Below, piece by piece: positions 1 to 64,000 of a stretch of 64,000 nt of DNA. Positions within the stretch are counted from its first letter, which is position 1, and every line of letters begins with the position of its first letter. This stretch comes from Amphiplicatus sp. Its GTDB lineage: Bacteria > Pseudomonadota > Alphaproteobacteria > Caulobacterales > Parvularculaceae. A program made the translations under genes and the position numbers. The notes under the pieces were generated by a model. That model was not told where the DNA came from and did not search any database. It was given only the letters and a program-made list of their open reading frames with translations. The stretch is from contig JAVJPA010000175.1 in assembly GCA_040216495.1 (NCBI GenBank), positions 7,333 to 71,332 of the forward strand. The letters are read 5' to 3'.

Positions 1-2
1 GC

Positions 3-1061
3 CTTTCCGGCGAAGTGATCGCGTTCGAGCCGAGCCGGCGAGAGTCGTCGACCCTTCAGAGAAACATCGCCGTCAACAAGCTCGCCAATGTAGCAGCGTT
101 TCAGCTCGCTGTCGGCGAAACCGACGGAAAAGGCACGCTGCACATCGCTGAAGACCGATACGACGGACACAACGCCCTTAACGGCCTTTCGTTCCAATCC
201 AAGCCCCCGAACCTCCGTTACACGACCGACCGCACAAACTTTCACTGGACCTCGTTCAACGGACAACGCGCGATAATCGATATCGGCGAAACCGACCAAT
301 TGGAGTTGCTGATCTACAGCGACTCGCCGTTCGAGTTCGACTTGCTCGGCGTTAGCGTTGACGCTGGCGAAGCGCGCCTCTCGCCATGGGCTGTCGATTC
401 GACCGGAGAAACGCCTGCAAGGACGCCGGCAGGGCTCGATTTTAGCGCATCGAACGCATTGATGACGACTTATGGCGGACTGAGTTTGCAGGAAGCCGGC
501 GGCGGCTTGCGCGTCATCGCGCCCGAACGATCAGGCGTCGCTTTCCGTTGGCGCATCGCGCCCAAGGCGCCGGTCAGGATCCTTGTAGACGGCAGGCTGC
601 CGTCCGACGCGCCCATCGAAAAACAGTCCGTCGAAATCGTCTCGCTCGACAGCTTCCTCGCCGGTCGGCCGCTCAAGTCGGTCGATGTGATCAAGCTCGA
701 CATAGAGGGTCACGAACTGCCGGCGCTCCTCGGCGCAAAAGGACTGATCGACAAATACAAGCCGCTGCTGATGATCGAGGTTGTGAACGATCTCGTCGCC
801 GGCAAAGGCGGCGCGCTTGAAGAGCTGTCGACTTTTCTGTCGAGCCGCGGCTACGCCTGCTTCGACGTCGTCAAAGGCAAGCCGCGCCCCGTCGACATCG
901 CTGGCGAGCACGGCTCGAACGTCATCGCCGCGCCGGAGCGTTTTCTTGACGCTGTGCTCACACTTGGCGGCCTTACGCGCGCAGACATGGCGACTGATAA
1001 GGCCGCCGGTTCTACGGCGCCGCAATCCAATAAGTCGAATCAGGTTCGCAAGAGCGCCTGA
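3..1061 (+). CDS. FkbM-family SAM-dependent methyltransferase, 5'-truncated by the window edge, with a ~140-aa insertion
   Basis: Motifs IAFEP..N...N..V....AVG and V.IVSLD....VDVIKLDIEGHE..L.GA; the frame is open from base 3. Confidence 0.85.
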   Translation, partial: LSGEVIAFEPSRRESSTLQRNIAVNKLANVAAFQLAVGETDGKGTLHIAEDRYDGHNALNGLSFQSKPPNLRYTTDRTNFHWTSFNGQRAIIDIGETDQLELLIYSDSPFEFDLLGVSVDAGEARLSPWAVDSTGETPARTPAGLDFSASNALMTTYGGLSLQEAGGGLRVIAPERSGVAFRWRIAPKAPVRILVDGRLPSDAPIEKQSVEIVSLDSFLAGRPLKSVDVIKLDIEGHELPALLGAKGLIDKYKPLLMIEVVNDLVAGKGGALEELSTFLSSRGYACFDVVKGKPRPVDIAGEHGSNVIAAPERFLDAVLTLGGLTRADMATDKAAGSTAPQSNKSNQVRKSA

Positions 1062-1253
1062 CCAGGGCGAATCAGCTCCATTCGACCGGCCGCAGCGCGG
1101 GAAATCCCCCCATTCCGGGGCTTGCCTAAAGACCTTTCTCGTTCCACCCGTTTATGGTTACAGAAGAGCCCGAACGCGCCGGGTCGTACCGGCCGCCTAG
1201 GGCGAAATCCGATCAAGCGGACTCCGGCTGGTCGACGATTTCGTCCTAAAACC

Positions 1254-1259
1254 TATAAT
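1254..1259 (+). promoter_or_regulatory. Possible sigma70 -10 hexamer upstream of the asnB-asnB-GT-GT operon
   Basis: Perfect TATAAT in a high-GC intergenic region about 60 nt upstream of the ATG at 1319; no convincing -35. Confidence 0.35.
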
Positions 1260-1318
1260 TGAGCAAGCGCCGCGCGCCGACGCGCGGAACTTGCTCCAGC
1301 AGCAAAGAGAGCGGCTTC

Positions 1319-3316
1319 ATGTGCGGCATTGTCGGGGCGTATCACCCAACTCGCGACGGCGGCGCGGTCTCGCTCGATATTCTGGCGCGGATGCGCGACG
1401 CCATGGCCCATCGCGGCCCTGACGGAGTCGGCGAATGGCGCTCGGAGAACGGGCGCTGCTCCTTCGGCCACCGACGGCTCTCGATTATCGACCTGTCGAC
1501 CGACGCCAACCAGCCGATGCTGAGCGCCGACGGCAAGATCGCCGTCGTCTTCAACGGCGAGATCTACAATCACGCCGACATCAGAAAAGAACTCGAAGCG
1601 CTCGGCAAATATCAATTCCGCACCGACCATTCGGACACGGAAGTGCTGCTCTACGCCTACGCAGAATGGGGCAAGGCGTTCGTGCACAAGATGTACGGCA
1701 TGTTCGCCATCGCCATCTACGACGCGCGCGACGCCGGCAACCCCGTCATGCACTTCATCCGCGACCGGATCGGCGTCAAGCCGCTGTATTTCACGCGCAC
1801 CCGGAAAGGCGAGTGGCTGTTCGCTTCCGAGATCAAGGCGATCCTCGAACATCCCGACGTTCCGCGCGAGATGGACCCGCTCGCCTTCAATCACTATCTG
1901 TCTTTCATCGTCGCGCCGGCGCCGATGACCATGTTCAAGGGGATTTTCAAGCTCCCCGCCGGCTACTGGGCGACGATTCATCCGAACGGACGCGCGGGCG
2001 CCGAACAATACTGGAACTGCGCGCCCGACGCCGCCGATCTCTATACGGAGAAAGAACTTCCGTTCGACGACGCCGTCGAGGAGCTGACGCGGCTTTTAAA
2101 GCTCGCCGTGAAGCGCCGCATGGTCTCCGACGTGCCGTTCGGCGCGTTGCTATCCGGCGGCGTCGATTCGAGCATTAACGTCGCGCTGATGGCCGAGCTG
2201 ATGGACCGGCCGGTGACGACCTTCACGGTCGGCTATGAAAGCTACGGCGAATTCAACGAATACGACTACGCCAAGCGCGTCGTCGACCGCTACAAGACCG
2301 ACCATCACGAGACGCGCATCGATTCGCGCGAGGCGCTGAACTTCCTGCCGAAGCTCGTTCAGTATCAGGACGAGCCGATCGCCGACAATGTCTGCATCCC
2401 GCTGTATTTCCTAGCCCGCCTTGTAAAACAGGCCGGCACGACGGTCGTGCAGGTCGGCGAAGGCGCCGACGAGAACTTCCTCGGCTACTGGTGGTGCGAC
2501 CATTACCGGAACAAGGCCGAGACGATCTACGATCCGATGCGCAAGGGCGCGCGCAATTCGCATTTCAACGCGCTGCTCGCCCGCCGCGACGGAACGACCG
2601 AGGATCAGGAGATCGCCGAACGCGCCCGGCGCGGCAAGGAGCTCTTCTGGGGCGGCGCGGCCTGCTGGTGGGGCGGCATGCGCGAGATGCTCACTCCCGA
2701 CCTCAAGGCGTTCGACTTCCGCGTCGACTGCCCGATAGAGGGCCTGATGCCGGAGTCGCACCAGTCGACCGACAGCCACGCCATTGTCGCTGAATATCTG
2801 GGACCGCTCGCCGGCAAGCTGAACGACCCGGAAGTGCTGCAGAAAATTCCGTATATGGAATTGAAACTGCGCCTGCCTGAACACCTGCTGATGCGCGTCG
2901 ACAAGATGACCATGGCGCATTCGGTCGAGGCGCGCGTGCCGTTTCTCGACCACGATGTCGTGGAGTTCGCCCGGCGCTGCCCTGCGGACTACAAACTGAA
3001 AGACGGCGTCGGCAAGAAGATCCTCAAGAAGGCCGCCGAACCCTATGTGGACGAGGATATGCTGTACCGGCGCAAACAGGGCTTCGGCGCGCCGATCGAC
3101 CGCTGGTTCCAGGAGCGCGAGTTCGGCCCCAAGACCCTGTCGCTTTTCAACCGGTCGGAGATCAAGAAGGCCGGCTATTTCGACAACCGCTATGTCGAGG
3201 ATCTCCTGAAAGCGCAAATCTCCGGCAAGTCGAATTACGGCTTCCACCTTTGGACCGTGCTCAATGCAGTGCTGTGGCATGAGCACTGGATCGGCGGGGG
3301 ACTCGCCGATTTCTAG
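1319..3316 (+). CDS. asnB: Asparagine synthase (glutamine-hydrolysing)-like amidotransferase 1
   Basis: N-terminal MCGI (Ntn Cys2), HRGPD, GHRRLSIIDL, FNGEIYN, DRIGVKPLY, LSGGVDSS, GEGADE, RVDKMTMAHSVEARVPFLD; start moved to the ATG at 1319. Confidence 0.93.
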   Translation: MCGIVGAYHPTRDGGAVSLDILARMRDAMAHRGPDGVGEWRSENGRCSFGHRRLSIIDLSTDANQPMLSADGKIAVVFNGEIYNHADIRKELEALGKYQFRTDHSDTEVLLYAYAEWGKAFVHKMYGMFAIAIYDARDAGNPVMHFIRDRIGVKPLYFTRTRKGEWLFASEIKAILEHPDVPREMDPLAFNHYLSFIVAPAPMTMFKGIFKLPAGYWATIHPNGRAGAEQYWNCAPDAADLYTEKELPFDDAVEELTRLLKLAVKRRMVSDVPFGALLSGGVDSSINVALMAELMDRPVTTFTVGYESYGEFNEYDYAKRVVDRYKTDHHETRIDSREALNFLPKLVQYQDEPIADNVCIPLYFLARLVKQAGTTVVQVGEGADENFLGYWWCDHYRNKAETIYDPMRKGARNSHFNALLARRDGTTEDQEIAERARRGKELFWGGAACWWGGMREMLTPDLKAFDFRVDCPIEGLMPESHQSTDSHAIVAEYLGPLAGKLNDPEVLQKIPYMELKLRLPEHLLMRVDKMTMAHSVEARVPFLDHDVVEFARRCPADYKLKDGVGKKILKKAAEPYVDEDMLYRRKQGFGAPIDRWFQEREFGPKTLSLFNRSEIKKAGYFDNRYVEDLLKAQISGKSNYGFHLWTVLNAVLWHEHWIGGGLADF

Positions 3317-3331
3317 CGCGCGGACAATCCG

Positions 3332-5284
3332 ATGTGCGGCGTAGTCGCGATCTTCAAGCGGCGCGGGGGAAAGCCCCTTCCCTCGCTTGAGGCCGTCGAC
3401 GCAATGACGACGGCGCTCGCCCACCGCGGGCCTGACGCGGCGGCGCGCGGCTATTACGGCGAGGGGCGCATCGCTTTCGGCCACCGGCGCCTTTCCATCG
3501 TCAATCTCGGCGAAGACGCCGACCAGCCGATGAGCGATGCGGCGGGCCGCGTCACGCTCGTCTTCAACGGCGAGATTTACAATCACCGCGCTCTGCGCCG
3601 CGAGCTCGAGGCGGAAGGACGCATCTTCCGCACCCGGAACTCCGACACGGAAGTCATTGTCGAGGGCTATCTCGCCTGGGGCTGGGAAAAGCTCCTGAAC
3701 CGGCTGTACGGCATGTTCGCCATCGTCCTGTGGGACGACCGCGAACGGCGTCTCTACGCCGTGCGCGACCGGCTCGGGATCAAGCCGCTTTACTACGCCG
3801 AGATAGACGGACAGCTTGTTTTCGCCTCCGAGATCAAGGCGATCGCAAAGCATCCGGGCTTTTCCGCGCGCATGAACGATGCGGCGTTCTTCGACATTCT
3901 GAACGTGCTGGCGACGCCGGCGCCGCAAACGCTGTTCGACGGCGTCTTCAAGCTCGGCCTCGGCGAAACGCTCGTCGCCGGCGAGGACGGCGACATCGTC
4001 AAGCGCCGCTTCTGGTCGCTTCCCGCCGCGCCCGGAGCGGCGCCGAAAAGCCGCGCCGAAGCGGTCGAGCGCATCCGGGAGCTGGCGCAGGGCGCGGTGA
4101 AGGCGCGCCTTGTCGAGGAAGTGGAGGCAGGCGTTTTTCTTTCGGGCGGCGTCGATTCGAGCTTCGTGCTCGGCGCGGCGGCGAACGCGGGCGCCCGGCT
4201 CAAAGCGTTCACCGCCGGCTATGTGGGCGATCCGCTCAACGAGGCCGAACCCGCCGCCGAGATCGCAAAGCATTTCGGCTGCGAGCACCACGTCATCGAG
4301 GTCGAAGAGACGAAGGCGATGGCGGCGACCCTGCGGCTGATGGCCGACATGGACGAGCCGATCGCCGACTGGGCGTGCATTCCGTTGCAGTTCCTCAGCG
4401 CCGCGATGCGCGAGATGGGGATCAAGGTCGGCCTTGTCGGCGAAGGCGCCGACGAATTGTTCTGCGGCTATGACGCCTGGCGCGATTTCATCCATGAAGA
4501 CGGGCGCTGGCGGGCGCTCGCGAAGGGCGGCGACGGCGCCGGTTTTCTCGCCGATCTCGTCGCCAGAATGGCGCCCGCCTCGCGCTTCGGCCTCGCCGGC
4601 GCCGCCGACATGGCGGGGCAAGTCGCCCGCGGGCGCGGGCGCTTCCGTTCCGGCGCGGAATCGATGCGGCCTATTCAAGCGGCGCGGCTATTGAAGCAGG
4701 ACTGGCGCGCGCGCGCGCCGGTGCGCGATCCTGCGTCAAAGGAGCTTTTCGAACCGGATCTTGCGCTGCGCCTCGCCGCTGCTTCCGGCGCGTGGCCTGA
4801 CAGCGCCGCGACGCCGGCGGAGATATTCCGCAACCTGAGACGGCGCGATCTCGGCTTCCGCCTGCCGGAGCTTCTTCTCATGCGCGTCGACAAGGTGACG
4901 ATGGGCTCGTCCATCGAGGCGCGCGTTCCGTTTCTCGATCACTATCTCGTCGAGTATGTAATGAGCTTGCCCGAAGACATCGTGCTCGAAGGCGGCGGCT
5001 CGAAACCGCTCCTGAAAGAGGCGGTGTCCGCCATCCTTCCGCCCTCGGTGCTGCAAAGAAAGAAGATCGGTCTCGGCGCGCCGATGGCGAAATGGCTGCG
5101 CGGCGATTTCGGGAATGAAGTGCGCGCGCTGATCGACGACGAACTCGCCGACAAGGAAACGCCGTTCGACGCGGCGCGCGTCGCGGCGCTGTACGACCGC
5201 CACCGCGCGGGCGAGCGCGACTATTCCTCCTATATCTGGCCGGTGGTGAACATTGCGCTGTGGCGCAGGAAGTGGCTCGCGTGA
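3332..5284 (+). CDS. asnB: Asparagine synthase (glutamine-hydrolysing)-like amidotransferase 2
   Basis: MCGV, HRGPD, GHRRLSIV, FNGEIYN, DRLGIKPLYY, LSGGVDSS, GEGADELFCGY, RVDKVTMGSSIEARVPFLD. Confidence 0.93.
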   Translation: MCGVVAIFKRRGGKPLPSLEAVDAMTTALAHRGPDAAARGYYGEGRIAFGHRRLSIVNLGEDADQPMSDAAGRVTLVFNGEIYNHRALRRELEAEGRIFRTRNSDTEVIVEGYLAWGWEKLLNRLYGMFAIVLWDDRERRLYAVRDRLGIKPLYYAEIDGQLVFASEIKAIAKHPGFSARMNDAAFFDILNVLATPAPQTLFDGVFKLGLGETLVAGEDGDIVKRRFWSLPAAPGAAPKSRAEAVERIRELAQGAVKARLVEEVEAGVFLSGGVDSSFVLGAAANAGARLKAFTAGYVGDPLNEAEPAAEIAKHFGCEHHVIEVEETKAMAATLRLMADMDEPIADWACIPLQFLSAAMREMGIKVGLVGEGADELFCGYDAWRDFIHEDGRWRALAKGGDGAGFLADLVARMAPASRFGLAGAADMAGQVARGRGRFRSGAESMRPIQAARLLKQDWRARAPVRDPASKELFEPDLALRLAAASGAWPDSAATPAEIFRNLRRRDLGFRLPELLLMRVDKVTMGSSIEARVPFLDHYLVEYVMSLPEDIVLEGGGSKPLLKEAVSAILPPSVLQRKKIGLGAPMAKWLRGDFGNEVRALIDDELADKETPFDAARVAALYDRHRAGERDYSSYIWPVVNIALWRRKWLA

Positions 5285-6876
5285 GCGGGAAGAAACTTGA
5301 ACTCGTGCTCGCCCTCGACGGGCGCAGCATTCCGCCCGAGGGTTGGACGCGGGCGCTGTTTCAGGACGCGCTGAAAGAGCTGAAAGCATTTCGCGGGCTA
5401 GCGGGTTGGCGCGCCGTGCGTCTTGTCGTCGACAATCCAAAAGCTGTGCCGCAGCCGGCCAAGACGGCGCTGGCGCTTCTCCTTCTCTCGCCTTCGAGCG
5501 CCGAAATCGTTTCCGCCAATGGCGAAATCCGACGTCGCATAACTTTCGCTGACATTTTCAGCGAGGCTGTCGACGGCGCGCGCTCCAGGGATGCGCACCT
5601 GAAGGCGATGAAGGAGCTTTTCGCCTGGCTCGACGCCTCGCCGGTCCGGCAGGAGAGCTATGCGCCCGCCGCGGGCGCGCCGATGGCGCTGCGTACAGGC
5701 CTCTGGTTCGGCGCCAAGGTCGGCGGCGCGTTTTCTCATGCGGCCGGCATTATCAATGCGATCCACGATGTTTTCGGCGCGGTCGATCTTCTCGCGACGG
5801 ACAGCGTGCCTTGTCTCAGGCCGGAAATCGTCTCCAAGCGCATCGATCTTGCGCAGGTAAAAGGCTGGAACACTGGCGTCGGGGTTCATTTCGCCGCCAA
5901 TGACGGACTTCTGGCCGAGGCTGAACGCCTTTCCGCGTCGCATGCGCCCGCCTTCATTTATCAGCGCGGCGGACTCGGCGATCTCAGCGGGCTCAGGCTT
6001 GCGCGCCAGTATCGCCGGCCTTTCGTACTTGAGTATAACGGGCCGGAAGTCTGGGTCGCCGACAATTGGGGCGACGGCATTCCTTACAAGGAAGAATTCC
6101 AGCGCGTCGAGACCGAACTGCTGCGCCGCGCAGATATCGTTCTCGCGGTGAGCGCGCCGCTGGTCGAGGACGCGGTCAACCGCGGGGCCGACGCGAGCCG
6201 GGTTCTACTTTCGCCCAACGCCGTCGATCCCGAGCGGTTCAATCCTGATATAGACGGCGCGACGGCGCAGGCTAAATACGGGTTCGGCGCGCGCCGCGCC
6301 GCCCTCCTTCTCTCCAGTTTCGGGCCGTGGCACGGCGTTGAGAAAGCGGTCGAGGCTTACGCGGCGCTGCTGAAACGGCGGCCGGAACTCGCCGCCGAAA
6401 CGACGCTCGTCCTCGCAGGCCACGGGCAAGGCCACGCCGCTGCGCAAAAGCAGGCGCAGGCTGCCGGGCTCAGGGCGGGCGAAACCGTCATCTTCACCTC
6501 CGTCATCCCCTCGGAAGAAGCGCCGGCGCTGATGGCGGCGTCGGAAATCCTGCTTTCTCCGCAAACGGAGAACCCGGACGGCAGCGTCTTCTTCGGCTCG
6601 CCGACCAAGATATTCGAGTATATGGCGATGGCCCGTCCGATCATCGCCAGCCGTCTCGCCCAGATCGGCGAAGTGCTGGAGCACGAAAGGACGGCGCTGC
6701 TGGTTCCGCCCGGCGACGCGCAAGCGCTCAGCGCCGCGCTTGAGCGCGCCTTCACGCAGCCTGAAAGCGTCGCCGCTTTCGGCCCCGCGGCGCGCGCCGA
6801 GGCGATCCGCGCTCATAGCTGGACGGCGCGCATCGAAGAATTGCGCGCGGGGCTTGCGCGCCTCGGGGCGCTGTAG
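5281..6876 (+). CDS. GT4 (GT-B) glycosyltransferase with N-terminal extension
   Basis: FGSPTKIFEYMAMARPIIASRLAQIGEVL, NAVDPERF, WHGVEK; GTG start overlaps the asnB stop (GTGA). Confidence 0.88.
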   Translation: MSGKKLELVLALDGRSIPPEGWTRALFQDALKELKAFRGLAGWRAVRLVVDNPKAVPQPAKTALALLLLSPSSAEIVSANGEIRRRITFADIFSEAVDGARSRDAHLKAMKELFAWLDASPVRQESYAPAAGAPMALRTGLWFGAKVGGAFSHAAGIINAIHDVFGAVDLLATDSVPCLRPEIVSKRIDLAQVKGWNTGVGVHFAANDGLLAEAERLSASHAPAFIYQRGGLGDLSGLRLARQYRRPFVLEYNGPEVWVADNWGDGIPYKEEFQRVETELLRRADIVLAVSAPLVEDAVNRGADASRVLLSPNAVDPERFNPDIDGATAQAKYGFGARRAALLLSSFGPWHGVEKAVEAYAALLKRRPELAAETTLVLAGHGQGHAAAQKQAQAAGLRAGETVIFTSVIPSEEAPALMAASEILLSPQTENPDGSVFFGSPTKIFEYMAMARPIIASRLAQIGEVLEHERTALLVPPGDAQALSAALERAFTQPESVAAFGPAARAEAIRAHSWTARIEELRAGLARLGAL

Positions 6877-8043
6877 ATGGCGAAGGGGTCGATCCTCATC
6901 GTCACCCGGCATTATCCGCCGGCGATCTCAGGCGGCGCGCGCCGTCCTTCCCTTCTCGCCGCCGGTCTGCGCGAACGCGGATGGACAGTGACCGTCGCCA
7001 GCCCGCAGGCGCCCGAAGGCGAGATAGGCTGGATCAAGACCCCTCACCCCGCCGGCGCGCGCGGCGAAGCGGCCGCAGCAGCAGGACCCGCTGCGCCGTC
7101 GCTGTTTGAAAAGATCAAATCCATCGCCCGCCGCTGGCTCTACTGGCCCGACGCCGACATGCGCTGGGCGCTCGCCGCCGCAGAGGCCGTGAAACGCGCA
7201 GGCGCAGCGCCTGACTGGATCGTGACGACGAGCCCGCCCGAGTCCGCGCACCTCGCCGGCCGCCTTATCCGGAAACAGACCGGCGCGCGCTGGCTCGCGG
7301 AAATGCGCGATAGCTGGATCGACGATCCGCTCCGGGAGGAATTGCGCGATTCAGCCTTGCGCCGGACGATAGAACGCCGCATGGCGCGCGCGCTTTTATC
7401 GAAAGCCGATCATATCGTCGCTGTCTCCGACGCCATCGCAGCGGAGGTTGAAGCCTTACGTCTTCGTCCCGCGCCGCCCGTCGCGACGATCGGCCATTTC
7501 GCCAGAGACTCCGCTGACGGGGAGCGATATGTTTTCGCGGGGCCCGGCCCGCATTTCGTCCACACCGGCCAGTTCTCGCTTTCACACGCCGAGCGCCGCC
7601 TCGACTTGCTGCTCGAAGGGTTCGCGCCTGTGGCTCGCGCCCTGCCGGAAGCAAGACTGCATCTGATCGGCCGCCTGACGCCGGAAGAACAGGCGCGGGC
7701 GAGCTCTTCGCCGCTCGCCGCGCAGATTGTCCGTCACGGCAATCTCCCCTATGCGCAAACGCTCGCCATGCAACAATCCGCAGACGGACTGATCCTGTTC
7801 CAGCAGGGAACGGCGGCGCTGCCGGGCAAGCTCAGCGAGTATCTGTTGATGACGGCTCCGATCCTTGTCGTCGGCGACGGCCCGTGGCGGGCGCGCCTTA
7901 CGGATATCTCTCACTGGCCGTTGGAGCGCGCGCAAGAAGCGCTGGCCGCACCGCGCCGCGCGCCGACGGATCATATGACTGCGGCGCTTGACCGCTACGA
8001 GGCGATTTTCGTCTCCGCTCTCCAAAAACCTAATGAGCGCTAG
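6877..8043 (+). CDS. GT4-like glycosyltransferase
   Basis: HYPPAISGGARR, YWPDADMRW, TTSPPESAHL, EMRDSW, LPGKLSEYL; starts immediately after the previous stop. Confidence 0.85.
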   Translation: MAKGSILIVTRHYPPAISGGARRPSLLAAGLRERGWTVTVASPQAPEGEIGWIKTPHPAGARGEAAAAAGPAAPSLFEKIKSIARRWLYWPDADMRWALAAAEAVKRAGAAPDWIVTTSPPESAHLAGRLIRKQTGARWLAEMRDSWIDDPLREELRDSALRRTIERRMARALLSKADHIVAVSDAIAAEVEALRLRPAPPVATIGHFARDSADGERYVFAGPGPHFVHTGQFSLSHAERRLDLLLEGFAPVARALPEARLHLIGRLTPEEQARASSSPLAAQIVRHGNLPYAQTLAMQQSADGLILFQQGTAALPGKLSEYLLMTAPILVVGDGPWRARLTDISHWPLERAQEALAAPRRAPTDHMTAALDRYEAIFVSALQKPNER

Positions 8044-9827
8044 TTGAGCATATCTTCGGGTGACGGCGACCCGGGCACATCGACGAAAGGCACGTCATAT
8101 TCTTTCAGCTTCATGACGAAGGCTTTGGTTTCCGGCGTCACGCGGCCGCCAGCTACGCTGAAAGTGCCGCGCAGCATCAGCGTGCGGAGCGCGTCGCCGT
8201 CTGGCGCAATCCCGTTGCGGGCCAAGCGCTCTCCCCACATCTGCGCGTAATTCTCAAGCCCGAATACCGGATACTCGCAGTGAACGGTGCCCCCGGATTT
8301 GTCATCCACGCAATTTCTGAGAAGCCCTCGCGTCAGTCCGTGTGCGACTTTTTTTTCATTTATCTTCGCAATGAATTGCCGGCCCGTCATGTCAACGGGA
8401 ACGAAATCAGCGGGTGAACCGTTGAGATAATCGAAAATATCCATCGGCTGCGTTGAGTCTTTCTTGGCCAGATACCCGCCGAACGTCGCGTCCATGAGGT
8501 AAAACTCGCCGTTCATGGGAACGATGGTCGTAACATGAGTGAGGTCGTCTTTCAGAACGCCGAAATTCCAGGTGAACGCGTCGATACCCTGATCGGCGAG
8601 CAGCCGTCGGAAGAACACCGACGTGCCGCCACAAAAGCCGCCGCCCTGATTCAAGTCATAATACCTGAAATAAATTTTATGCAGCTCCGCGCTGGATGGC
8701 CTGAATTCCGCATTGACGCTTCGCGTAAGGGCAAAATCGATATTCTTTGACGCCCACTGAAGAAGCTGCAACGCTCTCTCGAACTTCGTTGCGTTGACAT
8801 CTGCTTGCGGCAGCAGCTCTTCGAACTCTTCGCGCGTACGACACCGCCAATTGTCACTGGCGCATGCCGACACCGATTCAAGTTTTACAGAAAACCGGTC
8901 GTCTGAGCCGGCGAAGAACAGCGCCTCGTCGCCTGGCTCCAGCACAACGTGCCGACGCTCCATCGGAAGATAGGCGAGCCCTTGCTTGTTTCGGCGCGAT
9001 AGCGACACCCCTTGCGGAGGCATTCGGTCAAAGATGATCGCGACGCGCCTTGCCTCCTTCGCCGGCGCAAGCCCGAGCCTTACGCCGAACTCGCCTTCGA
9101 AACCCTCGCGGCGCGAGACGTCTATGCGGCCGCTTTTCTCCGCCACCGAGATATCGGCGCCGTTGTACGCCGTCGCGCTTAACGCTGGCGCGGACTTTGT
9201 GAGACGAATCGGGCGAACGACTGAGCCGTCCGCTTCGCAGATCAGCGCTATACCATCGCAAGGCTCAACGCCGACGATCCGAATCGACGCCGCATCATAC
9301 CCTTGCGAATAGATCAGCGCGGAGGACATTTCCGATAAATTGAGGATTACATGCTGACGCGCTGTAGACGAACTGTAGCGCCTATCCCCGTCGCCGTCTT
9401 CGCGAATATTGAACGGCGCGCTTGCGTCGAGATCGAAAAACACGGCGACCCTGCCTGCGCGTTTGCTTTTAGGGGGGCTGGCTGGCGAAAGTTCGACCCC
9501 TGCTTCCTCCGTTCCCTTTGGCGCGAAGGCGATCACGCCTTCCGCTGCCTCGGAAAGAGCCGCTCTGAAAGGACGGAGCGAAACGCCTGCGCGAACGACG
9601 GCGTCGCTGACAGCCTCGTCCCTGGCGGGGATCGGCGCTTTGGTGTCGCTCAAGACGAGGACCGTCGTTGCCAAGGCGGCTACAGCGAGGATTGCCCCGA
9701 GCATGAAAAGATGCGGTGACTTCCGGTTCAAGGTCGCACTCCCGCCTGCAGGACCGGCTTTTCGGCCTGCGGCTCCCTGCCGTATTGGCGAACGCCCGCC
9801 ATTGTCATTTGCGAGCATGGCTCGCAT
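8040..9827 (-). CDS. Membrane-anchored protein with two tandem unknown domains and a C-terminal transglutaminase/arylamine-N-acetyltransferase-like (Cys-His-Asp) domain
   Basis: Hydrophobic segment at aa 41-59; GGGFC(399)GGTSVFFRRLL..QGI, LTH(431)VTTIV, YLMD(446)ATFGG. Confidence 0.7.
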   Translation of the reverse strand: MRAMLANDNGGRSPIRQGAAGRKAGPAGGSATLNRKSPHLFMLGAILAVAALATTVLVLSDTKAPIPARDEAVSDAVVRAGVSLRPFRAALSEAAEGVIAFAPKGTEEAGVELSPASPPKSKRAGRVAVFFDLDASAPFNIREDGDGDRRYSSSTARQHVILNLSEMSSALIYSQGYDAASIRIVGVEPCDGIALICEADGSVVRPIRLTKSAPALSATAYNGADISVAEKSGRIDVSRREGFEGEFGVRLGLAPAKEARRVAIIFDRMPPQGVSLSRRNKQGLAYLPMERRHVVLEPGDEALFFAGSDDRFSVKLESVSACASDNWRCRTREEFEELLPQADVNATKFERALQLLQWASKNIDFALTRSVNAEFRPSSAELHKIYFRYYDLNQGGGFCGGTSVFFRRLLADQGIDAFTWNFGVLKDDLTHVTTIVPMNGEFYLMDATFGGYLAKKDSTQPMDIFDYLNGSPADFVPVDMTGRQFIAKINEKKVAHGLTRGLLRNCVDDKSGGTVHCEYPVFGLENYAQMWGERLARNGIAPDGDALRTLMLRGTFSVAGGRVTPETKAFVMKLKEYDVPFVDVPGSPSPEDMLN

Positions 9828-9972
9828 GCACGCCCGTGCACCCAGCGCACCTTACTGGCTCGAGGGAGCGAGGCAACCCTGACTTTCCCTGCGCGCGCCG
9901 GCGCATTTCTCCTCTCAGGGCGGTGCGCTATGTATGCCCTTTAAATTGAATCGAATCAGAACGGTCCGCACC

Positions 9973-11118
9973 ATGACTGACGACGCCGCTAAACAAGCCG
10001 CCCTCGCCGCCCGCGCGCATGACTGGCTGTTCGGCGCGTGCCTTCCTTTCTGGGCGGCGCGCGGCGTCGATCCGCGCGGCGGCTTCGTCGAGCGGCTGAC
10101 GCTCGACGGCGCGCCGCTCCGCGACGAGACCAGCCGGGTGCGCGTGCAGGCCCGGCAAACTTATGTCTTCGCGCAAGCCGCGCTGATGGGCTGGCGCAAG
10201 GACCGCGCCTGCGCGCTCGCGGCCCTCGGCGTCGAAACCCTGCTCGGCCGCTGCCGCCGAGACGATCTGCTGTTCGGCAAGACCATGCGGCCCGGAGAGG
10301 GGCTCGCCGACGATCAGCCGGACCTTTACGATAACGCCTTCTGCCTGATGGCGCTCGCCTTCGCCGCGAGGGCGCTCGGCGACATGTCGCTTCTCGCCGA
10401 GGCCGGCCGCACGCTCGCCGCCCTCGACGAAAAGCTCGCCCATCCGGCCGGCGGCTACCATGAAACGCTTCCGCCCACTCTTCCGCGCCGCCAGAATCCG
10501 CACATGCACCTGTTTGAGGCCGTGCTCGCGTTGCATGCCGCCAGCGGCGAGGCCCGCTATCTGGAACGGGCCGACGCGCTCGCCCGCCTCGCCGGCGACA
10601 GGTTTATCGATTCCGCCGGCGCGCTGCGTGAGTATTACGCCGGCGACTGGTCGCCGGCCCCCGGCGCGAAAGGCGAGCTGATCGAGCCGGGGCATCTGTT
10701 TGAATGGACCTGGCTGCTCAGCGTTCACGCCAGGGCAAAAGGCGAAGAGCCGCCGGCCGCCGCGGGACTCCTTTACACGGCGGGGCTTCCTTTCCTCAAC
10801 GCGCGCGGCCTTGCGCCGCAGGAAGCGAACATCCGTGGTCGGATTATCGACGGGAGCCGGCGCTGCTGGCAGCAGACCGAAGCGCTGAAAGCGCATATCG
10901 TCATGAGCGAAGCGGGCGACGGCGACGCGCGCGGGCGCGCGGCGCTCTGTCTGTCGAGCTTCTTCGAGGACTATCTCTCCGGCGTTCCCGATGGCGGCTG
11001 GCGCGATCATTTCAGCGCGGAGGGCGCGCCGCTGGCGACGGACATGCCGGCGAGCACCGGCTATCATGTGGTGCTGGCGTTTTCGGAATTTATCCGGGCC
11101 TTCGGCGCAGGGCGTTGA
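9973..11118 (+). CDS. AGE-family (GlcNAc 2-epimerase fold) epimerase/isomerase, possibly mannose-6-phosphate isomerase
   Basis: RVRVQARQTYVFA, DLYDNAF, RQNPHMHLFEA, EPGHLFEWTWL, RCWQQTEALKA, PASTGYH. Confidence 0.88.
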   Translation: MTDDAAKQAALAARAHDWLFGACLPFWAARGVDPRGGFVERLTLDGAPLRDETSRVRVQARQTYVFAQAALMGWRKDRACALAALGVETLLGRCRRDDLLFGKTMRPGEGLADDQPDLYDNAFCLMALAFAARALGDMSLLAEAGRTLAALDEKLAHPAGGYHETLPPTLPRRQNPHMHLFEAVLALHAASGEARYLERADALARLAGDRFIDSAGALREYYAGDWSPAPGAKGELIEPGHLFEWTWLLSVHARAKGEEPPAAAGLLYTAGLPFLNARGLAPQEANIRGRIIDGSRRCWQQTEALKAHIVMSEAGDGDARGRAALCLSSFFEDYLSGVPDGGWRDHFSAEGAPLATDMPASTGYHVVLAFSEFIRAFGAGR

Positions 11119-11130
11119 GGCGGCCTGCGC

Positions 11131-11157
11131 ATTACATTTTTGTAATTTATGCATAAC
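11131..11157. promoter_or_regulatory. Two adjacent AT-rich palindromes (candidate operators) upstream of the DUF2793 gene
   Basis: ATTACA-TTTT-TGTAAT (11131-11146) immediately followed by TTATGCATAA (11147-11156). Confidence 0.45.
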
Positions 11158-11248
11158 TTATTGTTTTTCATCGGCAAATAAAACTTATCCCCGCCCTTTC
11201 AGGCGGGCTTACGCTGCTGGCGTTGAGTTTAACGAGAGCAGTTGCATC

Positions 11249-12484
11249 ATGAATATGTCTCCCCGCCTGTCCCTTTCCTACCTGTCGCCGCAACAGGCGC
11301 AGAAGCATGTCACGGTCAATGAAAGCCTGCGCCGGCTCGATGCGCTGACGCAGCTCGCGGTCGTCTCGCGCAGCCAGACCGCAGAACCCGCCGCGCCGCA
11401 GGAAGGCGACGCCTATATCCTCCCGGCGGCGGCCAGCGGCGGCGCCTGGAGCGCGATGGCGACGGCGTCGATCGCCGCGTTCCAGGACGGCGCCTGGCGC
11501 GAGATCGCGCCCGGCGCGGGTTGGCGCGCCTGGGCGGCCGACGAGGAAACGCTGCTTGTGTTCGACGGCGCGGCATGGACGGCGCTGAGCGCCGGCGGCG
11601 GCGAGCCGTCCATGCTCGGCGTCAACGCCAGCCCGGATGCGACCAACCGTCTTTCGGTGAAGTCCAATGTCGAACTTCTCTCCCATGACGACGTGACGCC
11701 GGGGACGGGCGACGCGCGCAAGATCATCAACCGCGCCGGCTCGGGCGGCGCCGCTTCCGTGGTCTTCCAGACAGGGTTCAGCGGCCAGGCGGAGTTCGGG
11801 CTTATCGGGGACGACCGTTTCCGGCTCAAGGTCAGCGACGACGGCGAGGCCTTTCTCGACGCGCTCATCATCGATACGGCGAGCGGCGATGTGGGCGTCG
11901 GCGCCGCGCCGAAAGCCAAGCTGTTCGTCAAGGGCGACAATCTCAGCGATCCGGGCGTCGGCGACCTGCATATCGAAAAGGACGGTTATTTCGCGCTGTT
12001 TTTCCTCGATACGTATGCGGACGGCGCGGCTTCCTTCTCCATCCAGCGCCGGGCGCGCGGCACGCTGGCCGCGCCGGCGGCGGTGCAGGTAGGCGATAGC
12101 TGCGGCGGCTTTTCCTTCCGCGGCTACAATGCGGCGGGCGGGTTCACGCAGGCGGCGATCATCTACGCGCCCGTCGACGGCGCCGTCTCGGGCGCCGCCG
12201 TGCCGACGGCGCTCGCATTCTCCACCGGTTCGGCCTCAGCGGCCGAGCGGATGCGCATAACGTCAGCCGGAGATGTCGGCGTCGGCGTTTCGGCGCCGAC
12301 CACGAAGCTGCATGTGGACGGGCCGGTGCGCTGCAAATCCTACACGGTCGCGGGCGCGCCTTCGGCGGCTTCCGCCGGCGCGGGCTCGATGATCTTCGTG
12401 AGCAACGAAAGCGGCGGGGCGACGCTGGCTTTCAGCGACGGCGCCAACTGGCGGCGCGTCGCCGATCGGGCGGTGATTTCATGA
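11249..12484 (+). CDS. DUF2793 protein, GTA/phage tail-fibre-like
   Basis: SPRLSLSYLSPQQAQKHVTVNESLRRLDAL, GDAYIL, AFQDGAWREIAPGAGWRAW, FQTGFSGQAEFGLIGDDRFRLKVSDDG, two GDVGVG..P..KL.V.G repeats. Confidence 0.85.
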   Translation: MNMSPRLSLSYLSPQQAQKHVTVNESLRRLDALTQLAVVSRSQTAEPAAPQEGDAYILPAAASGGAWSAMATASIAAFQDGAWREIAPGAGWRAWAADEETLLVFDGAAWTALSAGGGEPSMLGVNASPDATNRLSVKSNVELLSHDDVTPGTGDARKIINRAGSGGAASVVFQTGFSGQAEFGLIGDDRFRLKVSDDGEAFLDALIIDTASGDVGVGAAPKAKLFVKGDNLSDPGVGDLHIEKDGYFALFFLDTYADGAASFSIQRRARGTLAAPAAVQVGDSCGGFSFRGYNAAGGFTQAAIIYAPVDGAVSGAAVPTALAFSTGSASAAERMRITSAGDVGVGVSAPTTKLHVDGPVRCKSYTVAGAPSAASAGAGSMIFVSNESGGATLAFSDGANWRRVADRAVIS

Positions 12485-12506
12485 CGGCGCCGCTTCCGCC
12501 CGCAAC

Positions 12507-12542
12507 CCAAAAAACAAGGCCGCGCATGTGCGCGGCCTTGTT
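12507..12542 (-). terminator. Intrinsic terminator between the convergent DUF2793 and PEP-CTERM-like genes
   Basis: 13-bp stem AACAAGGCCGCGC/GCGCGGCCTTGTT with a T-run on the minus strand. Confidence 0.75.
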
Positions 12543-12567
12543 GAGACGATTGCAGCCGGGCGAAAGA

Positions 12568-13275
12568 TCAGGCTTCAGCCTTTTTAGCGCGGCGGCGCAA
12601 GAAGCCGCCCGCCGCGATCGCCGAAGCGAAGAGCACGTAGGCGCCGGGGATGGGGTTTTGCAAAACCGGTCCCGGAACAAGGCCAAGCTCTTCGGCGGTC
12701 ATAAAAATATTGTCGAAATTGATCTGCACCGACGGCCCGCCGGCGGCGACCCGGAAGAAGACGCCAAGCTGCTGGCCGGCGTAGGCCTGGGTCAGCAGAG
12801 CGTCGATCAGGAGGGTCTGCACGTTCCACTGGCCGAGGCCGGGATCGCTGAGATTGAGCGTCGCGATGACATTGTCGAGCGTGCCGGCGAACACGCCCAT
12901 CTCGCCGTTAAACAGGCTGCGGTCGGCGCGATGGCCGATCAGCGCCGACAGCGAAAGGTCTGCGTCGCCGGTAATGGTGTAGTTGAGCGTCTGATAGGCG
13001 ACGCCGCCATTGCTCACATAACCGAACCGGGAGCCGGCCTCGCCGGGGATGGCCGCATAGGCGGGATTGCCGCCGACCCCGGCCCAGGTGCCGGCGTAGC
13101 CGCTGGACTGCCAGCCCGCGAAACCGGCGCCGAAGTAACCATATTCCGTTCCGCCCGAAGGCAGGGCGTAGGCGTCTTCGAAATTGGCGTTTGCAACAGA
13201 AATGGCGCCCGCAGAAGCGGCGGTCGCGCCAAGGGCGAAAAACCCAATCAGAGCGGCGGTTACAAGACGATACAT
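12568..13275 (-). CDS. Secreted protein with a PEP-CTERM/VPLPA-CTERM-like sorting signal (NPIPGA variant)
   Basis: Signal peptide MYRLVTAALIGFFALGATAASA; C-terminus NPIPGA + hydrophobic helix + LRRRAKK. Confidence 0.8.
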   Translation of the reverse strand: MYRLVTAALIGFFALGATAASAGAISVANANFEDAYALPSGGTEYGYFGAGFAGWQSSGYAGTWAGVGGNPAYAAIPGEAGSRFGYVSNGGVAYQTLNYTITGDADLSLSALIGHRADRSLFNGEMGVFAGTLDNVIATLNLSDPGLGQWNVQTLLIDALLTQAYAGQQLGVFFRVAAGGPSVQINFDNIFMTAEELGLVPGPVLQNPIPGAYVLFASAIAAGGFLRRRAKKAEA

Positions 13276-13338
13276 ACTAAAGGTTCCCCAAAAACCCGGA
13301 CTAAACCGAGCTTACTAATAGGTTATTGGGGGGTTCAA

Positions 13339-13354
13339 AGCAATATCGGCGCCG
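13339..13354 (-). promoter_or_regulatory. Candidate sigma54 (-24/-12) promoter of the PEP-CTERM-like gene
   Basis: Minus strand CGGCGCCGATATTGCT: GG-N10-GC with TTGCT, about 65 nt upstream of the ATG. Confidence 0.5.
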
Positions 13355-13428
13355 CTTTCCGGCGTGTATTTCTTAAGAAAATACATCAATTTGCAGAGGC
13401 TGGCTCGAGCGAGTTCTTGTCTGCGGGG

Positions 13429-14469
13429 TTATTTCGGGACAGGGGTCGCCCGGGAGGGGTTCTCTTGCGCCCTCCGGTCCCCGGCTACAGGCCGCAGGTC
13501 GCTCTCGCGGCGCATCACCTTGAGCGGCGACCAGGTCAGCGCGCGGGCGAGCTCGCGCAGGCCGATGCGCCGCCCCTTCTGGATCGCGCGCCGGCGCGCG
13601 CGAAGGGCCGCGAGCCCGCAATATCCGTCCCGGAGCGCCTTCAGGTAGGCGGCGGCGTTGCCGAGCAGGCTGTGGCGGATCAAAAGATAGAGATCGACCG
13701 CAAAACGGAACGGCGCCAGCGGCCAGTAGATTTCCGCCGGCATGTTCTTGTAGGTCGCCCAGATGCGGTTTCGGTTGCCGTGATAGACGGTGAAGCCGCT
13801 ATGGCGCCCGGTGATGCCGGATCCTTCGTGAAAAACCTTTGCGCCCGCAAGCTGCACCGCGCGCCCGCCGTCGAGCCGAAGGCGGAAGCCGAGATCCACG
13901 TCCTCGCCGTAGCAGAAAAAGCTTTCATCGAACCCGCCCAGCGCTTCGAAGCGGTCGCGCCGGTACATGGCGGCGGCGGCGCAGGGCGCGAAACATTCGC
14001 CGTCAGGGGGCGCCTGCTCAACAGGCCGGCCGTACCCGCCGCGATAGGCGACGCCGAACACATGAAAGACGTCGCCGGCGCCGTCGAGCTTCGCGGGATC
14101 GAGGGCGTCGATCTGGGTCGAGCCGAACGCATCGGCGAAGGGATAACGCGCCGCGCCTTCCAGCAGCTTCTCGACCCAATCCGGCGCCGCATAGGCGTCG
14201 GGATTGAGGAAGATGAGCCACGCCCCTCGCGCGCGCGCCGCCGCGCGGTTGTTGGCGGCGGCGAAGCCAAGATTGGCGCCCGCCTCGATGAGAACGGCCG
14301 GCAGCGCGGAGGCTTGGGCCGCCGCCTGCGATCCGTCCGAGGACTGATTGTCGATGACGATGGTCTCGAAATCGCGCCGAGTCTGCGCCTCGAGACAGGC
14401 GAGGCACTTCGCCAGCCGGTCGCTGGAATTGAAATTGACGATAATGACAGTGGCGACCGGATCGGTCAT
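13429..14469 (-). CDS. GT2-family glycosyltransferase (rhamnosyltransferase-like)
   Basis: IIVNFNS, IDNQSSDGS, NLGFAAANN, FLNPDA, GGFDESFFCYGEDVDLGFRL; start moved to MTDP. Confidence 0.9.
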   Translation of the reverse strand: MTDPVATVIIVNFNSSDRLAKCLACLEAQTRRDFETIVIDNQSSDGSQAAAQASALPAVLIEAGANLGFAAANNRAAARARGAWLIFLNPDAYAAPDWVEKLLEGAARYPFADAFGSTQIDALDPAKLDGAGDVFHVFGVAYRGGYGRPVEQAPPDGECFAPCAAAAMYRRDRFEALGGFDESFFCYGEDVDLGFRLRLDGGRAVQLAGAKVFHEGSGITGRHSGFTVYHGNRNRIWATYKNMPAEIYWPLAPFRFAVDLYLLIRHSLLGNAAAYLKALRDGYCGLAALRARRRAIQKGRRIGLRELARALTWSPLKVMRRESDLRPVAGDRRAQENPSRATPVPK

Positions 14470-14584
14470 GGTCGGGGCGGCCTTTGCGCAAGCGGCTTGG
14501 CGGATGGCGTTCGGGGCGCGGCGGGAGTAACAGCATTCCCGGTTCAAGGCCAGCAAGCGGGCCAAGCAACAGGAGAAGCAGGTT

Positions 14585-15589
14585 TTGTCTGATCTTCAAG
14601 GCGCGACAATCCTCGTCACAGGCGCGGCGGGGTTCATCGGGTCCTATGTCGCGCGCGCGCTGATCGACCGCGGCGCGTCGGTGATCGGCGTCGACAATCT
14701 CAACGACTACTACTCACCGGACCTGAAGCGCGCCCGGCTCGCCGGACTCAAGGGGAACGCCCGCTTCGCTTTCCACGAAGGCGATATCGCCGACCACGAG
14801 GCGCTGAAACGGCTGCCCGGCGTTATGGAAGTCGACCATGTGGCGCATCTCGCCGCGCAGGCGGGCGTTCGCTATTCGCTGCAAAACCCGTTCGCCTATG
14901 CGCAGTCGAACCTGGTCGGGCACCTGTCGGTTCTGGAGCTTGTGCGCGCGGCGCCGAAAAAGCCGAAACTGGTCTACGCTTCGTCCAGCTCCGTCTACGG
15001 CGCCAACACGAAGGTTCCATTCGCGGAGACCGATCCCGTCACGCAGCCCGTCTCGCTCTATGCGGCGACGAAGCGCGCCGACGAACTGATGAGCGAGACT
15101 TATGCGCGCCTCTACGGGATCGAGGCGGTCGGCCTCAGGTTCTTCACCGTCTACGGCCCGTGGGGCCGGCCGGACATGGCCTACTGGTCGTTCACGGAGA
15201 ACATACTCGACCGCAAGCCGATCCGCGTCTTCAACAATGGCGATCTGTCGCGCGACTTCACCTGGATCGACGACATCGTGAAAGGCGTCGTCGCCACCAT
15301 CGAAAAACCGATGACAAAGACCGGCGACGTCGCTCACCGCCTCTACAATATCGGCAACAACAAGCCAGTGAAGCTGACGCGCTTCATCGAGATCCTCGAA
15401 AAGGCCTGCGGCGCAGAAGCGATCAAGGAAATGGCGCCGATGCAGCCCGGCGACGTTCATGCGACTTACGCCGATATCGACGCTATCGCCGCCGATTACG
15501 GTTTTGCGCCGACGACAAGCCTTGAAACAGGCATCCCGCTCTTCGTCGACTGGTTCAGACAGTATCGCGCCTCGAAAGGGCAGCCATGA
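14585..15589 (+). CDS. NAD-dependent epimerase (UDP-glucuronate 4-epimerase type)
   Basis: GAAGFIG, HLAAQAGVRYSLQNP, YASSSSVYG, YAATK, LRFFTVYGPWGRPDMA, PMQPGDV; TTG start after AGGAG. Confidence 0.92.
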   Translation: MSDLQGATILVTGAAGFIGSYVARALIDRGASVIGVDNLNDYYSPDLKRARLAGLKGNARFAFHEGDIADHEALKRLPGVMEVDHVAHLAAQAGVRYSLQNPFAYAQSNLVGHLSVLELVRAAPKKPKLVYASSSSVYGANTKVPFAETDPVTQPVSLYAATKRADELMSETYARLYGIEAVGLRFFTVYGPWGRPDMAYWSFTENILDRKPIRVFNNGDLSRDFTWIDDIVKGVVATIEKPMTKTGDVAHRLYNIGNNKPVKLTRFIEILEKACGAEAIKEMAPMQPGDVHATYADIDAIAADYGFAPTTSLETGIPLFVDWFRQYRASKGQP

Positions 15590-16476
15590 CGAAACGGGTT
15601 CTCGGCGTCATCGGAGGATCGGGCGTTTATTCCGTCGACGCGCTCGAAGGGGCCGAACGCCTCGCGCTCGATACGCCATGGGGCGAGCCCTCCGACGTGC
15701 TCGTCCGCGGCCGGATGAACGGGGTTGAGACCGTGTTCCTCGCCCGCCACGGGCAGGGCCATCGCCTGACGCCCTCTTCGATCAACTACCGCGCGAATAT
15801 CGACGCCCTGAAACGCGCCGGGGCGACCGACATCGTCTCGATTTCCGCTTGCGGCTCGTTAAAGGAGGAGCTGGCGCCGGGATGTTTCGTTCTCGTCGAT
15901 CAGTTCATCGACCGCACGACGCGGCGCGAGTCGAGTTTCTTCGGCCCCGGATTCGTCGCCCACGTATCGATGGCGGAGCCTGTCTGCCCCGGCCTGCGCG
16001 CCGCGCTCGGCGCAGCCTGCGCCGAGGCCCGCGTTCCTTACGCGCCGCGCGGAACCTATATCTGCATCGACGGCCCGCAATTTTCCTCGCGCGCCGAATC
16101 CGATCTCTACAGATCCTGGGGCTGCGATGTGATCGGCATGACCAACATGCCGGAAGCCAAGCTCGCCCGCGAGGCGGAGCTTCCTTACGCCAGCGTCGCG
16201 ATGGTGACGGATTACGATTGCTGGCGCGTCGACGAAAAACCGGTCGAGGTCGCCTCGGTGCTCGAGGTGATGCGCGCCAACACGGCGAAGGCGCGCGAGC
16301 TTCTCGATGCGCTGACGAAGATGCTCGGACCGGCGCGCGCGCCCTCGCCTCTCGGCATTGAAACGGTGCTCGATTACGCCATCATCACCGCGCCCGAAGC
16401 GCGCGACCCGGAAATGATGAAAAAGCTCGATGCGGTGGCGGGACGGATTTTAAAGTCGCTAGTGCGTAGTGCGTAG
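15586..16476 (+). CDS. mtnP: S-methyl-5'-thioadenosine phosphorylase
   Basis: GVIGGSG, FLARHG.GH, NYRANIDALK, GPQFSSRAES, GMTNMPEAKLAREAE, MVTDYDCW. Confidence 0.92.
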   Translation: MTKRVLGVIGGSGVYSVDALEGAERLALDTPWGEPSDVLVRGRMNGVETVFLARHGQGHRLTPSSINYRANIDALKRAGATDIVSISACGSLKEELAPGCFVLVDQFIDRTTRRESSFFGPGFVAHVSMAEPVCPGLRAALGAACAEARVPYAPRGTYICIDGPQFSSRAESDLYRSWGCDVIGMTNMPEAKLAREAELPYASVAMVTDYDCWRVDEKPVEVASVLEVMRANTAKARELLDALTKMLGPARAPSPLGIETVLDYAIITAPEARDPEMMKKLDAVAGRILKSLVRSA

Positions 16477-16547
16477 AATGATAAGACAAGCCGGCAAGAA
16501 ATAGCGCAAATCACTCTCTACGAACGACGCACTACTTTCTACGCACC
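16460..16547. repeat. REP-like palindromic element built from TAGTGCG units, copy 1
   Basis: Left arm TAGTGCGTAGTGCGTAGA (16460-16477); right arm TCTACGAACGACGCACTA (16517-16534, 16/18 complementary) plus TCTACGCAC; matches the element at 61159-61226. Confidence 0.8.
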
Positions 16548-16549
16548 CG

Positions 16550-17605
16550 TCACAGCAGATCGTCTCGCCCGCGCTTCTTCAATTCCTCGACGATCTTCTT
16601 CACGTCCTGCGCGCGCGATTTCGGCGCGACGAGCACGGCGTCGCCGGTGGCGACCACGATCATGTCGTCCATGCCGATGACGCCGACGAACGGCCCGTCG
16701 GTTTTGACAAGGCAGCCCTCCGAGTCGATGGCGAACACTTTCTGATCGCCCTCCGCGGTCTCGATGGACGACCACGAGCCGATATCGTTCCAACCCACAT
16801 CGACCGGCCCGACGACCGCGGCGCGGGAGGTTTTCTCCATGACGGCGTAGTCGATAGAATCGGAGGGGCATTCCGAAAAGGCGGCCGGATCGAGATCGAG
16901 GCGCGCGCCGTCCCGCTTCGCTTGCGCCAGCGCTTTCGACGCCGCATCGCGGATCGCTGGCGCATACGCGCCGAGTTCGTCGAGCATCGCGCGCGGGCTG
17001 AACAGGAAGATGCCGGCGTTCCAGTAATGCGCGCCGCCGGCGAGATAGGCTTGCGCGGTCGCGGCGTCAGGCTTTTCACGAAACGCTTTCACGGCGTATA
17101 CGGACGGCCCGAGCGCATCGCCGCGCTCCACATAGCCGTATCCCGTGTGCGCTTCGGTCGGCTTGATGCCGAAAGTGACGATGGAGCCGCCGAGCGCCGC
17201 GTCCGCGCCCTGCGCGACCGCAGCGCGAAAACCCGCCGCATCGGCGATGTGATGGTCGGCCGGCAAGAGGAGAACCGGCGCGCCGGGTTCGTTATCGTTC
17301 GTCCATGCGGCGGCGACCGCGGCGACCGCCGCCGTGTTGCGCGGGCAGGGTTCGGTGACGATGGCGCGCGGGACAATTCCGAGCGCCGCGAGCTGTTCCG
17401 CGATGACGCCCGCGTGGCCCTCCCCGCCGATCACCAGCGGCGGCGCGAAAGAGCCGCCCGCGACGCGCAGCGCGGTTTCCTGAAACAGGGATTTCTCGCC
17501 GGTCAGCGCCAGAAACTGTTTCGGCCGGGCCTTGCGCGACATCGGCCACAGCCGCGTTCCCGCGCCGCCCGACATGATCACCGGCTGGATGCGAATGGAG
17601 GTCAT
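16550..17605 (-). CDS. manC: Mannose-1-phosphate guanylyltransferase (monofunctional, no PMI cupin domain)
   Basis: PVIMSGGAGTRLWPMSR..PKQF, EPCPRNTA, PADHHI, WNAGIFLF, SIDYAVMEK, WNDIGSW. Confidence 0.92.
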   Translation of the reverse strand: MTSIRIQPVIMSGGAGTRLWPMSRKARPKQFLALTGEKSLFQETALRVAGGSFAPPLVIGGEGHAGVIAEQLAALGIVPRAIVTEPCPRNTAAVAAVAAAWTNDNEPGAPVLLLPADHHIADAAGFRAAVAQGADAALGGSIVTFGIKPTEAHTGYGYVERGDALGPSVYAVKAFREKPDAATAQAYLAGGAHYWNAGIFLFSPRAMLDELGAYAPAIRDAASKALAQAKRDGARLDLDPAAFSECPSDSIDYAVMEKTSRAAVVGPVDVGWNDIGSWSSIETAEGDQKVFAIDSEGCLVKTDGPFVGVIGMDDMIVVATGDAVLVAPKSRAQDVKKIVEELKKRGRDDLL

Positions 17606-17778
17606 GCCCCTACTTCTAGCGTAGCGCTGGTTAAAACAAGCCTGCCTCCTTCGCGGCCCGCGCTCTCGCGCCCGCGCATTGCCTTTGACCGCCTCGACCG
17701 GTATGGCACAGGCGCAAAATCAGGGGCGGAAACCCCAGCGATTACGGGCCTCAGTTTGCCGGCCGAAGGAGCCTAGCC

Positions 17779-19083
17779 ATGCGCGTCGCGATGATCGGTA
17801 CTGGCTATGTCGGACTCGTTTCCGGGGCCTGTTTCGCCGATTTCGGCCATGACGTGATCTGCGTCGACAAGGACGCGGGCAAGATCGCGAGACTCGAAGC
17901 CGGGGAGATCCCGATTTTCGAGCCGGGGCTTGAGGAACTGGTCGAGGAAAACGTCAAGGCGGGCCGGCTCGCCTTCACCACCGACCTCGTCCCCGCCATC
18001 GCCAATGCCGACGCCGTGTTCATCGCGGTGGGCACGCCGTCGCGGCGCGGCGACGGGTTCGCGGACCTCTCCTATGTCTATGCGGCCGCCGAAGAGATCG
18101 CGAAGGCGCTGACCGGCTACGCCGTCGTCGTCACCAAGTCGACCGTGCCGGTCGGCACCGGCACGGAGGTCGAGACGATCATCCGCAAGACAAGGCCCGA
18201 TGTCGAAGTGTCCGTCGTCTCCAACCCGGAGTTCTTGCGCGAAGGCGCCGCCATCGAGGATTTCAAGCGCCCGGACCGCGTCGTCGTCGGCGCCGAGGAC
18301 GAGCGCGCCAAGGAAGTCATGCGCGAGCTTTACCGCCCGCTCTATCTCAACGAGACGCCCATCGTCTTCACCAACCGGGCGACGTCGGAGCTCATCAAGT
18401 ACGCCGCCAACGCCTTCCTCGCGACCAAGATCACCTTCATCAACGAGATGGCGGACCTCTGCGAAAAGGTCGGCGCCAACGTCCAGGAAGTCGCCAAGGG
18501 CATCGGCCTCGACGGGCGCATCGGCTCCAAATTCCTTCATGCCGGCCCGGGTTATGGCGGCTCGTGCTTTCCCAAGGACACGCTCGCCCTCGTCAAGACC
18601 GCCGAGAGCGTCGGCGCCCCGACCCGCATCGTCGAGGCGGTGGTCGGGATCAACGACCGGCGCAAGAAGGCGATGGCCGCCCGCGTCATCGAGGCCTGCG
18701 GCGGATCGGTGGCCGGCAAGACCGTCGCCGTGCTCGGCCTCACCTTCAAACCCAACACTGACGACATGCGCGACTCGCCTTCGCTCGACATTATCCCGGC
18801 CCTCCAGGCCGCCGGGGCGGCGGTGCGGGCTTTCGACCCGGAAGGGGCCGACGAGGCGAAAAAGCTCCTCAAGGGCGTGACCTTCTGCGACGGCGTCTAT
18901 GAAACCCTCGACGGGGCGGACGCCGTGACCATCATCACCGAATGGGACGAATTCCGCGCTCTCGATCTCGACCGGGTCAAATCCCTCCTCAAAACCCCGA
19001 TTATGGTGGACCTCCGGAACATCTACCGTCCGGCCCAGATGGCCGACCGGGGCTTCAGCTATTACTCGATCGGAAGGCCCTGA
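17779..19083 (+). CDS. ugd: UDP-glucose 6-dehydrogenase
   Basis: IGTGYVGL, AVGTP, KSTVPVGT, SNPEFLREG, KYAANAFLATKI, GYGGSCFPKD, FKPNTDDMRDSP. Confidence 0.96.
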   Translation: MRVAMIGTGYVGLVSGACFADFGHDVICVDKDAGKIARLEAGEIPIFEPGLEELVEENVKAGRLAFTTDLVPAIANADAVFIAVGTPSRRGDGFADLSYVYAAAEEIAKALTGYAVVVTKSTVPVGTGTEVETIIRKTRPDVEVSVVSNPEFLREGAAIEDFKRPDRVVVGAEDERAKEVMRELYRPLYLNETPIVFTNRATSELIKYAANAFLATKITFINEMADLCEKVGANVQEVAKGIGLDGRIGSKFLHAGPGYGGSCFPKDTLALVKTAESVGAPTRIVEAVVGINDRRKKAMAARVIEACGGSVAGKTVAVLGLTFKPNTDDMRDSPSLDIIPALQAAGAAVRAFDPEGADEAKKLLKGVTFCDGVYETLDGADAVTIITEWDEFRALDLDRVKSLLKTPIMVDLRNIYRPAQMADRGFSYYSIGRP

Positions 19084-19097
19084 CTTTGACGGGACGC

Positions 19098-19126
19098 TTG
19101 ACGGGATCAGGCCCCCGGGCTAGGGA
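19098..19126 (+). promoter_or_regulatory. Sigma70-type promoter of rplU-rpmA
   Basis: TTGACG-N17-TAGGGA, about 85 nt upstream of rplU. Confidence 0.55.
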
Positions 19127-19210
19127 GCGCCTCCATTTTCACAACCGGACGAAAGAAACCGGGGCCAAAAAGGACGCTAGGCGCAAACAGTGCGCCAACG
19201 GAGTCGGAGC

Positions 19211-19873
19211 ATGTACGCAGTCGTGAAGACTGGCGGTAAGCAATACCGCGTTTCCAAAGACGATCTTATCCGCATCGAGCGCCTTGAGGGCGACGCCGGA
19301 GAGATCGTGACCCTCGGCGAAGTCTTGATGATTGGCGACGGCGCGGACGTCACGGTCGGCGCGCCCTTCATCGACGGCGCCTCGGTCGCCGGCGAGATCG
19401 TCGAGCAGACCCGCGGCGACAAAATCATCGTCTTCAAGAAGCGCCGCCGGCAGAACTATCGCCGCAAGGCCGGCCATCGCCAGCACCTGACGGTCCTCAA
19501 GGTGACGGACATCCTCACCGACGGCGCCAAGCCCGCGAAGAAAGCCGCCGCCAAAAAGCCGGCGAAAGCCGAAGCCAAGGCGGACGCCAAGGCCGAAGCC
19601 CCGAAGGCGAAAGAGCCGGCCGCGGATTTCATCGATGACGTGTCGCTGATCGGCGGCGTCGGTCCGGTGCTGAAGGAAAAGCTCGAAAGCTACGGGATCA
19701 CTTCCCTGAAGCAGATCGCCAAATTGAGCGAGAAAGCCCTCGCCAAGATGGACGAGGAGCTTGAACTGCACGGCCGCGCAACACGCGACGAGTGGGTCGA
19801 GCAGGCCAAAGAGCTCATCGCCGGCGAGCCGCCGCGCGCCAAGAGCGACCGCGCCCGCACGGAAGAAGAATAG
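19211..19873 (+). CDS. rplU: 50S ribosomal protein L21 with Ala/Lys-rich linker and C-terminal HhH-like domain
   Basis: MYAVVKTGGKQYRV, KIIVFKKRRRQNYRRKAGHRQ; extension DDVSLIGGVGP...GITSLKQIA...WVEQAKEL. Confidence 0.96.
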   Translation: MYAVVKTGGKQYRVSKDDLIRIERLEGDAGEIVTLGEVLMIGDGADVTVGAPFIDGASVAGEIVEQTRGDKIIVFKKRRRQNYRRKAGHRQHLTVLKVTDILTDGAKPAKKAAAKKPAKAEAKADAKAEAPKAKEPAADFIDDVSLIGGVGPVLKEKLESYGITSLKQIAKLSEKALAKMDEELELHGRATRDEWVEQAKELIAGEPPRAKSDRARTEEE

Positions 19874-19901
19874 TCAGTACACGAATTAGAGGAGATTTCT
19901 C

Positions 19902-20159
19902 ATGGCGCACAAGAAAGCTGGCGGCTCATCGCGCAACGGACGCGACTCCGAAGGCCGCCGCCTCGGCGTTAAGAAGTTCGGCGACCAGACGGTCGTCCCC
20001 GGCAACATCCTCGTGCGCCAGCGCGGCACGAAGTTCCATCCTGGCGACAATGTCGGCATGGGCAAGGACCACACGCTCTTCGCCCTTATCGAAGGCCGCG
20101 TGAAATACGCCGTGAAAGCCAAAGGCCGCAACGTCGTCTCGATCACGCCGGAAGGCTGA
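19902..20159 (+). CDS. rpmA: 50S ribosomal protein L27
   Basis: [27 protein letters not shown]. Confidence 0.98.
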
Positions 20160-20181
20160 TCGGTTCAATGACCGGATTTTG

Positions 20182-20212
20182 AAGGAGGAAAGCGCAAGCT
20201 TTCCTCCTTTTT
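20182..20212 (+). terminator. Intrinsic terminator after rpmA (convergent with nadE)
   Basis: AAGGAGGAAAGC-GCAA-GCTTTCCTCCTT followed by TTT. Confidence 0.85.
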
Positions 20213-20227
20213 CTTTGCGCGGAGAAA

Positions 20228-22312
20228 TCAGTCGGCTTCGTCCAGCTCGTCAAGCCATGCATTGGCGTTGCCGTCGCTCGGCGCGCGCCAGTCGCCGCGC
20301 GGGCTAAGCGCGCCGCCGGAGGAAATCTTCGGCCCGTTGGGCATCGCCGAACGCTTGAACTGGCTGGTCGTGAAAAAGCGGTAGAGAAAAACCTTCAGCC
20401 ATTTGCGAATCTCAGCGCGCGAATACTGAACCCTGTCCGCCTCGTCGATGTTCGCCGGCCAAGCCCCGCGCTTTTTATCGCTCCACGCATGTTCGGCGAG
20501 AAAGGCGATCTTCGAGGGTTTCAGCCCGTAGCGCGTCAGATGATAAAGCGCGAAATCGGCGAGCGCGTACGGGCCGATCTTTTCTTCCGTGCTCTGAATG
20601 GCGCCGTCTTTTCCTGCGGGCACAAGCTCTGGCGAGATTTCAGTCTTAAGGATCGCAAGCAAAGTCTTCGCCGTCGCCTTGTCGTAATCGCCGTTTGAAA
20701 CGCACCAGCGGATCAGATGCTGGATCAGCGTCTTCGGCACCGAGGCGTTGACGTTGTAATGCGACATGTGATCGCCGACGCCGTAGGTCTGCCACCCGAG
20801 CGCGGACTCGGAAAGGTCGCCGGTGCCGATCACCATCCCGCCTTCATGGTTGGCGATTCGGAAGAGATAATCGGTGCGCAGGCCCGCCTGCACGTTCTCG
20901 AAGGTCACGTCATAGACGGGCTTATCCTTGGCGTAAGGATGGCCGATGTCGGCGAGCATCTGTTTCGCTGCTGGGCGGATATCGAGCTCGCGCCCGTCGA
21001 CGCCGAGCCCTTTCATCAGCGCCAGCGCGTTGGCTTTCGTTCCCGCGCTCGTCGCAAAGCCGGGCATGGTCAGCGCGATGACGTTCTTGCGCGGCAGACC
21101 CATCAGGTCCACAGCCCGCGCCGCCACCAGCAGCGCCTGCGTCGAATCCAGTCCGCCTGAAATTCCAATGACGCACTTCTCGATCTTCGCCGCCTGCATC
21201 CGCGTCATCAGGCCGTGCACCTGAATGTTATAGGCTTCGTAGCAGTCCTGATCGAGCCGCGCCGGCTCGTCCGGGACAAACGGAAAACGCGGCACGGCGC
21301 GCTCCAGCGGAACGGCGCCCACAAGCGGCGGCTTCAGGTCGAACTCGACAGTGCGGAAAGACGCGACCTTGTCGCGGCAACGCGCGGCGGCGTCACGGAA
21401 GGTGCCGGTGCGCAAGCGCTCAAGCCGCAAGCGGTCCAGATCGACATCGGCGGTGATCATCGCGCTATCCGTCGCAAAGCGGTCGCTCTCGGCGAGTTTC
21501 TCGCCAAGCTCGAACGCCGCGAGATGCCCGTCCCATGTCACGTCCGTCGTCGACTCGCCGTGCCCCGCGCCCGAGTAAAGATACGCCGCCGCGCAACGCC
21601 GCGATTGCGCGTCGCAGAGAAGATTGCGTTCCTCCGCCTTGCCGATGGTGATGTTCGACGCGGAAAGATTGCAGAGGATCGTCGCGCCCGCGAAGGCGCC
21701 GAATGTCGAGGGCGGGATCGGCGCCCACATGTCTTCGCAGATTTCGACGTGAAAAATGAAGTCAGCGAGGTCGCTCGCGCGGAAGATCAGGTCGGCGCCG
21801 AACGGAACATCATCGCCGCAGAGGCTTACCGTGCGCTCGACGGCTTCGTCGCCATGGCCGAAATGGCGCTTCTCGTAATATTCGCGGTAATTCGGCAGGT
21901 AGGTTTTCGGCGTGACGCCGAGAATGCGCCCGCGATGGATGACGACTGCACAATTATAAAGCGCCGGTCCGACCGCGAGCGGCGCGCCGACGATCAGCAC
22001 GGGGAGGAGTTTCTCGCTCGCCGCGCGGATGGTCTCGATCGCGTCCTGAACGCTTAAAAGCAGCGCATCCTGCAACAGGAGATCGTCGATGGCGTAAGAT
22101 GAAACCCCAAGCTCTGAAAACAGCGCGAGCGCCGCGCGGCGCTTGTCGGCCTCGCGTGCAAGTTTAATGATTTCGGCGGCGTTGGCGGCTGGATCCCCCG
22201 GCGTCTGTTTGGGCGAACAGATCGCAAGGCGCGCCATACCGTGCTTGTAGAGATTGCCCGCGCTTGAGGCTGGCTTTCTGGCTTTTGAAGAAGGGCGCCG
22301 CGACGTCATCAA
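20228..22312 (-). CDS. nadE: Glutamine-dependent NAD+ synthetase
   Basis: Nitrilase domain (PKTYLPNYREYYEKRHF, EICEDMW) fused to the synthetase (GISGGLDST, ENVQAGLR, GTGDLSE, SQFKRSAMPNGPK). Confidence 0.95.
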   Translation of the reverse strand: MMTSRRPSSKARKPASSAGNLYKHGMARLAICSPKQTPGDPAANAAEIIKLAREADKRRAALALFSELGVSSYAIDDLLLQDALLLSVQDAIETIRAASEKLLPVLIVGAPLAVGPALYNCAVVIHRGRILGVTPKTYLPNYREYYEKRHFGHGDEAVERTVSLCGDDVPFGADLIFRASDLADFIFHVEICEDMWAPIPPSTFGAFAGATILCNLSASNITIGKAEERNLLCDAQSRRCAAAYLYSGAGHGESTTDVTWDGHLAAFELGEKLAESDRFATDSAMITADVDLDRLRLERLRTGTFRDAAARCRDKVASFRTVEFDLKPPLVGAVPLERAVPRFPFVPDEPARLDQDCYEAYNIQVHGLMTRMQAAKIEKCVIGISGGLDSTQALLVAARAVDLMGLPRKNVIALTMPGFATSAGTKANALALMKGLGVDGRELDIRPAAKQMLADIGHPYAKDKPVYDVTFENVQAGLRTDYLFRIANHEGGMVIGTGDLSESALGWQTYGVGDHMSHYNVNASVPKTLIQHLIRWCVSNGDYDKATAKTLLAILKTEISPELVPAGKDGAIQSTEEKIGPYALADFALYHLTRYGLKPSKIAFLAEHAWSDKKRGAWPANIDEADRVQYSRAEIRKWLKVFLYRFFTTSQFKRSAMPNGPKISSGGALSPRGDWRAPSDGNANAWLDELDEAD

Positions 22313-22388
22313 CGTGGTTCTTTCAGCGGGAGGCTCGGCAAGGAGATAGGCGGCCCCGCCCTTTCGTTCAACAGGTTCGTACCGTCCG

Positions 22389-23261
22389 TTACGCGCTCTC
22401 GGCGGCGAGGCGGGCGAGATATTGTCCGTAGCCGGTCTTAAGAAGGGGTTTCGCCAGCGCCTCGAGCTGCGCCTTGTCGATATAGCCGAGGCGGAAGGAA
22501 ATCTCTTCGAGACAGGCGATCTTCAGCCCCTGCCGGTCCTCGATTGTCTGGACGAAATGCGCGGCTTCAAGGAGCGACTGGTGCGTGCCCGTGTCGAGCC
22601 AGGCGTAACCGCGGCCCATCACATGCGCGCGCAGGGCCTTGTCGTGCATGTACATCTCGTTGAGCGTCGTGATTTCAAGCTCTCCGCGCGCGGAGGGCTT
22701 CACGCGTTTGGCGCGTTCGACGACGGTCTCGTCATAGAAATAAAGCCCCGTCGCCGCATAACGCGATTTCGGTTTGGCGGGCTTCTCTTCGATGGAGAGC
22801 ACTTCGCCGTCCTTGCCGAACTCGATAACGCCGTAGCGCTCGGGGTCGGCGACCTGATAGCCGAAAATCTCCGCGCCGCTTTTCAGCTTCGCGGCTTTCT
22901 GGAGCATCTCGGCGAGGCCGTGGCCGAAGAAAATGTTGTCGCCGAGAACGAGCGCGCACTTGTCGCCGCCGATGAATTCCTCGCCGATGATGAAGGCCTG
23001 CGCGAGCCCGTCCGGCGACGGCTGCACGGCGTAGGAAATGTTGACGCCAAGCTCTGCGCCATCGCCCAGCAAGCGCTCAAACGAGGCGCGGTCTTCCGGC
23101 GTCGTTATGATGAGAATGTCGCGAATGCCCGCGAGCATCAGCGCGCTTAGCGGATAGTAGATCATCGGCTTGTCGTAGATCGGCAGGAGCTGCTTCGACA
23201 CGCCGCGCGTGATCGGATGCAGCCGCGTGCCGGACCCGCCGGCGAGAACAATGCCCTTCAT
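22389..23261 (-). CDS. rfbA: Glucose-1-phosphate thymidylyltransferase
   Basis: [55 protein letters not shown]. Confidence 0.97.
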
Positions 23262-23263
23262 CG

Positions 23264-24139
23264 TCAATTCTCCCCCGTCGGCGCGGACAATTCGCGCACG
23301 ACTTCTTTCAGTTCGTCGCGCCATGACGGCGCTTTCATCCCGAACGCCTGCTCGAACTTGCGCGTATCGAGCCCGGAATAAGCGGGGCGTCTCGCGGGCG
23401 TCGGATAATCCTTCGTTTCGATATGCTCAACCGGCGTCGAAAGCTTCGCGGCGCCCATGATCGCCTCGGCGAACCCCGCCCACGAGGTCTCTTCATCGCC
23501 GGCGAAATGATAGACGCCTGCCTTGCCCGCATCGGCGCGCAACGCCTTCGCGGCGACAAGCGCGGCGTCAGCGGCGCAGGACGCCGGCGTCGGCTTGCCG
23601 CGCTGGTCGGCGACGACGCGCAAGGACGGGCGTTCGGCGCCGACCCGCAGCATCGTCTTCACGAAGTTCGCGCCATAAGCGGAGAACACCCATGAAAGCC
23701 GCATGATGGCGAAGACGCCGCCCGCTTCTTTAACGCGGCGCTCTCCTTCAAGCTTCGTTTCGCCGTAAGCGCCGAGCGGCGCGACGGGATCTTCCTCGCG
23801 ATAGAGCCGCGAGCCGGCGCCGTCGAACACATAGTCCGTAGAGAAATGGATGAACGGAACGCCGAGCGCTGCGCAGGCTGCGGCCATCTCGCCCGGCGCA
23901 GCGCCATTCAACCGCATGGCGGTATCCCGTTCGCTCTCGGCCTTGTCGACGGCGGTGTAGGCGCTGGCGTTGATGACGGCGTCCGGCTTGGTCTTGTCGA
24001 TGGCGGCCTCCGCGGCGCCAGACTGCATCAGGTCGCAAGCGTCACGGCCCAATGCGATAATGTCGAACCCCGCCTCTGGCCCGCGGCGGCGCAGTTCGCG
24101 CGCAACCTGTCCATTCGAGCCGAAGACGAGAACGCGCAT
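23264..24139 (-). CDS. rfbD: dTDP-4-dehydrorhamnose reductase
   Basis: [53 protein letters not shown]. Confidence 0.94.
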
Positions 24140-24142
24140 CGA

Positions 24143-25216
24143 TCAGCCCGCCGCGCCGGCCGCTTGCTTGGCCTCGCCGAGCCCGATGCGCGCGCCATCG
24201 AAGCCCCGCTCGCGGATGCGCGCGATCCAGTCGGCGTTGCCGAGATACCAGTCGACGGTGCTCGTTAGGCCCGTTTCCAGGGTCATCTTCGGCGTCCAGC
24301 CAAGCTCGCGCTCGATCTTCGAGCAGTCGACGGCGTAGCGCAGGTCGTGGCCCGGCCGGTCGGTGACGAATTTGATGAGGCTCTCATGCCCGCCAGCCTG
24401 CGCGTTCGGGCGGCGATCGTCGAGGATGCGGCAGATCATCCGCACCAGATCGATATTCGTCCGCTCGGCGCGCCCGCCCACATTGTAGGTCTCGCCGGGA
24501 ACGCCCCGCTGCGCGATGAGAAGGAGCGCGTCGGCATGGTCTTCAACATAGAGCCAGTCGCGCACATTCTCGCCCTTGCCGTAGACCGGGATCGTCTTGC
24601 CGGCGACGGCGTTGAGAATGACGACGGGGAGGAGCTTTTCGGTAAACTCGTACGGCCCGTAATTGTTCGACCAGTTGGAGACAACGACGGGGAGCTTGAA
24701 CGTCTCGCCCCAGGCGCGCGCCAGCATGTCGGACGAGGCTTTCGACGCCGAATAGGGCGAGTTCGGACGATAGGGCGAGGTTTCCGTGAAGGCGCCCGTG
24801 GCGCCCAGCGTGCCGAAGACTTCGTCGGTCGAGATATGGTGGAAGCGGAACCCTTCCGGCGCCTCGCCGGCGGCGACGTAATCGCGCGCGGCTTCCAGAA
24901 GGCGGAAGGTGCCGATGATGTTGGTTTCGATGAACGCCGCCGGCCCGTCGATGGAACGGTCCACATGGCTCTCCGCGGCGAGGTGCATAACGACGTCCGG
25001 GCGGAAGTCCGCCATCAGCGCGCGCATCCGCCCGCCGTCGCAGATATCGGCTTCTTCGAAGCGGTAATGGTTCGAGCCCGCGACCGGCGCCAGATTGTCG
25101 AGATTGGCGGCGTAGGTCAGCTTGTCGATGACGAGCACGTCATGCCCGGCGGCGACCGCCTGCCTCACGACCGCCGAGCCGATGAAGCCCGCTCCCCCGG
25201 TGACCAAGATCTTCAT
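24143..25216 (-). CDS. rfbB: dTDP-glucose 4,6-dehydratase
   Basis: [56 protein letters not shown]. Confidence 0.95.
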
Positions 25217-25357
25217 ACGCGCCCGTTTCCGCTTTTTCCGTTGCGCCCGGCCTTACTATAGGCCCGCTCCCCGCGCCACCCTGGCGAGGTTACAATACAA
25301 TCGGTTAGCAAGACTTCGACCACGCCAGGCGCGCAAGGCCGTGCCGTTTCGGGACGC

Positions 25358-26686
25358 CTAGAGGGCTTCCTGAAAGCGCAACGGCGCACCCCTCGCCTCG
25401 CCGACCAGCGCGCCGTCCCACATGGCCCGCCGCCCCCGTATGATCGTCCCGATGGGCCAGCCGGTAACCGTCATGCCGTTGAAGGGCGTCCAGCCGCTGC
25501 GGGTCGCCTGTTCGGCGTCGGTGATCGTGTGGCGCTTTTTCAGATCGACAATGGTGAAATCCGCGTCGTAGCCGACCGCTAATCTGCCTTTGCCCGCGAT
25601 GCCGAAGATGCGATTCGGACCGTGGCAGACGAGATCGACCAGCCGCGCCAGCGACAATCGTCTATTCGCCACATGATCCAACATCACCGGCAGCAAGGTC
25701 TGCACGCCGGGCATGCCGGAAGGCGATGCGGGATAGGGCTTGGCTTTCTCTTCGCGCGTATGCGGCGCGTGATCGGAGCCGATCACATCGATCACCCCTT
25801 GCGCGACGCCGAGCCACAGCCCGTCGCGATGGCGCGCGTCGCGCACTGGCGGGTTCATCTGCGCCAAGCCTTTCAGCTCTTCGTAACAGCCGGGCGCCGC
25901 GAGAGTCAGGTGCTGCGGCGTCGCTTCGGCGGTGGCGATGTCTTTCGCCGCCGCGAGGATCGGAATTTCGTCCGCCGTCGAAATATGCAGCACATGAATG
26001 CGCCGCCCCGTCTCGCGCGCGAGCCGCAGCAGGCGGTTCGTGCACGACACCGCCGCTTCGACCGAGCGCACGTCGGGATGCGACGTCCAGTCGCCTTCGC
26101 GCGCGCGCGCCTTGCCGTCGCGCAGCATGAACTCGTCTTCGGAATGAATCGCGACGCGCCGGCGCCCGTGCCGCAACACTTCGCGCACGCCGTCATCGTC
26201 TTCAACCAGAAGGTCGCCGGTCGAGGCGCCCATGAAAATCTTCACGCCGCAGACGCCCGGCAGGCGCTCAAGCTCCGCGAGGTCGCGCGGATTGTGATGC
26301 GTCGCGCCGACATAAAAAGCGTGGTCGCAATACATTCGCCCCTTGGCGCGGGCGAGCTTATCTTCGATCGCTTCTTTCGTGGTGGTCAGCGGGTTGGTGT
26401 TCGGCATTTCAAAAACGGCCGTCACGCCGCCGAGCACCGCCGCCTTGCCTCCCGTTTCAAGGTCTTCCTTGTGGGTCGGTCCCGGCTCGCGGAAATGCAC
26501 CTGGCTGTCGATGACGCCGGGCAGCACATGCAAGCCAGCGCAGTCGATGGTCTCACCCGCCGAGGCGCCGGAAAGAGAGCCGACTTCAGCGATGCGCCCG
26601 CCAGTCACGCCGACATCGCGCACGCCCTCGCCGTCATGGTTGACGACGGTTCCGCCCTTTAGGATGAGATCGAAGGTTTTGGCCAT
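25358..26686 (-). CDS. pyrC: Dihydroorotase
   Basis: PGVIDSQVHFREPG, EMPNT, KIFMG, HVLHIS, MNPP, GSDHAPH, SPSGMPG. Confidence 0.9.
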   Translation of the reverse strand: MAKTFDLILKGGTVVNHDGEGVRDVGVTGGRIAEVGSLSGASAGETIDCAGLHVLPGVIDSQVHFREPGPTHKEDLETGGKAAVLGGVTAVFEMPNTNPLTTTKEAIEDKLARAKGRMYCDHAFYVGATHHNPRDLAELERLPGVCGVKIFMGASTGDLLVEDDDGVREVLRHGRRRVAIHSEDEFMLRDGKARAREGDWTSHPDVRSVEAAVSCTNRLLRLARETGRRIHVLHISTADEIPILAAAKDIATAEATPQHLTLAAPGCYEELKGLAQMNPPVRDARHRDGLWLGVAQGVIDVIGSDHAPHTREEKAKPYPASPSGMPGVQTLLPVMLDHVANRRLSLARLVDLVCHGPNRIFGIAGKGRLAVGYDADFTIVDLKKRHTITDAEQATRSGWTPFNGMTVTGWPIGTIIRGRRAMWDGALVGEARGAPLRFQEAL

Positions 26687-26774
26687 GAAGGGGTTCTAGT
26701 CGGTCCTTCACAAGCCCGCAAACAGGGTTTTATCCGGCTTGGCGGCGAGGCCCGCCGCGCCTAAATCACCACCC

Positions 26775-27617
26775 ATGCCCCAGACCGCTTTCCTCGCTTC
26801 CCGCGCCGTTCTGAAAATCGCAGGCCCTGACGCCCGCTCCTTCTTGCAAGGGATCGCCACCCAGAATGTGGAGAGCCTCAAGGAGGGCGAAGCGGCGTTC
26901 TCGGCGCTGTTGACGCCGCAGGGAAAGATCCTGTTCGATTTCATTCTCGTCGCGACCGGCGACGGCTTTCTGGTCGATTGCGCCAGCGAGGCGGCGGAAA
27001 GTCTCGCCAAGCGCCTGTCGCTGTATCGCCTGCGCGCCAAGGTGACGATTGAGGCAGCGCCCGGCTTGGCGGTCGGCGCCGCCTGGAACGGCGCCCTTGA
27101 AAATGCGCCCGCCGGCGTGGTTGCTTTCATGGACCCGCGGCTTGCAGCCCTCGGCCAGCGCGTCATCGGCCAAAAAGAAACGGTCCTCGCGATTGCAGAT
27201 CAAAAATCCGAGCCCCTCTATGACGCGCACCGTCTCGCCCTCGGCGTTCCCGAATTTGGGCGCGATTTCGGGGGCGACGAGGTCTTTCTTCTCGACGTGA
27301 ACTACGACGCGCTCAAAGGCGTGGATTACAAAAAAGGGTGTTTCGTCGGACAGGAAGTGACGAGCCGCATGAAGCGCAAGGGGGAAGTCCGCAAGCGGAC
27401 GTTAGCCTTGAGCTTGGACGGTCCGCCCCCGCCCAAGGGAACGCCCGTGATGGCAGGCGAGAACGCCATTGGCGAAACGCTCTCCGGCGCTACGGGCTCG
27501 GCGCTCGCCCTGATCCGCATTGACCGCCTCGCGGCCGCGCGCGAAGCGGGATCGGCTCTTACGGCTGACGGACGAGAGGTGCGCATCTCGGTTCCCGGCT
27601 GGCTCGAACAGCGCTAG
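26775..27617 (+). CDS. ygfZ: Folate-binding Fe-S/tRNA-modification protein YgfZ
   Basis: G.DARSFLQG, LTPQGKI, signature KGCFVGQEVTSRM. Confidence 0.92.
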   Translation: MPQTAFLASRAVLKIAGPDARSFLQGIATQNVESLKEGEAAFSALLTPQGKILFDFILVATGDGFLVDCASEAAESLAKRLSLYRLRAKVTIEAAPGLAVGAAWNGALENAPAGVVAFMDPRLAALGQRVIGQKETVLAIADQKSEPLYDAHRLALGVPEFGRDFGGDEVFLLDVNYDALKGVDYKKGCFVGQEVTSRMKRKGEVRKRTLALSLDGPPPPKGTPVMAGENAIGETLSGATGSALALIRIDRLAAAREAGSALTADGREVRISVPGWLEQR

Positions 27618-27647
27618 CGTCCCTCAAAACAAGGGAGGGAGAACCCC

Positions 27648-28058
27648 ATGTCGCCAACCGCAACCGCGCTTCTCGGCTTCGCCGCCTGGACGCTTTTTCT
27701 CGTCATGTCGCTCGGCGTCTTCCGCACCAGCATCGCGATGACGAAGGGCAAGAAGGCCAACACGTTCAGCCCGTCGGGCGAAGATCTCGGCGGGCTCGGC
27801 CAGCGCCTCACCCGCGCCCACGCCAATTGCTATGAGAACCTTCCCGTCGCCGGCGTTATCCTGCTCTACGCCATCGCCACCGGCCAGACGGCGCTTACCG
27901 ACCCGCTCGCCTACGCCTTTATCGGCGCGCGCATCCTGCAATCGGCGACGCATGTCGTCTCGACCAGCAATATGGCGGTGCTCATCCGTTTCGCGCTGTT
28001 TCTTGTGCAGATCGTGATCCTGATCGTCTGGCTTTTGAAACTGTTCCATCATATCTGA
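27648..28058 (+). CDS. MAPEG-family membrane protein
   Basis: Hydrophobic helices; RLTRAHANCYENLP; FIGARILQS..H. Confidence 0.82.
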   Translation: MSPTATALLGFAAWTLFLVMSLGVFRTSIAMTKGKKANTFSPSGEDLGGLGQRLTRAHANCYENLPVAGVILLYAIATGQTALTDPLAYAFIGARILQSATHVVSTSNMAVLIRFALFLVQIVILIVWLLKLFHHI

Positions 28059-28063
28059 TCGCC

Positions 28064-28666
28064 ATGACCGAAACCGCCGATACGATCTGCGCCTGGGCGC
28101 CGCTCGATGACGCGCTCTATCGTCAGTATCATGACGAGGAATGGGGCGTCCCCGAGTATGACGACCGGGCGCTATTCGAGAAGCTGATTCTCGACGGATT
28201 TCAGGCGGGACTCTCGTGGCGGACCATTCTCTACAAGCGCGAGAATTTCCGCCGCGCCTTCGACGGGTTCGATCCGCAAAAGATCGTCCGCTACACGCCG
28301 AAGAAGATCGAAAAACTGATGCAGGACGAGGGCATCATCCGGTCGCGGACCAAGATTGACGCGACCATCGGCAACGCCCGCGCCTATCTTGATATTATGG
28401 AGAAGCGCGAAGACGGGTTTTCCGGGCTGCTCTGGGACTTTGTCGGCGGCAAACCGAAAGTGAACGCCTGGACGCAATTTCGGCAGGCGCCGACCAAATC
28501 GCCGGAAAGCGAAGCGATGGCGAAAGAATTGAAGCGCCTCGGCTTTAAGTTCTGCGGGCCTGTCATCGTCTACGCCTTCATGCAGGCGACGGGCATGGTC
28601 AACGATCACGAAGTGCGGTGTCCGCGCCACAAGGCGGTGCAGAAAAAGCGCCGGGCGGTTGCCTGA
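28064..28666 (+). CDS. tag: DNA-3-methyladenine glycosylase I
   Basis: YHDEEWG, LFEKLILDGFQAGLSW, KRENFRRAF, GFKFCGP, MQATGMVNDH. Confidence 0.94.
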   Translation: MTETADTICAWAPLDDALYRQYHDEEWGVPEYDDRALFEKLILDGFQAGLSWRTILYKRENFRRAFDGFDPQKIVRYTPKKIEKLMQDEGIIRSRTKIDATIGNARAYLDIMEKREDGFSGLLWDFVGGKPKVNAWTQFRQAPTKSPESEAMAKELKRLGFKFCGPVIVYAFMQATGMVNDHEVRCPRHKAVQKKRRAVA

Positions 28667-28728
28667 CCTTGCCGATAAGCGCAGACTGGCCGCAACCATA
28701 AACTACTGACCGCGCGCGAGTTTCCGCC

Positions 28729-29889
28729 ATGACCGCTGCTTCCAGCCCCGATATACGCATTGTCGCGACCGGGCTTTTCACGCCGCCGCACTCGATCTCC
28801 AACGAGGAGCTGGTCATCGCTTTCAACGCCTATGTCGAGCGCTACAACGCCGACAATGCGCCGGCGATCGCGAAGGGCGAGATTGAGCCGCTGCAACCCT
28901 CTTCCGCCGACTTCATCGAGAAAGCATCCGGCATCAAGTCGCGGCGCGTCATGGACAAGGCCGGCATTCTCGACATCGCGCGCATGGCGCCATACTTCTC
29001 TGCGCGGTCCAACGAAGAATTGTCGATCCTCGCCGAAATGGCGGTCAACGCCGCGCGCGACGCGATGCGCGCCGCCGATCTCGGCTCTAAGGACATTGAC
29101 GGCGTCATTTGCGCCGCGTCGAACCTGCAACGGGGCTATCCGGCGATCGCGGTCGAAATCCAGGACGCGCTCGGCATCGAAGGCTTCGGGTTCGACATGA
29201 ATGTCGCCTGCGCTTCGGCGGCCTTCGGCATCGAGACCGGGCTCGGGCTCATCCGGGCCGGGTCGCGGCGCATCCTGATGGTGAACCCGGAAATCTGCTC
29301 GGCGCATCTCAATTTCCGCGACCGCGACAGCCATTTCATTTTCGGCGACGTGGCGACGGCGGTTATTCTCGAGCGCATAGACGGATCGGCGCGAAGCGAA
29401 TCCTATGAAATTCTCGGCACGCGGTTGAAGACGAAATTCTCCAATAACATCCGCAACAATTTCGGCTTCCTCAACCACTGCGAGCGCGAAACCGGCGAGC
29501 CCGCCGATCCGCAGCGCACCCCGTCGACCGACAAGCTGTTCAAGCAGCAGGGCCGCAAGGTCTTCAAGGACGTGGTGCCGATGGTCGGCGACATGATCCT
29601 CGCCCACCTCGCCGATCTCGACATCGCGCCGGCTGACGTGAAACGCTTCTGGCTGCATCAGGCGAACCTCGCCATGAACGAATTCATCGCCCGCAAGGTG
29701 CTAGGCCGCGACGCGACGCGCGAGGAAGCGCCTGTCGTCCTTGACGAATACGCCAACACCTCGTCAGCCGGTTCGATCATCGCCTTTCACAAGCACCGCG
29801 CCGACTTCAGGCCGGGCGATATTGGCGTGATTTCCGGGTTCGGCGCCGGTTATTCGGCCGGCTCGGTGGTGGTCCGCAAAGCCGCATAA
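28729..29889 (+). CDS. Beta-ketoacyl-ACP synthase III-like enzyme (long N-terminal PA3286-type)
   Basis: FDMNVAC, HQAN, YANTSSAGS, FGAGYS; N-terminal TP..SISNEELV..FNAYV...N, FIEKASGIKSR. Confidence 0.88.
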   Translation: MTAASSPDIRIVATGLFTPPHSISNEELVIAFNAYVERYNADNAPAIAKGEIEPLQPSSADFIEKASGIKSRRVMDKAGILDIARMAPYFSARSNEELSILAEMAVNAARDAMRAADLGSKDIDGVICAASNLQRGYPAIAVEIQDALGIEGFGFDMNVACASAAFGIETGLGLIRAGSRRILMVNPEICSAHLNFRDRDSHFIFGDVATAVILERIDGSARSESYEILGTRLKTKFSNNIRNNFGFLNHCERETGEPADPQRTPSTDKLFKQQGRKVFKDVVPMVGDMILAHLADLDIAPADVKRFWLHQANLAMNEFIARKVLGRDATREEAPVVLDEYANTSSAGSIIAFHKHRADFRPGDIGVISGFGAGYSAGSVVVRKAA

Positions 29890-29893
29890 ACGA

Positions 29894-29919
29894 AAAGAGC
29901 CGCCCTCGGGCGGCTCTTT
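29894..29919. terminator. Bidirectional intrinsic terminator
   Basis: AAAGAGCCGCC-CTCG-GGCGGCTCTTT between convergent genes. Confidence 0.8.
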
Positions 29920-29940
29920 CCCTGAGTGCGTTGAAGCGCC

Positions 29941-31617
29941 CTATTTTTTGTGCGTCACTGTCAGGTTAATCGTATCGGGAACCGCTTGCGGCCCGGTCTG
30001 GCCGATCTCGGAGAGAGCCTTGAACGTCACGGGCTCGGCGGGTTTCGCAGCGATGTTGAGCGCTCCGCCCTCAGCGACAAAGCTTGCGAACGCCTCGACA
30101 TAGTCGGCGATGCGCGGAGAAAGCGCCGCCGCCTGCATGCCGGAAAGCCGGATCATCGCCGGCGCCGAAGCGCGAAGATCGGCGCCCGACTGGTTCATCT
30201 GCAAGCCGGCGATATCGAAGACGGCGTCGAGCAGCTTTTCGTCGACGATCGTCATGGTGAAGCTTTTGAACGCCCCGTACTCGGCGACCGCATCATTCTG
30301 CCCGGCTTCCATCGCCTTGTTGATCTTCTCAAGCTCCAGTCCGGCGAGCGCCATGTCGAAATCGAGATCGGCGAGACCCTGCGTGTCGAAGTCGGTTGCG
30401 AGCGCCGCCCCGCCCTTGTCCGCATCCCAGTCCCACGCGAAGGTTCCGGCTCCTTTTACGTTGTTCAGCCCATGACGTTTGACGATCTCCAGCGCCTTTT
30501 CTTCTTCCGGCGGAAGATAGGCGGAGAAGTCGTAGACGGCGCCTTTCGTCTCGGTGCGGATTTTCGACGGCATCAGCCAGGTGAACTCCGCGGCGGAGAC
30601 CGTCGCCTCCGCCACGGTCGCGGCCTTGCGGCCGTCGATATGCGTCGTCGTGTCGAGGATCTTCATCGTGCCGAGATTGATGAGATTGCGCGCGGTGAGC
30701 GGCGGCTTCTCATCCTTCAGCGCGTAGCCCATCCAGCCCGAGAGGTCGACGCTGCGCCACTCGAACGACTTCATTGTGACACGCTGGTTCGCCGGCGCGA
30801 TGAATGCGGCCAGGGGACCGTTGAGAAGCATGGCGCCCTGCGGCCCGAAGGATTCCGCCATCGCCTGGCGCGCCTCGGGCGTCTGGACGATCTCGTATTC
30901 AGCATTCTTGACGATCATCGCGCCGAGCTTGCCGCCCCCCAGTCCCACAAAGCGCAGGTCCGGCGCCTTGAAGGCGAGCTTGCCGCCCTCTTCGGAATCT
31001 TCGCCGGCGACATTGATGTCCTTGAAATAAAGCCCCGCCAAATCGAACGCGTTGAAGAAATGCCCAACGCCTTTTGCGTTCTCCTCATCCTCGGCGAAAC
31101 CGCCTTGCCGGATGCGGAACCGGTCGATTTCGACCGCGCCGATGCTCGCGTCCGCATCGTTCTCATCCGCCGACTGGGTTGTCAGGCCGAACAGACGCAC
31201 TTTTTGGAAAATACTCTCGAAAGGCGCATCGATCGCGCCGACGCCGGTCTTGGCGCGCTCGATCGCGTCGAGGTCAACGCCATAGAACTCGGCGCGCTCG
31301 ACAAGGAGCTTTTCGTCCGATCCGTCGTCATCGTCGCTGAAGACCAGCCCGGTGACAACCGTAGCGCCGAGCTTCTCGTCGAAGGCGGCGGTTTCATAGG
31401 TCGGGCGGCCGCCTTCAGGCAGCAGCGCGAAAATCGCATCGGCTTCGACGGCTTCAGCGCCCTTCAAGGCGAACGGCGCATCGAGCGGCGAGCCGGCGTT
31501 GGTCTGCGCCGCTGCGGCGCTCGATTTCGTCTCAGGCGCGCCGGCGCCGTCTTTCTTGCCGCAGCCGCCGAGGGCGAGCGCCGCGACGCCCGCCAGAAGA
31601 AGTGACCGCTTGAACAT
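29941..31617 (-). CDS. Uncharacterised lipoprotein (about 558 aa)
   Basis: MFKRSLLLAGVAALALGGC lipobox; long coherent ORF; no family recognised. Confidence 0.8.
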   Translation of the reverse strand: MFKRSLLLAGVAALALGGCGKKDGAGAPETKSSAAAAQTNAGSPLDAPFALKGAEAVEADAIFALLPEGGRPTYETAAFDEKLGATVVTGLVFSDDDDGSDEKLLVERAEFYGVDLDAIERAKTGVGAIDAPFESIFQKVRLFGLTTQSADENDADASIGAVEIDRFRIRQGGFAEDEENAKGVGHFFNAFDLAGLYFKDINVAGEDSEEGGKLAFKAPDLRFVGLGGGKLGAMIVKNAEYEIVQTPEARQAMAESFGPQGAMLLNGPLAAFIAPANQRVTMKSFEWRSVDLSGWMGYALKDEKPPLTARNLINLGTMKILDTTTHIDGRKAATVAEATVSAAEFTWLMPSKIRTETKGAVYDFSAYLPPEEEKALEIVKRHGLNNVKGAGTFAWDWDADKGGAALATDFDTQGLADLDFDMALAGLELEKINKAMEAGQNDAVAEYGAFKSFTMTIVDEKLLDAVFDIAGLQMNQSGADLRASAPAMIRLSGMQAAALSPRIADYVEAFASFVAEGGALNIAAKPAEPVTFKALSEIGQTGPQAVPDTINLTVTHKK

Positions 31618-31730
31618 TGGAAGGCTCCCCTCTGTGTAAATTCCAGCCGGGACCGTCATGCCCGCCGGCCGAGTTGCGCCGACCCTCTTGGCCCGAAAGA
31701 TCCTGCGGCGCAAGCGCGCCAGGCCGCTTC

Positions 31731-32357
31731 CTAGGGGCGGTTTATGACCGATTGCACAAGCCGCCTCGCCTCTGGGCTTTGCCAGTCCGCCTCGCCGACC
31801 AGCCGGCCGACTTCCTGCCCCTTCCGGTCGTAAAGGATCGAGACAGGCAACACCGAACCGCCGCCAACCGAACTCGCCAACCTGAGGCGCGGATCGGCGT
31901 AGAGTTTGAGATGCGCAATATCGAGCTTCTTGAGGAAGTCGCCTGCAACCTGCGGCCCGCGAGGATCGGCGGCGATGGCGACGACTTCGAAATCCTCGCC
32001 GCCCAGCGCCTCCTGAAGCTTATCGAGCGAGGGCAACTCCTTCAGGCACGGCGCGCACCAGGTCGCCCAGAAATTGACGAGAATGACCCGACCGCGAAAG
32101 TCTTCGAGCGTGAGCGCTGCGCCGTCATGCTCGAAAGGGGCCAGCGGCATGCCGCGCGGCGGAAAGGCGTACTCGAAATCGGCCATCTCTCCGACCAGCA
32201 AGGCAGGATCGTTCGGCTGCGCGGGCCGGGCCGTTTTCGGCCCGCTCTGGACGCTGGCGGCAATGATGACGTAGAGGACGACGAGCGCGCCGACGCCGCC
32301 CCAAGCGAACAACCAAAAGCCGGGTTTTTTCAGCGCGTTCACGAAAACTGTCTCCAT
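31731..32357 (-). CDS. TlpA-family thiol:disulfide oxidoreductase
   Basis: N-terminal TM; [18 protein letters not shown]. Confidence 0.92.
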
Positions 32358-32374
32358 CCTGCGGGGCCTGCCCG

Positions 32375-33775
32375 ATGTCAGATAAGGCGAGCGAAGAAAA
32401 AAACAAAATGTGGGGCGGGCGTTTCGCCCGCGGCCCGGCCGCCATCATGGAGGAAATCAACGCTTCCATCGATGTGGACAAGCGGCTGTGGCGCGAGGAC
32501 ATCGCCGGCTCGAAAGCCCATGCGACGATGCTCGCCAAGCAGGGGATCGTTTCTGAGGCGGACTGCGAGGCTATCCTCAAAGGGCTCGACGAGATCGCCG
32601 GCGAAATCGAGCGCGGCGAGTTCGCTTTCTCAAAAACATACGAAGACATTCATTTGAACATCGAAGCCCGTCTCAAGGCGCGCATCGGCGACCCCGCGTC
32701 CCGACTTCACACCGCTCGCTCGCGCAACGATCAGGTGGCGACGGATTTTCGCCTCTGGGTGCGGCGCGCCTGCGACGAGTCGGGCGAAGCGCTGCGCGGC
32801 CTTCAATCGGCGTTGCTGACGAAAGCAGAACAGCACGCCGCATCGGTGATGCCCGGCTACACCCACCTGCAAACGGCGCAACCTGTCACCTTCGGGCATC
32901 ATTGTCTCGCCTATGTGGAAATGTTCGCGCGCGACCGCGCGCGTTTCGCCAATGCGCGCGCGCGCATGAACGAGTGCCCGCTCGGCGCCGCCGCACTTGC
33001 AGGCACGCCCTATCCAATCGACCGCGAGGCGACCGCAAGCGCGCTCGGATTTGCGCGGCCGATGGCGAACTCGCTGGATGCAGTTTCTTCGCGCGACTTT
33101 GCGCTCGAAGCGCTCGCCGCCGCCGCCATTAGCGCCAGCAACCTGTCGCGCCTCGCTGAAGAGATCGTGCTGTGGACCTCGCCGCATTTCGGCTTTGCGA
33201 AGCTGACCGACGCCTTCTCCACCGGCTCCTCGATCATGCCGCAAAAGAAAAACCCGGACGCCGCCGAACTCGTTCGCGCTAAGATCGGGCGCATCGCCGG
33301 CTCGTTCGCCGGTCTTCTCTTCGTTATGAAGGGCCTGCCGCTCGCCTATTCGAAGGACATGCAGGAAGACAAGAAACAGACGTTCGAAGCGTTCGACGAT
33401 CTCGCGCTAGCGCTCGCCGCGATGGCCGGCATGATCGACGATATGACCATGAACGAAGACGCGATGCGGGCGGCGTCGGGCGGCGGCTATTCGACCGCGA
33501 CCGATCTCGCCGACTGGCTGGTGCGAACGCTCGCCATGCCGTTCCGCGACGCGCATCATGTGACGGGGCGCATCGTGGCCCTCGCCGAGGAGATAAGCGC
33601 GACGCTAGACGCGCTGTCGCTCGAAGAGATGCAAAAGATCGAACCGCGCATCACGCCCGAAATTTTCTCTGTGCTGACCGTCGACGCCTCGATCGCCTCG
33701 CGCACATCATACGGCGGAACCGCGCCCGACAATGTCCGCCGCCAGATTGCGCGCTGGCGCGCCGAACTCGCTTAA
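32375..33775 (+). CDS. argH: Argininosuccinate lyase
   Basis: [58 protein letters not shown]. Confidence 0.97.
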
Positions 33776-33786
33776 GGGAGACGCCG

Positions 33787-33909
33787 ATGAGACTCGTCCT
33801 GATCGCCCTCGCCGCCCTGACGTTCCTCTCCGCCTGCGGCAAGAAAGCGCCGCTGCGTCCGCCGGGCTCGGACAGGCCGGGCGAAGACTCGCGCTTTGTA
33901 GAACCGTAG
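33787..33909 (+). CDS. Small lipoprotein, LptM/LppL-like (40 aa; below the ORF-track cutoff)
   Basis: MRLVLIALAALTFLSACGKKAPLRPPGSDRPGEDSRFVEP*; SD GGGAG; lipobox LSAC followed by CG.K..L..P; located between argH and lysA. Confidence 0.75.
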   Translation: MRLVLIALAALTFLSACGKKAPLRPPGSDRPGEDSRFVEP

Positions 33910-33927
33910 CGCGAAGCGCTGTGCGCC

Positions 33928-34332
33928 ATGACCGAACGGACCGCCGCCTGCAGTTGCGGAAAGCTCCGCATCGCCGTCTCCGGCGACCCCGTTCGCGTCT
34001 CCATCTGTCACTGCCTTGAGTGTCAGAAGCGGACGGGAAGCGTCTTCGGCGCTCAGGCCCGCTTCCGCCGCGATCAGGTGATTTCGATGGAAGGCGCGTT
34101 TACGACCTACACGCGCGTTGGAGACGAGGGCGTCGGCGCGGATTTTCATTTCTGCCCGGCCTGCGGCTCGATCGTGCATTACGCCATCCGCGATCAACCT
34201 GATCTCATCGCCATCCCGGTCGGCGCTTTCGCGGACCCTTCTTTTCCGGCGCCGCAAGTCTCAGTTTACGAGGCGCGGCGGCATCATTGGGTGTTGCTTC
34301 CGGACGATGGCTCGCTGCACCATATCGACTGA
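33928..34332 (+). CDS. GFA (CENP-V/glutathione-dependent formaldehyde-activating) family protein
   Basis: CSCG, CHCLECQKRTGS, FCPACGS. Confidence 0.9.
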   Translation: MTERTAACSCGKLRIAVSGDPVRVSICHCLECQKRTGSVFGAQARFRRDQVISMEGAFTTYTRVGDEGVGADFHFCPACGSIVHYAIRDQPDLIAIPVGAFADPSFPAPQVSVYEARRHHWVLLPDDGSLHHID

Positions 34333-34357
34333 CGTTTCAGCGCCAGAGGAATTTCCC

Positions 34358-35626
34358 TTGCACCATTTCACTTACAAGAACGGCGTTCTCCACGCAGAGG
34401 ATGCGAGCCTCGAACAGGTCGCCGCTTCGGTGGGCACGCCCTTCTACTGTTACAGCGAGGCGACGCTGCGTCGGCATGTGGGCGTTTTCCGCGACGCCTT
34501 CAACGGACTTGAAACGCTGATCGCCTATTCGGTGAAAGCCAATTCCAATATCTCTGTACTCAAAGTGCTGGCGAGCGAAGGCGCGGGCGCTGATGTCGTT
34601 TCCGGCGGCGAGCTTCGCCGCGCCCGCGCGGCGGGCATACCGGCGACGAAAATCGTCTTCTCCGGCGTCGGAAAGACGCGGGAGGAAATGGCGCTGGCCC
34701 TTGATGTGGGCATTCACCAATTCAACATCGAATCCGCGCCGGAACTTGAGGCGCTGAACGAGGTCGCGCTGTCGAAGGGCGCGCGCGCGCACATCGCCTT
34801 CCGCGTCAACCCCGACGTCAAAGCGGGCGGCCACGAAAAAATCTCGACCGGCAAGGCTGGCGACAAGTTCGGCGTCGCCTGGGGCCGGGCGCAGGAACTC
34901 TACGCCCGCGCGGCGTCTTTGAAAGGCATCGCGGTCAAGGGCGTCGATGTGCATATCGGCTCGCAGATTTCAGATCTCGCCCCGTTCGAAGCCGCGTTCC
35001 GCAAGGTGGCGGGGCTGGTCGAAACCTTGCGCGCCGACGGCCACGCCATCGAGCGCGTCGACGTGGGCGGCGGCCTCGGCATTCCCTATGGAGACGGCAT
35101 CGTCGACCCGCCGCACCCGGACGATTACGCCCGGCTCATCCGCAAGATCGCCGAACCGCTGGGCGTACAGCTCATCTGCGAGCCGGGACGGATGATCGTC
35201 GGCAATGCGGGCGTGCTCGTCGCGCGCGTCGTCTATGACAAGGACGCGGACGGGCGACGGATTCTCATTCTTGACGCCGGCATGAACGATCTGATCCGCC
35301 CCGCCCTGTACGGCTCGTTCCATGCAATCGAGCCCGTGCGCGAAGCGGAAAGCGGTGCGCCGACGGTGGAGTATGACGTTGTCGGTCCCGTCTGCGAATC
35401 GAGCGACATCTTCGCAAAAGCGCGCCCGCTGCCCGAATTGAAGTCCGGCGATCTCATCGCCTTCATGTCAGCCGGCGCCTATGGCGCGGTGCAGGGCTCG
35501 CAATACAACACCCGGCCTGCGACACCGGAAGTGCTCGCCAGCGGCGAGCGTTTCGCCATCATCCGCAGGCGCCCAAGCTTTGAAGAAATGATCGCGGGAG
35601 AGGCGGCTCCGGACTGGCTAAGCTGA
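34358..35626 (+). CDS. lysA: Diaminopimelate decarboxylase
   Basis: HHF.Y..G.LHAE, YSVKANSN, DVVSGGEL, HIGSQ, DVGGGLG, CEPGR, GPVCESSD; TTG start inferred. Confidence 0.95.
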   Translation: MHHFTYKNGVLHAEDASLEQVAASVGTPFYCYSEATLRRHVGVFRDAFNGLETLIAYSVKANSNISVLKVLASEGAGADVVSGGELRRARAAGIPATKIVFSGVGKTREEMALALDVGIHQFNIESAPELEALNEVALSKGARAHIAFRVNPDVKAGGHEKISTGKAGDKFGVAWGRAQELYARAASLKGIAVKGVDVHIGSQISDLAPFEAAFRKVAGLVETLRADGHAIERVDVGGGLGIPYGDGIVDPPHPDDYARLIRKIAEPLGVQLICEPGRMIVGNAGVLVARVVYDKDADGRRILILDAGMNDLIRPALYGSFHAIEPVREAESGAPTVEYDVVGPVCESSDIFAKARPLPELKSGDLIAFMSAGAYGAVQGSQYNTRPATPEVLASGERFAIIRRRPSFEEMIAGEAAPDWLS

Positions 35627-35677
35627 CGCTGCGCTGAACGCTTGCCAAGCTCTGTCCGCCCGGCACATCTTCGCCGC

Positions 35678-36613
35678 ATGACAGACGTCGATCCGAAAAC
35701 CCGCATGCTGCTCGACATGATCGCCGCATTGGGCGAACCGCCGCTCAGCGAAACCAGCGTCAGTGACTTCCGCGCAAGGAGAGCGCGCGGGCGGGCATTG
35801 ATCAACCCGACGTCTCCGGAGCTTCCCGTCATTCTCGATACGCATGTCGACGGCGCCGCCGGATCATTGAAAGCGCGCATTTACGACACGCTGGAGGGAG
35901 AGCACCGCCCAACCCTGATTTACTTCCATGGCGGCGGCTTTTGTTACGGCGATCTTGATAGCCACGACCCGTTATGCCGGCGGCTTGCTGCGCATGGCGG
36001 GATGCGCGTGATCGCCGTCGATTACAGACTGGCGCCGGAAACGCCTTTTCCCGGTCCGGTCGACGACGCTATCGCAGCGCTCGAATCGATCGCGACCAAG
36101 GCGGCGCGCTATGGCGCCGATCCGGCCCGGCTCGCGATCGGCGGCGACTCCGCCGGAGCCTGCCTCTCCACCATCGCCGCAAGGCATGCGGCGCGCACGG
36201 ACGGACCGGCGCTCAAGTTTCAGCTTCTGATTTACCCCGTGGTGCAGGAAGCGCGGGCGACGCCGTCTCGGGAAAAATTCGCCGCCGGCTATTTCCTCAC
36301 CAGCGAAACCATGGGTTGGTTCCGCGATCACTATCTCGGCAAGGATTTCGACCCTTCCGACGAATGGGTATCCCCGTTGCTGTCGCCGCCGCCCGCGGGG
36401 CTTGCGCCGGCGTTGGTGATTACCGCCGGATTCGATCCGCTGCTCGACGAGGGGCGCGACTATGCGGAAACGCTTAAGGCGGCGGGGATTCCTGTCGACT
36501 ATGTCGAGTATCCCGACCAGATTCACGGTTTCTTTTCGTTCACCGCATTTTCGACCGTCGCCGAGGAAGCGATCGCCTCAGCCGCGTGCGCGACAGCGAA
36601 AGCGCTGGGATAG
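35678..36613 (+). CDS. Alpha/beta hydrolase (HSL-type esterase)
   Basis: YFHGGGF, DYRLAPE, GDSAGA, DPLLDEG, HGF. Confidence 0.92.
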   Translation: MTDVDPKTRMLLDMIAALGEPPLSETSVSDFRARRARGRALINPTSPELPVILDTHVDGAAGSLKARIYDTLEGEHRPTLIYFHGGGFCYGDLDSHDPLCRRLAAHGGMRVIAVDYRLAPETPFPGPVDDAIAALESIATKAARYGADPARLAIGGDSAGACLSTIAARHAARTDGPALKFQLLIYPVVQEARATPSREKFAAGYFLTSETMGWFRDHYLGKDFDPSDEWVSPLLSPPPAGLAPALVITAGFDPLLDEGRDYAETLKAAGIPVDYVEYPDQIHGFFSFTAFSTVAEEAIASAACATAKALG

Positions 36614-36616
36614 CGG

Positions 36617-36991
36617 CTAAAATCCGTACACGATCTGAAGATTATTGATGACGATCCCGACGTTGAAAATGATCGCCGCGATAAAAATGCCGAGCACGAC
36701 ACGGTGCGGAAACCACAAGACCATAAAACTGATGACGCCTTGAAGGAGGAGCTTCGCGGCGACCCAGCCATGGCCGATATTGTCCATCGCGGCGCGCAGA
36801 ACCGGATTGACCTCTTCCGCCACGCCGGAATGAACGCCGAGAAGCGTCGAATAAATGTCGGCGATCCCTACGAAATTGTAGAAAACAACCAGCGTCCATG
36901 CGACGAGCAGATTGACCTCGTTGAGGCGGGATTCGGATGCGTCCTTCGAGAGCGTTTTGCGACGCTTTGAGGATATGATCGACCAGACCAA
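36617..36991 (-). CDS. DUF5658-like small membrane protein
   Basis: D..ST.......E.NP motif followed by hydrophobic helices. Confidence 0.7.
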   Translation of the reverse strand: MVWSIISSKRRKTLSKDASESRLNEVNLLVAWTLVVFYNFVGIADIYSTLLGVHSGVAEEVNPVLRAAMDNIGHGWVAAKLLLQGVISFMVLWFPHRVVLGIFIAAIIFNVGIVINNLQIVYGF

Positions 36992-37107
36992 GCCGGCGCT
37001 CCGTTAACTTTGCCCCGCCCGGCTTGCGCCCTGACGGGGTTTACTCACGATAAAGCGCGGCCCGGCCAATCGACGGGCGGCGGCGTCCGCGATAGATTGC
37101 AAAAAGT

Positions 37108-39555
37108 ATGACGATCGAGTTGAGACAGCCCGGCCCCGGAAGCAAGGGGCGCGAGGGCGAAAAATCGCGAACGCGCCCAGGCCCGCTGGCGGTGCGCGCT
37201 GCGCGGGCCGTCCTGTTCTGGGAAAGGCTGTGGCCGGCCCTTCTCCCCGCGCTGGCGCCCGGATTCATCATCCTCATTCTGGCGCTTTTCGGCGTTTTCG
37301 CTGCTGTCCCGTCCTGGCTGCACTGGCTCGCTTTAGCCGCCGCCGGCGCCGTAACCGTCGGGGCGACGATTCGCTATGGGCGCGAAGCCTCTCTCCCCAC
37401 CCGTCGGGAGGCGCTCGAACGGCTGGAACGCGACGGCGCAGTCGCGCATGCGCCGCTCCAGGCGCTCGAAGACCGCCCCTTCGGCGCTGGCGCTCAGGAA
37501 AGCCCGCTCTGGCGCGCGCATCTTCAGGATATGGCGCGGCGCGCGAAGCTGGCGCGGCTGCGCGCGCCGCGCGCCACCGCCGACGATCGCGACCCCCACG
37601 CGCTGCGCTTCGCCGCAATCGGCCTTTTCATCGTCGCCCTCGTCGTCGCCGGCCCCGACCGCGACGCACGGCTGGCGAGCGCTCTCACGCCGAACGCCGC
37701 GTTCAAGGGCGGCGGCGCAGTCGCCGATCTGTGGATCGAGCCGCCGCCCTACACCGGCAAGGCGCCCATTTTTCTCCTGCGCTCCGGCGGCGCCGTCTCC
37801 GGCTCGCGCGCGCAGATCGATGCGCCGGAAGGCTCCAAGGTCATTGCGACCGCGGCTGACCTGCGCGGCGTGCGCCTCAGCATCACTACTTCCGACGAAG
37901 AGACGAAAGCCGTCGCAGCTGACGGCCAGCTCCGCCTTCCACTCAAAAGCGGCCTCGTCCGCATGCGGATCGGCGGCGCGGAAGGACGCTGGCCGGTGGC
38001 TGTCATCGCTGACACGCCGCCCCTGGCGCGCTTTATCGAGCCGCCGGCGACGACCGACGACGCGCGCCTCGCCATCGCAGTCGCGGTGGAGGACGATTAC
38101 GGAATCGCGAGCGCCTCGCTGCGATTGAAGCTCGATCCGGATCAGCCCCGCCCGCTCGATGCGCCGGCGCTCGACGAAGCCTCCATCCGCGCGGAGCGGG
38201 TGATCGAACTGGACGGCCTGGCCGGCGAGACCGGCGAACGCCGGTTCGATCTCGATTTGCAGGCGGACCCGTGGGCGGGATTGAAGGTTATCGGCCGTCT
38301 CGTCGTCCGCGACGGCGCGGGCAAGGAAGGCGCGACAGAAGAAGCGGCGTTCGCCTTGCCGGCGCGGCCATTCTTCAATCCGCTCGCGCGCGCGGTCGTC
38401 GAGCAACGCCAAACTCTCGCCGTGGCCCCGGCCGAGTGGCACCGCGCCGGACGCTCGTTCGACGCGCTGACGCTCGCGCCTGAAGCCTTCTACGAGCGGC
38501 CGACCGACTATCTCCTTGTACGGACCGCCTTCTGGCGAGTGATGCGTCAGGGCGGAAAAGACTTCTCCAAAACCGTTTCTGAATTCTGGCCCCTCGCTCT
38601 CCAACTCGAAGACGAGGCGCTTGAGCTGGCGCGCCGCCGTCTTGAAGCCGCGCAAGACGCGCTTAGGCAAGCGCTGGAACGCGGCGCAAGCGACAGCGAA
38701 GTGTCGCGCCTTGTCGAGGAACTGCGCGAGGCGATGCGGCAGTATCTGCAGGCGCTCGCCGAATCCGGGCAAAGCATGGCGGAAGGGGAAGGCGGTCAGG
38801 GTCAATCTCTGAACGAAAGCGATCTTGAACAGATGCTCGATTCGATCCGCGACCTTTCCCAGTCCGGCGCGCAGAACGCCGCCCGTCAGGCGCTCAGCGA
38901 TCTTGAAAACCTGCTCAACAATCTGCGCCTCTCGTCACGCGGCGGCGGCCAGGGTCAAAATCCGGGACAGCAGGGTCAGGGACAATCCGGGCAAGGCGGT
39001 CCGGCTGGCGCGGCCGGCGATCTCATCGGCCGCCAGCGCGACCTCGCCAACCGTTCGTTTGAACGCAGCGGCGAGCCGGGCGCGACAGGCGACGATCTTG
39101 CACGAGAAGAAGGCGCGCTGTCGGACGATTTGAGAAACCTTCTCGACCAGCTTCGCGCCGGCGAGAGCGATCCGGGTGGCGAAGCGTCGAGCGCTCTTGG
39201 CGAAGCGCTAACGGAAATGGGCCGCGCCGAAGAAGCGCTCGAAGGCGGCGATTTCGGCGCCGCCAATACCGCCATGGAGCGCGCCATTGCGGGCCTGCGC
39301 GACGGCGCCGAAGCGCTGGCGCAGGAAGAAGCAAGGCAAGCGCGCGAAGGGCGCGGCGAAGGACAGTCCGGACCCGCCGTCGATCCGCTCGGACGCCCGA
39401 TCGGCGACGCAGCGAGCGGCGGCGTCGATGTGCCAGAAGGTCTCGAAGGGCAGCGCGCACGCGACGTTCTCAACGAATTGCGGCGAAGACTGTCCGACGG
39501 CAAACGCAGCGAAGAAGAGATCGAATATCTGGAGCGCTTGCTGGAGAGGTTTTAG
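37108..39555 (+). CDS. TIGR02302/DUF4175 family protein
   Basis: LFWERLWP, DRDPHALR, WIEPPPYTGKAP, DDYGI, F.NPLARAVVEQR, C-terminal DPLGR...RAR.VL.ELRRR...YLERLL. Confidence 0.9.
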   Translation: MTIELRQPGPGSKGREGEKSRTRPGPLAVRAARAVLFWERLWPALLPALAPGFIILILALFGVFAAVPSWLHWLALAAAGAVTVGATIRYGREASLPTRREALERLERDGAVAHAPLQALEDRPFGAGAQESPLWRAHLQDMARRAKLARLRAPRATADDRDPHALRFAAIGLFIVALVVAGPDRDARLASALTPNAAFKGGGAVADLWIEPPPYTGKAPIFLLRSGGAVSGSRAQIDAPEGSKVIATAADLRGVRLSITTSDEETKAVAADGQLRLPLKSGLVRMRIGGAEGRWPVAVIADTPPLARFIEPPATTDDARLAIAVAVEDDYGIASASLRLKLDPDQPRPLDAPALDEASIRAERVIELDGLAGETGERRFDLDLQADPWAGLKVIGRLVVRDGAGKEGATEEAAFALPARPFFNPLARAVVEQRQTLAVAPAEWHRAGRSFDALTLAPEAFYERPTDYLLVRTAFWRVMRQGGKDFSKTVSEFWPLALQLEDEALELARRRLEAAQDALRQALERGASDSEVSRLVEELREAMRQYLQALAESGQSMAEGEGGQGQSLNESDLEQMLDSIRDLSQSGAQNAARQALSDLENLLNNLRLSSRGGGQGQNPGQQGQGQSGQGGPAGAAGDLIGRQRDLANRSFERSGEPGATGDDLAREEGALSDDLRNLLDQLRAGESDPGGEASSALGEALTEMGRAEEALEGGDFGAANTAMERAIAGLRDGAEALAQEEARQAREGRGEGQSGPAVDPLGRPIGDAASGGVDVPEGLEGQRARDVLNELRRRLSDGKRSEEEIEYLERLLERF

Positions 39556-39610
39556 CCCGAAAAATCCGAGACAGCGCACTTCCTTTCTCTACTGAACATC
39601 TCCCCGTCGG

Positions 39611-40123
39611 TCACGCCGCCCCGATAAACGGCACGCCCCGCTTGCGTCCGTCATCATCCATGCCGTAGCCGATCAGAAAATCGTCGGCGCCGGCTTCAAA
39701 GCCGACATAGTCGGCGGCGATATCGACGCTGTGCCCGGTCGCCTTGCGCACCAGCACGCACAATTTGGCCTCGCGCGCGCCGCGCGCAAGCACCATCTCC
39801 CGCGCGAAGTGCAGACTGCGGCCCGTGTCGAGCACATCATCGACCAGCAGCACCGAACGGCCCTGCAACTCGACGCTGAAATCCTTGAGCAGCGTCACGA
39901 CGCCGCTGGACGCGCGCGCGCCGCCATAGCTCGACAATTGCACAAAATCGACAAGCGGGTCGGCGCCGCGCGCATGGAGCGCGCGCAACAGGTCGGCCGC
40001 GAAAATGAACGCGCCGGTCAATACCGGCGCCATCAGGAAATCTTTCGGCAGGTCGCCGGCGATCGTGTCGGCGAGCGCATCGATGCGAGCCCTCACCTCT
40101 GTTTCGCTGTAGAGCGTGCGCAT
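39611..40123 (-). CDS. hpt: Hypoxanthine phosphoribosyltransferase
   Basis: VLTGAFIFAADL, SSYG, LLVDDVLDTGRSL, FLIGYGMD. Confidence 0.88.
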   Translation of the reverse strand: MRTLYSETEVRARIDALADTIAGDLPKDFLMAPVLTGAFIFAADLLRALHARGADPLVDFVQLSSYGGARASSGVVTLLKDFSVELQGRSVLLVDDVLDTGRSLHFAREMVLARGAREAKLCVLVRKATGHSVDIAADYVGFEAGADDFLIGYGMDDDGRKRGVPFIGAA

Positions 40124-40192
40124 GATCGGCCCCTCGCAGTCTGATTGGCGAGTTTAGCGCGCTTTGCGGCGCGGTCGAGCAAGGAGTAGGAA

Positions 40193-41584
40193 TTAGTTGG
40201 CGCGGCGGCGGATAATATCGCCGATGCGCGCCTGTCCTGCCGCGTCTGGCGCAAAGGAAAGCGCCACTTCGACCACGCCTTCGGGCGCAGGCGCCCGCGT
40301 GACGAAGTCGGCGCTTGCGCCCTTGCCGATCTCAGCAGCGTCGAGGGCGAACGTCCAGCGCGCCAGAAGCTCGCCTTTGGGTCCGAGCGCTTCGGCCTGC
40401 ATCAACGGCGCGGGCACGCCTGCACTGCTGTCGTTCCTCAAAACGCCGGTGATCTCGATGGTGGGGCCGCCGGTGGACATGGCGAAACGGTGCGCGACCT
40501 GCTCGATCCTGAGCCCGTGCGGGTTTGCTTCGATTCCGATCACCGCATAGGCGCCTGCCGCCTTCGGCCACAAGGCGACGATGTCGTTGCGGTAGGCGTA
40601 GGCGACGAAGCATGTTGCGGCGACAATGCCGATCCATACCGACCAGCCGAGCGCCCGCAGCGGCGTCATGCGATTCTTTTCACGCGCCTCTGCGCGTCGG
40701 CGCGCTTTGCGAATGGCGCGCTCAAGCTCTTTGGGCTGTACGCGCAGCGCGGCGAAGAATTCGTCATTGAACAAGCGTTCAGCAACCGGCTCCAGATCCT
40801 CGATCCGCGCCAACGCCGTGGCGCGGCGACGTTCGGCGCGCAGGCGTCTGCCGAATCCGCGTTCCGTATCCGCATCCTCTCCATCGACATCTTCGAAATC
40901 GGCGTCGACGATCACCGCCTCTGCCGGGTTCGGCGCATCGTTGCGCGCTGAATCGACAAAGCGCAGCCCCTCGTCACGCAAGCTGCGGTCATCGCGACTG
41001 TTGCGATTTTCACCGCGGCTGGTTCGATCATCGCCATCGCGCGCATACCGGGAAGGCTTCTCCGTCGTTTTTTCAGGCGTCCTTGCGAACAGGCGGTCGT
41101 CCTCATCGTCTTCCGGTTCCGGAATGCGGGACGAGGCGCTGCGTAGATCTTCCGGACGCGGTTCGTCGTGGCGATCGAAAAATCCGCGCCAGTCCGGGTC
41201 TCCTTTACCGGCGACGGATGTTTGCGGCCCCTTGTGTCCCTGCTCGGAGCGACGGCGCTCTGTCTCTTCAGGAACTGGCGTCTCGCGCGCTGCGGCGATG
41301 CGCTCAGCGCCTCGCCCGAACAGCCGCTCGTCGTCTTTGCGGCGGTCTCTTTGGCGCTCTGAAACCTCAGAATCACAGTATCCGGCATTGTCGGATGAGC
41401 GATCTGCGGTCTCCTCGCGCGGCTTGCCGGGCCTCCGGACAGTCATTAACTCCTCAACCGGCGACGGCGCCGGCACAAACCAGCTTTCGCCGCACGCCGC
41501 GCACCGGACCGAGCGGCCATCAGGGTGGAAGCGCTCGTCGTCCACATCGTACCGCGTGGCGCATTCTGGGCAGGTGATTATCAT
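40193..41584 (-). CDS. zitP: Zinc-ribbon (MJ0042-type) + TM + DUF3426 protein, ZitP-like
   Basis: CPECATRY...GRSVRCAACGESW; TM near aa 320-335; C-terminal WP.AAGAY..IG, ITG.LRN; divergent from ftsE. Confidence 0.7.
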   Translation of the reverse strand: MIITCPECATRYDVDDERFHPDGRSVRCAACGESWFVPAPSPVEELMTVRRPGKPREETADRSSDNAGYCDSEVSERQRDRRKDDERLFGRGAERIAAARETPVPEETERRRSEQGHKGPQTSVAGKGDPDWRGFFDRHDEPRPEDLRSASSRIPEPEDDEDDRLFARTPEKTTEKPSRYARDGDDRTSRGENRNSRDDRSLRDEGLRFVDSARNDAPNPAEAVIVDADFEDVDGEDADTERGFGRRLRAERRRATALARIEDLEPVAERLFNDEFFAALRVQPKELERAIRKARRRAEAREKNRMTPLRALGWSVWIGIVAATCFVAYAYRNDIVALWPKAAGAYAVIGIEANPHGLRIEQVAHRFAMSTGGPTIEITGVLRNDSSAGVPAPLMQAEALGPKGELLARWTFALDAAEIGKGASADFVTRAPAPEGVVEVALSFAPDAAGQARIGDIIRRRAN

Positions 41585-41661
41585 GGCCGGGCAGAATCAG
41601 GGTTTTGCTGGGCTGAAAGCGCGCTGTGCCGCTGGCCGCATCCCGCAATGGAGCGCCGAAC

Positions 41662-42354
41662 GTGATCGTCGGCTTTGAAAATGTCGGCCTCGCCTATGAG
41701 GGGCAGCCTGAGATCCTCGCCGATCTCGAGTTCACCCTGGGCGAAGGCGAGTTCCGGTTTCTCACGGGCCCCTCCGGAGCTGGAAAAACCTCGCTTTTGA
41801 AGCTGATCTATCTGGCGCACCGACCGACCCGCGGGCGGCTCACCCTGTTCGGCGAAGACGTGACGAGCGCTCCGCGCGAGGCGCTGCCTGCGCTGCGCCG
41901 CCGCATCGGCGTCGTCTTTCAGGAGTTCCGTCTCCTCGACCACCTGACCGCCTTCGAAAACGTCGCGTTGCCGATGAAAGTCGCCGGCGTTAACCAAAAT
42001 CAATATCGGGAAGACGTAAGGGAACTCTTAAATTGGGTCGGGCTTGGAGACCGCATAAACGCTCGCCCGCCGACCCTTTCCGGCGGGGAGAAGCAGCGCG
42101 TGGCGCTGGCCCGGGCGCTGGTGACGAAACCCGACCTGATCCTCGCCGACGAGCCGACGGGCAACGTCGATCCGGTGATGGGCGAGAAGATCATGAAACT
42201 CTTCGTCGAGTTGAATAAGCTTGGCGCCGCGGTGATCGTCGCGACCCATGACCTTTCGTTGATCTCCGCCCTCGACAAGCCGACCGTGGTGCTTCGCGAA
42301 GGCCGGCTTTCTCCCGATGGGAGCGAACCGCAACGCAAGACAGCGCGCCGATGA
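41662..42354 (+). CDS. ftsE: Cell division ATP-binding protein FtsE
   Basis: GPSGAGKTSLLKLI, RRRIGVVFQEFRLL, LSGGEKQR, LADEPTGNVD; followed by ftsX. Confidence 0.93.
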   Translation: MIVGFENVGLAYEGQPEILADLEFTLGEGEFRFLTGPSGAGKTSLLKLIYLAHRPTRGRLTLFGEDVTSAPREALPALRRRIGVVFQEFRLLDHLTAFENVALPMKVAGVNQNQYREDVRELLNWVGLGDRINARPPTLSGGEKQRVALARALVTKPDLILADEPTGNVDPVMGEKIMKLFVELNKLGAAVIVATHDLSLISALDKPTVVLREGRLSPDGSEPQRKTARR

Positions 42355-43316
42355 GCGACACGAAACTTATCGCGGAACGTTTCGCCAACGACGGCGGCGG
42401 AGAAGAAAGCCCGCCTGCGCCGGGGCTCTTCCGCAGAATGCGCGCAGAACCCCTGTTGCCCGAAGCCGGCGCCGGCGGCGCGCCGTTGACGGCCGTCATC
42501 GCCGTCATGTCGTTTCTTGCAGCGCTGGCGCTCGCTGCTTTCATCATCATAGCGAGCGCGGCCGGCGCGTGGACGAGCGAGCTCAGAAGCGCGCTGACCG
42601 TTCAAATAAAAGGCGCCGACGCCGCGACCATCGTCTCGCTGACGCAAGCGGCGATGGAAGTGCTTAACTCCACGGAAGGCGTCGTTGAAGCGCGCGCGCT
42701 CAGTCCCGAAGAATCCGCCAAACTGCTCGAACCGTGGCTTGGGAAGGGCAATGTCAGCGCCTATCTCAACATTCCCGCAATTATCGAAGTGCAAATCACC
42801 GACGATCTGCGCCGCGATATCGGGCTGCTGCGCACACGTCTCGACGCGGCCGCGCCCGGCGCCGTCATCGACGATCACGGCGAATGGCACCAACGATTGG
42901 CGACGGCGGCGCGCTCGGGTCAGGCGCTCGCTTTCGCCGTCTTCGTGCTCATCATGGGAGCGGCCTTCGCAATTTCGATGTTCGCGGCAAGGGCGGGGCT
43001 GGCGGCGAACAGCGAGATCGTCTCCCTCCTACACCTTGTCGGCGCAACGGACGACTTCATCGCCGGTCAGGTGCAGCGGCGTTTTCTGGTTCTGGGCGTT
43101 CGCGGGTCGCTGACCGGCCTGCTCGGCGCCCTGCTCGCGCTCGGGCTCGCCGCGCTGGCGCTGAGAGCGAGCGGCGGGGCGGCCGATTTCCTGCCCGAGC
43201 TGAAACTGGGGCCGAGCCTCGTTTTGCCGCTTCTGGTTGTTCCCTTCGCGCTTTGTCTCGTCACGGCGGCGACCGCGCGAACCACTGTCCTGCGAACTCT
43301 CGCCAAGGAGCTCTGA
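42351..43316 (+). CDS. ftsX: Cell division permease FtsX
   Basis: TM, W.SEL...LTVQI, LLEPWLG, IDDH..W, LHLVGATD.FIA. Confidence 0.88.
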   Translation: MSDTKLIAERFANDGGGEESPPAPGLFRRMRAEPLLPEAGAGGAPLTAVIAVMSFLAALALAAFIIIASAAGAWTSELRSALTVQIKGADAATIVSLTQAAMEVLNSTEGVVEARALSPEESAKLLEPWLGKGNVSAYLNIPAIIEVQITDDLRRDIGLLRTRLDAAAPGAVIDDHGEWHQRLATAARSGQALAFAVFVLIMGAAFAISMFAARAGLAANSEIVSLLHLVGATDDFIAGQVQRRFLVLGVRGSLTGLLGALLALGLAALALRASGGAADFLPELKLGPSLVLPLLVVPFALCLVTAATARTTVLRTLAKEL

Positions 43317-43412
43317 ACCCTTCTCCCTTGCATCCTTGGGCCGACTGGACCCCCTTCGGGAAATCCGGCTATCGTCACTACTCGGGGGCTGCGGGCGTGG
43401 AGGGATACGGTT

Positions 43413-43994
43413 TTGGCGGCGCGTATTTTTTTGGGACTATTCGCCCTCGCTCTTGTGTGGGCCATAGGGCTTGTTCTTTTCGTAACCGAGCTTCCTGAAA
43501 TCGACCCCCAACCCGTCGCGGCGGCTGACGGGGTCGTCGTCTATACGGGCGGCGGCGCGCGCATCGCGGCCGGCATGACCTTGATGGACCAAGGCGCGGC
43601 CAAGCGCCTCCTCATCTCCGGCGTCAACCCCGATATCTCGCGCGACGAGATCGGCAAGATGTGGCCCGGCGCCGCCGGAACCTTCGATTGCTGCGTCGAT
43701 CTCGGCGCCCAGGCGCGCACCACGGAAGGCAACGCCGCGGAAGTCAGCGACTGGGCGCGCGAACATGGCTTTGCGAGCCTCATTCTGGTGACCTCCGACT
43801 ACCATATGCCGCGAGCGCTGGTGGAAACCCATGCGCGGTTGCCGGCGGTCGACATCGTTTCCTACGCGGTCGCGTCCGACCTGCTGGACGGAGCCAATCG
43901 GCCGGTTTCTGTCGATGCGTGGCGGATACTCGCCATCGAGTATTCCAAATATTTAGCAGCGCGCGCGAAAACATTCGCGCGCATCACCGCGTGA
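43413..43994 (+). CDS. YdcF/DUF218 family protein
   Basis: VVYTGG..RI, LLISGV, ARTTEGNA.E, LVTSDYHMPRA. Confidence 0.88.
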   Translation: MAARIFLGLFALALVWAIGLVLFVTELPEIDPQPVAAADGVVVYTGGGARIAAGMTLMDQGAAKRLLISGVNPDISRDEIGKMWPGAAGTFDCCVDLGAQARTTEGNAAEVSDWAREHGFASLILVTSDYHMPRALVETHARLPAVDIVSYAVASDLLDGANRPVSVDAWRILAIEYSKYLAARAKTFARITA

Positions 43995-44007
43995 CGCCGA
44001 CCGCGCA

Positions 44008-44754
44008 ATGACCCGTATCCGAAGCGCGATTTTCCTCGCCTATCTTGTTTTCGCGACAATCCTCATAGGCGTCTTCTGCATTCCCGCGCCTTTGATCGGC
44101 GAAAAACCGGCGCGCGCGTTCGTCAAAATCTGGGCGCGGATGGTTCTGTTCGGTCTTAAAAACATCTGCGGCGTCACCCACAGGATCATCGGCGCTGAAA
44201 ATCTGCCCGCAGGCGGCGCGATCGTCGCCTCCAATCATCAATCAATGTGGGAGACGATGATCTTTTTCGCGATCCTCCCGAATCCGGTCGCAATTTTTAA
44301 AGCCGAGCTTCTCAAGGTGCCGCTCTACGGCTGGTGGGGCGCGCGCGCGGGCTCTATTCCCATTGACCGCGCGGCCGGGGTGAAATCGATCCGGCTGATG
44401 ACGAAGCACGCGCGGCGGCAAATCGCCGACGGCGCGCAGATCATCGTCTTCCCGGAAGGAACGAGGACCCCCGTGGGCGAACGCGCGCCGTTGCAACCTG
44501 GCATCGCCGGCATTTATCTCGCGACGGGCGCGCCGTGCGTGCCGGCGGGGCACGATTCCGGGCGTTTCTGGCGCCACCCCGGCCCGTTGAAAGTCCCGGG
44601 CGTCATCACCTTGACGATTCTGCCCGCCATTGCGCCCGGTCTTGACCGGAAGACCTTTCTCTCGACCCTGCGCGAGCGTATCGATGCTGCGCGGCCTGAT
44701 CTTGAACACCCGGAACCGGATCGGACGGCGTGCGCATCGAAGCGGAACGCCTGA
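44008..44754 (+). CDS. plsC: 1-acyl-sn-glycerol-3-phosphate acyltransferase
   Basis: SNHQSMWET, K.ELL, IDR, FPEGTR. Confidence 0.88.
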   Translation: MTRIRSAIFLAYLVFATILIGVFCIPAPLIGEKPARAFVKIWARMVLFGLKNICGVTHRIIGAENLPAGGAIVASNHQSMWETMIFFAILPNPVAIFKAELLKVPLYGWWGARAGSIPIDRAAGVKSIRLMTKHARRQIADGAQIIVFPEGTRTPVGERAPLQPGIAGIYLATGAPCVPAGHDSGRFWRHPGPLKVPGVITLTILPAIAPGLDRKTFLSTLRERIDAARPDLEHPEPDRTACASKRNA

Positions 44755-45731
44755 TGAGCAGCCGACCGTCAAAACTCTCACGGCTTTTTTTATGGGCGCC
44801 GTTCGTTCTCGCCGCCCTGCTTGTCGTCGCTTATTACGTCGTCTGGCGCGAGGGAGCGCAGACGATGCGCCGCGCTGTCGATGCGTGGGCGGAGGACCAG
44901 CGCGCCGCGGGCCTGACCGTTTCCTACGACAAGGTCAGCGCTTCGGGTTTTCCGTTTTTTCTGCGCGGCGCCGCCACGAACGCCGTTATCGGCGATGCGC
45001 GGCGGTGGCGATGGAGCGCGGAAAGGCTCAACATCGACACCCTGCCCTATGCGCTCGATCGCCTCGTTTTCTCGGCGACCAATCCCCAGACCCTCGATCT
45101 TGGCGCGCATGGCGTCTGGTCGCTGCGTTCTGACAATGGACGCGCAAGCATTGAAAATGACGACAGCCGCGACTGGCTCGTCAACGTCGAATCCGGACCG
45201 GGTTCGATCGAACGCGCCGACGGCCTCGTTTCGCTTTCGGCCGAGAAATTCCTGCTGTCAGTCGCGCCGGCTGCGAACGATCGCCGACACATCCAGGCGA
45301 GCCTGGTCGTTGATAAATTCTCGACGGCATTGAGCGAGGGTGTCATTGACGCGCCGCGGATAGAAGCATTTGTAGAAATCTCGCAAACCGCCGCCGGACC
45401 CGCGCTCGACTTCCGCCGCATTATCGTTGACGCCGAGGGCGCGCAGATTCTCCTTAAGGGAAACATTCGCGTTGATGAGGCCGGTTATCCGGAAGGCGCG
45501 CTTGAAGCCGACATCGCAAACCCGTCCGGTCTCGCCTTGCTGCTGCAAAAGCTCGGCGCGCTTTCGCCGCAGGAGGCGGAACAAGCTTCCGCCGCGCTCA
45601 CCCTCGCAGCCATCGCCGGCGGCGGCAGGATCCGCGGACCTGTCGCGCTCAAAAACGGCGAAGCGCGCATCGCCGGCGTAAAAATCGCCGATCTGCCGCG
45701 TATCCGATTAAGTCTTGAAACTCAGCCGTAA
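44754..45731 (+). CDS. DUF2125 family protein
   Basis: N-terminal TM; W....R..G, SGFPF, C-terminal L..G....G.V.I; usual position after plsC. Confidence 0.72.
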   Translation: MSSRPSKLSRLFLWAPFVLAALLVVAYYVVWREGAQTMRRAVDAWAEDQRAAGLTVSYDKVSASGFPFFLRGAATNAVIGDARRWRWSAERLNIDTLPYALDRLVFSATNPQTLDLGAHGVWSLRSDNGRASIENDDSRDWLVNVESGPGSIERADGLVSLSAEKFLLSVAPAANDRRHIQASLVVDKFSTALSEGVIDAPRIEAFVEISQTAAGPALDFRRIIVDAEGAQILLKGNIRVDEAGYPEGALEADIANPSGLALLLQKLGALSPQEAEQASAALTLAAIAGGGRIRGPVALKNGEARIAGVKIADLPRIRLSLETQP

Positions 45732-46075
45732 AGCTTGCCTAGCGCCGGCGCATCGGAGCGCTCTTCGACGATGCGCGCGAAACGGTCGAGATAAAGCGAC
45801 CCGTCCGGCGTCTTCTGCACAAGCACGATGCGCTTGTCCTTGGAGTCGCGGATGCGGCGCACGAGGCCGAGGATCGACAACGCGTCGAGCGCGCGCGAAA
45901 TCGCCGGCTTCGGCACATTGAGATCGCGCGCCAACCCGCGAACCGTATGCGGTCCCGGATTCAGGTAGACCGTCATCAGGATCGCCCATTGCCGCATCGA
46001 CAGGTCAGGACCTTCCGCGCGCACGGCGTCCGCCATCACGTCGCGCCAGCTTCCAAGAATGTCGATCGACGCCAT
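45722..46075 (-). CDS. MarR-family transcriptional regulator
   Basis: DLSMRQ.AIL, TVRGLA..L.V.KPAISRALD.L, D.R.V. Confidence 0.88.
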   Translation of the reverse strand: MASIDILGSWRDVMADAVRAEGPDLSMRQWAILMTVYLNPGPHTVRGLARDLNVPKPAISRALDALSILGLVRRIRDSKDKRIVLVQKTPDGSLYLDRFARIVEERSDAPALGKLYG

Positions 46076-46197
46076 CGGTCCAGTAATCGCCCTGCCGCAG
46101 GCCCCTGAGGACCCAGCGCTTTAAGCCTTGGACGGTGCAACTGTTCGCCGGGAAAGGGCAAGAGGCGAGCGACCGGGTTTGACTGCCGCCCGAGCCC

Positions 46198-47571
46198 TCA
46201 CCCTGTCCCGAACCGTCTTGTGATGACCCGATCCAACGCCCGCATGGCCTGCGCCTCGCCGCCCACCGGCCGGCCGGGCGCGCTCTTCGGCCGCCATGCG
46301 AAAATGTCGAAATGCGCCCAGGAAACATCCTCCGGAACGAAGCGCCTCAGGAACAGCGCCGCCGTAATCGAGCCCGCAAAGCTGCCTGTGGCGGAATTGT
46401 TGAGATCGGCGATGCCTGACGAAAGCATGGAGTCGTAGTTCCGCCAGAGCGGGAGCCGCCAGATGGGATCAGCGATGGCGGCGCCGGCTTCGGCGATGGC
46501 GGCGGCGAGCGTTTCGTCGTCCGTATAAAATGGCGGCAGATCAGGCCCCAACGCCACGCGCGCCGCGCCGGTCAGCGTCGCCAAGGTGATCATCATCGCC
46601 GGCTTTTCTTCGCCGCCATAGCTGAGCGCATCGGCGAGGACAAGACGCCCTTCCGCGTCCGTATTGCCGATCTCGACGGTGAGTCCTTTGCGACTTTTGA
46701 GAACATCGCCGGGCCGGTAGGCGGAACCGGATACGGCGTTCTCGACAGCCGGAATCAACACCCGAAGACGCACATTGACGCCCGCATCCATGATCATCTG
46801 GGCCAGCCCGAGCGCATTAGCGGCCCCGCCCATATCTTTCTTCATCAGCAGCATGCCGGATGCGGGTTTGAGATTGAGACCGCCTGAATCGAACGCGACG
46901 CCCTTGCCGATGATCGTCACTTTAGGCGCATCCTCGCGCCCCCAGGTGAGATCGATCAGGCGCGGCGCCACCGCAGCGGCGCGGCCCACGGCATGGATCA
47001 TCGGAAAATTGCGCGCAAGAAGCTCCTCGCCGACGATGCACTCGATGTCGGCGCCGAAGCGTCCGGCGATCTGTCGCGTCTCATCTTCTATTTTCGCCGG
47101 CGACATGTCGCCGGCCGGCGTATTGACGAGGTCGCGCACCAGTCCGGTCGCTTCGGCCGCACGCAACGCCGCCGTCACATCGACCCCTTGCTGAGCGATG
47201 AGGCGCGCAGCGACGGGCTTCTGTTTCTTGTAGCGATCGAAACGATAGGCGCCGAACAGCCAGCCAAGCGCAGCCGCGTCTGCGGCGGGCTGTTCCGTCT
47301 TGACGGCGAAAACATAATCGCCCTCGGGCAACCGTTCGGCCGCGGCCGCGGCGACAAACGGATCGCTGTCGTCGCCAACGCCAAGCAGAACGCCTTCGTC
47401 GCCGACAAGCACCCCGCCGGCTTCGCCCTGAAAGCCGTTGAGCCGCGCCAGAGCCGCAAGCTCTTCCGGCGCGCCGGCGTCGCTGACGGAAATCTTGTCG
47501 CCGACGCGATAAATCGGCTTCGCCGCTTTCGCCGCTTCGCTGTCATAGTCCCGCAAGAGATCAAGCCGCAT
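46198..47571 (-). CDS. Leucyl aminopeptidase (M17)
   Basis: GKGVAFDSGGLNLK, MKKDMGGAA, NTDAEGRL.LADAL, TLTGAA. Confidence 0.93.
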   Translation of the reverse strand: MRLDLLRDYDSEAAKAAKPIYRVGDKISVSDAGAPEELAALARLNGFQGEAGGVLVGDEGVLLGVGDDSDPFVAAAAAERLPEGDYVFAVKTEQPAADAAALGWLFGAYRFDRYKKQKPVAARLIAQQGVDVTAALRAAEATGLVRDLVNTPAGDMSPAKIEDETRQIAGRFGADIECIVGEELLARNFPMIHAVGRAAAVAPRLIDLTWGREDAPKVTIIGKGVAFDSGGLNLKPASGMLLMKKDMGGAANALGLAQMIMDAGVNVRLRVLIPAVENAVSGSAYRPGDVLKSRKGLTVEIGNTDAEGRLVLADALSYGGEEKPAMMITLATLTGAARVALGPDLPPFYTDDETLAAAIAEAGAAIADPIWRLPLWRNYDSMLSSGIADLNNSATGSFAGSITAALFLRRFVPEDVSWAHFDIFAWRPKSAPGRPVGGEAQAMRALDRVITRRFGTG

Positions 47572-47624
47572 GGAACGCTCCGTTAACTTCTTATTTCCCG
47601 GGCCTGAACATCACGCGGCCTACG

Positions 47625-47640
47625 GTTAAACATTTCTTGA
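47625..47640 (-). promoter_or_regulatory. Candidate CtrA box in the pepA/tadD divergent spacer
   Basis: Minus strand TCAA-N7-TTAAC (one mismatch to TTAA-N7-TTAAC); extra GTTAAC half-site at 47582-47587. Confidence 0.5.
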
Positions 47641-47693
47641 ACGTATTTCCGGATGATGCGGCCGAAATATCGACTCTGATCGAGGTGAGACCT

Positions 47694-48722
47694 ATGGCCG
47701 TCCGCAACGCCGGAAGCGCCGGTTTAATGACTAAATACGCTGCTGCGGGGCTTTGCGCCATCCTGATGGCGGGCTGCGCGTCAAGCGGGGGCAAGGCGAA
47801 CGTCGCCAGTCCCGGCGGCAAGGAATACAAGGAAGCCATCGGCGTCTTCACGAATCCCGAAGCCGATCCTTCTTCTCTGGACCCGATCGCCGCCGCCGCT
47901 TTCTGGGGCACGCGCTTCGACCGCGAACCGCAGAGCGCCGAGATGGCCGTGCGTTACTCAGGCGCCCTGCGCAAAATCGGTTCGACCAAGGAGGCCGTCT
48001 CGGTCATGTCGAAAGCGTCGAAGCGTCATCCTGACGACGCCGACGTCAATCTTGAGTATGGAAAAGCGCTCGTCGAAGACGGTCGCTCATTCGAAGCGGT
48101 GCGCTATTTCGAAGCCGCTCTCGAAACGCGCAAAACCGACTGGCGCGCGCTTTCGGCTTACGGCGTTTCGCTCGACCAGATCGGCGAGCATGAATTGGCG
48201 CGTCAAAAGTATGACGCTGCGCTCGCGCTTGCCCCTGAGGCGGCAAGCGTATTGAGCAACAAAGGGCTCTCGTTCGCGCTTTCAGGCGATCTTTCGAGCG
48301 CCGTCAATGTCATGCGCGCGGCGGCGACCAGCCGCAAGGGCGACGCCCGCATCCGCCAGAACTACGCGCTCGTGCTGGCGCTGAAAGGCGATCTCAAGGA
48401 AGCCGAACGCCTCGCCCGCTCGGACCTGCCGCCGCAGGTCGCCAACCAGAACGTGCAGTTCTTCCGCTCCCTGATGAACCAGCCGGCCTATTGGCAGGAC
48501 TTCGCAGCTAGCGATTTCGAAGCGCCTGCGTTCGACGAGCCCGCCCCCGCGCCGGCGCTGCCGAACGCGCCTTCCGTCGCGCCCAAGCCGCTGCCGAGAC
48601 TTGAAGAAGAGCCGAAGCCGGAAGAACAGCGCGACCCAAGCGCCCCGATCGCGCTCGGCGCCCCGGTATCGGCGATCAACACGTCAACCGACGGGGATCT
48701 CGCGCCGGAACTCAAGAAATAA
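47694..48722 (+). CDS. TPR lipoprotein, TadD/CpaO-like pilus assembly protein
   Basis: Lipobox LMAGC; TPRs; LSNKGLS.AL.G, RIRQN.ALVL.L.G...EAE. Confidence 0.82.
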   Translation: MAVRNAGSAGLMTKYAAAGLCAILMAGCASSGGKANVASPGGKEYKEAIGVFTNPEADPSSLDPIAAAAFWGTRFDREPQSAEMAVRYSGALRKIGSTKEAVSVMSKASKRHPDDADVNLEYGKALVEDGRSFEAVRYFEAALETRKTDWRALSAYGVSLDQIGEHELARQKYDAALALAPEAASVLSNKGLSFALSGDLSSAVNVMRAAATSRKGDARIRQNYALVLALKGDLKEAERLARSDLPPQVANQNVQFFRSLMNQPAYWQDFAASDFEAPAFDEPAPAPALPNAPSVAPKPLPRLEEEPKPEEQRDPSAPIALGAPVSAINTSTDGDLAPELKK

Positions 48723-48752
48723 AACCCCGTTTTGGGGGGCTAGGGCGACAGG

Positions 48753-48780
48753 ACGGCCGCTCCCCGGAGCGGCCGTTTCC
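48753..48780. terminator. Intrinsic terminator between the convergent tadD-like and GST genes
   Basis: ACGGCCGCTC-CCCG-GAGCGGCCGT followed by TT. Confidence 0.65.
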
Positions 48781-48793
48781 GTTTCAGGCGCAT

Positions 48794-49465
48794 TCATGCG
48801 AAGGCGTAAGGGCCGCCTCGCTCCAGCGCGCGTTTGTACGCCGGGCGCGCATGGATTTTTTCAAGAAACGCCGCAAGCTTCGGATAGGTTTTCGCCGTTA
48901 GTCCGGCGCGCTGCGCCGAAGCCTCAAGCGGAAAACTCATCATCACATCAGCGGCGCTGAATTCCGGCCCGGCGAACCATTCGCTCTTGCCAAGCTCGCC
49001 CTCCAGATAGTCGAGCTGCGCCTTGAGGTTCGGTTCGATGAACGAGGAAAGCGCCCGATCGGCGATGCTTTTCGCAATCGGCTTGGCGAAGAAGGGCATC
49101 TTCGCCTCCTTGATCCGGACGAAGAAGAGCTTGAGCAACAGGGGCGGCATGGCGCTGCCCTCGGCGAAATGCAGCCAATAGCGATACCGCAGAAATTCCA
49201 GCGACCCGCGCGCCGGCGTCAGCCGGCCGCCGCCATGCGTTTCGACGATATACTCGATGATCTCGCCGGTCTCCGCGATGACAAGGCCGCCGTCTTCAAT
49301 GACGGGCGACTTGCCGAGGGGGTGGATTTTCTTCAATTCGGGCGGCGCGAGCATGGTCGTCTTGTCGCGTTCGTAATGCTTGATGTCATAATCCAGCTTC
49401 AGCTCCTCGAGCAGCCAAAGCACGCGCTGCGATCTCGAATTGTTGAGATGGTGGACGAGAATCAT
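48794..49465 (-). CDS. Glutathione S-transferase
   Basis: HHLNNSRSQRVLWLLEEL, HPLGKSPVI, AETG.IIEY, W.HFAEGS.MP, SAAD.MM. Confidence 0.93.
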   Translation of the reverse strand: MILVHHLNNSRSQRVLWLLEELKLDYDIKHYERDKTTMLAPPELKKIHPLGKSPVIEDGGLVIAETGEIIEYIVETHGGGRLTPARGSLEFLRYRYWLHFAEGSAMPPLLLKLFFVRIKEAKMPFFAKPIAKSIADRALSSFIEPNLKAQLDYLEGELGKSEWFAGPEFSAADVMMSFPLEASAQRAGLTAKTYPKLAAFLEKIHARPAYKRALERGGPYAFA

Positions 49466-49920
49466 TCGGCGGTTCCTTTTTCGACGCCAGGTTCGGCAAG
49501 GTGCAGTATGGGAAACGGCCGACCGTCCGAATCGAGCGGCGAGCGGCCGATTTGGACAAACCCATACTTCAAATAGAACGCTGTCGCGCGCGGATTCTGC
49601 TCGTTCACGTCAACCTTCAAGGAACCCTTCAGGGTGCGCGCATGATCCAGAAACGCCCGGCCAACGCCGCGCCCATGACAAGAAGGGTCGACAAATAATG
49701 CTTCAACGACGTTGCCGGCCAGTCCCATAAAAGCAATCGGCGCGCCTTCATCGTCGCGAGTTACATACAATTCCAGCGCAGGTAACGCATGGTCGCGCAC
49801 GGCGTCGCGAATGCTGACGATATCGTCCTCGCAAAGAAAATCATGCGTTGCGCGAACCGCGCGCTCCCACACGGCGAGCAGCGCGGCATGATCGGCAGTC
49901 TTCGCCGGTTCTATTTTCAT
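49462..49920 (-). CDS. GNAT acetyltransferase (YjaB-like)
   Basis: WERAVRATHDFL, LFVDP..HGRGVG, DVNEQNP.A..FY...GF. Confidence 0.9.
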   Translation of the reverse strand: MKIEPAKTADHAALLAVWERAVRATHDFLCEDDIVSIRDAVRDHALPALELYVTRDDEGAPIAFMGLAGNVVEALFVDPSCHGRGVGRAFLDHARTLKGSLKVDVNEQNPRATAFYLKYGFVQIGRSPLDSDGRPFPILHLAEPGVEKGTAE

Positions 49921-49941
49921 TCCAACCTCTTGTGGACGGCG

Positions 49942-51045
49942 TCAGTACAATGTCGCCATCGCGTCTTTTGTAAACGCCTCAAGCTCATCCATCCGGCCGT
50001 CGCGCACCTTGCTAGCCCAGTCAGGGTCTTTCAAAAGGGCCCGGCCGACGGCGATGAGGTCGAACTCGTCGCGCTCCATCCGCTCGACAAGACCGTCCAG
50101 ACTGGCGGGCTTGGACGCTTCGCCCGCATAGGCGGCGATGAACTCGCCGGAAAGACCGACCGACCCGACGGAAATCGCCGGCTTGCCGGTGATCTTCTTT
50201 GCCCAACCCGCGACATTGAGGTCGGAACCGTCGAAGGCTGGCTCCCAGAAACGACGCTGGGAGAGATGGAAAATGTCGATCCCGGCATCGACAAGCGGCG
50301 TCAGCCATTGCTCGAATTCCACTGGCGTCTCGGCGTTCTTCGCATCGAAGTCTTGCTGCTTCCATTGCGACAGGCGGATGATAAGCGGAAAGTCCGGTCC
50401 CACCGCCTTGCGCGTCCGGCGAATGATCTCGCAGGCGAAGCGCGTGCGGCCCGCCCAATCGCCCCCCCATTTGTCAGCCCGCAGATTGCTTTTGGCCCAG
50501 AAGAAGCTGTCGATGAGGTAGGAATGGGCGCCGTGGAACTCGGCGCAGTCGAAGCCAAGTTCCTTTGCGGCGACGGCGCCGGCTACATATTCCTCGATAG
50601 CGGTTTCTATTTCCGCCTCGCTCATGGGCGCCCACAGGGGCGCTCCCGGCATTTTCAGACCCGAAGCCGACCAGGAAGGGACATCAGGCGCGCTGGTTTT
50701 CTTCGGATTGCGGAACGGGCCTTCATGCCAGAGCTGGATGCCCATGCGTCCGCCGGCGGCCTTTACTCCGGCGATCACCTTTTTCCAGCCGGCTTTCGCC
50801 TCATCCGTAACGATGTTGGGCACATTGGGCGTGCCAATGGCGGTCGCCGTGTTGGTGTGGACGCCTTCGGAAAGGATGAGGCCGACACTGCCCTCGGCGC
50901 GGCGGCGGTAGTAATCGGCGACATTCTCGCCGGGGACGGCGCCCGGCGAGAATGAGCGCGTCATCGGAGCCATGACGATGCGGTTCGGCAGAGCCAGCGT
51001 CCCATATTTGAACGGCTTGAAGAGAATATCGGTGGAGAGGGCCAT
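49942..51045 (-). CDS. NADH:flavin oxidoreductase (Old Yellow Enzyme family)
   Basis: NRIVMAPMTR, YYRRRA, QLWH.G, EFHGAHSYLID.F, RLSQWKQQD, VGRALL.DP; true start at MALSTD. Confidence 0.92.
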   Translation of the reverse strand: MALSTDILFKPFKYGTLALPNRIVMAPMTRSFSPGAVPGENVADYYRRRAEGSVGLILSEGVHTNTATAIGTPNVPNIVTDEAKAGWKKVIAGVKAAGGRMGIQLWHEGPFRNPKKTSAPDVPSWSASGLKMPGAPLWAPMSEAEIETAIEEYVAGAVAAKELGFDCAEFHGAHSYLIDSFFWAKSNLRADKWGGDWAGRTRFACEIIRRTRKAVGPDFPLIIRLSQWKQQDFDAKNAETPVEFEQWLTPLVDAGIDIFHLSQRRFWEPAFDGSDLNVAGWAKKITGKPAISVGSVGLSGEFIAAYAGEASKPASLDGLVERMERDEFDLIAVGRALLKDPDWASKVRDGRMDELEAFTKDAMATLY

Positions 51046-51102
51046 GGGCGGGCTGCGTCCTTTCTGGGAAAGCGGAAATCGACAGGACCATAGGGGCGCT
51101 GA

Positions 51103-52236
<1,134 letters not shown>

Positions 52237-52245
52237 ACGCTTCGC

Positions 52246-52830
52246 ATGATCCCGCAGCGCCACGCTCATTCGAAAATCGGACTGCTCGGCGGCTCCTTCA
52301 ATCCGCCGCATCGGGGCCATCGCGAAATTTCGCTCGCCGCCCTCGACTGGCTGGGGCTTGAAGCAGTGTGGTGGCTCGTCAGTCCCGGCAATCCGCTGAA
52401 AGACCCTGACACCTACATGCCGTATGCAGAGCGGCTGTGGCGGGCGAGGCGCATCGCCGACCATCCGAGCATCGTGATCTCGAATTTCGAAGAACGGCGG
52501 CGCCTTCAGTATACGGTCGATACGCTGGCCGCAGTCACCGACTTATGGCCGCAAATCCGCTTTGTGTGGCTGATGGGCGCCGACAGCCTTGCAACCTTCC
52601 ATCTCTGGAAGGACTGGAAAACCATCGCGACCCTCGCCCCGTTGGCGGTGTTCAGCCGGCCTGGATTTGAGACCGCCGCAGAGACCAGCGAAGCAGGCAC
52701 GGAACTCGCCTTGTTCCGTCTGCCCGAAAGCGAAGGCGGACGCCTTGCGGACGCCGACCCGCCCGCCTGGGCCTTCTATTCGGCGACCGCCAACCCCATC
52801 TCTTCAACAGAACTGCGGAAAGGCCGGTAA
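52246..52830 (+). CDS. nadD: Nicotinate-nucleotide adenylyltransferase
   Basis: GLLGGSFNPPHRGH, YTVDTL, WLMGADSL..FH.W, ISSTELR. Confidence 0.92.
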   Translation: MIPQRHAHSKIGLLGGSFNPPHRGHREISLAALDWLGLEAVWWLVSPGNPLKDPDTYMPYAERLWRARRIADHPSIVISNFEERRRLQYTVDTLAAVTDLWPQIRFVWLMGADSLATFHLWKDWKTIATLAPLAVFSRPGFETAAETSEAGTELALFRLPESEGGRLADADPPAWAFYSATANPISSTELRKGR

Positions 52831-53020
52831 TTCGCGACTGGGAACCGCCAGATTGCCTTGGGTGTTTCAAAAGCGCACAGAGAGCCCGGAACGTGCCTTT
52901 TGAGCAACAATCCTGGCCCGGCGAAGCGCTTGGCCCGGTCTGTGAACGACGGTAGGGTTACAACTGCGGACGAGGGTCCGCGCAACATATAGGAGGAAAG
53001 CGCTGAATTCTCAGCCCGGT

Positions 53021-53476
53021 ATGGCGGCGACCCGTAAAGCCGCACTGAAAGTAGTCGCAGGCGCCGCAAGCAACGGCGAGACTGGCGAAGGCGGGCGAGG
53101 GCTTGAAGCTCTCCCTCCTGAAGAGCGCAGCCGGCGCATTCTCGAAATCATCCTGACCGAACTCGACGACGACAAGGCCGAAGAGATCGTCACTATCGAT
53201 CTCGGCGGAAAGTCAGATATCGCCGACGCCATGATCATCGCATCGGGCAGGTCAGCGCGCCATGTGGGCGCGATGGCGGACAAGATCGTCCGCCTTCTCA
53301 AGGAAGAAGGGTTCGGCCGCGCTCGCATGGAAGGCGCGCCGGCCTGCGACTGGGTGCTGATCGACGCTGAAGACGTGATCGTTCATTTGTTCCGGCCGGA
53401 AGTGCGCGCCTTTTACAATCTGGAGCGCATCTGGTCGGAGGCTGCCCGCTCGCCGTCGACGATCGTCGACGCCTGA
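53021..53476 (+). CDS. rsfS: Ribosome silencing factor RsfS
   Basis: LDDDKAEEIV.IDL, SGRS.RHV, WVLID..DVIVHLF.PE.R.FYNLE. Confidence 0.93.
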   Translation: MAATRKAALKVVAGAASNGETGEGGRGLEALPPEERSRRILEIILTELDDDKAEEIVTIDLGGKSDIADAMIIASGRSARHVGAMADKIVRLLKEEGFGRARMEGAPACDWVLIDAEDVIVHLFRPEVRAFYNLERIWSEAARSPSTIVDA

Positions 53477-53504
53477 TCCGAAGCGAGCCGCTGGAGGCGG
53501 ATCT

Positions 53505-53987
53505 ATGCGGCTTATTATCGCCGCCGTCGGGCGGCGGAGAAACGCCCCTGAAGCGGCCCTGATTGACGACTATGCGGCGCGCATCCGCGCAGGCGGACGC
53601 GCCGTCGGTTTTTCAAGCTTTGACCTCGCGGAAGTCGAAGCCCCCCGGGGCATGGAGGGCGCAGCGCGGCAATCGCGCGAAGCGGGCCTCCTCGCTGCGG
53701 AGATTCCGGACGCGGCGCGCCGGATCGTTCTCGACGAAAAAGGCAAATCCTTCAGCAGCGAGGAATTCGCCGCCCTGGTCGGCGGTTGGCGCGATCAGGG
53801 CGCGCCCGCCGTCGCTTTCGTCATCGGCGGCGCGGACGGGCACGCCGATTCGATTCGCAAAGGGGCCGACCGGCTCATGGCGTTCGGGCCGGCCACATGG
53901 CCGCACATGCTTGTCAGGGCGATGCTGTGCGAGCAGATTTACCGCGCCATGACGATTCTCGCCGGACATCCCTATCACCGCGTATGA
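53505..53987 (+). CDS. rlmH: 23S rRNA pseudouridine-1915 N3-methyltransferase
   Basis: LDE.GK..SS..FA, F.IGGADG, TWPH.LVRAML.EQIYRA.TIL.GHPYHR. Confidence 0.94.
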   Translation: MRLIIAAVGRRRNAPEAALIDDYAARIRAGGRAVGFSSFDLAEVEAPRGMEGAARQSREAGLLAAEIPDAARRIVLDEKGKSFSSEEFAALVGGWRDQGAPAVAFVIGGADGHADSIRKGADRLMAFGPATWPHMLVRAMLCEQIYRAMTILAGHPYHRV

Positions 53988-55246
53988 AGCTGTTTTTTCT
54001 CGCCGTCTCTGTGGGCGCGCTGATTGGCGCGGCCCCCGGGGCCGCCGCTCAGCAAAGCGAACGCCAGACGGCGCAGCGCGAAAAAGAACTCGCTGACATT
54101 GAAGCGCGGCTGAAAGCCCGCGCTGAAGAAGAGCGCCGCCTCAAGAACGAGGCGGAGGCGCGCGAAAAAGAAGTGCAGGCGCTTCGATACCGGATGGTCG
54201 AGGCTGCCAATTCGTTGCAGCAGGCGGAAAAGCGCATCACAGAAATCGCCGACGAGATCGCCCGGCTCGACGAGGAAGAAGCGACCATCGCCGCATCGCT
54301 GTTCGTCGAGCGCGGCAATCTGGGCGACGTGCTCGCCGCGCTGCAGTCCCTTGAGATGGGACGCCCTCCCGCACTGCTCGTGTCGCCAAACGACGCCAAC
54401 AAGGCGGCGCGCGCGGCGATGCTTCTTTCAGGCGCGGCGCCGGCGCTCGAATCTCGCGCCAGCGCGCTCAAGATCGCCCTTGACGGATTGACGCGCGTGC
54501 GCGCCGAACGCGATCGCGAGCGCCAGGCGTTTGCACGAACCAACGCCGATATCGCAGACCGGCGCGCCATTCTCGCCGAGCTTCTGGAAAAGAAGATGCA
54601 GGAACGCGACGTCGCCGCGAGCCTTGCGCTCGCCGCCCAGCGCGAGACGGCCGCGCTCGCCGCCCGGGCCACCTCCTTGCGCGAAGTGATACGCCGGCTT
54701 GAGCGTCTGGCGAGCGTGATCACGCCGCGTCTCAAACCGGCGCCGCCGCGCCCCGACGCGCCTGCTCTCTCGGCGGCGCCATCACCGCGCCCAACAGTCC
54801 GCACCTCGGAGTTGTTCAAGCCGTCCCGTCCCTTCGCCGCCGCCAAGGGCGCGTTGAGGCCGCCGGTGGTCGGACGCATCGCCGGAACGTTCGGCGGCCC
54901 CAAGCCCGAAGGCGGACGTTTTGACGGGCTGCGATTCGCGGTCCGCGATCAGGCGATTGTGACCGCTCCCTACGAGGCGAGTATCGCATTCGCCCGGGCG
55001 TGGGGACCGATCGGCAACCTTCTCGTTCTGGATGTGGGCGACGGCTACCATATATTAATGATGGGAGTCGGCGGGTTCCTCGTGCAGGAAGGCCAGAGAG
55101 TGGCCGCCGGGGAACCGTTAGGATCGGTTTCCGCCCCTGATGACGAAAATGAAGCGAATGTGGACTTCGAGATTCGCAAGAATGGGGACCCTGTTAACCC
55201 CTCTTTGTGGCTCTCACGCGAGAGTGTTGAGGAAATGGCGCTTTGA
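53984..55246 (+). CDS. envC: Murein hydrolase activator EnvC (coiled coil + M23-like domain)
   Basis: Signal peptide, long coiled coil, L.PPV.G, V.APY...I.FA, L.LD.GDGY; ATGA overlap with rlmH. Confidence 0.85.
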   Translation: MKLFFLAVSVGALIGAAPGAAAQQSERQTAQREKELADIEARLKARAEEERRLKNEAEAREKEVQALRYRMVEAANSLQQAEKRITEIADEIARLDEEEATIAASLFVERGNLGDVLAALQSLEMGRPPALLVSPNDANKAARAAMLLSGAAPALESRASALKIALDGLTRVRAERDRERQAFARTNADIADRRAILAELLEKKMQERDVAASLALAAQRETAALAARATSLREVIRRLERLASVITPRLKPAPPRPDAPALSAAPSPRPTVRTSELFKPSRPFAAAKGALRPPVVGRIAGTFGGPKPEGGRFDGLRFAVRDQAIVTAPYEASIAFARAWGPIGNLLVLDVGDGYHILMMGVGGFLVQEGQRVAAGEPLGSVSAPDDENEANVDFEIRKNGDPVNPSLWLSRESVEEMAL

Positions 55247-55459
55247 GGAACCGGAAGGCACCGATTTCATTGGTTAAGGGTCTGGACCCCGCCAGAGATT
55301 TGGCCGCAAGATTGGCGCATTCTGGCGCTAGGGTGTTGATCTGAGATCCTAAAAGCGCATGCTGGGCGTGAATGTGAACGTGCTTTGAACCCGTAGCGAT
55401 CCTCGCCTCAAAGCGTGCTCGGGCGATGCAAAGACCAACGACTGCAGGAAAGTGAAGCG

Positions 55460-56878
55460 ATGTCGAAGATGAAGTTCCGCCGGAAGTCCCGCGCCAGAGG
55501 CGGCGCCTCGCCCGCCGCGCTCGCCGCCGCCGCATTTGGCGGCGCGCTCGTTTCCGCCGCGCTCCTCAGCGCCGGTTTCGCGCGGCCGACCATTTCCGCC
55601 GATACTTTCCGCCAGCTCGACCTGTTCGGAGAGGTTTTCGAACAGGTGCACGAAAATTACGTCGTTGAGCCGAACGACGGCGACCTGATCAAAGGGTCGA
55701 TCGACGGCATGATGTCGAAACTCGATCCGCACTCGAACTACATGACCGCCGAAGACTTCCGCACCATGCAGGAGCAGACCCGCGGCACCTTCGCCGGTCT
55801 CGGCATTCAGGTCGTGATGGAAAATGAAGGACCCGATAAGGGCCTCGTCAAGATTGTGGCGCCGATTGACGACACGCCCGCTTCTCGCGCCGGCCTCAAG
55901 ACCAACGATCTCATTGTCGCGATCGACGGCGACCCCGTCATGGGCAAGACCATCGATGAGGCTATCGGGAAGCTGAAAGGCGACAAGGGCACCAAGGTGG
56001 AAATTTCCGTTCTGCGCGACCGCGCGCAGCCGGCGTTCGACATGACTCTCGTGCGCGATATCGTCACTGTCCAATCGGTGACCGCGCGCGTCGAAGGCCA
56101 GTTCGGCTATATCCGCATTTCGACCTTCAGCGAGCAGACGGAAGAAGGGCTCAACAAGGCCCTGAAAACGCTCGCGACGGATATTCCCGGCGGCCCGAAG
56201 GGCTACGTGCTCGATCTTCGCTCCAATCCCGGCGGGCTCCTCGATCAGGCCGTCGCCGTTTCGGACACTTTCCTTGAAGGCGGCGAAATCGTTTCCACCC
56301 GCGGCAGGCGGCCGAAGGATACGTTGCGCGAAATGGGAACGCCCGGCGATAAGACCGCCGGCAAGCCGATCGTCGTACTGATTAACGGCGGCAGCGCCTC
56401 AGCGTCGGAGATCGTCGCCGGCGCATTGCAGGACCGCAACCGCGCCCTGCTGCTCGGCACCAAGTCTTTCGGCAAAGGCAGCGTTCAGACGGTCATCCCG
56501 CTGCAAAACGGCCTTCAGGGCGCGCTGCGGCTTACGACGTCGCGCTACTACACGCCGTCGGGCCGTTCCATTCAGGCGCTAGGCATCGAACCCGACATCG
56601 ATATGCCGGTGCTCTATCCGGGCGAAGAGAAAATCGCAGAGCGCCCCGCTGAAGCCGATCTTCCCGGCGCTCTCGCCGCCGACAGCGCCGCTGAGGCGGC
56701 GGCCGCGAAAGCAGTGACAGGCGAGGCGGAAAAACCGGCTGTCGAACCTGTTCACTGCGGTAAAAAGGAGAATGGCGATCCTGAGGATTGCCAGCTTAAA
56801 CGCGCGCTCGAAATTCTCGCTGACACGACCGCGTATCGTTCCGCCCTCGCCAGCGCCGCCGGGGCGAGGCAACAATAG
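55460..56878 (+). CDS. ctpA: S41 carboxyl-terminal processing protease
   Basis: LDPHS.Y, PDZ (APIDDTPA.RAG), LDLRSNPGGLL, GGSASASEIVAGALQD, FGKGSVQT, TTSRYYTPSG. Confidence 0.94.
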   Translation: MSKMKFRRKSRARGGASPAALAAAAFGGALVSAALLSAGFARPTISADTFRQLDLFGEVFEQVHENYVVEPNDGDLIKGSIDGMMSKLDPHSNYMTAEDFRTMQEQTRGTFAGLGIQVVMENEGPDKGLVKIVAPIDDTPASRAGLKTNDLIVAIDGDPVMGKTIDEAIGKLKGDKGTKVEISVLRDRAQPAFDMTLVRDIVTVQSVTARVEGQFGYIRISTFSEQTEEGLNKALKTLATDIPGGPKGYVLDLRSNPGGLLDQAVAVSDTFLEGGEIVSTRGRRPKDTLREMGTPGDKTAGKPIVVLINGGSASASEIVAGALQDRNRALLLGTKSFGKGSVQTVIPLQNGLQGALRLTTSRYYTPSGRSIQALGIEPDIDMPVLYPGEEKIAERPAEADLPGALAADSAAEAAAAKAVTGEAEKPAVEPVHCGKKENGDPEDCQLKRALEILADTTAYRSALASAAGARQQ

Positions 56879-56899
56879 CAATCTATCGAGATCGTTAAG

Positions 56900-56927
56900 A
56901 CCGCCCCAAGCCATTGGGGCGGTTTTT
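56900..56927 (+). terminator. Intrinsic terminator after ctpA
   Basis: ACCGCCCCAA-GCCA-TTGGGGCGGT followed by TTTT. Confidence 0.85.
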
Positions 56928-57046
56928 CTTTGCGCTGAGCGCAACTCGATCCTCGGCATTACCGATCCATTAACCCTGTCCTATCTAGGGTTCGGCGAGA
57001 CTTTCACAGACGCCGAAGGGCGCATTGCGCCTGAAATATTGGGATT

Positions 57047-58285
57047 ATGGGAGCCGTTGTTCGCCGCAGATTCCGTCCGCCTGTCCTTGGCAGGCTGGCC
57101 TGGGCCTGGCTGGCCTTCGCTTTGGCGGGCGGAGGGTTCGGCGCCTACGCGCTCATCGCCGGGGACATGTTCGACAGCCCCGCGCGCATCGCGTTGCCGC
57201 TCTCCGGCGACATTGAACGACTTGCGCCCGTTGCGACCGCATCCGTTCTCAATCGCGCTTCTTCGACCCAACCCGAACGCCTGACTGTCCGCGGCGACGA
57301 ACCAGCTTTCTCCGCTGAGACGGACGATGTCTTCGCCGGCGAACAGCTCGCTACGCTTGAGCAGCCCATGCTCGCGTCGGATGACGAACCGGAGGGTGCC
57401 ATCGTCATCACCATAGACGGCGGCGGAACTAGCAGATCCGGCGCCGGAACTGTCGCCTCCATATCGTTGACGAAACCTGCGATCAGCATTCCCGGCGCCG
57501 ATCCGGCGCTATTGTTGAAGACGCCGCTCGGCATGCGCCCGAAAATCGCCAGCGACGGCAGGCGCGCGTCGCGTCTCTATGCGCGCCCCTTCGAAAAAGA
57601 AAAAGGCAAACCCGTTGTCGGCCTGATCGTCGGCGGGCTCGGACTTAATCCCTATCTGACAGAACGCGCCATCAACGAACTGCCGCCGGAGGTGACGCTC
57701 GCTTTTGCTCCTTATGCGAAGGATCTTGATCGCTGGACGCAGCAGGCGCGCGAGGCCGGTCACGAAATCATGCTTGAATTGCCGATGGAGGCTCATGGCG
57801 GCGACTCGTCCGCGCTCGGACCTGCGGCCCTGCTTTCCGATCGCTCGAGCGCGGAAAACCTTCAACGCCTTGACTGGCTGATGTCGCGCTTCGGCGCCTA
57901 TTTCGGCGCGACGAATTATCTCGGCGGCAAGTTTTCCGCCGAGCGCGAGGCGATGGATCCCGTCCTCGCTCATCTCGCCGCGGCGGGCGTCGCTTATGTG
58001 GACGACACCGGCGCGGCGCGGCGGATCGGGTCCGGCGCCGGCCCCCTCGCGATCGTCAACCGCATGGTCACGCCGGGCGCAGACGGCGCCGATGTCAACG
58101 CCGCAAAACGGGACCTCAAAGCGCTCTCAAACGCCGCTAAACGCAGCGGCGACGCGCTCGGCAAAGCCTACGCCTATGATGCAACCATCGACGCTATCAT
58201 CGGCTGGGCGAACGAGATGGAAGCCGCCGGCGTCGCCCTCGCCCCTGCCTCCGCCATCGTTCAGGAACGCGCCCGCGACCTTTAG
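57047..58285 (+). CDS. Divergent polysaccharide deacetylase family protein
   Basis: N-terminal TM; IVGGLG, LP.EVTLAF.PY, GHEI.LELPME, NYLGG.F, YVDD. Confidence 0.88.
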   Translation: MGAVVRRRFRPPVLGRLAWAWLAFALAGGGFGAYALIAGDMFDSPARIALPLSGDIERLAPVATASVLNRASSTQPERLTVRGDEPAFSAETDDVFAGEQLATLEQPMLASDDEPEGAIVITIDGGGTSRSGAGTVASISLTKPAISIPGADPALLLKTPLGMRPKIASDGRRASRLYARPFEKEKGKPVVGLIVGGLGLNPYLTERAINELPPEVTLAFAPYAKDLDRWTQQAREAGHEIMLELPMEAHGGDSSALGPAALLSDRSSAENLQRLDWLMSRFGAYFGATNYLGGKFSAEREAMDPVLAHLAAAGVAYVDDTGAARRIGSGAGPLAIVNRMVTPGADGADVNAAKRDLKALSNAAKRSGDALGKAYAYDATIDAIIGWANEMEAAGVALAPASAIVQERARDL

Positions 58286-58350
58286 GGGTCGCAGGCGCTG
58301 GCGGTTTCGCATTTCCGGGTTTTCGGCTAGACCCGCAGCCGGAGCCAAGC

Positions 58351-58869
58351 ATGTCCATCGACGATTTTCTCGCCCGTTACCGTCCGAATATCGGCGTCGC
58401 GTTGTTCAACGCGGACGCGCGCGTGTTCATGGGCCGCCGCGTCGGCGATTTTTCCGACCTTAGCGAATTCGCCGACCAGCCGAATGACTGGCGATGGCAA
58501 ATGCCGCAGGGCGGAATCGACCGCGACGAAACCGCCGCCGAGGCGGCTTTTCGCGAACTGAAGGAAGAGACCGGCGTCTCGTCGGCGCGCCTTCTCGCCC
58601 TCACGCCAGGCTGGCTGCCTTACGATTTCCCGGCTGGTTACAAAAAGAAAAACTGGATCGGCCAGCGCCAGAAATGGGCGGCGATGTTGTTCGAGGGACC
58701 GGAATCGGAAATCGATCTTGAAGCGGACGAAAAACAGGAATTCGACGACTGGCGCTGGATCGAACTTGAGGAGGCGCCTTCGCTGATCGTGCCGTTCAAA
58801 CGCGCCGTCTACGAAGAACTTGTCGCCGCGTTCACGCCGCTGCGCGACTTTTTGCGCTCCCAGAAATGA
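58351..58869 (+). CDS. rppH: RNA pyrophosphohydrolase (Nudix)
   Basis: YRPN.G, WQMPQGGID...AA.REL.EETG, GQRQKW, EFD.WRW, FKR.VY. Confidence 0.92.
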   Translation: MSIDDFLARYRPNIGVALFNADARVFMGRRVGDFSDLSEFADQPNDWRWQMPQGGIDRDETAAEAAFRELKEETGVSSARLLALTPGWLPYDFPAGYKKKNWIGQRQKWAAMLFEGPESEIDLEADEKQEFDDWRWIELEEAPSLIVPFKRAVYEELVAAFTPLRDFLRSQK

Positions 58870-59561
58870 ACGCATACTCGCCCGACTTTCTTCTCGAACG
58901 CCTTCTCTACCGCGACGGGCTGATGCTGGTAATCGACAAGCCGGCGGGTTTGCCCGTTCATGCCGGTCCCGGCGGCGGCGACAATTTGGAGAATTATTTC
59001 GACGCGCTGAAGTTCGGCCTGCCGCGTCCGCCGGCGCTCGCTCACAGACTCGATCGCGACACGTCGGGCTGCCTCGCGCTTGGTCGGCACCGCAAAGCCC
59101 TCGCCAAGCTCGGCAAGCTGTTCCAGCAGAACCGGGTTGAAAAGACTTACTGGGCGATCTGCGCAGGCGCGCCGGAAAAGCCGTCCGGTACGATCGCGCT
59201 GCCGCTCAAAAAGGAGATGAGCCGCACGGGCTGGCGCATGATAACCGCGCCCGACGGACAGGAGGCGGCGACGACCTACCGCACCCTTTCGTCCGCAAAC
59301 GGCCTTTATTTCATCGAGGCCAAACCCAAGACCGGACGCACGCACCAGATCCGCGTCCATCTCGCCGCCATCGGCGCGCCCATCGTCGGCGACGGCGTCT
59401 ACGGCGCCGATACGGAGGAAAACCGGCGCGCGCCGATGATGCTGCACGCGCGCCGCATCATTATTCCGATTTCGGCGAACAAGGAGCCGGTTGTCGTTGA
59501 AGCGACGCCGCCAGAAACTATGACGACAATGCTAGAGCGCGCCGGCATGCAGCCTGCCTAG
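58866..59561 (+). CDS. RluA-family pseudouridine synthase
   Basis: DKPAGL.VH, HRLDRDTSG, EKTYWA, TGRTHQIRVHLA, GD..YG, LHA. Confidence 0.93.
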   Translation: MNAYSPDFLLERLLYRDGLMLVIDKPAGLPVHAGPGGGDNLENYFDALKFGLPRPPALAHRLDRDTSGCLALGRHRKALAKLGKLFQQNRVEKTYWAICAGAPEKPSGTIALPLKKEMSRTGWRMITAPDGQEAATTYRTLSSANGLYFIEAKPKTGRTHQIRVHLAAIGAPIVGDGVYGADTEENRRAPMMLHARRIIIPISANKEPVVVEATPPETMTTMLERAGMQPA

Positions 59562-60673
59562 ATATTGATATCCGCCCAGATCGCGGCGTGATCAGAAGCG
59601 GCGTGGTGCGGGCCTGTCATCGTGTCGTAGATGGGCCACCACTTGTCGCCGGTCGACCCTCCCCACACGCCTTTTCGGAAGAGCCCTGCGGCCGTCACCT
59701 TCGAGAAAAGGTTCGGCGACAGAAGAAGGAAGTCGATTTTCTGAGACGCAGTGCCGTTGGCGTAGGTGCCGGGGCGCCCCCCATCGTCGAACCCGGCGAA
59801 TTCGCTCGCGTCCTTGAGATCGGACCCTTCCTTCAGGAGGGGCGCGAGCGGCGCGCTCTCGGGCGTGTCGTTGAAGTCGCCAAGAACAATGATGTTCTTC
59901 AAGCCTTCAGCGCGCCGCGCATCGTAGATCTTCCTGATCTGCTTCGCCTGCCGCTTGCGTTTGCCATTCGAATCCGCCTGCGAGCCGAATCCCTTGCTCT
60001 TCAGATGATTGATCAGCAGGAGAATGGTTTCGCCCGAGGGCGTCGTTACGAAATATTCTGGGCAGTCGCGACTGAAGATGACGCCCTTCGAATCGGCATC
60101 CTCCACATGGCTCCGCATCAGATCGATGACGAAGTTTTTTCGCGTCATCAGGCCGACGTCAATGCCCCGCCCGTCATTGCCGTCGATCAACATGATCGAC
60201 TGATAGAGGAAACCCTCGGGCTTCAGGAGGTCATCGTTGAACCTGCAAAGCGCGACGCGGTCTTCCGCCTCGACCACCGCCAGCATATCCGCCTTTACGT
60301 CGGCGATGACGCGCGCGGTATTGCGGATGGCGATCTCATTGACGGTCTCGTCTTTCAGTTCGAGCCAGCCGATCCAGTCGTCGCGGCCTTCCGCCACGAC
60401 CTCGACGGGCTTGCCGCCCTTCGGCCTTTTGACGAGCGAGCCGCGCGTGCGCCGCAGGATGACGAACTCGCTCTCGTCGCTGCGCAAGATGCCGAGGAAT
60501 TTCATTTCCTCGAGGATCTTTTTCTTGATGGCGGCGGTGTACTTCTTCTCTTCGAACAGTTTGTTGAGGCGCGCATGCGCCTCCAGCACGGGCTTTCCCT
60601 CGGCCCATGTATCCTGATTGAGGGCCTTGGCCCGCATGAACAGGTTTTCAACATTGAAAGCGGCGATACGCAT
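59558..60673 (-). CDS. Endonuclease/exonuclease/phosphatase (EEP) family protein
   Basis: FNVENLF, E.E.R, GNDGRGIDVG, FSRDC, NHLKS, GDFND, ID.LLLS, SDH. Confidence 0.88.
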   Translation of the reverse strand: MRIAAFNVENLFMRAKALNQDTWAEGKPVLEAHARLNKLFEEKKYTAAIKKKILEEMKFLGILRSDESEFVILRRTRGSLVKRPKGGKPVEVVAEGRDDWIGWLELKDETVNEIAIRNTARVIADVKADMLAVVEAEDRVALCRFNDDLLKPEGFLYQSIMLIDGNDGRGIDVGLMTRKNFVIDLMRSHVEDADSKGVIFSRDCPEYFVTTPSGETILLLINHLKSKGFGSQADSNGKRKRQAKQIRKIYDARRAEGLKNIIVLGDFNDTPESAPLAPLLKEGSDLKDASEFAGFDDGGRPGTYANGTASQKIDFLLLSPNLFSKVTAAGLFRKGVWGGSTGDKWWPIYDTMTGPHHAASDHAAIWADINI

Positions 60674-60706
60674 GGTCTCTCCCCCTATGCTGTCGCGATA
60701 GAGGGG

Positions 60707-60729
60707 AAAATGCGCCGCTTCGGCGGCGC
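60707..60729 (-). terminator. Terminator-like hairpin after atpC
   Basis: Minus strand GCGCCGC-CGAA-GCGGCGC followed by ATTTT. Confidence 0.6.
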
Positions 60730-60758
60730 CCACAATCATGCACGGATTGCGCCGCGCT

Positions 60759-61154
60759 TTACAGCGCCAGTTGAAGCTCTTTCAATTCGCGCAGCTCGCG
60801 CTCGGCGAGGATGCGGGTCTGCGGCGCGGTGTCGTTGTCGCGCAAGTCTTCCTCGGCGTCCTTGATGCGCTGGGCGATGGCGGCGTGATCGAGTTCTTTC
60901 ACTGGGATCGCCTCTTCCGCGAGGATCGTAAGCCCTGCGGGCGTCACTTCCGCGAACCCGCCGCGCACGAAGATGCGCGTTTCGGTTTGGCCGTTCTTCA
61001 CCTTGACGACGCCGGGCGACAGCGTCGCCATGAACGGCGCGTGGTTCGGCAGCACGCCGAACATGCCTTCCGCACCCGGAACGTCGACCTGATCGACATC
61101 TTCCGACATCAGTTGCCGCTCGGGCGAGACGAGGTTGAAGTGGAGTTTGTTCAT
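60759..61154 (-). CDS. atpC: F1F0 ATP synthase epsilon subunit
   Basis: LVSPER, VPG.EG.FGVL.NHAP, GGFAEV. Confidence 0.95.
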   Translation of the reverse strand: MNKLHFNLVSPERQLMSEDVDQVDVPGAEGMFGVLPNHAPFMATLSPGVVKVKNGQTETRIFVRGGFAEVTPAGLTILAEEAIPVKELDHAAIAQRIKDAEEDLRDNDTAPQTRILAERELRELKELQLAL

Positions 61155-61158
61155 TGTA

Positions 61159-61226
61159 AGTGCGTAGATCGTAGTGCGTCGTGCGTAGGAAAAAGCGAAA
61201 CCCTACGCACGACGCACTACGCACTA
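61159..61226. repeat. REP-like palindromic element built from TAGTGCG units, copy 2
   Basis: Perfect 20-bp inverted repeat CGTAGTGCGTCGTGCGTAGG (61170-61189) / CCTACGCACGACGCACTACG (61202-61221) around a 12-nt spacer, with extra flanking units. Confidence 0.85.
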
Positions 61227-61230
61227 TTCC

Positions 61231-62676
<1,446 letters not shown>

Positions 62677-62688
62677 CTATTCGTCCGT

Positions 62689-63570
62689 CTACAGCGCTTC
62701 AGCGCCGGAGATGATTTCGATGAGTTCCTTGGTGATCTGGGCCTGCCGCGCGCGGTTGTATTGCAGCGTCAGCTTGTCGATCATATCGCCAGCGTTGCGC
62801 GTGGCGTTGTCCATGGCCGACATTTTCGCGCCCATTTCCGACGCGACGTTCTCGAGCAGCGCCCGGAAAATCTGCACGGCGATGAAGCGCGGCAGGAGCG
62901 TCTGGAGAATTTCCTCTTCCGCCGGCTCGTATGTGTAGATTGCGCCCTTAAGGTCCGGCGGTTTGACCCCTTCCGGCGCCTTCGCGGGGATGATCTGCTG
63001 CGCGGTCGGCACCTGGCTGATCACCGACTTGAACTGGCCGTAGAACAGCGTCGCCACGTCGAACTCGCCAGCCTCGAACAGTTTGAGAACTTTTTCGGCG
63101 ATGTCGCTGGCGTTGCTGAAACCGATCTGCTTGACGTCGAGAAAATCGCTCTTGCCGATGATGAGATGGCTGTAGAGCCGCTTCAGCTGATCGTTGCCCT
63201 TGCGGCCCACGGTGATGATCTTCACCGTCTTGCCTTCGCCCTGCAGCTTCACGATGCGCTCGCGCGCAAGCCGCACGATCGACGAGTTAAAGCCGCCGCA
63301 CAGTCCCTTGTCGGCGGTCGCGACAATGAGGAGGTGCGTCTTGTCGCTTCCCGTACCGGAAAGAAGCTTCGGCGCGTTCGGGTTGTCCTTCGCGGACGCG
63401 GTGAGGTTCGCCATCACCGCTTCCATCCGCTCCGTATAGGGACGGGCGGCGCGAGCGGCCTCCTCCGCGCGACGAAGCTTCGCCGAGGCGACCATCTGCA
63501 TCGCCTTGGTGATCTTCTTCGTCGATTTTACCGACGCGATCCGGTTTTTGAGGGACTTGAGGCTCGGCAT
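62689..63570 (-). CDS. atpG: F1F0 ATP synthase gamma subunit
   Basis: [48 protein letters not shown]. Confidence 0.98.
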
Positions 63571-63583
63571 CGCCGATCAATCC

Positions 63584-64000
63584 TTACGCAAATTTCTTGG
63601 CGAACGAATCAAGAATCCCGATCAGCTTCTTCTCTGTCGCGTCCGACATCGCTTTCTCGTCGCGAATGGTTTTGAGAAGGTCCGCATGGTCGGCGTGAAG
63701 ATGGCGCAGGAACTCCTTCTCGAACTCCTGCACGCGGTTCTTCGCGACCTTGTCGAGATAGCCGCGGACGCCCGCGAAGATCACGCAGACCTGCTCCTCG
63801 ACCTGAAGCGGCGAGAACTGGCCTTGCTTCATCAGCTCGGTGAGGCGGTCGCCGCGGTTCAGGATGCGCTGCGTCGTGGCGTCGAGGTCGGAACCGAACT
63901 GCGCGAAGGCCGCAAGCTCGCGGTACTGCGCAAGCTCGCCTTTGATCTTGCCGGCGACCTGCTTCATCGCCTTGATCTGCGCGGCCGAACCGACGCGGCT
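63584..64000 (-). CDS. atpA: F1F0 ATP synthase alpha subunit (3' part only)
   Basis: [38 protein letters not shown]. Confidence 0.97.

What the first reader, a model, noticed from the sequence alone, without database searches (positions are those of the whole stretch)
1..13275. Candidate undescribed glycan-tailoring and cross-linking system (amidotransferases + Cys-His-Asp enzyme + methyltransferase + sorted surface protein)
Seen: within 13 kb lie FkbM, two full AsnB-type amidotransferases, two GT4s, a membrane-anchored protein with a transglutaminase/NAT-like triad, and a PEP-CTERM-like protein; ugd and a uronate epimerase follow. FkbM and the triad protein appear to share an unnamed domain. 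Established: AsnB homologues in polysaccharide loci amidate uronic acids; transglutaminase-type enzymes exchange the NH2 of a carboxamide for an amine; FkbM enzymes in such loci are generally taken to O-methylate sugars. Inference: the cytoplasmic enzymes build a methylated uronamide glycan, and the periplasm-facing triad protein uses those amides (or acyl donors) to add amines or amino acids, or to cross-link glycan to surface proteins. I know of no named pathway with this combination.
Basis: partly seen in the sequence, partly recalled or inferred. Interest (0 to 1): 0.75.

Follow-up and report, generated by a model that had tools for sequence, protein, structure and literature searches.

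The report
Uronamide glycan locus with periplasmic amidase-like enzyme
This is a surface-polysaccharide gene cluster of an uncultured alphaproteobacterium, exported by an ABC transporter; it pairs two sugar-amidating enzymes with an unannotated periplasmic Cys-His-Asp enzyme that most likely edits those sugar amides after export, as WbmE does in Bordetella.

Summary
The listed genes are real: FkbM methyltransferase (cut by the window start), two intact AsnB-type amidotransferases, two GT4s, a membrane-anchored Cys-His-Asp protein, then GT2, an SDR epimerase, ManC and Ugd.

The core module (FkbM with insert, triad protein, two GT4s, two AsnBs) recurs in five divergent metagenomic loci where the triad protein is only 30-34% identical. 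AsnB genes lie beside triad-family genes in 8 of 10 independent loci; chance gives about 4%.

C399/H431/D446 are invariant in about 150 family representatives. The fold is transglutaminase/NAT-like at clan level only, and Pfam does not really model the family.

The combination is not unprecedented. The Bordetella wbm O-antigen locus has AsnB-type genes, ABC-transporter export and WbmE, a periplasmic transglutaminase-superfamily uronamide deamidase. The best reading is a WbmE-like enzyme that edits glycan amides after export.

Cross-linking to a sorted protein is not supported: the PEP-CTERM-like gene is not conserved, and the exosortases lie elsewhere. The shared FkbM/triad domain is weakly suggested, not proven. 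I rate it a new variant of a known kind, of moderate interest.

The parts
1..1061 (+). 3' two-thirds of the FkbM/RfbT-like methyltransferase. The whole gene is about 484 aa and starts about 390 bp before the window. It carries a ~145-aa insert between the two halves of the FkbM domain.
   Evidence: PF05050 and TIGR01444. The insert is conserved in 8 orthologues. In 400 other genomes of the class, FkbM matches never cover the insert.
1319..3316 (+). AsnB1, a glutamine-dependent amidotransferase (665 aa from the MCG start). It is the most conserved gene of the module: 79% identity in loci where the triad protein is 33-38%.
   Evidence: PF00733, GATase_7, TIGR01536. MCGIVG and SGGVDSS motifs. Orthologue identities.
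3332..5284 (+). AsnB2, a second glutamine-dependent amidotransferase (650 aa), 37% identical to AsnB1.
5260..6876 (+). GT4 glycosyltransferase with an N-terminal extension of about 190 aa.
   Evidence: Glyco_trans_1_4, Glycos_transf_1, Glyco_trans_4_4. Orthologues are 53-56% identical.
6877..8043 (+). Second GT4 glycosyltransferase (388 aa).
   Evidence: Glyco_trans_4_4, Glyco_transf_4. Orthologues are 52-54% identical.
8043..8837 (-). Catalytic domain of the triad protein (residues 331-595) with C399, H431 and D446. Transglutaminase/NAT-like fold.
   Evidence: Triad invariant in about 150 representatives. AlphaFold2 pLDDT 91. Foldseek hits to TglA, GdmF, NATs, protein glutaminase and LapG. 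DUF553 and NAT weak hits.
8838..9608 (-). Two tandem beta-sandwich repeats of the triad protein (residues 74-198 and 212-330), each ending in a conserved CX6C. Probably glycan-binding modules.
   Evidence: hhalign repeat 1 against repeat 2: probability 99%, E 2e-18. AlphaFold2 all-beta, pLDDT 80-90. Invariant Cys pairs. The domain also occurs as stand-alone proteins in L011 and L024.
9648..9827 (-). Basic N-terminal tail and a single membrane anchor (residues 38-56) of the triad protein.
   Evidence: Translation. Hydrophobicity scan. Distant orthologues have a lipobox instead.
9934..11118 (+). AGE-family (GlcNAc 2-epimerase-like) epimerase/isomerase. An accessory gene, absent from this position in several related loci.
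   Evidence: PF07221, E 6e-57. Synteny.
11249..12484 (+). DUF2793 phage/GTA tail-fibre-like protein. A recurrent neighbour of the module.
   Evidence: PF10983. PHROG tail-fibre families. Present in L003, L004, L010, L020, L022 and L024.
12568..13275 (-). Secreted HpiC1-like beta-sandwich protein with a divergent VPLPA/PEP-CTERM-like tail. Found only in the close relatives.
   Evidence: PF22825. No sorting-signal model hit. Tail compared with 18 genomic VPLPA-CTERM tails. Synteny.
13429..14565 (-). GT2 glycosyltransferase, conserved in L011, L020 and L024 at 42-45% identity.
   Evidence: PF00535
14585..15589 (+). NAD-dependent SDR epimerase, compatible with a UDP-uronate 4-epimerase.
   Evidence: PF01370; TviC-type hit below cut-off
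16550..17605 (-). ManC, mannose-1-phosphate guanylyltransferase.
   Evidence: PF00483, PF22640
17779..19083 (+). Ugd, a UDP-glucose 6-dehydrogenase family enzyme that supplies the uronic acid.
   Evidence: PF03721, PF00984, PF03720

Best explanation
The window holds the right half of a surface-polysaccharide locus of about 26 kb (O-antigen-like or capsular) that uses the ABC-transporter-dependent pathway.

Proposed steps; all are inferred, and only the gene content and the conserved linkage are shown:
1. In the cytoplasm, Ugd and an SDR epimerase supply UDP-uronic acids, and ManC supplies GDP-mannose.
2. A GT2 and two GT4s build the chain.
3. Two glutamine-dependent AsnB-type amidotransferases convert uronate C6 carboxylates to primary amides (uronamides).
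4. The insert-bearing FkbM/RfbT-like enzyme and a 565-aa class-I methyltransferase methylate the glycan, probably capping its end.
5. Wzm/Wzt, just upstream of the window, export the finished polymer.
6. In the periplasm, the membrane-anchored 595-aa protein holds the polymer with two tandem beta-sandwich modules.
7. Its Cys399-His431-Asp446 triad attacks the sugar carboxamide, forming a uronyl-thioester and releasing ammonia.
8. Water then resolves the thioester, giving partial deamidation that tunes surface charge. This is what WbmE does in Bordetella bronchiseptica.
For: Shown:
- Gene content by Pfam/NCBIfam.
- Wzm, Wzt (ABC plus Wzt_C, 30.0 bits) and a heparinase II/III-like gene lie directly upstream. 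They are conserved next to the module in two other genomes at 57-89% identity.
- Both AsnBs have an intact MCG nucleophile and PP-loop.
- The core module (FkbM with insert, triad protein, two GT4s, two AsnBs) is conserved in L008, L009, L011, L020 and L024, where the triad protein is only 30-34% identical.
- More distant family members also sit by AsnB genes. L022 has two AsnBs. In L051 the triad gene overlaps the end of an AsnB1 orthologue by 4 bp.
- Overall, 8 of 10 independent loci have an AsnB within 10 kb. The expectation is about 4%, from 6 AsnB-family genes in 3.3 Mb.
- The triad is invariant in about 150 representatives that are at most 50% identical to each other.
- The catalytic-domain model (pLDDT 91) matches only transglutaminase/NAT-clan enzymes that make or break amides through an acyl-cysteine. 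These include a protein glutaminase, which is a carboxamide hydrolase.
- Location outside the cytoplasm: a basic tail plus one transmembrane segment in this protein, lipoboxes in distant orthologues, and three conserved Cys pairs.

Precedent:
- WbmE is periplasmic and belongs to the papain-like transglutaminase superfamily, with triad C165/H201/D216. It deamidates uronamide O-chains after ABC-transporter export, in a locus with three AsnB-type genes (PMC2615507).
- A WbpS-type AsnB is genetically needed for HexNAcAN (PMC6025236).
Against: - No biochemical data exist for any member of this family.
- Homology to WbmE itself could not be tested because its sequence was not on hand. The family's weak hits are to DUF553 and NAT rather than to Transglut_core, so it may only be analogous.
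- Foldseek TM-scores are low (0.2-0.35), so the structural support is at clan level only.
- About a quarter of the wider family lacks an export signal, and one member is fused to a GT2 without a membrane segment. The family therefore does not act only in the periplasm or only on amides made by AsnB.
- L052 shows no AsnB within 10 kb, and L005 shows none in the 13 kb available.
- Which sugars are amidated, and whether amidation happens on the nucleotide sugar or on the polymer, is unknown.
- The Wzt_C hit is just under Pfam's cut-off.
Confidence: 0.5

Rival explanations
1. Transamidase or cross-linker. The uronyl-thioester formed from the sugar carboxamide is resolved by an amine instead of water. 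The amine could be an amino acid, ethanolamine, a polyamine or a protein lysine. The result would be N-substituted uronamides or glycan-protein or glycan-glycan cross-links.
For: - The same linkage and fold evidence as for the best explanation.
- Transglutaminases and NAT-family amide synthases such as GdmF (8btm) transfer acyl groups to amines.
- The genome encodes many VPLPA-CTERM proteins and two exosortases.
Against: - The only characterised precedent on a glycan, WbmE, hydrolyses.
- The PEP-CTERM-like protein is not conserved with the module, and the exosortases lie on other contigs with their own AsnB.
- No gene that would supply an amine donor is conserved in the module.
Confidence: 0.12
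2. Periplasmic acyl transferase or esterase on the glycan, working like a NAT. The triad carries an acetyl or other acyl group as a thioester and moves or removes O- or N-acyl groups on the exported polymer. It would not depend on the AsnB-made amides.
For: - NATs dominate the Foldseek list, and 3 of 88 family members hit PF00797.
- MBOAT or Acyl_transf_3 genes sit beside the triad gene in L011, L024 and L005.
- A cytoplasmic GT2-fused member exists, where acyl-CoA would be available.
Against: - There is no acyl-CoA in the periplasm.
- MBOAT or acyltransferase neighbours are absent from the window, L008, L009, L020 and L022, whereas AsnB is present in 8 of 10 loci.
- The 803-804-aa MBOAT proteins are long enough to carry a periplasmic transferase domain of their own; this is inferred from their length only.
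Confidence: 0.15
3. Cysteine peptidase acting on a protein or on peptidoglycan, like LapG or PeiW. It would be co-located with the glycan genes only because both serve the cell surface.
For: - LapG, vasohibin and a putative cysteine protease (3isr) are among the Foldseek hits.
- The first characterised microbial members of the transglutaminase-like superfamily were peptidases.
- L053 has a PG_binding_1 neighbour.
Against: - There is tight, sometimes overlapping, linkage to AsnB and GT4 genes across deep divergence, and a fusion to GT2.
- No conserved candidate protein substrate exists in the module. DUF2793 is made in the cytoplasm if it is a GTA fibre.
Confidence: 0.1

Closest known systems
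Bordetella bronchiseptica wbm O-antigen locus with WbmE (King et al. 2009, PMC2615507)
   Same: - Glycan rich in uronic acid and uronamide, exported by the ABC-transporter-dependent route.
- Several AsnB-type glutamine amidotransferases in the locus.
[quoted passage not shown]
   Different: - WbmE is a soluble periplasmic protein with a cleaved signal peptide, with its triad at residues 165-216. The protein here is anchored (or a lipoprotein in its relatives), 595 aa long, and has two N-terminal beta-sandwich repeats.
- WbmE was assigned to smart00460/PF01841. This family hits only DUF553 and NAT, and weakly.
- Direct homology to WbmE was not tested.
- The host is an uncultured alphaproteobacterium, not a betaproteobacterial pathogen.
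Arylamine N-acetyltransferases and NAT-family amide synthases (PF00797; for example GdmF, 8btm)
   Same: A Cys-His-Asp triad on a helix plus beta-sheet core, an acyl-cysteine intermediate, and amide-bond chemistry. They are the commonest structural neighbours.
   Different: - They are cytoplasmic and depend on acyl-CoA or an acyl carrier.
- TM-scores are only about 0.3.
- The Pfam NAT score for the window protein is below the cut-off (16.3 against 22.8 bits).
Protein glutaminase and bacterial transglutaminase-like cysteine proteinases (LapG)
   Same: Secreted or periplasmic enzymes of the same clan. Protein glutaminase hydrolyses a carboxamide (Gln to Glu), which is the chemistry proposed here.
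   Different: Their substrates are proteins. There is no significant sequence similarity, and the Foldseek E-values are only 5e-3 to 1e-2.
WbpS-type and XrtA/PEP-CTERM-system AsnB amidotransferases (TIGR03108)
   Same: AsnB1 and AsnB2 are full-length glutamine-dependent AsnB homologues in a glycan locus. TIGR03108 is among their best NCBIfam hits.
   Different: - Their scores (493 and 418 bits) are far below the TIGR03108 cut-off of 817.
- The genome's real exosortase-linked AsnB is on another contig.

Membership tests
Papain-like transglutaminase/NAT superfamily (Peptidase_CA clan) | Cys, then His, then Asp in that order. The Cys lies at the N-terminus of a helix, and the His and Asp lie on neighbouring beta-strands. 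| tested here: met
   C399, H431 and D446 are invariant in 149-150 of 150 aligned representatives. In the pLDDT-91 model the Cys (domain residue 69) starts helix 69-82, the His (101) lies in strand 99-108 and the Asp (116) in strand 111-116. All informative Foldseek hits belong to this clan.
Pfam DUF553 (PF04473) / Transglut_core (PF01841) / NAT (PF00797) | Score above the family's gathering cut-off. | tested here: inconclusive
   - DUF553 scores 22.4 bits against a cut-off of 20.5, barely above it (E 9e-5).
- NAT scores 16.3 against 22.8, which is not met.
- PF01841 gives no hit for the window protein and only a 'faint' hit for P0006.
- Of 88 diverse members, 2 hit DUF553 and 3 hit NAT.
WbmE-type periplasmic uronamide deamidase | Exported to the periplasm. 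| tested here: met
   By prediction only. There is a basic N-terminus and one transmembrane segment at residues 38-56. Orthologues have lipoboxes, and Cys pairs are conserved. Unlike WbmE, the protein is probably anchored rather than cleaved.
WbmE-type periplasmic uronamide deamidase | Encoded in an ABC-transporter-dependent glycan locus together with AsnB-type amidotransferases. | tested here: met
   Wzm and Wzt lie upstream and are conserved in relatives. Two AsnB genes are adjacent.
WbmE-type periplasmic uronamide deamidase | Sequence homology to WbmE beyond the shared clan. | not tested
   No WbmE sequence was available in the collections I could still search. The paper gives only the triad positions.
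WbmE-type periplasmic uronamide deamidase | Deamidates uronamide residues of the exported polymer. | not testable with these tools
   This needs enzyme assays, or glycan NMR or MS.
Glutamine-dependent AsnB-type amidotransferase | N-terminal Cys nucleophile (MCG), a GATase domain, and the PP-loop SGGxDS in the synthetase domain. | tested here: met
   Both proteins meet all three features.
XrtA/PEP-CTERM system amidotransferase (TIGR03108) | Score above the NCBIfam cut-off of 816.9 bits. | tested here: not met
   The scores are 492.7 and 418.4 bits.
Wzm/Wzt ABC-transporter-dependent glycan export | An ABC-2 permease plus an ATPase with a C-terminal glycan-binding domain. | tested here: met
   ABC2_membrane, E 2e-9, and ABC_tran, E 8e-21. 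The Wzt_C hit is 30.0 bits against a cut-off of 30.4, so borderline.
PEP-CTERM / VPLPA-CTERM exosortase substrate (the 12568-13275 protein) | A C-terminal P-x-P motif, a hydrophobic helix and a basic cluster, recognised by a sorting-signal model, with an exosortase in the genome. | tested here: inconclusive
   No NCBIfam model hits it even at E<=10. The tail NPIPGAYVLF...RRRAKK fits the pattern shared by 18 VPLPA-type tails in the genome. Two exosortases are present elsewhere.

The most novel reading that the evidence does not exclude
The AsnB enzymes do more than decorate the glycan: they activate it. The primary uronamide would be an exportable acyl donor that needs no ATP. The periplasmic triad enzyme would then exchange NH3 for amines outside the cell, making amino-acid-substituted uronamides or cross-linking the glycan to envelope components. 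That would explain how amide-linked substituents can be put on uronic acids where no ATP is available.
Probability: 0.12. Interest if true: 0.75.

Novelty: new variant of a known kind. Interest (0 to 1): 0.45.

Why it matters
- Since 2009, WbmE has been essentially the only described case of O-polysaccharide editing after export by a transglutaminase-type enzyme.
- A Cys-His-Asp family that Pfam does not model, with more than 500 clusters at 50% identity, sits in glycan loci. The subfamily nearest this window is tightly linked to AsnB amidotransferases.
- Editing of glycan amides after export may therefore be more widespread, and more varied in architecture, than one Bordetella enzyme suggests.
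- The locus gives a defined six-gene module and a catalytic cysteine for testing this.
- The family deserves a profile model and a name.

Tried and rejected
- BLASTP and whole-protein hhalign of the triad protein against FkbM gave nothing significant. Only the repeat-level profile gave a weak signal.
- The PDB sequence search with the family profile found only chance gliomedin hits.
- Foldseek with the whole-protein model returned cupins and vicilins, driven by the two beta-sandwiches. It said nothing about the catalytic domain, so I folded that domain alone.
- The word-based homologue search found only 6 clusters, and searching again with an 88-sequence alignment added one.
The metagenome scan with a narrower alignment returned only contigs of 1.3-3 kb.
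- A search of 401 genomes of the same class with the triad profile found only the window's own genome. No enrichment statistic from reference genomes was therefore possible.
- I rejected a protease acting on the DUF2793 protein as the main reading. The enzyme is outside the cytoplasm, and a GTA fibre would be assembled inside it.
- I rejected membership of the XrtA/PEP-CTERM EPS system. The NCBIfam cut-offs are not met, and the exosortases with their own AsnB lie on other contigs.

Full report
**What is there**

The window is C175:7333-71332 of a 3.3-Mb, 92%-complete metagenome-assembled genome. Its nearest public relatives are labelled Pseudomonadota and Alphaproteobacteria MAGs.

Pfam and NCBIfam scans confirm these genes in window coordinates:

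| Gene | Coordinates | Strand |
|---|---|---|
| FkbM methyltransferase (3' part) | 1-1061 | + |
| AsnB1 | 1319-3316 | + |
| AsnB2 | 3332-5284 | + |
| GT4 | 5260-6876 | + |
| GT4 | 6877-8043 | + |
| 595-aa triad protein | 8040-9827 | - |
| AGE-family epimerase | 9934-11118 | + |
| DUF2793 protein | 11249-12484 | + |
| HpiC1-like secreted protein | 12568-13275 | - |
| GT2 | 13429-14565 | - |
| SDR epimerase | 14585-15589 | + |
| Purine/MTA phosphorylase-family protein (PNP_UDP_1) | 15586-16476 | + |
| ManC | 16550-17605 | - |
| Ugd | 17779-19083 | + |

Ribosomal protein L21, starting at 19190, ends the locus.

The 7.3 kb of contig upstream of the window (L002) add:
- a heparinase II/III-like protein;
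- Wzm, an ABC-2 permease;
- Wzt, an ABC ATPase with a borderline Wzt_C domain;
- a 565-aa class-I methyltransferase;
- the 5' end of the FkbM gene.

The locus is therefore an ABC-transporter-dependent glycan cluster.

Both AsnBs are intact glutamine amidotransferases, with the MCG nucleophile and the SGGVDSS PP-loop.

**The triad protein**

- It has a basic N-terminus and one hydrophobic segment at residues 38-56.
- Two all-beta repeats follow, at about residues 74-198 and 212-330. They are a true internal duplication: hhalign probability 99%, E 2e-18. Each ends in an invariant CX6C.
- The C-terminal domain of 265 aa carries C399, H431 and D446.
- Distant orthologues replace the anchor with lipoprotein lipoboxes. 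The bulk of the protein is therefore outside the cytoplasm.
- A full HMMER search of 1.84 billion cluster representatives found 512 relatives at E<=1e-3 and 52 at E<=1e-30.
- The catalytic domain is always C-terminal, behind varied N-terminal parts. The triad is conserved in 149-150 of 150 aligned sequences.
- Pfam essentially does not model the family. Of 88 diverse members, 3 hit NAT and 2 hit DUF553.
- An AlphaFold2 model of the catalytic domain alone is confident (pLDDT 91, pTM 0.89).
- Its Foldseek neighbours are all enzymes of the transglutaminase/NAT/papain-like clan that work through an acyl-cysteine. They include TglA, the amide synthase GdmF, many NATs, a protein glutaminase, LapG, vasohibin and a TGase.
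- TM-scores are only 0.2-0.35. Membership is shown at clan level, and the family is distinct.

**Is the grouping real?**

Word-based searching finds only six clusters of full-length relatives in 5.8 billion sequences. Among 401 genomes of the same class, only the window's own genome has one.

The loci I recovered with at least 8 kb of context were:

| Locus | Triad-family member | AsnB nearby | Other conserved neighbours |
|---|---|---|---|
| L003, L004, L010 | 79-84% identical | two | fully syntenic |
| L008, L009, L011, L020 | 30-34% identical | two | FkbM with insert, two GT4s |
| L024 | a 545-aa full-length orthologue (catalytic domain 38% identical) plus P0030, a ~425-aa second paralogue | two | FkbM with insert, two GT4s |
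| L022 | 398 aa | two | GT4s, DUF2793 |
| L051 | catalytic domain 26% identical | an AsnB1 orthologue (62%) overlapped by 4 bp | GT2, GNAT, DegT, methyltransferase |
| L005 | 37% identical | none in the 13 kb available | heparinase II/III-like (73% identical), Ugd-like, GT4 |
| L052 | cytoplasmic GT2 fusion | none within 10 kb | GT2s, methyltransferases |

- In the five divergent module loci, the 540-aa methyltransferase, GT2 and DUF2793 usually accompany the module.
- Counting the three close relatives with the window as one locus, 8 of 10 independent loci have an AsnB within 10 kb. The own genome has six Asn_synthase-family genes in 3.3 Mb, so a random 20-kb window would hold one about 4% of the time.
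- Wzm, Wzt and the heparinase-like gene are also conserved next to the module in two other genomes.
- Genes that supply uronic acids accompany the module: Ugd here, and WecB-like, UDP-sugar dehydrogenase or WbpB-like genes elsewhere.
- Within the module the triad protein evolves fastest. Orthologue identities are 24-40% for the triad protein, 79% for AsnB1, 58-60% for AsnB2 and 52-56% for the GT4s. This fits an exposed, extracytoplasmic protein.

**The shared-domain claim**

- BLASTP gives E 0.7, and whole-protein profile comparison gives probability 4.7%. Neither supports the claim.
- With repeat-level profiles, repeat 1 matches the first part of the FkbM insert at probability 68%, E 4.7e-5, over 52 columns. 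The shared motif is NLR..Y.S...ILG...LIYS..F.I.
- This is suggestive, not proof.
- Independent support for a link: the insert-bearing FkbM is as rare as the triad protein. In 400 other genomes of the class, 117 have FkbM matches, and none covers the insert. The two proteins co-occur in all five divergent module loci.

**Comparison with what is known**

- In Bordetella bronchiseptica the O-chain is made by the ABC-transporter-dependent route.
- The wbm locus encodes three glutamine-dependent amidotransferase-family proteins (wbmC, wbmI, wbmZ), proposed to make the uronamide.
[quoted passage not shown] It deamidates uronamide residues of the completed, exported O-chain (PMC2615507).
- AsnB-type WbpS is genetically required for HexNAcAN in Helicobacter pullorum (PMC6025236).
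- The present locus has the same logic, and the triad spacing is similar (32 and 15 residues, against 36 and 15).
- It differs in four ways: the enzyme is anchored; it carries two beta-sandwich repeats; it belongs to a family closer to DUF553 and NAT than to Transglut_core; and homology to WbmE itself was not tested.

**Mechanism proposed**

Shown: the gene content, the conserved linkage, the invariant triad, the clan-level fold and the predicted topology.

Inferred:
1. Uronic acids are amidated in the cytoplasm by the two AsnBs.
2. The chain is built by GT2 and the two GT4s, and methylated by FkbM and the class-I methyltransferase, probably as a terminal cap read by Wzt.
3. It is exported by Wzm/Wzt.
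4. The anchored enzyme then binds the polymer through its repeats and attacks sugar carboxamides with Cys399, releasing ammonia.
5. Hydrolysis of the thioester gives the free acid.

I put about 0.5 on this whole chain. That breaks down as about 0.9 that this is such a glycan locus, about 0.55-0.6 that the enzyme acts on the glycan's amides, and about 0.4 that the outcome is hydrolysis.

Rivals:
- transamidation or cross-linking, 0.12;
- NAT-like acyl transfer or esterase action on the glycan, 0.15;
- a peptidase with a protein or murein substrate, 0.10.

**The sorted surface protein**

- The 235-aa HpiC1-like protein has a signal peptide and the tail NPIPGAYVLF...RRRAKK.
- No sorting-signal model recognises the tail. 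It does resemble 18 VPLPA-CTERM-type tails in this genome, and two exosortases exist on other contigs. One of these has its own AsnB beside it.
- The protein is found only in the close relatives of the locus, not in the divergent ones.
- It is therefore not part of the conserved module, and I see no evidence that the triad enzyme acts on it.

**Verdict**

The interpretation needs correcting: the combination has a known counterpart in the Bordetella wbm locus with WbmE. The most economical function is WbmE-like editing of uronamides after export, not a new cross-linking system.

What is new:
- the enzyme family, which has no profile model and is large;
- its architecture;
- the tight six-gene module in uncultured Alphaproteobacteria.

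I rate it a new variant of a known kind, with interest 0.45.

Noticed in passing
window 1-600 and 8101-8700, compared with L003 and L010: The window and L003 are about 99% identical in DNA across 17 kb, except for two patches. One is the FkbM N-terminal and insert region (67% or unalignable). The other is the catalytic core of the triad gene (65-69%). In 8101-8400 the window is instead 91% identical to L010, against a background of about 83%.
   Followed up: partly
window 11249-12484; L003, L004, L010, L020, L022, L024: The DUF2793 tail-fibre-like gene is a recurrent neighbour of the module, 59-64% identical in divergent loci. It hits PHROG tail-fibre families. The genome has a GTA g15-like GTA_TIM gene on contig C297. 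In Rhodobacter capsulatus the DUF2793 GTA fibre gene rcc00171 also lies next to EPS genes (PMC5026251). The glycan may be the fibre's receptor.
   Followed up: partly
L009 3954-5225; L024 9670-10947 and 4370-5254; L011 6317-7219: Some related loci carry extra paralogues. One is a second catalytic protein of about 425 aa with one beta-sandwich. Another is a stand-alone protein of about 295 aa made only of the beta-sandwich domain.
   Followed up: partly
L052 10001-11839 (P0102): One family member is a GT2 glycosyltransferase fused to the triad domain, with no membrane segment. About a quarter of complete family members lack an N-terminal hydrophobic segment. Part of the family is therefore probably cytoplasmic.
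   Followed up: no
G000 C210:950-3596 and C361:590-1354: Two exosortase (EpsH) genes lie on other contigs. The one on C210 is followed by an AsnB-family gene, the classic XrtA/PEP-CTERM arrangement, separate from this locus. At least 18 ORFs in the genome end in VPLPA-CTERM-type tails.
   Followed up: partly
L002 411-2483 (upstream of the window); L005, L058, L059: A heparinase II/III-like protein next to Wzm/Wzt is among the best conserved genes of the extended locus (70-88% identity; 73% in L005). It may be a lyase or a polymer-level epimerase acting on a uronic-acid polymer. Its function is untested.
   Followed up: no
L022 13021-15963: In the locus of the 398-aa family member, a 980-aa radical SAM/SPASM protein lies between the two AsnB genes.
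   Followed up: no

Follow-up and report, generated by a model that had tools for sequence, protein, structure and literature searches.

WbmE of Bordetella bronchiseptica is a periplasmic O-antigen uronamide deamidase that belongs to the superfamily of papain-like transglutaminases, with the triad C165/H201/D216 and with AsnB-type genes in its locus (PMC2615507). The locus studied here resembles that of WbmE, as it combines a Cys-His-Asp enzyme predicted to be exported with AsnB-type glutamine amidotransferases in an ABC-transporter-dependent O-polysaccharide locus. WbmE works on polymer that is complete and already exported, as we propose for the enzyme described below (P0002, 595 aa), and triad spacing is similar in the two (C165/H201/D216 versus C399/H431/D446). 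In contrast, the WbmE cysteine at residue 165 leaves no room for the two 112-aa units and the roughly 75-aa helical linker of P0002, and we know of no report of an FkbM partner of WbmE with a common domain.

Two other systems are relevant. Ordinary members of the FkbM methyltransferase family (PF05050/TIGR01444; structure 2py6) are about 250 aa long and have a short loop at the spot where the clade of the present protein has a 143-aa beta-sandwich; the likeness lies in the Rossmann-type SAM methyltransferase core, found here on either side of the insert. The C-terminal carbohydrate-binding domain of Wzt (PF14524) is a beta-sandwich module of the same kind of pathway, which reads the finished glycan; no sequence relation between it and the unit defined below was detected (nothing with HMMs, hhalign E 0.21).

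Natural circular permutations are known in beta-sandwich lectins and carbohydrate-binding modules, and permutation by duplication is expected to pass through a tandem duplicate intermediate. The present case would be alike in that domain order is swapped and the fold kept, with tandem arrays in the partner family. It would differ in that the permuted copy lies inside the fold of another enzyme, while the tandem form is encoded in the same gene cluster.

Layout of the locus

The window (the whole stretch of DNA analysed, 64,000 nucleotides) contains the following genes.

3..1061, + strand: FkbM-family methyltransferase gene (P0003), 5' end cut by the window edge
1319-3316 and 3332-5284, + strand: two AsnB-type glutamine amidotransferase genes, between the FkbM and 595-aa protein genes
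5260-6876 and 6877-8043, + strand: two GT4 glycosyltransferase genes, also between them
8040..9827, - strand: gene of the 595-aa protein (P0002), two beta-sandwich units and a Cys-His-Asp domain

The amidotransferase and GT4 genes form a conserved cassette with the FkbM and 595-aa genes (syntenic in L001, L002, L007, L008 and L009). Wzm and Wzt genes are found upstream on the contig, Wzt about 2-4 kb upstream of FkbM and scoring 30.0 bits against Wzt_C, slightly short of the Pfam cut-off of 30.4; the Wzm/Wzt order is likewise found in L007 and L011.

Both genes had been described as visibly richer in A/T than their neighbours. The effect is real, with a GC content of 0.608 for FkbM and 0.587 for the 595-aa gene (0.552 in its Cys-His-Asp part), but modest, as the neighbours range from 0.62 to 0.69 and the genome is at 0.634. 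At third codon positions, FkbM (GC3 0.744) does not fall below the adjacent glycosyltransferases.

The FkbM insert contains an uncatalogued unit

Read from the contig (C175), the full FkbM gene starts 393 nt upstream of the window and encodes 484 aa. The protein matches PF05050 (E 8e-15) and TIGR01444 (E 1e-27), the latter in two stretches flanking the insert, and 2py6 is among the top Foldseek matches of its AF2 model (mean pLDDT 82.7). The insert, of about 140-143 aa, splits the Rossmann fold of the methyltransferase and is modelled as about 10-11 strands with a block pLDDT of 71-93. It is absent from 79 of 80 related FkbM genomic loci.

When 1.84 billion proteins were searched exhaustively by HMMER with the insert profile, 33 passed E<1e-3, with E values down to 3e-16. 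Nine were FkbM proteins with the insert, and others showed 2-5 matched stretches, with C-termini that phmmer identified as homologues of the 595-aa protein (1e-24 to 9e-9). A clean unit model of 112 aa, built from 45 units of 20 retrieved proteins, has the consensus W...G..FRR.LDP...YRL.V.G....G..LRL..D...P.W..AP.G......E.LIY.D.PF.Y.L..L...C..C. The exported family so delineated has 1-5 tandem units of about 112 aa, followed by a papain-like Cys-His-Asp domain as in the 595-aa protein. The unit was found in at least three architectures, and it may be a mobile module. No matching family was found for it in Pfam-A, NCBIfam or PDB sequences; this all-beta unit of about 112 residues is a previously uncurated domain, as the preliminary description had anticipated in speaking of a new family.

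Order of the unit halves within the insert

The unit model split its match to every one of 13 FkbM inserts into two pieces whose order was swapped (for the FkbM protein of the window, 39.3 bits and E 3.4e-14 at Z=1), and hhalign aligned the insert to a tandem unit profile in one piece across the unit junction (probability 99.5%, E 4.6e-23). Features of the insert are as follows.

192..620, + strand: all-beta insert, aa 196-338 of the full FkbM protein (hhalign to the tandem unit profile)
195..362, + strand: insert part 1, C-terminal half of the unit (LRL..D...W ... E.LIYSD.PF.F.L), unit.hmm positions 51-106, i-E 1.3e-11
363..464, + strand: internal linker, equivalent of the inter-repeat junction (residue mapping from the hhalign alignment)
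465..611, + strand: insert part 2, N-terminal half of the unit (G..FRW.L.P...R..V.G), unit.hmm positions 5-54

The insert starts at the 'LRL' strand of the unit and runs from the C-terminal half through the junction-like linker to the N-terminal half. In part 1, the conserved residues R204, D208, W214, E233, Y237 and F242 pair with R60, D64, W70, E88, Y92 and F97 of the unit. The linker contains a conserved PW, of which W261 corresponds to W4 of the unit; P260 and W261 are nearly invariant among 11 FkbM inserts. In part 2, G310, R314 and G329 pair with G31, R35 and G50, and the match, weak in the window protein alone (i-E 9e-4), reaches 6e-11 to 1e-5 in its relatives. The 'AP.G' motif is absent from the FkbM inserts, and the terminal Cys pair of the unit, kept in extracytoplasmic copies, is lost from the cytoplasmic insert (G254/R257).

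The swapped two-piece match and the one-piece match to the tandem profile together show that the insert is the unit in circularly permuted form, as had been supposed; it corresponds to an out-of-register window of the tandem array. Proteins with a single unit in the W...CxxC register (P0034, P0035, a 413-aa protein of L011 and a 422-aa protein of L004) identify that register as an autonomous domain, which makes the permutation of the insert a genuine one. The cut falls in a hairpin loop of the unit, so that the two ends of the insert would be adjacent, a prerequisite for lodging in a loop of the host.

The 595-aa protein is a divergent member of the exported family

The gene on the opposite strand has the following features.

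9657..9707, - strand: lone hydrophobic helix (aa 41-57) after a basic stretch (helix in model and sequence)
9255..9575, - strand: unit 1, aa 85-191, ending C190-x6-C197 (subfamily unit HMM, i-E 1e-31)
8859..9215, - strand: unit 2, aa 205-323, ending C322-x6-C329 (subfamily unit HMM, i-E 2.9e-28)
9015..9416, - strand: stretch colinear with the FkbM insert, aa 138-271 (hhalign, insert 5-137)
8043..8825, - strand: papain-like transglutaminase/NAT-like Cys-His-Asp domain (PF04473 DUF553)
8631-8633, 8535-8537 and 8490-8492, - strand: codons, checked, of the putative triad C399, H431 and D446

The helix at aa 41-57 is a predicted signal anchor, which would place the bulk of the protein outside the cytoplasm; signal peptides or sequences resembling a lipobox are seen in relatives. 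Translation may alternatively start at M42, as in the 554-aa call P0005. The AF2 model is of moderate confidence only (mean pLDDT 71.6). DUF553 is matched at 22.4 bits (cut-off 20.5), and C399, H431 and D446 are invariant among 18 family members. The internal repeat was detected by Smith-Waterman (56 versus 30.5 +/- 5.5 for shuffles, p 0.002).

The preliminary description had aligned the insert by eye with this protein. BLASTP, Smith-Waterman and hhalign all gave the same colinear alignment, with 5/5 of the segments quoted there in register, and the aligned stretch runs from the second half of repeat 1 across the linker into repeat 2, of which it covers the first half. Pairwise scores between the two sequences were insignificant (BLASTP E 0.72; Smith-Waterman 49 versus 31.6 +/- 5.3 for shuffles, p about 0.01, counted as insignificant). 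It is conceivable that the insert is related to canonical units whereas the N-terminal region of P0002 is a different beta-rich domain that resembles it by coincidence. The canonical unit HMM alone scored 0.7 bits on the P0002 repeats and left them undetected, and hhalign with shallow profiles gave E 0.02-0.29, close to the values for unrelated beta-rich controls (0.075 for the C-terminal part of a Methyltransf_23 protein, 0.21 for that of Wzt).

Deeper profiles and intermediate sequences make this coincidence highly improbable. A profile of 15 units from the subfamily of the 595-aa protein aligned end to end with the canonical unit (hhalign probability 95.4%, E 1.8e-8), and unit 1 of P0002 aligned to it over its full length. 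Intermediates P0041-43 are 33-37% identical to P0002 over 83% of its length, and in two of them, P0042 and P0043 (33% over 83-84%), the canonical unit HMM matches full-length at both repeat positions. Direct comparison of a profile of 11 FkbM inserts with the tandem 15-unit subfamily profile, the shuffle-controlled check that had been suggested, gave E 2.4e-5 and a score of 37.1, which none of 150 column shuffles reached (11.3 +/- 2.2, maximum 18.8; reversed control 12.7). In a jackhmmer search from the N-terminal region of the 595-aa protein, the window FkbM ranked above all reversed decoys. Architectures are moreover identical and the Cys-His-Asp domains homologous.

The 595-aa protein is thus a divergent two-unit member of the exported family of units and Cys-His-Asp domain. 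That both proteins have the same domain holds transitively, at the level of profiles (insert-canonical E 4.6e-23, canonical-subfamily 1.8e-8, direct 2.4e-5), so that the link between them relies on profile-profile scores and three intermediate sequences.

In the AF2 models, the insert and the repeat region are both all-beta with matching strand order, and strand/non-strand agreement was 68% at the register of the alignment, versus 39-65% at shifted registers. Foldseek placed the P0002 repeats near bicupins and the CBM-like domains (IV-V) of Vip3, which likewise have two consecutive jelly-roll-like beta-sandwiches (probability up to 1.0 over about 285 columns). TM-scores were low (<=0.16 when normalised on the whole query), identity was about 10% and a metal-binding motif of the cupin type was not evident; this is a resemblance of fold only.

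Co-inheritance of the two genes

A gene for a unit plus Cys-His-Asp protein was found within 8 kb of an insert-bearing FkbM gene in 7/7 loci with enough flank (window, L001, L002, L004/L005, L008, L009 and L011), versus 0/79 loci with an insert-less FkbM gene. The pair is inherited together in polysaccharide loci of the ABC-transporter-dependent (Wzm/Wzt) kind, which also encode AsnB-type amidotransferases.

This proximity might reflect shared locus history only, the insert being ancestral to the FkbM clade or derived from a third, unsampled source, with neither functional coupling nor donation. Canonical units resemble the insert more closely than do the repeats of its neighbour (39 versus about 10 bits), so that it was not recently copied from the adjacent gene. 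All co-occurring loci moreover represent one conserved cassette, so that the 7/7 count is partly phylogenetic inertia. We nevertheless regard this explanation as unlikely. The cassette extends at least from a Pseudomonadales MAG (L011) to the lineage of the window, with FkbM identities of only 37-42%, and the pairing outlived changes in gene order (the genes adjoin in L008, L009 and L004 and are separated by 7 kb in the window). Colinearity of the type 'half unit - junction - half unit' is also what capture from a tandem array predicts.

Proposed function

Taken as a whole, a shared permuted domain, co-inheritance of the two genes and an inferred polymer-binding role make up an explanation that we consider very probable; for the polymer-binding role and the two-enzyme scheme within it, the chances are about even. 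The unit would be a carbohydrate-binding-module-like beta-sandwich that holds one polysaccharide for both enzymes, which would act on polymer and not on sugar nucleotides. In the cytoplasm, the FkbM O-methyltransferase, which depends on SAM, might provide the modifier of the non-reducing end that the C-terminal domain of Wzt reads. The extracytoplasmic Cys-His-Asp enzyme would act once the polymer is exported, most likely on an amide bond, and by analogy with WbmE it may be a periplasmic deamidase.

The domain could also be shared and permuted without binding glycan. It might then mediate contacts between proteins, whether in oligomerisation or in docking to Wzm/Wzt or the assembly machinery, or shape the active site by acting as spacer or lid. 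An insert at this position of the class I methyltransferase fold could be no more than a lid over the substrate. In the near-identical contig L002, identity to the window is only 49% for the FkbM insert, as against 98% for the repeats of its partner; this failure to co-vary is awkward for strict recognition of one epitope. Genes for canonical units with a Cys-His-Asp domain are also found without FkbM or obvious glycan genes nearby.

Three points make a non-glycan role rather unlikely. The copies lie on opposite sides of the inner membrane (a cytoplasmic SAM enzyme versus signal-anchored or lipoprotein relatives) and cannot dock to one protein surface. An array of 2-5 tandem beta-sandwich units before a catalytic domain is the usual layout of polymer-binding modules, and the best high-probability Foldseek matches were the CBM-like domains of Vip3. 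We retain glycan binding as the proposed role of this candidate recognition module. If this is true, one undescribed module would be common to two enzymes that tailor glycans, one on either side of the membrane.

Insertion of an uncatalogued domain in an FkbM methyltransferase

The features concerned, in window coordinates, are the following.

3–1061, + strand: FkbM-family methyltransferase gene; the window opens inside the gene, and the complete protein (P0003) has 484 aa
192–620, + strand: FkbM insert (aa 196–338), the gap between two profile stretches
Between the FkbM and 595-aa genes: two AsnB-type amidotransferases and two GT4 glycosyltransferases
8040–9827, − strand, seven kilobases downstream of the FkbM gene: gene of the 595-aa protein (P0002), with one N-terminal hydrophobic helix, an all-beta N-terminal region and a C-terminal Cys-His-Asp domain
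Within the latter, − strand: two units, aa 85–191 and 205–323 of the protein, each detected by a subfamily profile with an i-E of about 1e-28 to 1e-31
About −6980 to −540, upstream on the same contig: heparinase II/III-like gene, Wzm, Wzt and a Methyltransf_23 gene

The FkbM protein scored 55.7 bits against PF05050 (cut-off 22.7) and 97.4 bits against TIGR01444 (cut-off 37.7), and its sequence contains the GxGxG-type motif DIGANAGFY. Both the Pfam and the NCBIfam profiles match it in two stretches because of the insert that lies between them. As the enzyme depends on SAM and lacks an export signal, it most likely acts in the cytoplasm.

An alignment of inserts only (A1) was searched with HMMER against 1.84 billion representative proteins, and 33 proteins were found at E<1e-3. 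Nine were FkbM proteins of 468–603 aa, matched at about residues 200–340, and one was an FkbM fragment. Twenty others were not FkbM proteins; they were mostly 490–854 aa long and were matched in two to five stretches. Three repetitive proteins (P0023, P0033 and P0039) looked, on inspection by eye, like unrelated repeat proteins and were excluded. Most of the twenty share an architecture consisting of a signal peptide, tandem units of about 112 aa ending in CxxC, and a Cys-His-Asp domain, with the C-terminal motifs GG..C.GFA.FF, THVTT and FY.FDPTF. This C-terminal domain is the Cys-His-Asp domain of the window's 595-aa protein, which matched 15 of the twenty by phmmer (E 1e-24 to 9e-9). Five short proteins (P0027, P0030, P0034, P0035 and P0037, 158–324 aa) carry one or two units but lack the Cys-His-Asp domain, some with a C-terminal hydrophobic helix behind; some of the five may be short-contig fragments. 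Given such units without the Cys-His-Asp domain, the unit is used in at least three architectures.

Starting from one unit, jackhmmer collected 45 copies across 20 proteins, nearly all spanning model positions 3–112 or thereabouts. The canonical unit HMM was built from these without any FkbM sequence. The unit had no match in Pfam-A, NCBIfam or PDB sequences by sequence-to-profile searches, which remain compatible with a remote link to a known CBM clan; the preliminary description had anticipated such an uncatalogued family. No published description of the insert or of the unit was found in the literature, and the named members of the unit family are all annotated as ‘hypothetical protein’. 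The unit is rare: among 401 genomes sampled from the window's phylum, it was present in one, the window's own, so that this sample offers no comparative depth.

The insert is a circularly permuted unit

The canonical HMM matched every insert-bearing FkbM protein in two swapped pieces, model positions 51–107 coming first and 4–58 second. For the window's FkbM protein, the pieces were positions 51–106 and then 5–54 (39.3 bits, E 3.4e-14 as a single comparison). When an insert profile of 11 sequences (from a second alignment, A2) was compared by hhalign with two units in tandem, it aligned in one piece across the unit junction, with a probability of 99.5% and an E of 4.6e-23. This bears out the proposal that the insert is a circularly permuted copy of the unit. 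Eleven conserved positions correspond between unit and insert: R60/R204, D64/D208, W70/W214, E88/E233, Y92/Y237, D94/D239, F97/F242, W4/W261, G31/G310, R35/R314 and G50/G329. The permutation cut falls in the loop that connects the ‘YRL.V.G’ strand to the ‘LRL’ strand, and a linker corresponding to the inter-repeat junction bridges the former termini.

Single-unit proteins in the W...CxxC register exist, namely P0034, P0035 and the proteins with one unit and a Cys-His-Asp domain in loci L004, L009 and L011. This register is therefore that of an autonomous domain, and the insert a genuine circular permutation. The terminal CxxC pair is absent from the FkbM insert, which has G254 and R257 instead, and the 595-aa protein has C-x6-C in its place. 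The Cys pair is probably tied to extracytoplasmic location rather than to the fold.

Divergent units in the 595-aa protein

The preliminary description had aligned the insert colinearly, by eye, with the 595-aa protein. BLASTP gave the same register, insert versus aa 136–270, but with an E of 0.72. The Smith-Waterman score was 49, versus 31.6 +/− 5.3 for shuffles (p ~0.01), which is unimpressive for a by-eye match; the duplication within the 595-aa protein was similarly weak by sequence (56 versus 30.5 +/− 5.5, p 0.002). Indexed (word or k-mer) searches seeded with either the insert or the repeat region returned one or two close relatives each, too shallow for profiles, and hhalign with shallow profiles (two or three close relatives) gave a non-significant E of 0.29. 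Pairwise BLASTP, Smith-Waterman and shallow hhalign were thus set aside as proof, the register being correct and the significance lacking. The observation is real and its register reproducible, yet it is not self-proving.

The canonical HMM found nothing significant in the 595-aa protein (0.7 bits). A full-length word-indexed search yielded three intermediates (P0041, P0042 and P0043), 33–37% identical over 83–84% of the 595-aa protein, and in two of them the canonical HMM matches a whole unit at both repeat positions. A profile restricted to the subfamily was built from 15 units, and it aligned with the canonical profile end to end (probability 95.4%, E 1.8e-8), a full-length link for both repeats. 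Against the insert profile, the subfamily unit matched in swapped order (E 4.7e-5 and 4.4e-3). As a tandem, it aligned with the insert in one piece (E 2.4e-5) with a score of 37.1, versus 12.7 for the reversed insert and 11.3 +/− 2.2 (maximum 18.8) for 150 column-shuffled insert profiles. The same domain does occur in both proteins, as had been suspected. A jackhmmer search started from aa 75–329 of the 595-aa protein placed canonical members first and the window's FkbM protein next (10.3 bits), with all reversed decoys below them.

Unrelated beta-rich regions of the contig served as controls and gave hhalign E values of 0.21 (Wzt C-terminus) and 0.075 (Methyltransf_23 C-terminus). The unit had no HMM match to Wzt_C (PF14524), and kinship with Wzt_C or with the neighbouring Methyltransf_23 C-terminal extension was rejected on these HMM and hhalign results. 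In a second hhalign alignment of repeat 2, the first half lay about 18 residues out of step with repeat 1 and with the internal-repeat alignment; this was treated as a mis-registration and resolved by the subfamily HMM.

Structures were predicted with AlphaFold2 from family alignments. The insert is all-beta in the FkbM model (mean pLDDT 82.7), and the 595-aa model (mean pLDDT 71.6) has two all-beta blocks. Comparison of secondary structure in the models gave 68% strand/non-strand agreement along the hhalign alignment, versus 39–65% at shifted registers, and ten strands pair one to one. Foldseek with the two-repeat region returned bicupins and Vip3 CBM-like domains with probabilities up to 1.0 and low whole-query TM-scores. 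With the whole FkbM model, all its hits were methyltransferase cores, the FkbM structure 2py6 among them, and it was uninformative on the insert.

The Cys-His-Asp domain

C399, H431 and D446 of the 595-aa protein, in the order Cys-His-Asp, are invariant across 18 aligned family members, and their codons were verified. The C-terminal domain has weak matches to the profiles of the transglutaminase-like DUF553 and of arylamine N-acetyltransferase. That to DUF553 (PF04473) is marginal (22.4 bits, cut-off 20.5, E 8.7e-5), and PF01841 (Transglut_core) gives no more than a faint precomputed match, on P0006. The N-terminus has a basic stretch followed by a single hydrophobic helix, which predicts a location outside the cytoplasm; relatives carry signal peptides or lipobox-like sequences, plus Cys pairs. 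From the signal anchor, signal peptides, lipoboxes and Cys pairs, we infer an extracytoplasmic site of action for the 595-aa protein as well as its relatives. Which start codon the gene uses is uncertain (9705–9827): an alternative call (P0005, 554 aa) begins at M42. With that start, the hydrophobic segment would be an N-terminal signal sequence, not an internal anchor.

Linkage of the two genes and pathway type

In all seven loci with enough flank, a gene encoding units and a Cys-His-Asp domain was found within 8 kb of the insert-bearing FkbM gene: the two lie side by side in L008, L009 and L004/L005, and are separated by about 2 kb in L011 (a Pseudomonadales MAG) and by about 7 kb in the window, L001 and L002. 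Among 79 other FkbM loci of reference genomes, none had the insert and none had a unit plus Cys-His-Asp gene. The two genes are thus co-inherited. The seven linked loci are not independent events, since they share a common cassette. Canonical unit plus Cys-His-Asp genes also occur without FkbM.

A shorter paralogue of 422–423 aa, with one unit and a Cys-His-Asp domain, follows the two-unit gene in L004 (7461–8729) and L009 (3954–5225). L004 also encodes an 800-aa protein that to the eye looks MBOAT/AlgI-like with a C-terminal extension, and the apparent split of its two-unit gene is due only to a scaffold run of N.

The upstream Wzt has a Wzt_C match of 30.0 bits, just below the Pfam cut-off of 30.4. 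The upstream gene order recurs in L007 and L011, with UDP-GlcNAc 2-epimerase and UDP-ManNAc-type dehydrogenase genes nearby. The pathway is an ABC-transporter-dependent polysaccharide pathway, and its product is probably an amidated uronic-acid-containing glycan. The divergently oriented Methyltransf_23 protein has 542 aa and a beta-rich C-terminal extension of about 140 aa.

The AsnB-type glutamine amidotransferase genes are tandem paralogues (1319–3316 and 3332–5284) whose DNA segments are about 67% identical to each other. The pair is kept in L001, L002, L007, L008 and L009, and a single copy is present in L011. The two paralogues suggest two distinct amidation steps. A DUF2793 protein and, beside it in L001 and L002, an HpiC1-like gene are conserved neighbours of the polysaccharide genes (window 11249–12484 and about 12.6–13.3 kb; L001 2602–4688; L002 3921–5947). 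The window aligns there with L002 at about 96% identity.

Patches of replacement in the two genes

The window and the metagenome contig L002 share more than 13 kb at 98–100% identity, interrupted by two replaced patches. The first (window about 1–600, plus 1 kb upstream) covers the FkbM N-terminal core and the insert, at 66–82% identity, and is unalignable at 348–603. The second (8200–8800) covers the Cys-His-Asp catalytic core, at 56–76% identity, and is also the lowest-GC stretch (0.55). The patches suggest an exchange of allelic cassettes that affected precisely the two genes with the unit in common.

Between window and L002, the FkbM insert is 49% identical and the repeats of its partner are 98% identical. 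The insert was thus replaced and the partner's repeats kept, so that the two copies of the module do not co-vary, which counts against a functional reading of their sharing. The insert resembles canonical units more closely than it does the repeats of the neighbouring protein. The insertion is therefore old, and did not arise by recent copying from the neighbouring gene.

Proposed function and significance

Homology, permutation, co-inheritance and pathway type being established, a function may be proposed for the module. In Bordetella, WbmE is a periplasmic deamidase of the transglutaminase superfamily that converts uronamides of the O-antigen to uronates after export, and its locus encodes AsnB-type amidotransferases (PMC2615507). 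The 595-aa enzyme would likewise be an amide-bond enzyme acting after export. It is likened to WbmE by triad spacing (36/15 in WbmE versus 32/15 here) and locus logic, and WbmE-like amide chemistry seems to us somewhat less likely than glycan binding by the unit.

The Wzt_C-like domain of Wzt suggests that the window glycan would carry a terminal modification, which the FkbM enzyme may add; in characterised systems, such a domain implies a terminally modified glycan. The substrate of both window enzymes would then be the polymer, not nucleotide sugars, which would give each a reason to carry a polymer-binding beta-sandwich. The chances that the unit binds glycan seem to us evenly balanced.

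As a whole, we propose tentatively, and with more doubt than confidence, that a single glycan-reading beta-sandwich lets the same O-polysaccharide be recognised on both sides of the inner membrane, by a cytoplasmic, possibly chain-terminating FkbM enzyme and by a periplasmic WbmE-like amide-bond enzyme, the module having been captured as an out-of-register window of a tandem array. On this proposal, it would be a natural, still visible circular permutation by duplication and domain insertion.

Circular permutation, domain insertion and the sharing of accessory beta-sandwiches are all known phenomena on their own; what is new is their combination and the domain family itself. The unit defines a family missing from Pfam-A, NCBIfam and the PDB. 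It presents a clean natural circular permutation, in which one gene cluster holds both the tandem repeats and the permuted, inserted copy, and it makes substrate finding by O-antigen tailoring enzymes that work on the polymer accessible to experiment. It also suggests the Cys-His-Asp protein as a post-export modifier of the WbmE type in loci far outside Bordetella. If this is true, charge editing of O-antigens would be more widespread than the single characterised case.
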